From an uncultured archaeon (GTDB lineage Archaea; Asgardarchaeota; Hermodarchaeia; Hermodarchaeales; Hermodarchaeaceae), in NCBI GenBank assembly GCA_964347045.1, contig CAYFXC010000018.1, forward strand, positions 1 through 37,399: a stretch of DNA of 37,399 nt, written 5' to 3'. Of the stretch, positions 1 to 37,399 are shown piece after piece. Position 1 is the first letter of the stretch, and each line of letters begins with the position of its first letter. The notes beneath the pieces were generated by a model. It did not search any database and was not told the DNA's origin. It saw only the letters and a list, made by a program, of their open reading frames with translations. The position numbers were made by a program, and so were the translations under genes.

Positions 1-2
1 AT

Positions 3-797
3 AAACAGAGCAAACAGCGGATTGTTCTGTTGATTGATGATGGGCAATCATTAGCGTTATCACAAGAAGATTCTGAGGCCATTGAATCGGAGAAGCGGAA
101 GACAGTTCGCTGGTTACGTGTTCTCAGTGATTTGCCTGCGATGGTTGTTTTTGTCGCTGGACTTTCTGGTTTCTCACAGGCACTTACGAGTATTTTTCCA
201 CCTGTAGCTGAACGTGTTACTTTAGAATTTGCATTAGAGACAGAAGGTCCAGATGGTGTTGAGGTGCTTACAGTAAAAGAAACAGAACAGATGATTCGCG
301 AACGAATTAGGCACTTTGGTGGAAAAGGGCTTACACCCTTTAATTCAGAAGCAATTGAAGAAATTCATCTCCACACCCGTGGATACCCACGGAGCACACT
401 CCGGTTTTGTGAAAACATTATCTCCATGGCTTTCCAGGAAGACACTCCCGCAGGAGATCGTATCACTCGAGAATTCGTGCAACAGGTTATTAAACAGCGT
501 CCCAGTCCTCCGCCTGTAACAACGCTGGTACCAACGGCGTTGGATCAGACACGTTTCATCGAGACAAGCCCTGCTATTGAAGAAGAGGAGTGGTTTGACG
601 AATTCGATGAACTCACCGCCACTCAACGCGAGATCCTAACAATTACGAAAGAGTTGAAACGTGTAACATCAGCTGTTGTAGCCGAAGAAATCGGGATAAC
701 AAAAGGTACTGCTTCTAATGAACTCAAGAAGTTATATGATAAGCAAAAGCTGCAACGACGGAAAGGATATCGTGGATTTGAATATCTTCCGCGTTAG
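3..797 (+). CDS. AAA+ ATPase (ExeA/Cdc6-like architecture) with C-terminal winged-helix domain; 5' end outside window
   Basis: Frame open from base 3 (KQSKQRIVLLIDDGQ, Walker B-like), sensor-1-like VVFVAG, Arg-finger-like AERVT, lid motif TRGYPR, Pro/acidic linker, then wHTH (LTATQREIL...VAEEIGITKGTASNELKKL...GFEY). Walker A not in window. Confidence 0.75.
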   Translation, partial: KQSKQRIVLLIDDGQSLALSQEDSEAIESEKRKTVRWLRVLSDLPAMVVFVAGLSGFSQALTSIFPPVAERVTLEFALETEGPDGVEVLTVKETEQMIRERIRHFGGKGLTPFNSEAIEEIHLHTRGYPRSTLRFCENIISMAFQEDTPAGDRITREFVQQVIKQRPSPPPVTTLVPTALDQTRFIETSPAIEEEEWFDEFDELTATQREILTITKELKRVTSAVVAEEIGITKGTASNELKKLYDKQKLQRRKGYRGFEYLPR

Positions 798-917
798 GAT
801 TTTACATCTCCCTACAGGTTTTTGCAAGAATCCACCTAAGATGCTTATAGACACATATCTTTAAGTGACACTTCCACAGAATTACAATTAGTAAAATCTT
901 GCCGCCGGGGCTAACCC

Positions 918-1466
918 ATGTCACATGATGCCTTTGATTATCTTTTCAAAGTCGTACTTGTTGGTGACGCTGAAGTCGGTAAAACAAGTCTTACAACACG
1001 ATTCGCCTATGGTACCTTCACCGATGGCTATATATCCACACTCGGCGTCGACTTCATTGTTAAATCACTGCCCCTCGATAATTATATTGTAAAACTCCAA
1101 GCATGGGACACTGCAGGACAAGAACGATATGCTGGGGTTCGACCAATCTATTATCGAGGAGCAAAAGGTGCCCTATTAGTGTTTGACATAACAATGCGTC
1201 AAAGCTTTGTAAATGCTGAAAAATGGTTTGAACAAATACGCAAATATTCAGGCGTTGACGTGCCAATTATTTTGGTCGGAAACAAAATTGACCTTGTGGA
1301 CTCTCGGGTGGTTTCCACAGATGAGGTGCAGGTGTATGCTGCTCAGAAAGGCATGCCCTTTTTTGAAACCAGCGCCAAAACCGATTATGCGGTCAATGAT
1401 GTTTTTCATAAACTCGCTAAGGTCATTTTGTCAAAGGAACTCGCTAGAGAGGGATCAGAAGATTAA
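918..1466 (+). CDS. Rab-like small GTPase (Ras superfamily) without C-terminal prenylation cysteines
   Basis: G1 GDAEVGKT, G2 T in ISTLGVDF, G3 WDTAGQE, G4 NKID, G5 ETSAK; RabF-like motifs LGVDF, KLQAW, YYRGA, LVFDIT; N-terminal DYLFKVVLVGD as in Rab1/Rab11. Confidence 0.96.
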   Translation: MSHDAFDYLFKVVLVGDAEVGKTSLTTRFAYGTFTDGYISTLGVDFIVKSLPLDNYIVKLQAWDTAGQERYAGVRPIYYRGAKGALLVFDITMRQSFVNAEKWFEQIRKYSGVDVPIILVGNKIDLVDSRVVSTDEVQVYAAQKGMPFFETSAKTDYAVNDVFHKLAKVILSKELAREGSED

Positions 1467-1505
1467 CGGGTTCGGCGAGCAGAGAAAAAGCTTGGTCGAG
1501 TAGTG

Positions 1506-2714
1506 ATGTCTGAGGATGCTTCTACTTCAGAAGTTCAACCTCCTAACCGTATCTGGGAGCTGCTAGAAAATTATCTAATCTTAAGTGAAAAATACGATAT
1601 CCGCTCCCATAAAATTGAGGAAGAAGCACACAAACGACTCATTCAATATTTCCAGGAAAAATCCCCTGAGCTTAAACAGCATCTCGTTGATACTAATGCC
1701 TTAATAGGATATATCGATGAATTCGTCGATAATCTGTTAATTTATTATGCTTACTATCGAAGTGTTCGGCGAAGCATGGCTACTCTCTTTGCATCACTTG
1801 GTATAACCGATCATCGAATGTTTGCTGAAATGGTTCGCGCAACCAGTGATCCTCGTGTTAAAATTCGTATCAATGACCTTGATGCCCAAGGCATAGGCTG
1901 GTTTCTTCGACAATTTCTCGCTGAATATCAAGCTGTGCAACGCCACATCACAAAATTAACTCAGTATTTACCAAAATTGGATGAGGCGGTTGAACAAACT
2001 TTTAGTGAGAGTATGCGCCGGTTCCTTGATGTAATACGATATATAACTTCTAAAGAATCAAACGGACTTCGCAAAGCTGGTTATAAGAGAGTTGAAGCTG
2101 CTATCGCTGAAGATGATTTGAGTCAAAAGGCTAATGCGGTTGTTGAGGCGATTGAGTTTTTTGTTAAGGATGCTCAAAATCATCCTACCTTTATCTTGAC
2201 CGACTCTGTTGGTTACTTTGGTTCTGCAGAACTTGAAGAGTTTGATAACAAGATTACGTCTTTCAAAAGCGTGCATGAACTTTTCAAGGAACATGTCAGT
2301 CTTTCCAATCGAACGCGATGGATCTATGAGAGGCATCACACAACACTTTTTTCGAGTATCTTCGAGGGTTCTCATTTGGAATTGCTTGAAATACGTGACA
2401 AGATTCGAAATGGAGAGAGTGTGAAGAATTTTCACTCCCATATTCGTGATTGTCCAGGCATGCTCTTAGGAGTATCTCAGGCATATTCTCTTTTTCTAGA
2501 GTATAGTGCTTATTCGAAGCAAATGCTCACCTTAGTAGATACCTATCGCGAAATTGCTGACTTTCTGCAAAGCGAACTTTTGCAAATTCTCTATACAATG
2601 GAGCTCCAACGAAATCACTTGTATCTTGAGGTCCGTGATGAGTTCAGACAAACCTTAGATGAATTTCAACAGACATTATTAGAAGTTTGTTCATTAAATC
2701 CAACAGAAGATTAG
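1506..2714 (+). CDS. Hypothetical soluble, predominantly alpha-helical protein (~402 aa)
   Basis: Long ORF about 40 bp after the Rab stop (GTG 1503 or ATG 1506); rich in E/L/I/R/Q with amphipathic periodicity; no TM segment or recognisable motif. Confidence 0.8.
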   Translation: MSEDASTSEVQPPNRIWELLENYLILSEKYDIRSHKIEEEAHKRLIQYFQEKSPELKQHLVDTNALIGYIDEFVDNLLIYYAYYRSVRRSMATLFASLGITDHRMFAEMVRATSDPRVKIRINDLDAQGIGWFLRQFLAEYQAVQRHITKLTQYLPKLDEAVEQTFSESMRRFLDVIRYITSKESNGLRKAGYKRVEAAIAEDDLSQKANAVVEAIEFFVKDAQNHPTFILTDSVGYFGSAELEEFDNKITSFKSVHELFKEHVSLSNRTRWIYERHHTTLFSSIFEGSHLELLEIRDKIRNGESVKNFHSHIRDCPGMLLGVSQAYSLFLEYSAYSKQMLTLVDTYREIADFLQSELLQILYTMELQRNHLYLEVRDEFRQTLDEFQQTLLEVCSLNPTED

Positions 2715-2828
2715 TTCCGTAACTATCGGCACTTTCCAATTTATCCGTAAATTGGTCTAGACAACTGAGGTGAAAAGCTTTTTTAGCTTGAGATTCGTCT
2801 CTCCTTTTCACCACGTTGGTTCGGATGT

Positions 2829-4838
2829 GTGGGTGTGGTGTTGGAACGGATTCATAGGAGTCGTTGGTTTCAAAGTTATGGGAAAAAATTAGTGGCCTTT
2901 GCTTTTCCAATGGCATTACTTCTGTCTGTGTTTTCGTTAATTATTGGATATTTTGTTCCTTCAATTGCTTCTGTTTACCTAATTATTGCCTACATTGTGG
3001 TCTTCTTAACCATTTTTGGGATTTGTCTCATTCTTCTTGGCTTTCATAATAAGGTTGCTCGACGTCTTGTTCTCGTCGTCGCAATAACATGTTTTTTGGG
3101 GGCATTTGCCCATTACTGGCTTCTCACGGAAACTCTCTTCTTAGGCTTTCAAATCATTTACCCGAATGGATCTGCATATATTTCCGCTCTTGCGAATCTG
3201 GTCATGCTAATTGGCCTTGCACTGGTTTCCATTGAACAGCGGCGAAGATCAAAGCGCCAGATAACTGGTTATGTTTTGATTATCATGTTTTTTACGGTGT
3301 GTATTCTAACAACATATCAGATGAACCTTACCTTTCATCCCCCACTACTTCCCGCCATCGGGACAGGTATTCGTATTCTCATCGGTTTCTTGACTGCCAT
3401 TTTTGCCTGGACATTTTATTTCAACCAGAATCCTCCCGAAGATGTTATGGGTCGAACTAGTCGCCTTTTACTTGTTCTAGCTAGTCTATTCCTTATCCTC
3501 GGTTACACCACTTTTGCGTTCCAGTATGCTATTGGTTGGATGGATATCTCGGTTTTCTATTATTCGGGATCAATATCTGATGCAATCATGCTTCTGGCAG
3601 TTTTCACTTTCCTAATCGCCGTTTTGGCGATCTTCAGTGAGGCGCTCGAAAATATGGCTACAAGCCGACCACTTTCTATTAAGTATGAGGCTATGACTCG
3701 AGTATTGCTGATTGTCCCGTTACTTATTGTAATGTCACTAGTAGCGACAATTGCCATCGTTTTATTTGGTCGTGTACTACTAGTTTATCTCGCTCCCATT
3801 GACGCGCTAGTCGCATTACAAACCGTTGGAGTTGGCTTGCTCATTGGATTGAGTGTTATTATCCTTGGGGTTGGTGGAATTGGTTATTTGCTCTCTCGAT
3901 GGTTGTACCGCCCCTTGATATATCTAGAGGCTGAAACTATTGCGGTGACTGATCCAGGAGTCATATCCTACACGGAACCACAAGGTCTTGTCTTCGCAGA
4001 ACTGCAAGAAGTTTCCGATAGCTTTGCAGAAATTATTAATGAGCTGAGTCGGGTTCGTGCCGAGTTGCGACGCTTTACTATCACTGAACAACGTTTAATG
4101 AAACCCCCTACGTCACAATTAACCAAATTAGATTACTATCTTGCGATTCTAAATAATTCGGTGACTAACCGGATTCAAACAATCATGAGTCTCTCAGAGG
4201 TTGCACGAGGAGTATCTAACCAAGAAGAACAGACTCATATATTGGATATGATTCAAACTGAAATCACAGAGATTCATTATCTACTCAAAAGTGTGCAAAT
4301 CCTTAGACTCATCGATTCTCAAGCTTTACCCAAATTTCGCCGTATTGATCTGATTACAGTTATAACTGAACTCATCAACGATTTACAAGAAATTATACCA
4401 GAATCCACTAGTTCGATTTCTCTTGTCTTACCTGATCAGAAGGCATTTGTGCTTGCAAATGAGTACGTTTCGCAAATCTTTCAACCTCTTTTTCGCTTAG
4501 TCTTAGAACAAAATATTGGTAGCCCAGCTACCATTGAAGTTACGTTTTCAAAGAAAATAGAATATGGAACTGATTTTTGGCAAATTAATATCTCACATCC
4601 CAAGTGGGTATTACCTGATATCGAAAAGGTCCTCTTATTTCGAGCTGACTCCGAACAACCACAGAAAGCAAATCCTAACCTGCTTGTTGTTCCTGCTTTG
4701 GTTGAATATTTCCATGGGAAATTCTATGTGAAGAATATCATTATCGATGAACCGCAGTATGGCACTCTTCTTCAAGTTCTTCTTCCTCAGGCTACACGTC
4801 GCTTACCAAGCACAGTTCCAAAACCAAATGAAAAATAG
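2829..4838 (+). CDS. Multi-pass membrane sensor histidine-kinase-like protein with degenerate catalytic motifs (pseudokinase)
   Basis: About 10 hydrophobic segments in the N-terminal ~360 aa, HAMP-like segment (RPLIYLE...ELQEVSDSFAEII), DHp-like helix LAILNNSVTNRIQTI, and HATPase_c-like tail (FVLANEYVSQIFQPL, WQINISHPKWVLPDIEKVLLF, VPALVEYFHGKFYV, GTLLQVLLP). Start codon uncertain. Confidence 0.75.
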   Translation: MGVVLERIHRSRWFQSYGKKLVAFAFPMALLLSVFSLIIGYFVPSIASVYLIIAYIVVFLTIFGICLILLGFHNKVARRLVLVVAITCFLGAFAHYWLLTETLFLGFQIIYPNGSAYISALANLVMLIGLALVSIEQRRRSKRQITGYVLIIMFFTVCILTTYQMNLTFHPPLLPAIGTGIRILIGFLTAIFAWTFYFNQNPPEDVMGRTSRLLLVLASLFLILGYTTFAFQYAIGWMDISVFYYSGSISDAIMLLAVFTFLIAVLAIFSEALENMATSRPLSIKYEAMTRVLLIVPLLIVMSLVATIAIVLFGRVLLVYLAPIDALVALQTVGVGLLIGLSVIILGVGGIGYLLSRWLYRPLIYLEAETIAVTDPGVISYTEPQGLVFAELQEVSDSFAEIINELSRVRAELRRFTITEQRLMKPPTSQLTKLDYYLAILNNSVTNRIQTIMSLSEVARGVSNQEEQTHILDMIQTEITEIHYLLKSVQILRLIDSQALPKFRRIDLITVITELINDLQEIIPESTSSISLVLPDQKAFVLANEYVSQIFQPLFRLVLEQNIGSPATIEVTFSKKIEYGTDFWQINISHPKWVLPDIEKVLLFRADSEQPQKANPNLLVVPALVEYFHGKFYVKNIIIDEPQYGTLLQVLLPQATRRLPSTVPKPNEK

Positions 4839-4852
4839 GAGAGCTGATTCGC

Positions 4853-5203
4853 GTGGCAAAGACTGTAATGGTAATTTCTCCTCAGAATTCTCTTCGCCAA
4901 TCAATAGAAGCACTCATAGAACAAGGAGGACATGTAGTATGTCAAGGAGTTAATAATCTCGCGGGTTTTCAACATGCTTTAAATGCCTCTGAAATAACCC
5001 CCAACGTTATCATGGTTGATTATTGGCTGAGTCGGGCAATTACCGTTGATTTTCTCAATAGTTTGAAACGCCAGGGATTTGCTATCATTCTCATGGGAAC
5101 TACATTCTTAGGTCGAGATGTGGCAGCAACAGAACAAGTTGGCTTCATAGAAAAGCCCTTTACGAAAAATGAACTTCTAAAAGTAATTGCCAATGCAAAA
5201 TAA
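4853..5203 (+). CDS. Single-domain CheY-like receiver, atypical
   Basis: REC pattern KTVMVI...LRQSIEALIEQGGH, PNVIMVDYWL (phosphoacceptor-position Asp), AIILMGT, FIEKPF..NEL; AGGAGA RBS upstream of GTG; acidic pair after beta1 replaced by SP. Confidence 0.8.
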   Translation: MAKTVMVISPQNSLRQSIEALIEQGGHVVCQGVNNLAGFQHALNASEITPNVIMVDYWLSRAITVDFLNSLKRQGFAIILMGTTFLGRDVAATEQVGFIEKPFTKNELLKVIANAK

Positions 5204-5212
5204 TGATTTTTG

Positions 5213-6043
5213 TCAAATTGGGATGATTTCACGTTCGCCCGATTCAGCTACATAAAGGACTTTACCTGCAATTGGGCCACGATAATCCCGGCATGAAAAG
5301 AGACTTAGAATCCGACCATCAAAGAATTCATGGAAACCATGAGAAAACACCTCATGAGATCGCACAATCAGCTCCAATGAATTTTGGGTCATGAAATTCA
5401 TAGTGACATCCTGACCAAAGGATCGAATTCGGCTTCCACGCATCGAAGGTCCAAATCCTTTCAAAGTTTCCTGAGGATCATTCCAAAGCATCTGAACTGT
5501 GACTGGATTTTCCGGTTCGATTTCTTGTGGCAGTGAATCAATCTGTTCTAAATTAACGAGTCCTTCTGGAATACCTCCATGTACTGCAAAGATTTTTCGA
5601 AATCGACTGACAGCTGCTAATGGTAGTTTTGCAAACGTACTCCAATAATGATTAATTATATCCCCCAAGATGTTCTGGACTGCGTCATAAAAGCCATAGG
5701 AGCGATTCACACGTGGAGTTTCGTGATTACCTCGAATAATCATTAGACGCTTAATTGCCTTAGATTTCAGCTCTAGGAGCAGATTAATATTTTCGATTTG
5801 AAAAGGACCCCGGTCCACGTAGTCCCCTAAAAACATAAAAACTGCATTTGTCTCCCAAAATCGGGTTAAAATTCGTTTGGTGGCGTTCCAGTCACCGTGT
5901 GTATCTCCAACAAACACAAGGGGTTTGTCAGGTAATTTTAGTAATCTGGGTTCTTTTTGTAAAATAGGCTGGACCCGTTCAAGAAGTTGTATCACATCCT
6001 CTACAGTGTACTGTTCAATTACGGCAGCTGTTTCTGCAATCAT
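5213..6043 (-). CDS. PPP-family Ser/Thr protein phosphatase (PP1/PP2A-like metallophosphoesterase)
   Basis: GDTHG, GDYVDRG, RGNHE, VHGGI, LWNDP, IVRSHE and LFSCRDY (SAPNY-equivalent). Confidence 0.95.
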   Translation of the reverse strand: MIAETAAVIEQYTVEDVIQLLERVQPILQKEPRLLKLPDKPLVFVGDTHGDWNATKRILTRFWETNAVFMFLGDYVDRGPFQIENINLLLELKSKAIKRLMIIRGNHETPRVNRSYGFYDAVQNILGDIINHYWSTFAKLPLAAVSRFRKIFAVHGGIPEGLVNLEQIDSLPQEIEPENPVTVQMLWNDPQETLKGFGPSMRGSRIRSFGQDVTMNFMTQNSLELIVRSHEVFSHGFHEFFDGRILSLFSCRDYRGPIAGKVLYVAESGEREIIPI

Positions 6044-6114
6044 TACAAGTACACCTTGTGTTCTAATGGGCTCTGTTTTGGGTTATAATATTGAAACTCT
6101 GTAACTTTTTCGAT

Positions 6115-7056
6115 CTAGTCAGGGATGATATGGGTTCCAGCTTCGCCTCGGATCGCACGGGCTATATTCTCAGGAGATGTAATAATTGCGAGTTCTCCAC
6201 CACCATCAAGAAATTGTATGACTGACTCAATTTTCGGAGCCATCGATCCCGGTGCAAAGTGACCCTCCTGAAGATATTGCTTTGCCTCCTTGCCTGTCAT
6301 TCGGTCAATCGCTTGTTGGCTGGGTTTCCCAAAATTCAAATATACTTTATCGATCGAAGTTGAAATGAGAAAGTGTTTCGCACCCAACGATTTGCATAAA
6401 AGTGCTGAGGCTCGGTCCTTATCGATAACGGCTGCAACTCCTTTCAACTTCCCATTATTCTCTTCTATCACAGGTATACCACCACCCCCAACCGTGATGA
6501 CAACAAACCCGTCTTCCAGTAAATTGTTAACTACTTGATTTTCAATGACCTCAATTGGAATCGGCGAGGGTACAACGCGACGCCATCCACGTCCTGCATC
6601 CTCAACGACTGACCAACCTTCTCCTTCTCTGCGGTTCGCCGTCGCTTCATCCATGAAAGATCCAATAGGTTTGTTAGGGTGGGTAAACGCAGGATCATTC
6701 TTGTCAACGAGAACTTGGGTTACCACGGTTACTGCTAACTTCTCTAGTTTCCGGCGTTGGAACTCGTTACGAAGAATTTGTTGTAGCATGTATCCAATCG
6801 CACCTTGTGTGTCGGCTCCACAAAAATCAAGAGGAACTTCATGTAGCTCGTGAGCTGCAAGTTCAGAACGTCTTAAAATGAAACCCACTTGAGGTCCATT
6901 GCCATGGGTAATGGCAACCTCCCATCCTTGTTCCACTAGATCTACAATGTGTGGCATCGTTTCTGCTGCAGCATCATATTGGTCTGCAACGGTTTTATGA
7001 GCTGCATCTTTGATGAGAGAGTTACCTCCGATTGCGACGACGATTCGTTTTGTCAT
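6115..7056 (-). CDS. arcC: Carbamate kinase
   Basis: VVAIGGNSL, THGNGPQVG, TQGAIGY, PNKPIG, GRGWRRVVPSP, GGGGIPV, AVIDKD, FAPGSMAPK; ATG at 7056 preferred over TTG at 7071. Confidence 0.96.
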   Translation of the reverse strand: MTKRIVVAIGGNSLIKDAAHKTVADQYDAAAETMPHIVDLVEQGWEVAITHGNGPQVGFILRRSELAAHELHEVPLDFCGADTQGAIGYMLQQILRNEFQRRKLEKLAVTVVTQVLVDKNDPAFTHPNKPIGSFMDEATANRREGEGWSVVEDAGRGWRRVVPSPIPIEVIENQVVNNLLEDGFVVITVGGGGIPVIEENNGKLKGVAAVIDKDRASALLCKSLGAKHFLISTSIDKVYLNFGKPSQQAIDRMTGKEAKQYLQEGHFAPGSMAPKIESVIQFLDGGGELAIITSPENIARAIRGEAGTHIIPD

Positions 7057-7112
7057 TTTGAAAACTTCCAAAATTTTAATCGCAAAGAGGGCTTATCTCA
7101 CTTCTTGCCGTG

Positions 7113-7127
7113 ATATAAAGGCTTTCC
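7113..7127 (-). promoter_or_regulatory. BRE + TATA box for arcC
   Basis: Minus strand GGAAAGCC-TTTATAT about 57 nt upstream of the ATG, in a divergent intergenic region. Confidence 0.55.
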
Positions 7128-7203
7128 AAACCAGAAGGTTCTTGGAAACATAGTTCGATGACAGGATAAACTCTTATTCTGTTGCAGGAGTTTAGAGTTC
7201 AGT

Positions 7204-8169
7204 ATGGTGTCTTTCGACGATGTAAAGGCTGCGTATGAAAGAATTCGAAGAGCTAGTATCCATACTCCTTTAATGACATCGTTAACCGCTAATCGGTTGA
7301 CTAATTGTAGTATTTTCTTCAAATGTGAGAATTTCCAACGGATTGGCGCTTTTAAATTCCGAGGAGCCTATAATGCCATCTCACAATTATCTCCAAATGA
7401 AAAAAAACGTGGTGTGATTACTCATTCATCGGGAAATCATGCTCAGGCTGTTGCACATGCTGCTAAGATGCTTGGTATCACCGCAACGATTGTTATGCCA
7501 AAAAATTCTTCGCCTGTTAAGATTGCTGCAACCCAAGGTTATGGGGCCACCATTGAGTTCTGTGAGTCTGCCATCGAAGCCAGAGAAAAAATGACTAATT
7601 CGCTAATCAAGAAACACAAGTACATCTTGATTCACCCCTACGATGATTCACGAGTAATCGCTGGAGCAGGAACCGCAGCTTTAGAGTTAATCAACGAAGT
7701 TGGTGCCCTAGACGCCATGTTTGCACCAATTGGCGGAGGAGGTTTAATTAGTGGAACTGCAATTGCCACGAAGAGTTTATGCCCCTCAGCCAAGGTCTTT
7801 GCGGTCGAACCTGAAGAAGCTGACGATGCATACCGTTCATTCAAATCCGGAATACTTGTCCCCAGTGTTAATCCAATGTCGATTGCTGATGGGTTACTCA
7901 CATCACTTAGTGAGTTAACCTTCTCCATTATTCGAAAACACGTTGATGACATTATCCCCGTTTCTGAAAATGAAATCATTGAGGCTATGAAATTTCTCTG
8001 GGAACGCATGAAATTAGTCGTTGAGCCTTCAGGAGCAGTCTCATTAGCTGGAGTATTTAAAATCCGAGAGAAATTAGATAATAAACGAGTTGGTGTGATC
8101 ATTAGTGGAGGTAATGTTGATTTAACTCAATTTTTTGACATATTGCGGAAAAAAATCGAGAAGAAATGA
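7204..8169 (+). CDS. PLP-dependent serine/threonine dehydratase / serine racemase family (fold type II, no ACT domain)
   Basis: KCENFQRIGAFKFRGA (PLP Lys), SSGNHAQA, HPYD, IGGGGL, SIADGL, EPSGA, ISGGN. Confidence 0.93.
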   Translation: MVSFDDVKAAYERIRRASIHTPLMTSLTANRLTNCSIFFKCENFQRIGAFKFRGAYNAISQLSPNEKKRGVITHSSGNHAQAVAHAAKMLGITATIVMPKNSSPVKIAATQGYGATIEFCESAIEAREKMTNSLIKKHKYILIHPYDDSRVIAGAGTAALELINEVGALDAMFAPIGGGGLISGTAIATKSLCPSAKVFAVEPEEADDAYRSFKSGILVPSVNPMSIADGLLTSLSELTFSIIRKHVDDIIPVSENEIIEAMKFLWERMKLVVEPSGAVSLAGVFKIREKLDNKRVGVIISGGNVDLTQFFDILRKKIEKK

Positions 8170-8172
8170 GTT

Positions 8173-9129
8173 CTACTCATCTATTCCTGCTTCCTTGAAT
8201 AGATCATCTAATCGATGCTGGGTGGGGTCACGATAGTGTCCTCCACGATGTTGTTGTGGGATCAGATAATCTATTACTGATACCCCAAAGGGCACTTCCC
8301 GAATCCGGTTTGTGATTTCTTCAATTCGTGTAGGGTCATCTGTAATTAGTGTTACACAAACTGTGGGCTCATCTAACCATGTTGTTGCATGCCAGAATTC
8401 ATTGGGATACTGCCTATGGATCCAATCAATAATTTCATTAGGTGATGTTTTTTCGTCATCATATTGAATCAGATACTCTAGTTCAACATCACCTAATGCC
8501 AAATAATTCATCCTCATCGTGAAATGCACACCTCCTCCTTCTCGTAACTCTTGGAGGATTCTACTGACTCTGCGGGGTGTCAGGTCCGTCTGTTTTGCGA
8601 TATCACTAATTGACATACGGACATTATCCACTAAGCAGCGTAACACTCGTATCTGATTTCGTGTGAAAGTGACTTTACGACCTTTGCTTCGAACCTTACT
8701 ATCCGTTGGGGCATCCGGAACAAAATGAGTAACAGGATGAATTTCCACTCCATGGACAGTTCCAAGAGATTCAAGGCTCTGTTTAAGTTCAAAGAACTCT
8801 GTTGTCCCTGCTAAAAATGCTGAAGCCCCATACCTGTTTGGGCCAGATCGATAGACATACCGAACCTGTTGGTGATTGCCAATTTGCTCCAATAGTTCAT
8901 TCATGTTTTCAGTGCCGTCAGTTGTGATGACAATGATAACCACTTCGAGGTCTAGCATTGCCAAGCTTAACTCAACGGTATATTCCTGGATAACACCCGT
9001 GTTCTCGAGCTTCTTTACCCGATTTTTTATTGTATTGAATGATTGTTTGTATTTTTTCGCAAGATCCTGGAAGGCGATTCGAGCATTACCAAATAATTCC
9101 CAAAGTAGCGCCTTATCCAACGGATCCAC
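8173..9129 (-). CDS. Lrp/AsnC-family regulator with two tandem wHTH-RAM units
   Basis: Two Lrp-type HTHs (DPLDKALLWELFGNARIAFQDLAKK...TIKNRVKKLENTGVI; NQIRVLRCLVDNVRMSISDIAKQTDLTPRRVSRILQEL), each followed by a beta-alpha-beta domain. GTG 9129 preferred because GTG 9138 lies inside the GAGGTG RBS. Confidence 0.88.
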   Translation of the reverse strand: MDPLDKALLWELFGNARIAFQDLAKKYKQSFNTIKNRVKKLENTGVIQEYTVELSLAMLDLEVVIIVITTDGTENMNELLEQIGNHQQVRYVYRSGPNRYGASAFLAGTTEFFELKQSLESLGTVHGVEIHPVTHFVPDAPTDSKVRSKGRKVTFTRNQIRVLRCLVDNVRMSISDIAKQTDLTPRRVSRILQELREGGGVHFTMRMNYLALGDVELEYLIQYDDEKTSPNEIIDWIHRQYPNEFWHATTWLDEPTVCVTLITDDPTRIEEITNRIREVPFGVSVIDYLIPQQHRGGHYRDPTQHRLDDLFKEAGIDE

Positions 9130-9468
9130 GATGTGCACCTCTTAATGGAAAATTTGGAAATCATCGGCTCAATTCGCGATCAACTTCAACGAAAAGTGAA
9201 ACCTCTTTCCCTGTCATTTACGCAAATAGAATCTGTACTATTAAAAACTTCTTTTGCATAGCATTGGTTTGCAGATTATCTTGCAAAATAAAGCGGATTT
9301 TTCATTTTTTCTGCGAATTTTTGCAGTAATAGCTTGCTATTGATTCAAAAAAGAGACTCCCCTAAATGAAAACGCAATCCCCCAGGAATCTTGAGTTTCC
9401 TGGTTTATTGCTTTGTCTGAGAACACAAAATCTTCTGACGTAATTGGTTTCAAGTCAGTGTTAGGGAG

Positions 9469-9969
9469 GTGAAAAAGCTGAAAAAAATCAACTTATCAAA
9501 AGGAATAGCTATTGTTCTAATGGTCTTAACCTTCTTCATAGTCTTTGTTCCACGTGTCCAAGCTAAGCCGCTTCGAAGTGAAATGGAAGTATACTTCAAT
9601 CCAGATTTTGGTGGTCCCGAAAACAACCCCATTTGGATCGGATATATTCATGGTGATCTCGAAGGCACAATGAAGTTTTGGGCTACAGGACCTATCCCGG
9701 AAAAAGATGTAGGCTATAACGCAGAGAATTGGATTAGTGATTGGAACGTACATTTCTTTACGGAGGATTGGGAAATCATCACACCAGAGGGTACAATACG
9801 TGGAATTGACAAAGGTTGCACAGTTGCTTCAAATTGGAAATTCCGGATGAACGGTGAAGTCAGATACGCCGACGGAGCATACGCTCATTTAGTAGGTCAT
9901 CAAGTGCACATGCATGGTCAAATCAATTGGGCTGAATGGAGTGCCATAGGTCCTGTTAATATAAACTAA
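9469..9969 (+). CDS. Secreted or membrane-anchored beta-rich hypothetical protein
   Basis: Basic N-terminus, hydrophobic h-region and VQA|KP cleavage-like site; Trp/Gly/His-rich beta pattern; strong RBS; downstream hairpin plus T-tract. True start may be CTG 9478. Confidence 0.8.
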   Translation: MKKLKKINLSKGIAIVLMVLTFFIVFVPRVQAKPLRSEMEVYFNPDFGGPENNPIWIGYIHGDLEGTMKFWATGPIPEKDVGYNAENWISDWNVHFFTEDWEIITPEGTIRGIDKGCTVASNWKFRMNGEVRYADGAYAHLVGHQVHMHGQINWAEWSAIGPVNIN

Positions 9970-9977
9970 AATTTCGA

Positions 9978-10028
9978 ACAAAGGAGGCTCTTGGGCCAAA
10001 CTAGGAGTTCTCCTTGTCTTACTTTTTT
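9978..10028 (+). terminator. Hairpin plus T-tract terminator
   Basis: ACAAAGGAGGCTCTTGG can pair (with G-U) with CTAGGAGTTCTCCTTGT, followed by CTTACTTTTTT just after the stop. Confidence 0.55.
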
Positions 10029-10106
10029 CATATAAAGTAGGAAGAATAAACTTGACTCAAACTAAAAGAATTCTTACTTAACCATAATTTCTTGAAATGG
10101 TGAGAG

Positions 10107-10123
10107 CGAACCCTTTAAGGTTC
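10107..10123 (+). promoter_or_regulatory. BRE/TATA-like promoter of the radical SAM gene, within an imperfect palindrome
   Basis: CGAACCC-TTTAAG about 40 nt upstream of ATG 10158; GAACC...GGTTC arms flank the TATA-like box. Confidence 0.4.
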
Positions 10124-10157
10124 AACCATTAACGGTTATATCTAATCGGCGAGAATA

Positions 10158-11300
10158 ATGTCAAAAATAACAAAACGAGACATTCTAAGACTAAAGGTAG
10201 CGATGCTAACTCGGGGTGTCCAATTTGTATCCGATGAACCAAGTGGTCGCACTGGGGGTGCTGGACCTACACTCGGTCGGTATTTTCTCCTAAACAACGA
10301 TGTTGTAGTAAATGCTCCTGTGCGCACAAAAAAACAAGCTAGAAAGTTTCATGCTATGAAGCTTGAACCTGTCAAAGAAAATGAATTTCATATCAGCTTC
10401 GAAGGCAAAGAATTTCCAGTCACTCTCGTGAAACCACCCCATTATTATCAGATGGAATTAGCTGATGGCACACCCATGACCCACATAGCGTTGGTGCATG
10501 GAACAGATTGCCTCGCAACAACCATTGTGCAACATTGCGACTATTTCGATCTGGGCTTAGAATGCCAATATTGTAGTCTTCCTGTTAGTCTAGTACATGG
10601 AAATACCATTCTCCGTAAATCTCCTAAGCAATTTATGGAAGTTCTGCAAGCGGCTCAGAAGGAAAGCTGTGCTAGCCACTTAACGTTAACGATGGGAAGC
10701 CCTGATCGGCCAGATCGCGGTGCCCAAGATTATGTTGACTTTGTATCTACCATCCGTCAAGAAAGTGCTGTGCCAATCCATGTTCAATTGGAACCCCCGG
10801 AATCAGTAGAACAATTATGGGCACTAAAAGCTGCGGGTGTCGATACAATCGGAATCCATTTGGAAATATACGATGATGCCCTTCGCAACAAATACTGTCC
10901 GGGAAAATCCGCTCATGCTAGTTTCTTTGACTACTACAATACATGGAAGAATGCGGTCCGAATATTTGGGAAAGGGCAAGTTAGTTCCTTCATCCTCCTA
11001 GGTCTGGGTGAAACTCCTGAACAACTTCATCAAGGATTTAAAACCACTATCGAAATTGGGGTCATTCCTGTTCCAGTGCCTTGTCGTCCCAATCCCGGAT
11101 CACACTTAGAGGGTCACATCCCCAACTATATTCGAAACCTGGATCAAGTTGTTGACATCTATCTTGATTGTGCCAATCTCCTCTATGACCATGAACTAGA
11201 CCCAACAATGCATCGTGCCGGATGTATTCGTTGTACAGGATGCACTGCACTCACAGAAGCGTATCAAGTCATCGCCGCTAACCGTAAAGGCAAGCATTGA
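10158..11300 (+). CDS. Radical SAM protein, MSMEG_0568/NitD-like
   Basis: Extended cluster motif CDYFDLGLECQYC (CX8CX2C) after ALVHGTDCLATTIVQ; N-terminal GRTGGAGP; IHVQLEPP, GVDTIGIHLE, FGKGQVSSFILLGLGE; C-terminal AGCIRCTGC. Confidence 0.88.
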   Translation: MSKITKRDILRLKVAMLTRGVQFVSDEPSGRTGGAGPTLGRYFLLNNDVVVNAPVRTKKQARKFHAMKLEPVKENEFHISFEGKEFPVTLVKPPHYYQMELADGTPMTHIALVHGTDCLATTIVQHCDYFDLGLECQYCSLPVSLVHGNTILRKSPKQFMEVLQAAQKESCASHLTLTMGSPDRPDRGAQDYVDFVSTIRQESAVPIHVQLEPPESVEQLWALKAAGVDTIGIHLEIYDDALRNKYCPGKSAHASFFDYYNTWKNAVRIFGKGQVSSFILLGLGETPEQLHQGFKTTIEIGVIPVPVPCRPNPGSHLEGHIPNYIRNLDQVVDIYLDCANLLYDHELDPTMHRAGCIRCTGCTALTEAYQVIAANRKGKH

Positions 11301-11328
11301 AAAATCCTAATTGTAACTGTTCCTTGTT

Positions 11329-11838
11329 ATGTCCTTGCCACCATCAACCACTTACTTTCCGCCCGAAGATGAAAATCTCCACATCATTGAGCTCACCAAA
11401 AGGGATGCCCCTGAAATCGCACAACTCATGGCACTCGTCTGGCTCAACGCCACCCATATTCCAGAAGAATGGCGACAGAAACGAGTTCTAACATCTGAAC
11501 AAATCATCAAAGAGATGGAAACAGACTATCATTATTTTGGTGCCCGTATCGACGAACGAATAGCTGGCTTCTATAAGACTATTGTCAAATCTGATGGAGT
11601 ACTCGGAGAACATCAAACGGTCCACCCCGAATTCCGCCATAGAGGACTTGTCCGGGCAATGTATCGCCAATTCATAGCCTATGCCCAGCAACTTAATGCG
11701 CCCGCCAATCTCTGCAACATCCTCTCTAATCATGAGAACATGCGAAAACTTGTGGAAAGTTTCGGTTTTCAACCAGTTGGCGAACCGTATGAACAGGCAC
11801 CAGGAATGCTTGTGCAGCTTTATAGGCGACCCCGCTAG
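11329..11838 (+). CDS. GNAT-family acetyltransferase
   Basis: Motif A VHPEFRHRGLVRAM and motif B NENMRKLVESFGF-like segment (NHENMRKLVESFGF). Confidence 0.85.
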   Translation: MSLPPSTTYFPPEDENLHIIELTKRDAPEIAQLMALVWLNATHIPEEWRQKRVLTSEQIIKEMETDYHYFGARIDERIAGFYKTIVKSDGVLGEHQTVHPEFRHRGLVRAMYRQFIAYAQQLNAPANLCNILSNHENMRKLVESFGFQPVGEPYEQAPGMLVQLYRRPR

Positions 11839-11931
11839 AGCACCAACTCTCTCCTAAGAATTATTCCAACTTCATTACACAAAGAGTCAATCAAATCATT
11901 TTATCGCAGGATCCGTTCTTTTTTACAATGG

Positions 11932-11958
11932 TGAAGGGCGGTTCTCAGCCGCCCTTCA
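11932..11958. terminator. GC-rich hairpin between convergent GNAT and dppB genes
   Basis: TGAAGGGCGG-N7-CCGCCCTTCA perfect 10-bp inverted repeat, 30 nt past the dppB stop; no adjacent U-tract on the minus strand. Confidence 0.5.
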
Positions 11959-11987
11959 GGTGTTGGTTCGCATTGGAGGGTTACTTC

Positions 11988-12974
11988 CTAGTCATAGCGG
12001 ACGCGAGGATCAAGGAAGCCGTAGAGGATATCAGCGATGAAGTTTGCGATGATTACCGTAAGTGCCATGATGTAAAAGATCGCTTGCAGAACCGGGTAGT
12101 TTTGCGCCATCACGGATTCGAAAATCAGGCGTCCGATGCCATACCAATTGAACACCGTTTCGGTTAAGGTGGCCCCGGTGATGAGGAAGCCGAAGGTCAA
12201 GGCAATCATCGTCACCAACGGGAGAATCGCATTCCGCAACGCGTGCTTGTATAGTACAGTGCGTTCGTCAACGCCCTTAGCGCGAGCGGTTACAATGTAG
12301 TCTTCGGTGAGGACATCAATGAGGGTGTTCCGCATTACAAGCATATATCCACCATATGATACAAGCGCGAGGGTAATGGCGGGTAGGAATAGATGCCATG
12401 CCACATCCAACGCATAGGCTAGTGGATCAGGTGCTGGGGGTACACTGACAGTACCACCCATGGGGAAGATGGGAAGATAGAACCCAAATAGGAGGATGAA
12501 CATCATCCCTAACCAGAAGGTAGGGACAGAATAAAGCACAAGGGCTGTGGTAACAATGCCCATATCGAAAGCGCCTCCACGTTTAGACGCCGCAGTGATA
12601 CCGGTAGCAACACCAATGGCAATAGTGATTATGGCAGCGGTACCCATAAGGAGCAGTGTGTTGGGGAGTCGGGCTGCAATAGCCTCAATGACCGGACGAT
12701 TTCCTTGTGCGAATGAAATGCCAAAGTTGAAGGAAAACATATTCACAATGTATTGACCAAATTGGATGTGGAGCGGTTGGTCTAGGCCCCACATGGCTCG
12801 GAGTGCATCAGCGAGGGCTTGTTGGTCGACGCCAATCTGTGGACTGATTAGAATTGAGACGGGATCTCCTGGCATAAGTCGAAAAACAAAGAAGTTGAAA
12901 ATAATTGCACCAAGGATGAGGATGAAGCTGTTAACTACGCGTCTGATGACAAACTCTCGCATTCCCATTTTCAT
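11988..12974 (-). CDS. dppB: Peptide/nickel ABC transporter permease (DppB/OppB)
   Basis: RLMPGDP, WGLDQPLHIQF, RLPNTLLL, HLFLPAITL, EAA loop EDYIVTARAKG, HALRNA, TETVFNWYGIG, DPRVRY; start among ATG 12974/12968/12962. Confidence 0.95.
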   Translation of the reverse strand: MKMGMREFVIRRVVNSFILILGAIIFNFFVFRLMPGDPVSILISPQIGVDQQALADALRAMWGLDQPLHIQFGQYIVNMFSFNFGISFAQGNRPVIEAIAARLPNTLLLMGTAAIITIAIGVATGITAASKRGGAFDMGIVTTALVLYSVPTFWLGMMFILLFGFYLPIFPMGGTVSVPPAPDPLAYALDVAWHLFLPAITLALVSYGGYMLVMRNTLIDVLTEDYIVTARAKGVDERTVLYKHALRNAILPLVTMIALTFGFLITGATLTETVFNWYGIGRLIFESVMAQNYPVLQAIFYIMALTVIIANFIADILYGFLDPRVRYD

Positions 12975-13173
12975 CACATCAGGATTTTCTTGAACTGGGA
13001 TCTGATGGTAGCTTATCAAACAGTGTTATTCTTTGCACAGGGTGCCACATAATACTACAGATTTGAACGAGATGCAGTCCTGTGTTCAACCCTTTAGAAC
13101 AGAGTCTGAGAAAATATTCATGTGTTTTTATAATTAGGTGGGCTTAAATTTGTCTAGAAACAATTGGTAAAAA

Positions 13174-13189
13174 CGAAAACGCTTATATA
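13174..13189 (+). promoter_or_regulatory. Archaeal BRE + TATA promoter
   Basis: CGAAAACGC-TTATATA ending 31 nt before ATG 13221. Confidence 0.65.
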
Positions 13190-13220
13190 CTTCTTTACAT
13201 AAAAAATTAACTGAGTTAAG

Positions 13221-13463
13221 ATGTTGTCGAATACTGAAGCCCTTCAACACAATACCCGAAGGAGAATCATGCATAAGCTATCCAAAGATAAAGCTTTCCT
13301 TCGTGAAATCGCGAAGGATTTAAACATTCCAACCTCCACTGCCGCTTATCACCTAAAACGCCTCACCCAAATTGGTCTTATCAATGAACGAAGAGGCGTC
13401 TATCACGTTTGGTTCGATTTAACAGACAAAGGTCGACAGCTGCTGAATAGTGAAGCAGCATAA
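13221..13463 (+). CDS. ArsR-like winged-helix transcriptional regulator
   Basis: ALQHNTRRRIMHKL...LREIAKDLNIPTSTAAYHLKRLTQIGLI...FDLTDKG. Confidence 0.88.
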   Translation: MLSNTEALQHNTRRRIMHKLSKDKAFLREIAKDLNIPTSTAAYHLKRLTQIGLINERRGVYHVWFDLTDKGRQLLNSEAA

Positions 13464-13535
13464 CCTGGGCTGGATGGCATTGCATGATCCTCCGCCCACC
13501 ACTTTTTCTATAATTCTTTTTATGATAAAGCAAGA

Positions 13536-14180
13536 CTATTTTTCATCGTTCTTAGCGTCTTGTGAGCAGGATTCCGCTAGTTGAAGTAAGGCGATTTTGG
13601 CTTCATGGACAACAACTTCGTCTGAATCAGTTTCAGCGACTTTTTTGAGAGGCGCACAGGCACGTGAGTCGCCAAGAAAACTTAACCCCACAATGGCACC
13701 AGTACGAATTATGGGATTTTTCGCATCAAGTTCTTGTTCTAATAAGTTATACACTTCTGATCCTCCAAGATGGCCAAGAGCTCGAAGGATTTGATCTTGA
13801 ACCTGAATTGTTTCTTTCTTATAGCGGCAGAGAAGATCGGGTGTGACTCGGGAATCTCGGAGGTACGCGAGGGCACTAATAGCTTGAAACCGTACGGCTT
13901 CTATTTCATCATCAAGTAGGGGAAGTAGAAACTTACTATCCTCATTAGTGCCAATAAAACCGATGGCAACTGCAGCTTCGAGTCGGGTTATAAAATCTGG
14001 ATCAAAAAGAGCTATTCTGAGCTGGGGTAAGGCTGGAGCAGCTTGAGGTCCTAGTTGTCCAAGACGTCGAATTGCATTTCGACGAATTTCCTCGTCCTCA
14101 CTAGACATTGCTTGGATATACTTCTGAATCAAGCTCTTATCGTCAGGGATTTCTGGATTGGAATGCTTCGAGGGCGACAA
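13536..14180 (-). CDS. HEAT-repeat (PBS-lyase-like) protein
   Basis: About five ~31-aa repeats of L..LL.D....VR..A..ALG (IRRNAIRRLG, TRLEAAVAIG, VRFQAISALA, VQDQILRALG, IRTGAIVGLS). Confidence 0.9.
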   Translation of the reverse strand: MSPSKHSNPEIPDDKSLIQKYIQAMSSEDEEIRRNAIRRLGQLGPQAAPALPQLRIALFDPDFITRLEAAVAIGFIGTNEDSKFLLPLLDDEIEAVRFQAISALAYLRDSRVTPDLLCRYKKETIQVQDQILRALGHLGGSEVYNLLEQELDAKNPIIRTGAIVGLSFLGDSRACAPLKKVAETDSDEVVVHEAKIALLQLAESCSQDAKNDEK

Positions 14181-14262
14181 GCTGAGAACCTCGCAAGGTC
14201 ACAGGATTTTAATTATTTTTGTCTTCCGATAATAGAAAAAAATAACTTCCAGTTTCCAGTTG

Positions 14263-14769
14263 CTAATATCGTTTCTTCTTTTTCTTCCGTCTCGGCTGTT
14301 TACGCTTAACATGTTTACGTTTAGGAAGTTCCTCGGTGGGAATACGTTCAGGTCCCGGTGGGAGTCCTAGGTCGTCAGGTTGAGGGTAAATAATTTCAGC
14401 AAATAGAGCTCCAAGTTGTCCCCCAACCCCGGTAATTACACCACCAATTAAACAAACAAAGACTTGGGGTGCGGGAATCGCTTGACTTACCAAAATCCAG
14501 GCATTGATAAATGCGTTGGTGAAGTTGAGTGCCATTAATCCGATTAGGGTGAGCCAAGCGAGGAATCCTGCAAGGAAGGTTATAAAGATGGCTCTAAATG
14601 TATTTTTCATGAGAAAACCCGCCAGGATTCCTGCAATCACGATGAGTAAACCTTGACCAGTAAGCTGTATGAGCAGGGTGAAGAAGAAACAAATCACAAA
14701 GCCTACCAATATGTTGTGTCTTTTCCTGAAGAATGCAAAGAGGGCTTCGCGGCTAAAATCTCCTGACAC
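14263..14769 (-). CDS. Small membrane protein (about 4 TM) with polybasic C-terminal tail
   Basis: Gly-rich hydrophobic helices, Pro-rich spacer, then KRKHVKRKQPRRKKKKKRY; starts 4 bp after the acylase stop. Confidence 0.8.
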   Translation of the reverse strand: MSGDFSREALFAFFRKRHNILVGFVICFFFTLLIQLTGQGLLIVIAGILAGFLMKNTFRAIFITFLAGFLAWLTLIGLMALNFTNAFINAWILVSQAIPAPQVFVCLIGGVITGVGGQLGALFAEIIYPQPDDLGLPPGPERIPTEELPKRKHVKRKQPRRKKKKKRY

Positions 14770-14773
14770 CTAA

Positions 14774-17194
14774 TCACCCCGGTAAGAGATGGACAAGTGA
14801 GATAAATTCGGTTATTTCTCCAAGCCCTGATGGATATGGTAATACATGATATTCACCTAATACCCACAAAGCTAGTTGGTCTAGGTAATTTCGAGCATAG
14901 CCATTTGCTCGCTGTCCTCCTGGAAGAACACCTACGCTATTATCAAAATCACCAACATCAATGATTAGTCGATAGCTTGCACCAAATGCGACCAAAAATC
15001 CCGGGGCATAGTTGATTGTATATTCACTACCATTTACCGGGAACCTAGGGGCATTGAGGTAAGGGAATGTTTCAGACATTGAATGTTGAACCCACACAAT
15101 ATGGATGCGGCTATATTGCCACAAAGCAGTGTCTGGTCCTAGATTCAGTGTAAGGAATTCAACTGTATCTGCAAAGCTGGCGAGGATGATATCATCACGA
15201 GTTTGGTTCCCTGGTTGAGTTATATCATTAAACCAGCGACCGTAGTTCATTGTTGTGAAATTATCAAGAACGGAGACGGAAGGATAGGGTCCATCGGGAA
15301 TGCCTGCCACAGAGTATTCATCGTAAAAAGTGGCATTCATAAAATTCTGTGAAAAGCTGGACCAGATGGTCGCGGCAACACTATCAGTGTGCATCACCCC
15401 ATCCCAATCTTGAATAGCTGTAGCTGCGGCAAACATGATGGGCTCTTCGATTTCGGAAACTTCCGCGAGCACCACAGTGGCAACAATATCTTTGATAGTG
15501 AGAGCGTGAAGAGATAATACATCTTGTTGGATGGCTCCCATATCCTCAAGCGTATGACTTGTTGAAGTGTTCAACAATTCAACAATCCGGTTGGCCCGAT
15601 AGGGAGCTGCGAAATCATAACCTAGATAATAGGGATAACTAGCGTTGACTGGTCGATTATTTGCCGTAACCAGGAATCCGGAGGATGGATTCAAGCTTTG
15701 AGGTAATTGATTGAAAGGAATAAAACCCAACCAACTAGTATTGCTAGCTGAACCATTGAGTGGAGTCGGACCTAGCCCTGGTCCTCGGATTGGTTGTGCC
15801 GCTGCAGCATGATAAGCTATATTGCCCGTTGTATCAGCGTACAAGAAGTTGAGGTTAGGGGATTCAATCTGTTGGATGGCTGAGAGGAAGCTAGCATAGT
15901 CAGTAGCAAGTCCTAGTTCGTAAAGGGCTTCAATGGTTTTAGATCCATTTGCGCCTGTCCATTTGAAAGCAAACTGTCCTGTTGCCTCAGTGAATAAAGG
16001 TCCATGAACCGTGTAGTTGAGCGTAACTTCTACCTGTGCAAATCCTCCCTCAAGGCGCACCCAGATAGTCGTGTTTCTTTGTTCAATGGTTTCCCAACTA
16101 CCATTCCACCAATATTGGTTGGCATTACTTGGGTTCCAAAGGTAGTAGTAAAAATCACTTATATCGGAAAGCATTCCAGTCCACCCCCAAGCAATTTCCG
16201 AATTATGACCCTGGTAGACAAATGGAATACCAATGTAGGTGATCCCTTGGACATTATGTCCTGGCGCCACAAGCTGAATCTCATACCAAATCGACGGAAG
16301 CGTCATTGAAAGATGAGGGTCACTGGCCAACATGGGTGACCCGGTCGATGTATGTGAACCATCAATGACCCAACTATTGCTTCCTCCCATTGATAGTGGA
16401 ACTGGATTCTGTTTTTGAATATTTTCAAGTCGACGTGCGAGGGATTCTGCTGCTGATTGAAGGTGTTCAGGAAGGGTAAGGGATGGCACAATGAATTCAT
16501 CGTTGGACTGTACTTCTGGGAATAGGTCTGTGAAAACCAAGTCGGGCCCATATGTTTCAATTAGATTTGCCATTCTAAGATCTTGAAAAGCGTTGTTTGC
16601 TGATAGTTGCCATGCTAGGTATCGCTCAATACTTAGCGTATCGGTTTCATTCCACGGTTCAGGAAAATAGCCCAGAACCCGAATCTCTAAGGGGATATTT
16701 GTTCCAATATTCTCCATATATCGGTTGATTCCGATAGTATAACTTCTGATTAATCCAAGAACTGTAGGATCAAGAAGCGAAAGGGACGCATTCGCAGCGC
16801 CAAGGAAACCAAGCTGTCGATAGTATTGATCTAGATCAATATAGTCTGGTCCAAAAAGTTCAGACAGTCTTCCTTGTGCAATTCGTCGGTATAAATCCAA
16901 TTGAAACAAACGATCTTGAGCATGTACATAGCCACTTGCAAGATACAAGTCATTTGGGTCACTGGCAAAAATTTTAGGAACACCCCAGATATCCCGGACT
17001 ATATGCACTTCACCATTCAATCCTTCGATTTCTTCGCTAGAATAGGGGGGAAGGTTCGCCCAGGGAATATCGGCCCACAAACCTCCGTTGGGTTGAAGCC
17101 ACGGAATTACGCTTACCATCATGCCTAATATTAACGAACAGATGAGGATGGTAATGATTGTTTTACAGGTGAACACTTTCCGTTGGCCTGACAC
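14774..17194 (-). CDS. Penicillin acylase family Ntn-hydrolase (peptidase S45), N-terminally anchored or secreted
   Basis: VRDIWGVP, GYVHAQDRLFQLD, GRLSELFG, nucleophile motif GSNSWV, LASDPHL, PSIWYE, TVHGP, YADTTGNI, TANN, PGGQ. Confidence 0.94.
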   Translation of the reverse strand: MSGQRKVFTCKTIITILICSLILGMMVSVIPWLQPNGGLWADIPWANLPPYSSEEIEGLNGEVHIVRDIWGVPKIFASDPNDLYLASGYVHAQDRLFQLDLYRRIAQGRLSELFGPDYIDLDQYYRQLGFLGAANASLSLLDPTVLGLIRSYTIGINRYMENIGTNIPLEIRVLGYFPEPWNETDTLSIERYLAWQLSANNAFQDLRMANLIETYGPDLVFTDLFPEVQSNDEFIVPSLTLPEHLQSAAESLARRLENIQKQNPVPLSMGGSNSWVIDGSHTSTGSPMLASDPHLSMTLPSIWYEIQLVAPGHNVQGITYIGIPFVYQGHNSEIAWGWTGMLSDISDFYYYLWNPSNANQYWWNGSWETIEQRNTTIWVRLEGGFAQVEVTLNYTVHGPLFTEATGQFAFKWTGANGSKTIEALYELGLATDYASFLSAIQQIESPNLNFLYADTTGNIAYHAAAAQPIRGPGLGPTPLNGSASNTSWLGFIPFNQLPQSLNPSSGFLVTANNRPVNASYPYYLGYDFAAPYRANRIVELLNTSTSHTLEDMGAIQQDVLSLHALTIKDIVATVVLAEVSEIEEPIMFAAATAIQDWDGVMHTDSVAATIWSSFSQNFMNATFYDEYSVAGIPDGPYPSVSVLDNFTTMNYGRWFNDITQPGNQTRDDIILASFADTVEFLTLNLGPDTALWQYSRIHIVWVQHSMSETFPYLNAPRFPVNGSEYTINYAPGFLVAFGASYRLIIDVGDFDNSVGVLPGGQRANGYARNYLDQLALWVLGEYHVLPYPSGLGEITEFISLVHLLPG

Positions 17195-17357
17195 ATAAAA
17201 GCCCCCAAAGGCAGCTCAGTTCAGCATGAATTTGAACGCTGAGGCGAACACCCTTTGCCTTGTGTCTTATAAAATGCGTGGTTCCTGAAATATCCTTAGA
17301 AATCAATATTGATGATTGTGACTCTGAAATCCTATCTTCCTATTTCATCGGTTTCTC

Positions 17358-17942
17358 TTAGGAGTCTTTTTGGGTTTCATTTTTCTTCTTTTGTCGACGT
17401 AAGCGGCGTTTCCCACGTTCATAGGTTTCCTCGAGGACACGTCGAACCGATCGGCGTTTCCGCTCTTTCATAGGAACTTCGAGATGAACTACACCCTCTT
17501 CCCCTTCTACTGAGGAAATGATGTGTCCCGTAGCGTATTCAGGAAGTGGGCTGAACTTATAGGCATATCGAAGCACACCGGTACGTCCAGCATCACCAAT
17601 TCGTCGGAACACAACCTGGACGCTCATACCGATTTTTAAATCTTCATTATTCACATCCACAATTTGGGAAAGCACCAAGGGACCTTCATCTAAGCGTACA
17701 AGGGCAAGAACATAAGGTGCAAGATCTTTGAACCCAGCAGGAGGATCATGGATAATGGTATAAGAGTAAATTTTTCCGAGTCCTGAGAGCTGATAATCAG
17801 TGAAGTCGGTTTTCCTTCGACATTTCGGACAGAGAGGAATCGGGGGGAAATATTTGGTCCCACAGGTCCGGCAATGTCGCCCCACTAGATTATAGACACT
17901 TTTAATTCGTCGCCATAACATTGGAACACTTTGATCTGACAT
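17358..17942 (-). CDS. DUF35 (Zn-ribbon + OB-fold) scaffold of the thiolase/HMG-CoA synthase complex, with C-terminal basic extension
   Basis: CRTCG...CPKC, GKIYSYT, PYVLALVRLDEG, IGMSVQVVFRR, YAYKF; third gene of the operon; AAGGTGA RBS. Confidence 0.93.
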   Translation of the reverse strand: MSDQSVPMLWRRIKSVYNLVGRHCRTCGTKYFPPIPLCPKCRRKTDFTDYQLSGLGKIYSYTIIHDPPAGFKDLAPYVLALVRLDEGPLVLSQIVDVNNEDLKIGMSVQVVFRRIGDAGRTGVLRYAYKFSPLPEYATGHIISSVEGEEGVVHLEVPMKERKRRSVRRVLEETYERGKRRLRRQKKKNETQKDS

Positions 17943-17958
17943 AATTTCTCACCTTGAT

Positions 17959-19149
17959 TTACTCTCGATTTAAAATGTGGACTACTGCTGTTGAGCCAGT
18001 TCCACCCAAGTTGAGGGTGAGACCTCGCTTAACACCTTTCACTTGGCGTTTACCCGCAGTACCACGAAGTTGTTCCACAATTTCTGCAATTTGGGCTATT
18101 CCCGTTGCACCGACAGGGTGACCTTTAGCTTTAAGTCCACCACTGACACTAACCGGGATGCTTCCCTTCTTATCAAAAACCCCGTCTTCAATAGCTTTAC
18201 CACCTTTACCTTTCTCGACAAATCCTAGATCCTCAACGGAGATTATTTCGCCGATACTAAAAGAATCGTGTAACTCTGCAATCTCTACATCTTCAGGTTT
18301 CATTGCGAGTTTATCATATGCTTGTTTTGCAGCACTTTTTACTGCACGAAACGTCGTAATCGCGGGGCGGTCATGGATAGCAAGCGTGTCAGATGCTTGA
18401 GTGGATGCATCAATCCAGATGGGATCGCCTTCAAATTTATTCACCAAGTCACCTCGACAGAGAATCGCTGCCGCAGCTCCGTCCGATATAGGTGCACAAT
18501 TCAAGACATGCAGAGGATCAGACACAATTGGGCTACGAAGGACTTGTTCGGTTGTAATCTTAAAACGGAATTGAGCATACGGGTTATCCACGGCATTTGC
18601 ATGAGCTTTCACTGATGGCACCGCCAGCTGCGCTTCCGTCGTTCCATAGTTGTGCATATGTCGACGGGCGAGTAACGCAAATAATGCGGGGAAAGTGGCG
18701 CCAATTTGTCCTTCCCATTCCCGATCCGCAGCACTCATGAGGGTGTCAGCAATTGCAGGTTCGGAGATATCACTCATTTTTTCACACCCAATAACCATGA
18801 CAACCTTGTGTTCACCTGATTTAATTGCCAAATATGCATGCCGGATAGCAACTCCTCCACTGGCGCAGGCGGCTTCAACCTCTGTAGAAGCGATAGGAAG
18901 AAGTCCACCAGAATCTGCCGCCATCACTGCTTGGTGCTCTTGTTGAATGAATGAGCTCGTTGATGTGTTGCTGACATAGAGTCCATCAATATCGTCACCA
19001 CTTACCCCCGCATCCGCTAGACAGGCTGTTGCGGCCGTAAGAGAAATGCGGCGAATACTTCGATCCCATTGTTCACCAAAGGCTGTTTGACCAACGCCAA
19101 TAATGGCAACGCGGTCTTTTGCAGGTATCTCATCTGTCATCTCAATCAC
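17959..19149 (-). CDS. Acetyl-CoA acetyltransferase (archaeal SCP2-type thiolase)
   Basis: [42 protein letters not shown]; overlaps the HMGCS stop (start TTG 19149 or ATG 19140). Confidence 0.95.
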
Positions 19150-20195
19150 TCCACTTTGATAGTTCGACGGTGTTTCGCGTATTGAGCATAGTCTAAGTAC
19201 ACTTTATCGTCTATGTAATCTTGAATCATGGGTTTTCGTTTTCTTTTTTCATTAACTGGCTTCATAACTTCTACATGGAAGGCATCACTGCCCGCACCAG
19301 AGCCATAGGATACTACCAAGATTTTATCACCCGGTTTTGCTACATCAAGGGTAGCTGCTAGGCCCAAAGGTGAACTACCCGCATAGGTGTTTCCAACATA
19401 ATCAACAACTAAACCCGGTTTGATTTGTTCTTCTTTAAAACCTAAAGTTTTGGCTACGCGTCGTGGAAATTTGCCATTAGGTGAGTGAAAAACAGCCCAA
19501 TCATAATTACTAACTTTCGTATCCATCTTTGTAAAGAGTCCCATCGCAGCTTGTTGCACATGGCGGAAATAGGCGGGTTTTCCAGTAAATCGGGAGCCAT
19601 GTTCAGGAAAGTCGGTACCTTCACGTCGCCAAAAATCTGGTGTGTCACTGGTATAGGAGTAGGTGCCATCAAAACAGGCTAGCATATCATCATCTCCTCC
19701 AATGATAAATGCAGCACCTCCAGCAGATGCTGCGTATTCCAATGCATCTCCCGGTTTCGCCTGCGCTGTGTCGGACCCGATTGCTAGTCCAATATCAACC
19801 TCCTTGGATTTCACTAAACCAATACACACTTGCATGGCTGCGGTCCCCGCTTTACATGCAAAAGAAAAATCAGCACATTGTAAGCTGTTGGGGGCATTAA
19901 TTGCCTCAGCAACAACAGTTCCGGTGGGTTTGGTTGCGTAAACGTGTGATTCAGATCCAACATAAATCGCTCCAATCCGGCTCGGATTTATTTGTGCACA
20001 TTTCAAGGCATTTCGTGCCGCTTCGACGGATATGGTCGTGGTGTCTTCGTCGAGTCCCGGTACACTCTTTTCAATTAACGCTAGACCGGAGCCGATGGCT
20101 TTTCCATCTTTACCCCAGACTCGGGCGATTTCCTCAATTTTGATTCGATATTTAGGAATATAACCGCCATAACCTAATATTCCAACTTCTGGCAT
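19146..20195 (-). CDS. mvaS: Hydroxymethylglutaryl-CoA synthase (archaeal type)
   Basis: [12 protein letters not shown] (catalytic Cys), [42 protein letters not shown]. Confidence 0.96.
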
Positions 20196-20381
20196 GGCAA
20201 TACATGTCTCCTGGCGTTCAATGGGACTTTACCCGCATCCCGCAGTGTAGTTGCTTTTCAATCTTTGCATTTACACTGCATTGGCGATACTCTGAGTCCT
20301 TAGATATGAAGAGTTCCTGCGAATCCTCCATTTTTCTGATTAATTGCTCCTAACGATGAAAATAGTTTTTTTCAAATTGAT

Positions 20382-21572
20382 TTATGAGAAAGCAGCTATA
20401 ACTTTCCGTCCAATTTCTTGACCATAGTCAAAGCAACGCTTTAAATCTTCTTCGCTCGGGCGGAACTGCACATCCAAGGGGTCTAATACTTCACCAAAAT
20501 TAAAGTCCTTTAACTGCTGAGTGAGAACCCTCGTGGCTCCACCACCCCAACCATATGATCCAAAAGCTGCGCCAATCTTGTTGTCTGGTCGTAAATGTTT
20601 CAAGTAGGGCATAAACGCTGCAGTTGGATAATAGGGGTCAATATTGTAGGTCATCGCCCCCACGACCACAGCCTTTGCTTCCATAGCTGCGCCTTGAACT
20701 CGGCTGAGAGGTTCGCGTTCCAAATCATAAACCTCTGCAGGAACTCCTACATTCGAGATCCCTTCCCGAATCATAAGCGCCATTCGCTTGGTGCTATTCC
20801 AGATCGTCGAATAAACAATCACAGCTCGTTTCTGTTCTGGATTACTTGACCAGCGGTGATAAATTTCTATAATTCGCTCGATGTTTTTTCGCCAAATTGG
20901 TCCATGAGAGGGACAAATAATTTTGATGGGAATCCCCTCTACCTTTTTAAAGGCGTTTAATACCGCTTTTGCATTAAATCGAACAATATAGCTATAATAC
21001 GCTCGAAGGGGTTCATACCAATCTTCAAGCTGGTCAGCGAACCGGTACGGCGTCGCAATCTGCATCCCAAAGGCATCGTTACTAAAGACTAGCTGTTCTT
21101 CAGCCAGATAGCTTATCATGGTTTCGGGCCAATGTACCATCGGAATTTTCACAAAGGTCAATGAGCGTTTGCCCAAGCTGAGAGTACCTCCGTCTTCCAC
21201 GATTTCAACTGGAAATTCAACACCAGGATAATTTAGCTTCAGGAATTCTGCACCCTTCTTAGAAGTGATAATTTTCGCCTTTGGTGCTGCTTCAATCATT
21301 GCTACATATGAGGTTGAGTGGTCCGGCTCAACGTGCTGACAAATAATATAATCAATCTTGGCAGGGTCAATAATCGTGCGGATACGGTTTAGTAGTTCTT
21401 CAGTGAAGTTAGGAGCCACCGTGTCAATCAGAGTAACTTTCTCATCAACGATTAGGTATGCATTGTAAGTGCCGCCTTTGGGAGTCCAGAGGCCATGGAA
21501 GTCTCGAAGCATCCAGTCAATTGCACCCACCCAAAAGACACCTTTCACAATCTCAACTTTTTCAGAGGTCAA
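20382..21572 (-). CDS. fprA: Flavodiiron protein (FprA, class A)
   Basis: GGTYNAYLI, LIDTV, HVEPDH, PMVHWPE, NDAFG, PSHG; flavodoxin domain with FGSYGWGG; GGAGG RBS before TTG. Confidence 0.95.
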   Translation of the reverse strand: MTSEKVEIVKGVFWVGAIDWMLRDFHGLWTPKGGTYNAYLIVDEKVTLIDTVAPNFTEELLNRIRTIIDPAKIDYIICQHVEPDHSTSYVAMIEAAPKAKIITSKKGAEFLKLNYPGVEFPVEIVEDGGTLSLGKRSLTFVKIPMVHWPETMISYLAEEQLVFSNDAFGMQIATPYRFADQLEDWYEPLRAYYSYIVRFNAKAVLNAFKKVEGIPIKIICPSHGPIWRKNIERIIEIYHRWSSNPEQKRAVIVYSTIWNSTKRMALMIREGISNVGVPAEVYDLEREPLSRVQGAAMEAKAVVVGAMTYNIDPYYPTAAFMPYLKHLRPDNKIGAAFGSYGWGGGATRVLTQQLKDFNFGEVLDPLDVQFRPSEEDLKRCFDYGQEIGRKVIAAFS

Positions 21573-21712
21573 ACGAAACCCTCCATTTTGTTAGTCAAAT
21601 CGTAGCAGCTAGTCTACCCAGTCTCTTTAATTATTTTTCATTTTCTTTACTAGGCAGAAACCTTATGGGAACTGGTATACCAAATCCTAATGTTCGACTT
21701 GGAGTTTTTGCC

Positions 21713-23131
21713 ATGAAACGATTACTGAATCCCAAATCTATCGCAATCATCGGTGCCTCCACGAATATTACTAAAATGGGCTCACTTATCACCTTTAATG
21801 TCCGTTCCGGAGGCTATGAAGGCGAAGTTTACCCTATCAATCCTAAAGCGGATAGCGTGCATGGCTACAAAGCCTATCCTAGTATTCTCGACTGCCCCAC
21901 ACCTGACGTGGCTTCCATTATTGTGCCCAAATCTACCGTTCCCGAGATTCTTGACCAATGCGCCCAAGCGGACATCCGTAATATCATTTTGGTTACAGCT
22001 GGTTACCGAGAAATAGGACCTGAAGGAAAAGCCGCAGAAGAGGAAATCAAAGCCATTGCCAAACGTCACCAGTTCAACCTTGTTGGCCCCAACTGTGTGG
22101 GTATCAGCCGACCTGCATTGAAACTCAACCTTACCACAATGCCCTACTTTCCACGACAAGGACCTGTAGCCTTCGTTTCGCAAAGCGGTGCATTTGCGGC
22201 CCAAAATTTTCTCTCTATTGAACGTTGGGGTCTTGGTTTAAGTACTGTTATTAGCACCGGCAACGAAGCCGTTCTTACCTGCACCGACTACATACGTCTT
22301 CTCGTCAACGATCCGGAAACCCAAGTCATACTACTGTACATTGAAGGCTTCAACGATGGTTCCCGATTTCTTCAAGCAGCCAAAGAAATTACACCAAAAA
22401 AACCGATTCTTCTTATGAAGGTGGGACGCACTCGCCAGGGGCAACGTGCCGCGATTTCTCATACTGGGGCACTTGCAGGGAGTATTGATGTTTTTCACGG
22501 AGCTATGCGACAAGCCGGAGTTATTCTTGGAAAAAGTCTCGAAGATCTATTTGATTGGGCGATGGCCCTTGGACACCAACCCCTTCCTAGGGGCAATCGT
22601 GTGGCTATCCTGACTAATTCTGGAGGACCTGGAGTATCCTTAACGGATGTCTGTGCTGAAGAAGGGCTCATCATTCCACCACTTCACGAAGACGTCCAAC
22701 AAAAGCTTCGTGCCTTTCTCCCTCCTACTGCTGTAACTGGAAATCCTGTCGATAGCACTTTCACCATTAACATGCGGATCTTCTCCCAATGTGCAGACAT
22801 TCTCCTCGGTCTCGATGAAATCGACTCCCTCCTCATTCATGGTTTCTTTGGACCTGACCTCATGAATCAATTCCGCCAAAGATATGATGTTCCTCAAGAT
22901 ATGGTCAATGTTTTGTATAACGAGTTCGGCGACGCTGCCAACCAGCTAATTTCCACGATTCGCCAATATAAGAAACCCGTGCTCATCTCTTCAACACAGG
23001 ATCGAAGTGATTCGGCTATTCAAGCAATCCAAGATGCCGGTATCCCCGTGTACACTATGCCTGAACGCGCCGCACTAACCCTAGGAGTCATGACGCGGTA
23101 TGCCCAATGGTGCAAATTCCATTGCACTTAA
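21713..23131 (+). CDS. acdA: ADP-forming acyl-CoA synthetase / acetate-CoA ligase alpha subunit
   Basis: LLNPKSIAIIGAS, YPINP, GPNCVG, SQSGA, STGNEA, LYIEG, phospho-His SHTGALAG, TNSGGPG, NPVD. ATG 21713 chosen (21665 possible); no beta subunit in window. Confidence 0.92.
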   Translation: MKRLLNPKSIAIIGASTNITKMGSLITFNVRSGGYEGEVYPINPKADSVHGYKAYPSILDCPTPDVASIIVPKSTVPEILDQCAQADIRNIILVTAGYREIGPEGKAAEEEIKAIAKRHQFNLVGPNCVGISRPALKLNLTTMPYFPRQGPVAFVSQSGAFAAQNFLSIERWGLGLSTVISTGNEAVLTCTDYIRLLVNDPETQVILLYIEGFNDGSRFLQAAKEITPKKPILLMKVGRTRQGQRAAISHTGALAGSIDVFHGAMRQAGVILGKSLEDLFDWAMALGHQPLPRGNRVAILTNSGGPGVSLTDVCAEEGLIIPPLHEDVQQKLRAFLPPTAVTGNPVDSTFTINMRIFSQCADILLGLDEIDSLLIHGFFGPDLMNQFRQRYDVPQDMVNVLYNEFGDAANQLISTIRQYKKPVLISSTQDRSDSAIQAIQDAGIPVYTMPERAALTLGVMTRYAQWCKFHCT

Positions 23132-26100
23132 CTTTCATCTGCCGATTGTTTTAAGGAGAAGTAGGTCGCCTGTCGTTCCTCTTTTGATAAATACTTCAAG
23201 TGGTCAACTAATGCCTGCTTTTCTTCGTCAGAAAGTCCTGGAATCTTATCCAGTTCACGGCGAATTTCAATCTCCACGCCTGAGGGAACCTCTGGCGTTA
23301 CTCGCTCCTCGGGAGGTACAACCGTGGGGGCGGTGCGGTCACCTTCTAAAGCTTTCTCCGGTGGTGGCGGTTCAACCGGTTTCACTTCATCAAGAGGCTT
23401 GGCCGGTGGTTCTTTGGCGGGTTTTTTCGTAGGTTTCATAGGTGGTTTCTTAGTGGGTTTCAGTTCAGGCTTGATAGCGGGTGGAGCTTTCTCACGCTTT
23501 GTTATGAAATCCATTCGTCGTTCACTCATCTGACGACGCAAATCATCTAAAAACCAGATTCGATCCTTTCGAGGAATCTTGCGCATCTCTTCGGCAAGAA
23601 CCGCTTTTTCTTCAGCACCTAGCCCTGGAATCTTATCCAACTCAGCTACGATGTCTTCTTCGGTGGCAGTAACCTCTTCGAGTTCTTCAATCGTTGGTAT
23701 CATCGCAGGAGTCATGACAACCCCAATAGTTGACATCGCTGAATCAACTTTGCCCTCTAATATCACTCCGCGTTCATGGAAATGCTTCAAATCCTTTCTA
23801 CCTAGCGAATAAGTTTCATCCTTTTCCACAGTTTTCGCAAGTTTCCGCATCCTTCGAACTTCCCACGGAATAGACAAGACACGGGCCCACAGTATCCAAC
23901 CAATTAATATGAAGATAAGGAAAATTGCGGCAATAGTTCCACCGATTGTGCCATAAACAAAGAGGGGATGGTACACAAATTCAAGTATAACCTCGGTTTC
24001 TAGACCTGTTTCCTGATATGGAACAGGAATTCCTTTGTTTGCACTAATTCGTAACTCCAAAGTAATCGGGGTAGCAGATCGAAGTCCGTATAGCAAGTAA
24101 TAACCATTACCTTCTTCAATCCATCCTCCCTCGGGACCCGCGGGATCAAAGTCCCAGCCTTGAGGTAGAGTAATGTTTGCTCCTTCAATGCCAACACGAT
24201 GCCAAGTATCAAAGAAATAAACTCGAATCTGGAAGGGTGAGCCAATATAGAGCTGTTCAAATGGGTACTCCGGGGGTGTAGGTACAATACCGATAATTTC
24301 ATCAACAGTTAATCGTGTTGGAATTTCAATGGCTGTAAATGTATCTGGGTAAATTTGACTCAAGAAATTCGCTTTACCAAGTCGAATAGAAAGTGAGTGT
24401 GATCCAATTCCAACCGTAATTGGATCAATATAGAGTTTCAATAGGTATAGATTCGTTGAATTATCAAATTCAACTGGAATTCCGGATAATATTACTCCAT
24501 CAAGGGTGATTGTTCCAGACCCATTGGCAACTAAGAACCCATCAACATCGCGGTAATCAAAGTAGATGTAGATCCAGTCACCCACGGGAACTGTGAGCAC
24601 ACCACCTTCGTAAGCTGACCGATTATATTCAATAATATCATCTATAACAAGAATCGACCAGGCAGAAAAGACTGTCACAGGACGCGTAGAGCGATCTATG
24701 ATGTCAATTGTAATGGTGGTTCGCTGAACATCAAATGCACCTTTTAGATCCACATAAAGTGAGTAAGAGAATCCTGCCGCTTGTGTTGCTGTAAATTGTG
24801 CCCAGTACCAACCATTCCCTAATTCATTTAATGACACCTGTTGACCGCCCCAAGTAGCCAAAATTAAAGCACCAGTAATATTCCGATCGAGGATTCCAGA
24901 CCTTGTATTATTAGCAAAAATCCAGAGCGTGAAGACTTCCTGATATTCATAAGTCATGAAATATGATTCGTTTTCAAAGGATGGATAGTCAATATCAAAA
25001 GCGAGCACTTCAGCGGGGGTATAACGTACATCAGCTGTAAACGATAGTGTTCGTCTCTGTACATTCGGTGATTCTGCACTCACAGAAATCTCATAGGGAA
25101 CAGTAACGAGATCGCTAGATGTATCTACTCCCCAAATTGATGAATCGTAGTAGTAGATACCTGGATACAGTGCTGGATCTAGCTCGATTAGGTAGGGAGA
25201 TCCGAATCCGATGGCTGGATCTGCACAGAAGAAGGTTACATTGGCTCCAATAATCGGAACCCCTGCTCCAGTGGTGAAGTTGACATAAATGATGATGTCT
25301 TCGGGTGGATACACTAAGAATGATGTTGTACAATTATAGGTGGTTAGTATGCTAGGCCCCGCAGTTATCGTATATGTTACATATGTCGTTGCATCCTGAT
25401 AGAATCCGGCTTTTGATGCTTGGATTGATAAGGTGTATTGGCCAATGGTGTATTCTGATTGGATTTCCAGCTGATAAACACCAGCTCCAATAAATACAAA
25501 GTTGAGTGTGCCATGAGCCCAAATGCAATCAACTTGAGAATCATTTACTAAGTCGCCTTGATGTAACCCTGCTCCGATTTTGACTGTAACCTCAATTATC
25601 TCATAGGGTGTTTGACCGTAGAAGCGTGAGATTAGACCTAGAGATTCGAGGGTAATATCGAGAGGAACTTCATAAATATAGACTGGAACTGAAATGTTTT
25701 GGAAAAGGAAATTAGTTTGGTTAGCAAATATGTATATCGAAAATCCCTGTAGCGCTGGAACGCCTGCAGTGTTTAGTTCAATTTGCCACCAATATTGCTT
25801 TGGCCCTGATGAGATTTGGCTAATCGTAACTCCGACAAATCCTGTTACCTGGATATTCACGGTTGTGGGGATATTGGGAACGTGGTTATTGTTATCTAAA
25901 TCAAAATATCTCACTATTAGAGTAAGATTCTCTCCGTAGTAAAGGTTACCAGGAGGATCGTAACTGAGGATTGTTTCAATTTCTCGAACTTCTTGTAATA
26001 CTGGTCTATTGGTTTTCGATTCAAAGAAAGGGTCAAGACCTTTGGGGTAAGTCACATTAACATAGAATAGGTAGGTACCAATTCCCGCTAGCTTTGTTGT

Positions 26101-29100
26101 ATCAATGGAGATTTCATAGAACCCTTGACCTAAATCAGTGACCCACCAATCACTACCGTAGGTTCCAAAACTAGGTAATTCCTCACAAAGTAGAGTTATG
26201 CTAATATCAGGATAATATGTGCTGTTTATCCCCATTCCTTCGATAGTTTGAAAGAGAAATTCAAAGGTCATAGTTGAATTCCAAGGTGTGGCACCCGCAG
26301 TTGGTTGTAGGACAAATTCTGTTCGTTGTCCTACAACATAGGCTCGGAATTCAAATTCTTGTGTCTCAAAATAAGGTATGGTTCCTCCTTCCCAACTTAC
26401 TTCAAGTTTGAAGTCAAAGAAGGTGTTTACTCTGCCAAAATAATCGGCATCTATTCTGAGTTGAAAATCATAATCTCCTGTAATCGAAACGATGTACCAC
26501 GCATTAAATGGAATTAGCACAGGCAAAGCAGGAGTAGTGTTATAAAGAACGACTAGAACGTGATTTCCACCAAAAGATGTGTTCGTTATCGAGAATGTCC
26601 GAAGTTGATCCGAATAGGTGAAGTTCACGGTAATTTCTGTAAGGTACCCATATTCGCCTGTTATGGTGTTTTGGATGCTTGTTGGTCGCTCTACGACAAA
26701 GAGTGTCACTTGTTTAGTTTGAATAGCATATGGTGGTGGGAATTGTGCCCAATCAGTATTTATTGTGGCTAAATAAGTACTGGGGGCACCCACACCTGTT
26801 GAATTAATGACAATATCATAAATGCCACTACCTAATGGAATAACAGAATAGAGTCCCGGATATTCCACTAATTCGATGATTGATTCCTGTCCATCAATAC
26901 CCTGTCCATTGATGGAGCTGTCAGGGTCGTTAACAGTATAGGTGATACGGATCGTAAAGTTATCTAGGAAGGCTTGGGCATCAACTGGTTCAACAGCTAA
27001 TGCCGTGAAGACTGTACGGACGTTGAAGGTGAGTTCAGGAATCGTATCATTTTCATAACCACTCCCGGAGCCTGAAATACGTATCATGATTTTATAGGCT
27101 TGGATGGCGGTGACTTCGGAGGCATTGATGGTGATTCGATATATCGATAATATTCCATCCCATTCCCACCAAATTACTGTGGGGTTAAATCCATCAAGCC
27201 CTGTAACATTAATCGTTTCGCTTCCAGTGTGAATTGGGTCTTGATTCAGCGAGCTTTCTCCGTCAAGAACGATATATTCAACTTCAATTGTAACATTATC
27301 CCCAAAGGGTGTAATAGGCACCGTTGTTGGATGTAACCAAGTGAATAAGGCACGAACAGAGAGGGGGACAGCATCTAATTGACCAACTTCATATTCCTCG
27401 GCTCGTGTTATGGTAATATCAAATTGGAATTCTTTTACTTCGGTGAGAATCGAGCTGTAGAATGTGATGTTATACTTCCCATTTTCCCAATAGACGAAGT
27501 TAAAGTCCACGCCTAAAGTTAGGTCTGTAATCGAAATGGTTCCACCAGTTATTGGACTATTGTCTTGAACTGCTGTGGGGTCATCAACTAGAAAGGTGAC
27601 AATAAGTATGCCATTTTCTCCCCAAGGAACAACTGGAGGGCTTTGGTAGGTGAAACTAGTGGCAAGAGAACGAATAGTTAATTGGGTTAATACAACTCCG
27701 TTGCCATATTCAGCTGAGGTTGTAACATCGAATTGAAGAGCATAGGTGTCAAGACTCCAACCAGAGACATCTAAGATGATTTGGTAGATGCCATCATCTG
27801 CAGTTCCGTTATTAACCCAAAGATGCCAATTTGAGCTGTCAAGAGTGATGGTTGAGGGTCCACCCGTGATAACCACAGAGGTTAAGTGATTCTCTGGAAG
27901 CCCTGAAGGCGGAATTAAATCGCTATCATTTACTCGTAAAATGATAGAAATGTTGTTTCCATAGGGAACTCGGGGTATGGGATCTACGTCCGCAGTGATG
28001 GAGTGCACTCTAATTATGATGTTCACGGTTCCAAATCCGGTAGCAAATCGAGGATCATTAGCAAACACAGTGACATTTAATTCATGTAATCCCCGCCCCC
28101 ATCCCGTTGCATCAATATAGAAATCAAGATACGAGAAATTCGACCATGGGAGCGTGGGTGCAGATGGACCAGAAATTTGGGTAACACGAACTTCTTGAAG
28201 ATAGGTTCCTGAGTCGATGGCTGAGCCTTTATCCAAGTCAATCCAACTGATATTAAGGAGGAATGATCCACCTTCAGGAACAGGTGCAGGTCCAGTTACT
28301 AAAACATAGACGCGGTGGCCACGAATCGTTAATTCATTGAAAGTACTATTGGAATCGGCATAGATTTGTGCAGGTATAGTTTTTGCTACGACTTCAATAG
28401 TTATTGAATAAGGCGAACCAACTATCGTTAAACTCGATGTATCCAATTCAAAGGTCCAACTGGTAGGATTGTTAATTGTTTTTGATACGTCACCAGAGAT
28501 TATGATTTGAGCCGCCGCCGTATATGAGATGTATCCTGTTGTTGAGAGGTCCACCCATTGAATAGTTATAGTTGTGTTCTCACCCCACGGGGTAGGTTCG
28601 GGTGGAAGAATCGTCACCGCCGTCTGATGTATAATTATCAGCACAGTAACTGCTGAGGCGGTTTGATTATAGACTCCCGGAGGATCATCAGGAATTATTG
28701 TTAGAATCAGATTATACTCGCCTGGAACCCATGTATCGGTCACCAACGTAATAGTCCAAGAACTCGGAGTGAAGATTTGCGGGTCTCCATATCCAGTGAC
28801 ACGAACTTGGAAAATGTCAGTAATGAGAGGATCAGTTCCACCATCAAGGTCATACCAACTAAATGTAATCGAAGTATTTGCTTGGTAGGGTATTTGCGCT
28901 GGAGGGATGACGATGACTTGGGTTAACCGTTTGCGAACACTGAATACTATAGTGCGACTTGCGCTTTGATAATCATCAGTTGTATCATCAATAGTAATTA
29001 CGAATGTATAGGAATCAACCTGAGTTATTGCTGACGAATAGATAGTGATAGCATATTCACCACTCCCAATTTCTTGCCAACCGAAAGTGGCGTATGGCGC

Positions 29101-31986
29101 CCCATTAAGTGTACAGCTGACATCTGTGTCGATTATTGATGTAATTCCTGTTGATGGGAAATATACTGGGTCATCGATTTCATAATAAACAGTTACCACC
29201 ATGTCATTGCCCCAGGGCTCTGGGCTAGGCGGGTCATAGCTTATTGTAGTTCCAATCTCACGGACAGAGACACTTACATCAACAGACCGATTGCCATAGA
29301 AGGGTGTATTATCTGGGCTCCCATACCAATAGAAGTAAACTTTGAAGTTGTAATTTCCAACCGCTGGTAAATAACTTGTATCAATGCTAATGTTCCAGAC
29401 ACCGGCTGACCCACTAAAGGTCACTGTAGCCATCGTTGGATTCCATTGAGTCGTTCCACGCATCACGTGAAGATGCAATTTATTTGTGCTATTATTGGGG
29501 GGTGTGCCTCCGTCAAGATCAGAAAGCGTGACGGTGAAGTTGGAACGTGCTCCGTAGGGAACGGAACTCGGCGTAGTTGAAGTAAGGAGCGTATTGCGAG
29601 CGCGGATAACAATGGTCAAATTTATCGCTTGTGCTTCATAATAGGTCCCAGGATCATCAACTGCCACAGTTAGCGTGTACGTCCCTGGGAGTGGTTTTAC
29701 ACTTGTTGGTACCTGGACATCGTACCATCCATTGGAACCGCCAGGAGTGATTGAGGTTCCTGACCAGCTGGGTGTCGTAAACCATCCAGCGGCGCCGGTT
29801 ATCCCTTGGTTATTTGCATCCTCATAGAAGACTTGAATAGTAAAAGTCTCAAGATAGTACGCAGTATATCCTGGCGTCGCTGATGAAAGAGTTGTATCGG
29901 TGCGTACATGGAGGTTAATATTACAAGTTGCAGGTATAGGGTCATGATAGGTTTCATTGGCTGTGACCGTTAGAATGTAATCTCCCGTTAATAGAAGGTT
30001 ATTAGAGATTTTTGCTTCATACCAACTACCCGCCTGGTAAAATGTAATGGTATTGCCATCAACACTACCCGTAACATTGGGAGTAATAATGAAAGGATTC
30101 GTGGCTTTGTCAGTATCGTTAAAGTAAACACGAGGATAGAAGAATCCGGGTCCTCGATTTACATTCATCGACGACGCTTCTGGGGTCAAAGTCGACGCAT
30201 GAATGAGGTTGAACTGACTAGAAAAGAAACCAGCGGCAGTCGGTGGAACCAAGACTCCATCATCATAGCTAATACAAAGGATATATTGTCCAGCTGGATA
30301 GGAGTCTCCATTATTGAAGTTAACTGTGAAACCAACTGATGCGCCCGCTGGTTTCGAATCCTCAGCTCTAACAATACCATCATAGTCATACAGGGTTAGG
30401 TTGACCTCTCCTGTTGTTTTAGAAAGACTAACGGTGATAGAGAGTGTGGAAGGACTTCGGGGGTTTATGTAGTAGGTGGGTTGGACTCCACTTACTGCTG
30501 TGACGCGGTTTGGAGAGCTTAGGGTAAAGTTCCACCAGCCATAAACAGTTCCAATTGTACTTGGTGAGAGTCGCAGGTGTGTTCCGTCATCGGTGACAGC
30601 AGTTGTTTTATCTTCAGATAAGGCATTCCAAATCTGATTTTTAGACCAGGTTTCACTGGTAGGTTTCGTTATGGATAGATTGTATTGTTGATAAACACCT
30701 GGTATTGGATTCGCCACATAAAACCAAGTTGTCCAATAGACATTCGACGATCCTTGACTAACCGAAAAGGTGGTTCCATCAGGTCCAGTTTGTTGTTCGG
30801 TTGTACTCGTTTTATTCACAAAGAAATTAAGCGTGTAATCAAAAGCTACGTCTTTACTTGCGGTGGCTGTCGTATTCCAGATGGCTTGAAGCTGATAGGT
30901 CGTTGATCGACTAGGCCAGCCACCTACTGGTGTGAGTGAAACGGTTCCCGTGCCATAACTTGCCCCATTCGCAACTGCTGTATTATTGAGTTGTAACCCG
31001 ATTGTGGAATCTGCAGGTTGCGCTTTACCTTGCACCTCAAATTGAACGTTATCAAACCAGAGCGCCCACGCCTGAATATTACTAGTAAAATCAATGATAA
31101 AACCTAAACCAAGTTTTAGGTTTAGCGAACCCGGAGCACCCCACTGGATAATGTCGTTATATGGGATAGGTAGCACAATCGTTACCCAATCGGAATCATA
31201 ATTTCCTTCTCCAATGGCAGGCAAATAATAGTCAACAGTTAGCAGATAGGCTTTGCCTCCGAGTTCAACATAGATAGCAAGTTCATCGCGATCCCAATAA
31301 TTCGGCTTGGTGCCAAAAGGATTATGATCCACTTTCACATCAAAGGTGAGTCGCGCCCAGTCCGGTTCTCGTGTCAAGGTGAATGTTTGCTGAAAGGCTG
31401 AATAATCTGTAGTTTGAAAAGAAATTCCGGTGGAATAGTTAATCCACACTCGGACGCCATTTCCTGATCGTCCGTAACTTGTGCTCCAATTTCCCCCATG
31501 ATAGGGATCACTGACTTGAGCTCCAAGCCCATTTGAGGTGTAACTCCAATCGGTCCAAGTATCTTCAAAATCTCCATTCCGTGTGTCTGGATCAATCCAG
31601 GTATTATTATCAAACAAATTCGAAACAGCAGCAGTAAGTTGGTAGCCATCCCATCTGACCGGATGCGTAATTTCTCCAATATTATTTGACCCATAATCTA
31701 AATCCAGCACACTCGATGAATTCACACCATATGCGAACTCATTAGTTTCAAGACCAGATCCCAAACCAGTGTAGAGATACTCATTATCTTCATAGGTGGG
31801 ACCTTCAGGTAAGGGAATCGGATTTGTGGAAATCAGGGCTGTCTGCGTATTTGCAGCGATAAAACTTCCATTATCTAGGGAACCCATAGGTACGCTTTGG
31901 ATTCCACTCAGCGGTGTAATCACAAACAAGGGAGAAAAGACAAACAAAACAAAAAGAGTAAGACCGAGTAAAGTTTCACGTTTCAT
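23128..31986 (-). CDS. Giant (2952 aa) type I membrane surface protein: signal peptide, jelly-roll-like N-terminal region, about 20 Ig-like repeats, one TM helix, ~250-aa cytoplasmic tail
   Basis: N-terminal MKRETLLGLTLFVLFVFSPLFVIT; recurring ~100-115 aa units (P[WY]GxNxT...Y.D.D...I...GxGxY.I.I...Y.F.I...Y...VR...T); many NxS/T sequons; TM ~23888-23965; charged and Pro-rich tail. Confidence 0.92.
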   Translation of the reverse strand: MKRETLLGLTLFVLFVFSPLFVITPLSGIQSVPMGSLDNGSFIAANTQTALISTNPIPLPEGPTYEDNEYLYTGLGSGLETNEFAYGVNSSSVLDLDYGSNNIGEITHPVRWDGYQLTAAVSNLFDNNTWIDPDTRNGDFEDTWTDWSYTSNGLGAQVSDPYHGGNWSTSYGRSGNGVRVWINYSTGISFQTTDYSAFQQTFTLTREPDWARLTFDVKVDHNPFGTKPNYWDRDELAIYVELGGKAYLLTVDYYLPAIGEGNYDSDWVTIVLPIPYNDIIQWGAPGSLNLKLGLGFIIDFTSNIQAWALWFDNVQFEVQGKAQPADSTIGLQLNNTAVANGASYGTGTVSLTPVGGWPSRSTTYQLQAIWNTTATASKDVAFDYTLNFFVNKTSTTEQQTGPDGTTFSVSQGSSNVYWTTWFYVANPIPGVYQQYNLSITKPTSETWSKNQIWNALSEDKTTAVTDDGTHLRLSPSTIGTVYGWWNFTLSSPNRVTAVSGVQPTYYINPRSPSTLSITVSLSKTTGEVNLTLYDYDGIVRAEDSKPAGASVGFTVNFNNGDSYPAGQYILCISYDDGVLVPPTAAGFFSSQFNLIHASTLTPEASSMNVNRGPGFFYPRVYFNDTDKATNPFIITPNVTGSVDGNTITFYQAGSWYEAKISNNLLLTGDYILTVTANETYHDPIPATCNINLHVRTDTTLSSATPGYTAYYLETFTIQVFYEDANNQGITGAAGWFTTPSWSGTSITPGGSNGWYDVQVPTSVKPLPGTYTLTVAVDDPGTYYEAQAINLTIVIRARNTLLTSTTPSSVPYGARSNFTVTLSDLDGGTPPNNSTNKLHLHVMRGTTQWNPTMATVTFSGSAGVWNISIDTSYLPAVGNYNFKVYFYWYGSPDNTPFYGNRSVDVSVSVREIGTTISYDPPSPEPWGNDMVVTVYYEIDDPVYFPSTGITSIIDTDVSCTLNGAPYATFGWQEIGSGEYAITIYSSAITQVDSYTFVITIDDTTDDYQSASRTIVFSVRKRLTQVIVIPPAQIPYQANTSITFSWYDLDGGTDPLITDIFQVRVTGYGDPQIFTPSSWTITLVTDTWVPGEYNLILTIIPDDPPGVYNQTASAVTVLIIIHQTAVTILPPEPTPWGENTTITIQWVDLSTTGYISYTAAAQIIISGDVSKTINNPTSWTFELDTSSLTIVGSPYSITIEVVAKTIPAQIYADSNSTFNELTIRGHRVYVLVTGPAPVPEGGSFLLNISWIDLDKGSAIDSGTYLQEVRVTQISGPSAPTLPWSNFSYLDFYIDATGWGRGLHELNVTVFANDPRFATGFGTVNIIIRVHSITADVDPIPRVPYGNNISIILRVNDSDLIPPSGLPENHLTSVVITGGPSTITLDSSNWHLWVNNGTADDGIYQIILDVSGWSLDTYALQFDVTTSAEYGNGVVLTQLTIRSLATSFTYQSPPVVPWGENGILIVTFLVDDPTAVQDNSPITGGTISITDLTLGVDFNFVYWENGKYNITFYSSILTEVKEFQFDITITRAEEYEVGQLDAVPLSVRALFTWLHPTTVPITPFGDNVTIEVEYIVLDGESSLNQDPIHTGSETINVTGLDGFNPTVIWWEWDGILSIYRITINASEVTAIQAYKIMIRISGSGSGYENDTIPELTFNVRTVFTALAVEPVDAQAFLDNFTIRITYTVNDPDSSINGQGIDGQESIIELVEYPGLYSVIPLGSGIYDIVINSTGVGAPSTYLATINTDWAQFPPPYAIQTKQVTLFVVERPTSIQNTITGEYGYLTEITVNFTYSDQLRTFSITNTSFGGNHVLVVLYNTTPALPVLIPFNAWYIVSITGDYDFQLRIDADYFGRVNTFFDFKLEVSWEGGTIPYFETQEFEFRAYVVGQRTEFVLQPTAGATPWNSTMTFEFLFQTIEGMGINSTYYPDISITLLCEELPSFGTYGSDWWVTDLGQGFYEISIDTTKLAGIGTYLFYVNVTYPKGLDPFFESKTNRPVLQEVREIETILSYDPPGNLYYGENLTLIVRYFDLDNNNHVPNIPTTVNIQVTGFVGVTISQISSGPKQYWWQIELNTAGVPALQGFSIYIFANQTNFLFQNISVPVYIYEVPLDITLESLGLISRFYGQTPYEIIEVTVKIGAGLHQGDLVNDSQVDCIWAHGTLNFVFIGAGVYQLEIQSEYTIGQYTLSIQASKAGFYQDATTYVTYTITAGPSILTTYNCTTSFLVYPPEDIIIYVNFTTGAGVPIIGANVTFFCADPAIGFGSPYLIELDPALYPGIYYYDSSIWGVDTSSDLVTVPYEISVSAESPNVQRRTLSFTADVRYTPAEVLAFDIDYPSFENESYFMTYEYQEVFTLWIFANNTRSGILDRNITGALILATWGGQQVSLNELGNGWYWAQFTATQAAGFSYSLYVDLKGAFDVQRTTITIDIIDRSTRPVTVFSAWSILVIDDIIEYNRSAYEGGVLTVPVGDWIYIYFDYRDVDGFLVANGSGTITLDGVILSGIPVEFDNSTNLYLLKLYIDPITVGIGSHSLSIRLGKANFLSQIYPDTFTAIEIPTRLTVDEIIGIVPTPPEYPFEQLYIGSPFQIRVYFFDTWHRVGIEGANITLPQGWDFDPAGPEGGWIEEGNGYYLLYGLRSATPITLELRISANKGIPVPYQETGLETEVILEFVYHPLFVYGTIGGTIAAIFLIFILIGWILWARVLSIPWEVRRMRKLAKTVEKDETYSLGRKDLKHFHERGVILEGKVDSAMSTIGVVMTPAMIPTIEELEEVTATEEDIVAELDKIPGLGAEEKAVLAEEMRKIPRKDRIWFLDDLRRQMSERRMDFITKREKAPPAIKPELKPTKKPPMKPTKKPAKEPPAKPLDEVKPVEPPPPEKALEGDRTAPTVVPPEERVTPEVPSGVEIEIRRELDKIPGLSDEEKQALVDHLKYLSKEERQATYFSLKQSADES
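23131..23643 (-). repeat. Duplicated ~40-aa helical module (ELxKIPGL-xx-EEK) flanking a Pro/Lys-rich linker, tail of giant protein 1
   Basis: Copy 1 (23527-23643) ELDKIPGLGAEEKAVLAEEMRKIPRKDRIWFLDDL; copy 2 (23131-23256) ELDKIPGLSDEEKQALVDHLKYLSKEERQATYFSL; linker contains KPTKKP twice. Confidence 0.85.
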
Positions 31987-32134
31987 ATTGGTTACCCCCG
32001 GGTTGGAAGGCGGCAGAAGAATGCAAATACGAGCCTATTACGAGATTTGAACAAGTTTCTCCAGTTCTGAGTCAGATACCTAGTGGTCGATTCCGTTATG
32101 TCGCCAAACCGATATTTTACCGGACTATTGACGC

Positions 32135-32149
32135 TTTATATAGGTTTAC
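32135..32149 (-). promoter_or_regulatory. BRE/TATA promoter for the 2952-aa gene
   Basis: Minus strand GTAAACC-TATATAAA about 150 nt upstream of ATG 31986. Confidence 0.5.
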
Positions 32150-32174
32150 CTGCACTGTCGTCTAACCAAATAGG

Positions 32175-32221
32175 AAAAAAAGGAGATCGAATCCCTAAGC
32201 TCCCAAAGGCGCATAGGGATT
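32175..32221 (-). terminator. Hairpin plus T-tract terminator after the second giant gene
   Basis: AATCCCTA/TAGGGATT inverted repeat (32190-32221) just after the stop, followed on the minus strand by T7 (32175-32181). Confidence 0.6.
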
Positions 32222-32228
32222 TCAATGG

Positions 32229-35200
32229 TTATTCGTCCATGTCCGCAGACATGCGTAACGACCGATATGTGGACTGCCGCTCCTCTTTACTCAGGTATTG
32301 CAAGTGATCGACAAGAGCATCCTTCTCTTCTTCTGAAAGCCCTGGAATCTTTGATAGCTCGCGGCGAATTTCAGCAATCACCGCAGGTGCGGCACTAGGG
32401 GTAGGTTGAAGTTCCGGTGGCAACACCGTCGGGGCTGTTCGGTCTTTGGTTTTGGGTTTCGAAGGGGGTGGTTCTTTGGGTTTCACTTCTTCTAGTGGTG
32501 GCGGTTCGGGTTCCTTGGGTGGCGTTACTGTTGGAGCTGGTTCGGGTGTTGGTTTAGGAGTTGGTTCCTTGGGTTGTTCGCGTTGGGTGAGGAAGTCCAT
32601 GCGGCGCTGGCCCATTTGACGGCGCAGGTCATCGAGGAACCAGATTCGGTCTTTGCGAGGAATCTTGCGCATTTCTTGAGCGAGGACAGTTTTTTCTTCG
32701 ATGCCCAGCCCAGGAATCTTATCAAGTTCAGTCATGATGTCTTCTTCTGTGGCCGTGACTTCTTCAACTTCTTCCGTGGTGGGAATCATCGCTTTTGTGG
32801 CCGCGACTCCAATAGTACCCATGGCTACGGTCATTTTGGACTCCATGGTGTTTTGGCGTTCTTGGAAGCGTTTCCGATCTTTCTTGGAAAGTTTATAACC
32901 TTCACTTTTTTCCACGGTTTTGGCTAGTTTCCGCATTCGACGGACCTCCCATGGAATTGAGTACACCCGGGCATACATAATCCAGCCAATCAACGCAATC
33001 ACAAGAATTACCACCCCAAATGATCCAGCCTGGATGAGCATGTTCATGAGCGGTGTATTCTCAATTGATACAACGAAATTCTGTTGCGCGTTTTGATAAT
33101 TTTGCCTAGAGAAGGTGAAAGCTAAGGATCCCGAACTGGGTGCATTTGCCACGAGAGTTACATTGTAAAAACCTCGATGAAGTGGATCTGGATCTACGGT
33201 GATTGTTGTTCCTGCTGGAAGAGAACCGGAAAGGAGGCTGTCAATCTCTGCGTCTAAGATGCCATCGTCATGATAAATATCGCTAAAGAACAGTGAAAAT
33301 GTGTAAGTCGTTCCAACATACAATATATCTGGAATTACCCAATCATGAATGAGTTCGGTTGGGATGTCTGTTACCTGAAGCGTCCGTGTTATCACTTGGT
33401 TAATGTAGTTGTTTGATTCAAAGTTAATTTCTAACGGACCAGAATCTGTAGCATTCAACAGGAAATAAATTGTCCAATAACCACTGACCGGGTCATAGAC
33501 GAAGTATTCAGCTCCAAAGAAGCGAAGATAGGCACTTCGAACTTGGGTATCGGATAAGGTGATGTTCGAAATATCTCGGTACCAGAAAGTTAGCACCAAA
33601 GTATCACCAATAGGGATAATCCAGGTACTGTCGGTAAAGGGAACGGTTACGTTGTAATCTCTGCCATCAATTGTAGCGAGCGTATAGGCGTGAACCAGTT
33701 CGAGTTCAGTCCGTCGTTCACTAATTGTCAAGAACACAGACTCGGAGGCGTCACCATACTTTCCAAAGACATCATGATAAATACGGATCTCAAGGGCAAG
33801 TGTACTCGGGGTTTCGTTGGCAATAAACCATCCCGTATACCAACCTGCGGTTCCATTTTCAGTCATATAATAAGGGACAGTTTGCCAAATGAAGTAGGGT
33901 ACATCTCCAGTGATTGGGGAATTCCCCGCCAGGAAGTCACCTAAATAGACATTCAGTGTCACATTCTCATTGTATTCATTGGATAGGGAGCTATACTCGG
34001 GGATAATTGTGATTGGTTTATATTGGACATTAATTGTGAAGGTGACTTGTCGTTGTACTGAATTTGCTGATGTGGCAACAACGATTATTGTGTGTGTTCG
34101 GATATTCCATGATGATGTATCAAATTGAATATAGTAGGAACCTGGTCCCGCAGGGATGAAATCACCTAAGTATATTGATACGTTATTTGCCTTGATGGTT
34201 GTGTTCGAACTCAATATTGGATACCAATGAGTCCCATTCCATCCTTCAAAGGTCACATTTAATTGCACAATATCATCTACAAAAACTGTTATCGCAGTTA
34301 TATCACCAGGTGGAAGTTCAAGGCGCGTGTCAATTTGAAGTATACTTACTGTATAAATGAGTAGACCCGTTTCGAAGTTAGTGATATTAGCTTTGATGAA
34401 AAGTTGAGTTGCTGTAGCATTAATTTTACCTGTATTTAGTGTAAGCGTATAATAACCAGGTGTTCCTGAGTAATTCATTGGAGCATAGGAGTAAGTCCAC
34501 CATTTGAAGTAAATTTCTGCAGTGATCATTGGTGTGCCAGTTAGACCATCTTCTAAGTAGACGTCAACAGTTATGGGTACAGCCCAATATTCTGAAATGG
34601 AAAATGTGGGAGGATTTACTGGAGTTAGGTTAACAGGCGCATATTTGATTTGTATGTCAATGTCTCGCTGTTGAGAGAGATAATTGGTTTTACTGGCGGT
34701 TAGATAAAAGGAGAAGGCTCCTGCAGGAGTCCCAGAGGTGTCAATTTCAATTATCCATGTTCCATTCGGAAGCTGATAATATGAGTAAGGATTGGGCACA
34801 TCAATGATCCAGGTAACGCCGGATACCGCACCTCCATGGTCAAGATCTATGTAATCTGCGAGAATTGTGAGGTTTTGGGAATGAAATACATCTGTGGACT
34901 GAGTCCAGTCCATTGTGGTTTGGATTTCTCGCACGCGACCTGAAACCAGAGTTTGGGCAGAGGCATAATAAGGGGCGTATTGCGGTAAGAAACCGGTGGG
35001 CCAGGTCAATGTTATGTTGAAGGTATAAGTTCCGATGTCAAGGTTCTTAGACCCTTCGATGATGAGGACATAATGCCCATCAATTCCCAATTGGGAGGCC
35101 AGAGTCACATACCAATAGGTATCATCCCAGGTGGGAATATCTGCACATAGAACTACTATTCCTACATTTCCTGAGGTGTTTGTGATGGGTAATCCGCCTG

Positions 35201-37397
35201 TAGTATTATAGTGTAAGGTGATAGTGATGTCATCACCGGTAGGTTGGGTGGCGATAGTATCTGAATAGAGTACTGTTTGGGTCCCAGTTGTGCGGACGGA
35301 AAAGTCTTTGAAGGCGGGTTCATAGAAGGGAACGTTTCCCCCGATCCATGACGCTTCAATCCTGAAACTATAAATCACGTTGACAGCGCCAAGTTCACTA
35401 GCGTTGATTAAGACTCGGAAATACAATGTGGGTTCATCCCAGCCTCCACTACCAGGATATGTCTCAACGAAATATGTTGCAGAAATCTCGCTATCATTTT
35501 CAGCAAACAGAATACGGATCCGAAGATAATTGCCAGTAGTGATATTATCGATTCCCCATCCACTGTAAACATCTGTATAGTTCAAATAGACAACAATAAA
35601 GTCTGCATAGTTGGTGTCTGGTGGGTTGGTGTTGATGATTCGGGTTTCGCGATCTGCAGATCGCAGCCAGACGCCGACCCATTGTTCTTCATAAATTGGT
35701 GGGCTTGCTGTCCAATTGAGGTCAACGCGGATCCAATATCGTCCCGGAGCGGGGGTCTCCGCTGAGTTGATGATGAGATAGTAGAATCCATTTCCAGCAT
35801 CAATGATCTCTAACACAACTGGAACAGCCCAGCTACCGTTGGTGGTAATGATGATGTTATCAACCCCGGGGATTCCATTTCCATCTTGGGAACTATCATC
35901 ATCGCGAACAGTATAGATGATGGTGATCGTGAAGTTTTCACCATAGGGAGCGGCATCGACTGGTTCCCGTTCAATTTCTGTAAACACGGTTCGAATGTTA
36001 AAGGACATGGCAGGGTTCGAGATACTGGCGTCGCGGTATCGACCGGTGGGGTGCGTGGCATCCACTTCGATTTGATAGCTCCCGATGGCTAGTGCTTTGG
36101 TAATGGTGATGCGGTAGTAGGTGGCAAATTCGGTGACCGAATAGTCGCTGGGAAGGATGGTGAGTCCGCCAATACCGATCACCGTGATGGTGGCTCCTGG
36201 AATAAAGGCACCATTATTGGAACTTTCCCCATCTAAGATGAGGTATTCCACATCAACTAAGACATTATCGCCATAGGGTGTGGTAGGAACCTGCGAGTAG
36301 GTGAGTGTGGTGAAGAGGTACCGAACAGTCATTGGGACTTTGTTTAGTTGTCCGTTGTTGTATTGGGCAGGGCTCGTTATGGTGATCGTCAAGTTATAAG
36401 TTGTAACTGAGGTAAGATAGCTTGCTAACACGGTGATGGTATAAGAGCCGTCTAGATTATTGGTATAGGTGAAATCTACGCCTTCGACTAACCCTGCAAT
36501 AGTAATTGTGCCAACAGTGATGGGATTTTCATCCTGAGATGCAACCGGATCTGAGACAAGATAGGTGACATTGAGTTCGCCATTTTCTCCCCATGCAACC
36601 ACAGGTGGGCTCTGGTAGGTAAAGCTAATGGCTAGGGCACGAATTGTCGCAGCGGTAAATACTGTGCTATTTTCATAGTTAGAGGAGGTGTAGACATGGA
36701 TGGTGAGTGAATGGGTGCTTAGTGACCATCCTGTCGTATCAAATCGGACTATGAAAATGCCATCATCGGCGGTTCCGTTGGTAACCCAGATGTTCCAATT
36801 AGCGGAATCAATGTATAGGGTCGTGGGGCCAATGATTTCGATAGCAATCATATCGATATCAGGGAGCGGTGTACCTTCGTCATCGTCATCCACTCGTAGA
36901 GTCAGGTTTCCGTCATTTTGCCAAGGAATTGTGGAAATGGGATCAATATCACTGGCAATATTGTGGTTTCGAATGCGAAAACCGATGGTTTGGTCTGCAT
37001 CTTCGTGAAAACTATCCGGTGCCACCACATGAAGGGCAAGAGAGTACACTTTCACTGTTGATATCTTTCCACTCGAGTAAAGGATTGTGAGAGTGTATTG
37101 TCCACCGCCATCATCCACAAGTAGATAATCCGCTGGGTTCAAGCCCACCCCATCTAGGGTGGAACCAACAATACTAGTAACTCCTGGTATACCAGTACCA
37201 TCTTCTCCACTAGCTGAGTCATCGACGATATAATAGAAGGTAATTACCACGTCTGTTCCCCACGCCACACTCCCTACGGCATCATATGATATCGCCGTTC
37301 GGATAGTGCGAATGTCAAAGCCCACATTACTAGCTGCATCCTCGTGTTGCGCATCCGGCGTATTCACATACAAGTAAAGAGCATAAGTCTTAATGGC
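32229..37397 (-). CDS. Second giant type I membrane protein, paralog of 23128-31986; N-terminus beyond window
   Basis: Frame stays open to the window edge (AIKTYALYLYVNT...). Collinear shared blocks (NGTADDGI, SFTYQSPPVVxWGENG, TPxGDNV, LDGESS, FNxRTVFT); TM ~32972-33045; highly similar cytoplasmic tail. Confidence 0.92.
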   Translation of the reverse strand, partial: AIKTYALYLYVNTPDAQHEDAASNVGFDIRTIRTAISYDAVGSVAWGTDVVITFYYIVDDSASGEDGTGIPGVTSIVGSTLDGVGLNPADYLLVDDGGGQYTLTILYSSGKISTVKVYSLALHVVAPDSFHEDADQTIGFRIRNHNIASDIDPISTIPWQNDGNLTLRVDDDDEGTPLPDIDMIAIEIIGPTTLYIDSANWNIWVTNGTADDGIFIVRFDTTGWSLSTHSLTIHVYTSSNYENSTVFTAATIRALAISFTYQSPPVVAWGENGELNVTYLVSDPVASQDENPITVGTITIAGLVEGVDFTYTNNLDGSYTITVLASYLTSVTTYNLTITITSPAQYNNGQLNKVPMTVRYLFTTLTYSQVPTTPYGDNVLVDVEYLILDGESSNNGAFIPGATITVIGIGGLTILPSDYSVTEFATYYRITITKALAIGSYQIEVDATHPTGRYRDASISNPAMSFNIRTVFTEIEREPVDAAPYGENFTITIIYTVRDDDSSQDGNGIPGVDNIIITTNGSWAVPVVLEIIDAGNGFYYLIINSAETPAPGRYWIRVDLNWTASPPIYEEQWVGVWLRSADRETRIINTNPPDTNYADFIVVYLNYTDVYSGWGIDNITTGNYLRIRILFAENDSEISATYFVETYPGSGGWDEPTLYFRVLINASELGAVNVIYSFRIEASWIGGNVPFYEPAFKDFSVRTTGTQTVLYSDTIATQPTGDDITITLHYNTTGGLPITNTSGNVGIVVLCADIPTWDDTYWYVTLASQLGIDGHYVLIIEGSKNLDIGTYTFNITLTWPTGFLPQYAPYYASAQTLVSGRVREIQTTMDWTQSTDVFHSQNLTILADYIDLDHGGAVSGVTWIIDVPNPYSYYQLPNGTWIIEIDTSGTPAGAFSFYLTASKTNYLSQQRDIDIQIKYAPVNLTPVNPPTFSISEYWAVPITVDVYLEDGLTGTPMITAEIYFKWWTYSYAPMNYSGTPGYYTLTLNTGKINATATQLFIKANITNFETGLLIYTVSILQIDTRLELPPGDITAITVFVDDIVQLNVTFEGWNGTHWYPILSSNTTIKANNVSIYLGDFIPAGPGSYYIQFDTSSWNIRTHTIIVVATSANSVQRQVTFTINVQYKPITIIPEYSSLSNEYNENVTLNVYLGDFLAGNSPITGDVPYFIWQTVPYYMTENGTAGWYTGWFIANETPSTLALEIRIYHDVFGKYGDASESVFLTISERRTELELVHAYTLATIDGRDYNVTVPFTDSTWIIPIGDTLVLTFWYRDISNITLSDTQVRSAYLRFFGAEYFVYDPVSGYWTIYFLLNATDSGPLEINFESNNYINQVITRTLQVTDIPTELIHDWVIPDILYVGTTYTFSLFFSDIYHDDGILDAEIDSLLSGSLPAGTTITVDPDPLHRGFYNVTLVANAPSSGSLAFTFSRQNYQNAQQNFVVSIENTPLMNMLIQAGSFGVVILVIALIGWIMYARVYSIPWEVRRMRKLAKTVEKSEGYKLSKKDRKRFQERQNTMESKMTVAMGTIGVAATKAMIPTTEEVEEVTATEEDIMTELDKIPGLGIEEKTVLAQEMRKIPRKDRIWFLDDLRRQMGQRRMDFLTQREQPKEPTPKPTPEPAPTVTPPKEPEPPPLEEVKPKEPPPSKPKTKDRTAPTVLPPELQPTPSAAPAVIAEIRRELSKIPGLSEEEKDALVDHLQYLSKEERQSTYRSLRMSADMDE

Positions 37398-37399
37398 AC

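Follow-up and report, generated by a model that had tools for sequence, protein, structure and literature searches.

Among the described surface systems, cadherins, protocadherins and the cell adhesion molecules of the immunoglobulin superfamily (IgSF CAMs) combine a tandem β-sandwich ectodomain with one transmembrane (TM) helix and a conserved tail carried on diversified ectodomains, and occur as tandem paralogs. Bacterial fibrillar and RTX adhesins have an Ig-repeat stalk of variable length and an exchangeable tip, and are retained by LPxTG anchoring or by a type I secretion plug. S-layer proteins of archaea, among them Nitrosopumilus SLP and Sulfolobus SlaB, are secreted, sequon-rich, multi-Ig proteins with a C-terminal membrane anchor. 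In Clostridium thermocellum, RsgI anti-sigma factors expose a variable carbohydrate-binding module (CBM) outside the cell on a conserved cytoplasmic domain, and the gene of the cognate partner, sigmaI, is adjacent. With regard to Asgard archaea, cultured members display large surface proteins by cryo-tomography and no S-layer, L. ossiferum being devoid of an ordered one (PMC9834061), and they crawl by regulated adhesion (10.1101/2025.11.30.690169). All of these systems share traits with the locus presented here.

The window, a stretch of 37,399 nucleotides from a Hermodarchaeia genome, contains two neighbouring genes, A and B, both on the minus strand, which agrees with the two co-oriented reading frames originally noticed. 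Their features are the following:

23128..31986, minus strand: gene A, a 2952-aa single-pass surface protein (open reading frame and hydropathy)
31891..31986, minus strand: hydrophobic N-terminal signal segment of A, residues ~1-32 (hydropathy)
31027..31611, minus strand: CBM-like β-jelly-roll tip of A, residues ~126-320 (AF2 model, structure match to CBMs)
23977..31026, minus strand: stalk of A, β-sandwich (Ig-like) domains with many N-x-S/T sequons (model and repeat homology)
23884..23967, minus strand: TM helix of A, residues ~2674-2701
23707..23883, minus strand: juxtamembrane (JM) module of A, an invariant Pro followed by a basic amphipathic helix and then by a second helix
23527..23664, minus strand: three-helix unit H1 of A, residues ~2775-2820
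23287..23490, minus strand: disordered Pro/Lys/Glu-rich linker of A (pLDDT below 50)
23143..23277, minus strand: three-helix unit H2 of A, residues ~2904-2948
32229..37397, minus strand: 3' part of gene B (1722 aa), which runs off the end of the contig
32970..33044, minus strand: TM helix of B (hydropathy)
32793..32969, minus strand: JM module of B
32613..32750, minus strand: three-helix unit H1 of B
32247..32381, minus strand: three-helix unit H2 of B

Thus, from the N- to the C-terminus, the layout consists of a signal peptide, a CBM-like tip, an Ig-like stalk, one TM helix, an amphipathic JM motif and two three-helix units. The contig break in B falls within a tandem array of ~113-aa repeats, and its 5' part, which encodes the signal peptide and the tip, corresponds to G000:C20:28301-32638, since synteny is continuous in G013:C28; the whole protein therefore comprises at least 1446+1722 aa plus the gap, i.e., more than 3,100 aa. 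In the A/B subfamily the Ig-repeat stalk varies in length (2,800-4,500 aa). A single C-terminal hydrophobic segment was found in each gene, followed by the anticipated tail of ~250 aa. A location of this tail in the cytoplasm, as had been proposed, fits the signal segment of A, the N-x-S/T sequons, which lie only N-terminal to the TM helix (57 in A and 32 in B, none C-terminal to it), and the K/R asymmetry, with no such residue in the 15 positions preceding the helix and nine in the 30 following it. In this respect A and B differ from archaeal S-layer and sortase-anchored proteins, which end shortly after their anchor, as their tail contains folded helical units.

The three near-invariant tail blocks reported from the first inspection of the sequence were all recovered with the same identity, although A and B are 69% identical over the whole tail, near-invariance being limited to those blocks. 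Differing codons amount to 10/18, 4/10 and 10/21 in the three blocks, and synonymous differences are saturated, both in the whole tail (pS 0.78, pN 0.23) and in the H1 block (pS 0.78, pN 0.09), which rules out recent gene conversion as the source of tail identity and bears out the purifying selection first suggested. In the comparison with G013, the JM is 88% identical to that of the syntenic gene, against 37% for the tip and 90% for HMG-CoA synthase, at an equal pS of ~0.7; the tail is constrained by purifying selection at the level of a housekeeping protein. A characterised anchoring domain has been discarded, since 25 tails gave nothing above the Pfam cut-off and a PDB sequence search with the tail gave no match. 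Fold searches with the tail model returned only non-significant three-helix and HhH matches (E > 2), such as the protein A B domain and RecR, or generic long helices, and an Atlas search gave no match, an outcome that does not establish a new fold.

Concerning the ectodomains, the statement that they align only in patches has to be corrected, as BLASTP yields one continuous alignment (A1300-2950 versus B117-1719, 35%), with 31% identity in the ectodomain alone and 21-61% per 100 aa. Their predicted Ig-like nature was upheld by the all-β AF2 model, which contains tandem β-sandwich folds (the stalk of A was modelled to residue 825, and the remainder is assigned by repeat homology), and by Foldseek matches of the tandem-Ig type, in which cadherins, titin and S-layer proteins are matched alike (TMq 0.12-0.22) in a generic, non-specific manner. 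No family was matched by Pfam in A and B at E 0.01, nor any cadherin-type family among 24 N-terminal homologs. The comparison with cadherins and protocadherins thus survives as an analogy only: the tandem β-sandwich is present but not specific, cadherin Pfam matches are lacking, and the Foldseek TM by query is at most 0.22. Unlike cadherins and IgSF CAMs, A and B also match no Ig-set Pfam family, their tail is unrelated to catenin-binding tails, their diversity comes from recombination among whole genes, and their tip is CBM-like.

This tip, modelled at pLDDT 86, matches the carbohydrate-binding modules 8zqf, 2zew and 8xmz with VIA Z of 11-12 (maximum 12.2) at 11-17% identity, a fold that suggests glycan binding. 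The combination of a repetitive Ig-like stalk with a distal domain of ligand-binding type, as judged from fold likeness only, is that of fibrillar adhesins, from which A and B differ in their C-terminal TM anchor with a structured tail and a dedicated partner. The tip is the most variable part of A and is swapped among paralogs. The trees of tips, stalks and tails are incongruent: AU tests reject the stalk-sister pairs when forced together in the tip tree (p 1e-67 and 2e-79), and a clade of A as defined by the stalk is incompatible with the tail tree (p 0.006). These conflicts indicate that the genes are mosaics, whose tips, stalks and tails have recombined among paralogs, a feature overlooked in the earlier reading, and the tail tree shows that an older tail exchange took place as well. 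Such mosaic tips suggest selection at the surface by partners or viruses.

It could be considered that these giant proteins form a loose coat, with the amphipathic helix lying on the inner leaflet, the helical units clustering the proteins, and the tail and its partner serving only to anchor, space, sort or export them, no signal crossing the membrane. The best Foldseek match of the N-terminal ectodomain is a Nitrosopumilus S-layer protein, although with a TM of only 0.15, the JM helix is strongly amphipathic (hydrophobic moment 0.63 versus 0.44 for the 99th percentile of the ectodomain), and the JM motif is likewise present at the end of short membrane proteins and as a link between two ectodomains in some Loki proteins. 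We regard this structural role as unlikely, taking into account that rapid tip exchange is more readily reconciled with ligand recognition or evasion than with a lattice, that an ordered S-layer is absent from cultured Asgards (PMC9834061), and that the partner is repeatedly associated with a small GTPase gene. The family also differs from S-layer proteins in its 250-aa conserved cytoplasmic tail, its six or more divergent paralogs and its mosaic tips.

The JM is the pan-Asgard portion of the tail, and it is the candidate docking site of the partner. The small helical units, which are found two or three in tandem on flexible linkers, are also found appended in a second family of receptors, whose tails are of the longin-winged-helix type, and would constitute a separate, mobile interaction module. 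Both traits could likewise suit a direct coupling of the tail to Lokiactin through these units, in the style of integrins or cadherins and independent of the longin partner, and actin-driven crawling does need adhesion (10.1101/2025.11.30.690169). This coupling seems highly improbable: the tail has no significant match to known actin-binding domains, conserved linkage to actin genes was not seen, and L. ossiferum, the very species shown to crawl, has tails devoid of the three-helix units.

The original prediction of one shared intracellular partner can now be given a specific candidate, on the basis of gene linkage, fusion and matching distribution, from which binding is inferred. This is a soluble protein of ~370 aa with a putative longin-like N-domain that begins with WD-x4-G, followed by winged-helix parts, in a layout like that of NPRL2, a eukaryotic GTPase regulator. 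In 20 diverse genomes with 66 full-length partner genes, 21 of these follow a tail match on the same strand, starting no more than 1 kb downstream of it (0.07 expected), and 44/66 lie within 15 kb of one (2.8 expected); direct adjacency was found in eight families, and 40/88 tail matches have no partner nearby. In addition, G199 and 37 of 38 long homologs carry in-frame TM-JM-partner fusions in which the start Met of the partner is lost; they form one Loki clade (53-93% identical), probably derived from a single event, and L150:2820-9104 is a natural fusion. The partner (G000:C11:9299-10768) adjoins a longin-Arf-like GTPase gene (G000:C11:8240-9109) in G000:C11, and a longin-GTPase gene likewise in L154, L156, L157 and L158; in L155 the genes for GTPase, partner and giant protein lie side by side. 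Of 18 Hermod relatives, 17 have a single partner match per genome. In the host, the partner gene is single-copy and located on a different contig from A and B, so the link between tail and partner is extrapolated here from other lineages.

The partner resembles NPRL2/NPRL3 (GATOR1) and the related longin GAP complexes FLCN-FNIP and C9orf72-SMCR8 in its putative longin-like N-domain, its winged-helix parts and the adjacent small-GTPase gene. Its N-domain matches Asgard longins weakly (HHalign probability 44%, E 2.4e-4), and Pfam gives no longin match and weak HTH/winged-helix matches. GAP longins are marked by a GP motif in the loop that joins strands one and two (PMC12290439). Unlike NPRL2-type GAPs, most partner members lack this motif: in the 12 aligned members, the residue after the conserved Gly is V, A, L or T instead of Pro. 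The partner also differs in its association with a giant surface protein, by gene linkage or fusion, and is not tied to lysosomes. Asgard NPRL2-like proteins have been described with fusions to two-component domains, not with this surface-protein linkage (Liu et al., 10.1101/2020.10.19.343400).

The winged-helix matches leave room for a sensor with transcriptional output, whose CBM-like tip would sense polysaccharides while the tail keeps a winged-helix regulator at the membrane until its release, as modelled on the RsgI-sigmaI pairs of cellulolytic clostridia. Loki genomes have one partner copy next to each surface gene, the partner paralog of G000:C11 sits within the same gene cluster, and the variable tip is in line with this function. 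Nevertheless, the partner copies of L. ossiferum are nearly identical to one another, leaving little output specificity, the permanent membrane fusion of one clade would make release dependent on proteolysis, and a single partner serves six Hermodarchaeia genes; on these grounds a transcriptional sensor is distinctly unlikely. RsgI itself has the opposite orientation to A and B, and no sequence similarity between them was found; nor is the partner a sigma factor.

The tail occurs in 303/400 Asgard genomes, cultured L. ossiferum included, and the host has six surface genes of the A/B type, in keeping with the anticipated multi-paralog family of Asgard type. The partner is present in 309/400, and the families negative for it are those negative for the tail, a co-absence that amounts to few independent losses; related genomes are not independent (in the L3 tree f4, f13 and f17 are joined, and f19 and f21 are not placed). 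Among these 400, most Heimdallarchaeum-block genomes yielded neither tail nor partner. As for the surroundings of A and B, the acetate-CoA ligase, flavoprotein and mevalonate genes are syntenic at genus level only and differ in Thor-like genomes, and have been set aside as conserved neighbours; no Rfam RNA was found in the window.

Taking all this into account, we lean towards the proposal that these proteins are giant Asgard adhesins or recognition proteins with a CBM-like tip, an Ig stalk and a JM that docks an NPRL2-like partner tied to an Arf-like GTPase. A and B would work as giant single-pass surface glycoproteins whose long stalk holds the tip off the cell, and the exchange of tips and stalk segments among paralogs would diversify the surface, glycan binding being suggested by the fold. 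The conserved JM would dock the longin-like/winged-helix partner, to which linkage and fusion point, and it is proposed that the tails are near-invariant because the six Hermodarchaeia surface proteins would share one unlinked partner, which would keep them under common constraint. In the weakest step, the partner probably ties the surface proteins to a longin-fused Arf-like GTPase as an adaptor or regulator, a role suggested by gene neighbourhood in several Asgard classes. A more far-reaching possibility, which we put forward tentatively and with some doubt, is that Asgards have an ancestral transmembrane signalling system of which these proteins form the receptor arm, and in which recombining glycan-recognition adhesins control an Arf-like GTPase via a tail-bound NPRL2-like adaptor. 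It would be the archaeal equivalent of signalling from adhesion receptors to small GTPases, retained by most Asgard classes and by cultured Lokiarchaea, whereas Heimdallarchaeia would have lost or replaced it.

Neither the tail family nor the receptor-partner module was found described in the literature searched, and these papers name no Asgard adhesion molecule or membrane-to-cytoplasm link. Since tail and partner were not found in most Heimdall-block genomes, the system is perhaps not ancestral to the adhesion receptors of eukaryotes, and its relevance to eukaryogenesis is limited accordingly. Many longin proteins and small GTPases of Asgard genomes lack a known input, and this family offers named candidates both for such inputs and for Asgard adhesion molecules. 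The L. ossiferum loci NEF87_000608/000609, 001536, 001534/001533 and 000854 make binding, localisation and GTPase regulation directly testable. The association of tail and partner would connect the cell surface with a GTPase switch, a connection open to experiment.

The window is the entire contig C18 of a 2.58 Mb genome that is 89% complete, and it carries two adjacent giant surface-protein genes, each encoding an ectodomain (tip and stalk), a transmembrane segment (TM) and a tail:

23128-31986, minus strand: gene A, 2952 aa
32229-37397: gene B, open at the contig end

Neither gene has a match in a Pfam search. The missing 5' part of gene B is C20:28301-32638, as deduced from synteny, since in a relative the genes found here on C20 and C18 follow one another without a break on a single contig, flanking both giant genes. 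The break between the contigs falls inside an array of repeat units, each about 113 aa long; judging by the 3522-aa homolog P0009, about three of them appear to be missing from gene B. The number of giant genes at this locus varies, with one in the relative G012, two in the relative G013 and two here; a family member elsewhere (G018:C29) has an open frame of 7129 aa.

The end of the acetate-CoA ligase gene (21458-23131), the convergent neighbour of gene A, overlaps the gene A stop, and directly downstream of the ligase lie an archaeal DUF35-thiolase-HMG-CoA synthase cluster and a flavodiiron-type protein (17358-21572). At 918-4838, a Rab-like GTPase (918-1466) precedes two co-oriented genes that lack a Pfam match; one encodes 403 aa and the other 669 aa, the latter including a T-rich stretch that is probably a membrane segment. 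Upstream of gene B (L040 and beyond, C20:14002-28037) are found a 718-aa longin-domain protein, a Cys-rich (zinc-binding-like) protein, a gelsolin-like protein, judged by eye (C20:19461-20435), and a small GTPase (C20:14002-14508), in an order kept within the genus only. Of the three family genes in tandem on contig C3, the first (L038:901-5207; C3:34900-39206) is split by an in-frame stop (36421-36423) and frameshifted beside a run of 10 N, its syntenic-type genes in relatives being intact (about 1420-1450 aa); it is either an assembly artefact or a pseudogene.

The sequons of A and B (57 and 32, respectively) all lie before the TM, with 0 after it, and positive charges flank the TM on the tail side only. 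Thus, the tail lies inside the cell, as the original prediction had it. Some Loki proteins with a TM on each side of the juxtamembrane module (JM), and an ectodomain-like region beyond each, agree with this topology. In the Loki-like P0112, P0135, P0142, P0147, P0152 and P0157, a second hydrophobic segment and another ectodomain-like region come after the JM, as in a fusion of two surface proteins.

The tail consists of the JM, a three-helix unit (H1) of about 46 aa and, beyond a disordered Pro-rich linker, a second copy of this unit (H2). In the JM, one Pro is invariant and two Arg are nearly so, and its basic helix is strongly amphipathic. Within the window's genome, six family genes are the only carriers of the three-helix unit (two on C18, three on C3, one on C6). 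Loki-like genomes also have the unit attached to another receptor family, whose tails are of longin and winged-helix type; being found on both families, it is a mobile module. Members of this second family (L163:1917-6617, L164:2158-6846, L165:3237-6497) run in the order ectodomain, TM, longin, winged helix, three-helix unit and TPR/MIT-like helices.

The conserved tail blocks singled out earlier are present, with codons differing at 10/18, 4/10 and 10/21 positions. The A and B tails differ with pS 0.78 and pN 0.23, and the shared ectodomain with pS 0.68 and pN 0.49. These codon differences and tail values bear out the predicted purifying selection, as opposed to recent gene conversion; the two tails are an old duplication under such selection. 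They are 69% identical (30-42% for other paralogs), a closeness owed partly to shared ancestry and old tail exchange. The ectodomains had been described as aligning only in patches, but A and B align end to end at 31-35%.

An AF2 model of A residues 55-825 is all beta-sandwich (pLDDT 86), and Foldseek with the ectodomain model returned generic tandem-Ig proteins at low TM-scores. In a full structural search, residues about 126-320 form a CBM-like jelly roll, best matched by an alginate-binding module (Z 12.2) and CBM16 (Z 11.7), from which we infer that the tip binds glycan. Identity between A and its syntenic counterpart in a congeneric genome is 37% for the tip, 42-68% for the stalk, 88% for the JM and 84% for H1; neighbouring enzymes show 76-90%, with pS near 0.7 throughout. 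The B tip is only 38% identical to the tip of B's best stalk match, though the stalks are 68-83% identical, whereas A-type genes elsewhere have tips that match it at 70-76%. AU tests rejected tip trees in which stalk-sister genes stay together, including a test with two full-length database proteins independent of the C18-C20 join (p 2e-79), and rejected tip-sister pairs on the stalk tree. Taking into account these conflicts and rejections, the A/B genes are mosaics that have exchanged tips, stalks and tails, although individual cases may be assembly chimeras.

The closest named contigs with the tail are from Hermodarchaeota and related Asgard MAGs. Searching 1.84 billion representatives with a profile of the Hermod tail gave 140 proteins; ten were sampled, and those with names are Thor-, Hel- and Lokiarchaeal. 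A broadened profile matched 303/400 Asgard genomes, usually several times per genome (four genes in L. ossiferum, three in H. repetitus); outside Hermod and Thor, many tails have the JM without three-helix units. Seven families have a match in only 4/83 genomes, and two further small families have none with this profile among the 400 genomes. In the L3 tree, two of the seven group with a third that probably includes Heimdallarchaeum; in this Heimdall block, most genomes lack a match to tail and partner.

This candidate partner emerged from neighbourhoods in cultured Lokiarchaea and one further Asgard genome, where a protein of about 370 aa is encoded right after the giant genes, its gene often overlapping their stop codon. 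Its profile matches 309/400 Asgard genomes, and the negative families are those negative for the tail. The three Heimdall-block genomes that have the partner (loci L128, L129, L130) carry it, in its Loki type, next to a tail gene on short contigs, likely because the bins were contaminated or both genes were transferred together. In 20 diverse genomes, including families absent from the profile seed, 21/66 full-length partners share the strand of a tail match and start <1 kb downstream of it, against 0.07 expected; 44/66 lie within 15 kb of a tail match, against 2.8 expected. In one Loki clade, ectodomain, TM, JM and partner form a single protein, the partner's start Met being lost. The intracellular partner that had been predicted for the shared tail thus has a specific candidate from co-distribution, linkage and fusion, and the JM probably binds it physically. 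Two L. ossiferum copies (L142:2139-3281 and L142:9652-10794) encode almost identical proteins beside very different surface genes.

The partner carries no existing annotation. The alignment of its N-domain to Asgard longins is weak, as are the winged-helix matches of its C-part; the layout is like that of NPRL2. Transcriptional output through these winged helices is a rival role. Asgard NPRL2-like and DENN proteins have been noted (Liu et al., 10.1101/2020.10.19.343400), the tail-partner linkage not being among them, and GP-motif longins have been tied to GAP activity (PMC12290439), whereas the partner lacks GP in most members. The window's genome has a single copy (C11:9299-10768), directly after a longin-fused Arf-like GTPase. 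This three-gene cluster (L149:7277-10768) starts with a paralog of the partner N-domain that has a different C-terminal part, and the candidate itself has a long charged helical tail. Four other families also have partner and GTPase side by side, and at one locus GTPase, partner and giant gene stand in a row; coupling to the GTPase is a tentative reading.

On the outside, these proteins may work like fibrillar adhesins. The proposed comparison with cadherin or IgSF receptors holds for overall design, but they did not pass a test with cadherin profiles. Nor are they S-layer proteins of the short-tailed kind; a structural anchoring role is a rival explanation, as is direct coupling of the tail to actin. 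No description of the tail family was found in the literature searched, of incomplete coverage, and this real Asgard surface-protein family, with its specific candidate intracellular partner, is apparently undescribed. With its architecture, tail selection, mosaic ectodomains and tail-partner co-distribution, linkage and fusion established, it is proposed that the tip would bind glycan outside the cell and the JM would dock the partner inside, which would couple the surface proteins to a small GTPase. One unlinked partner serving six surface proteins in Hermodarchaeia would be a simple reason for their near-invariant tails.
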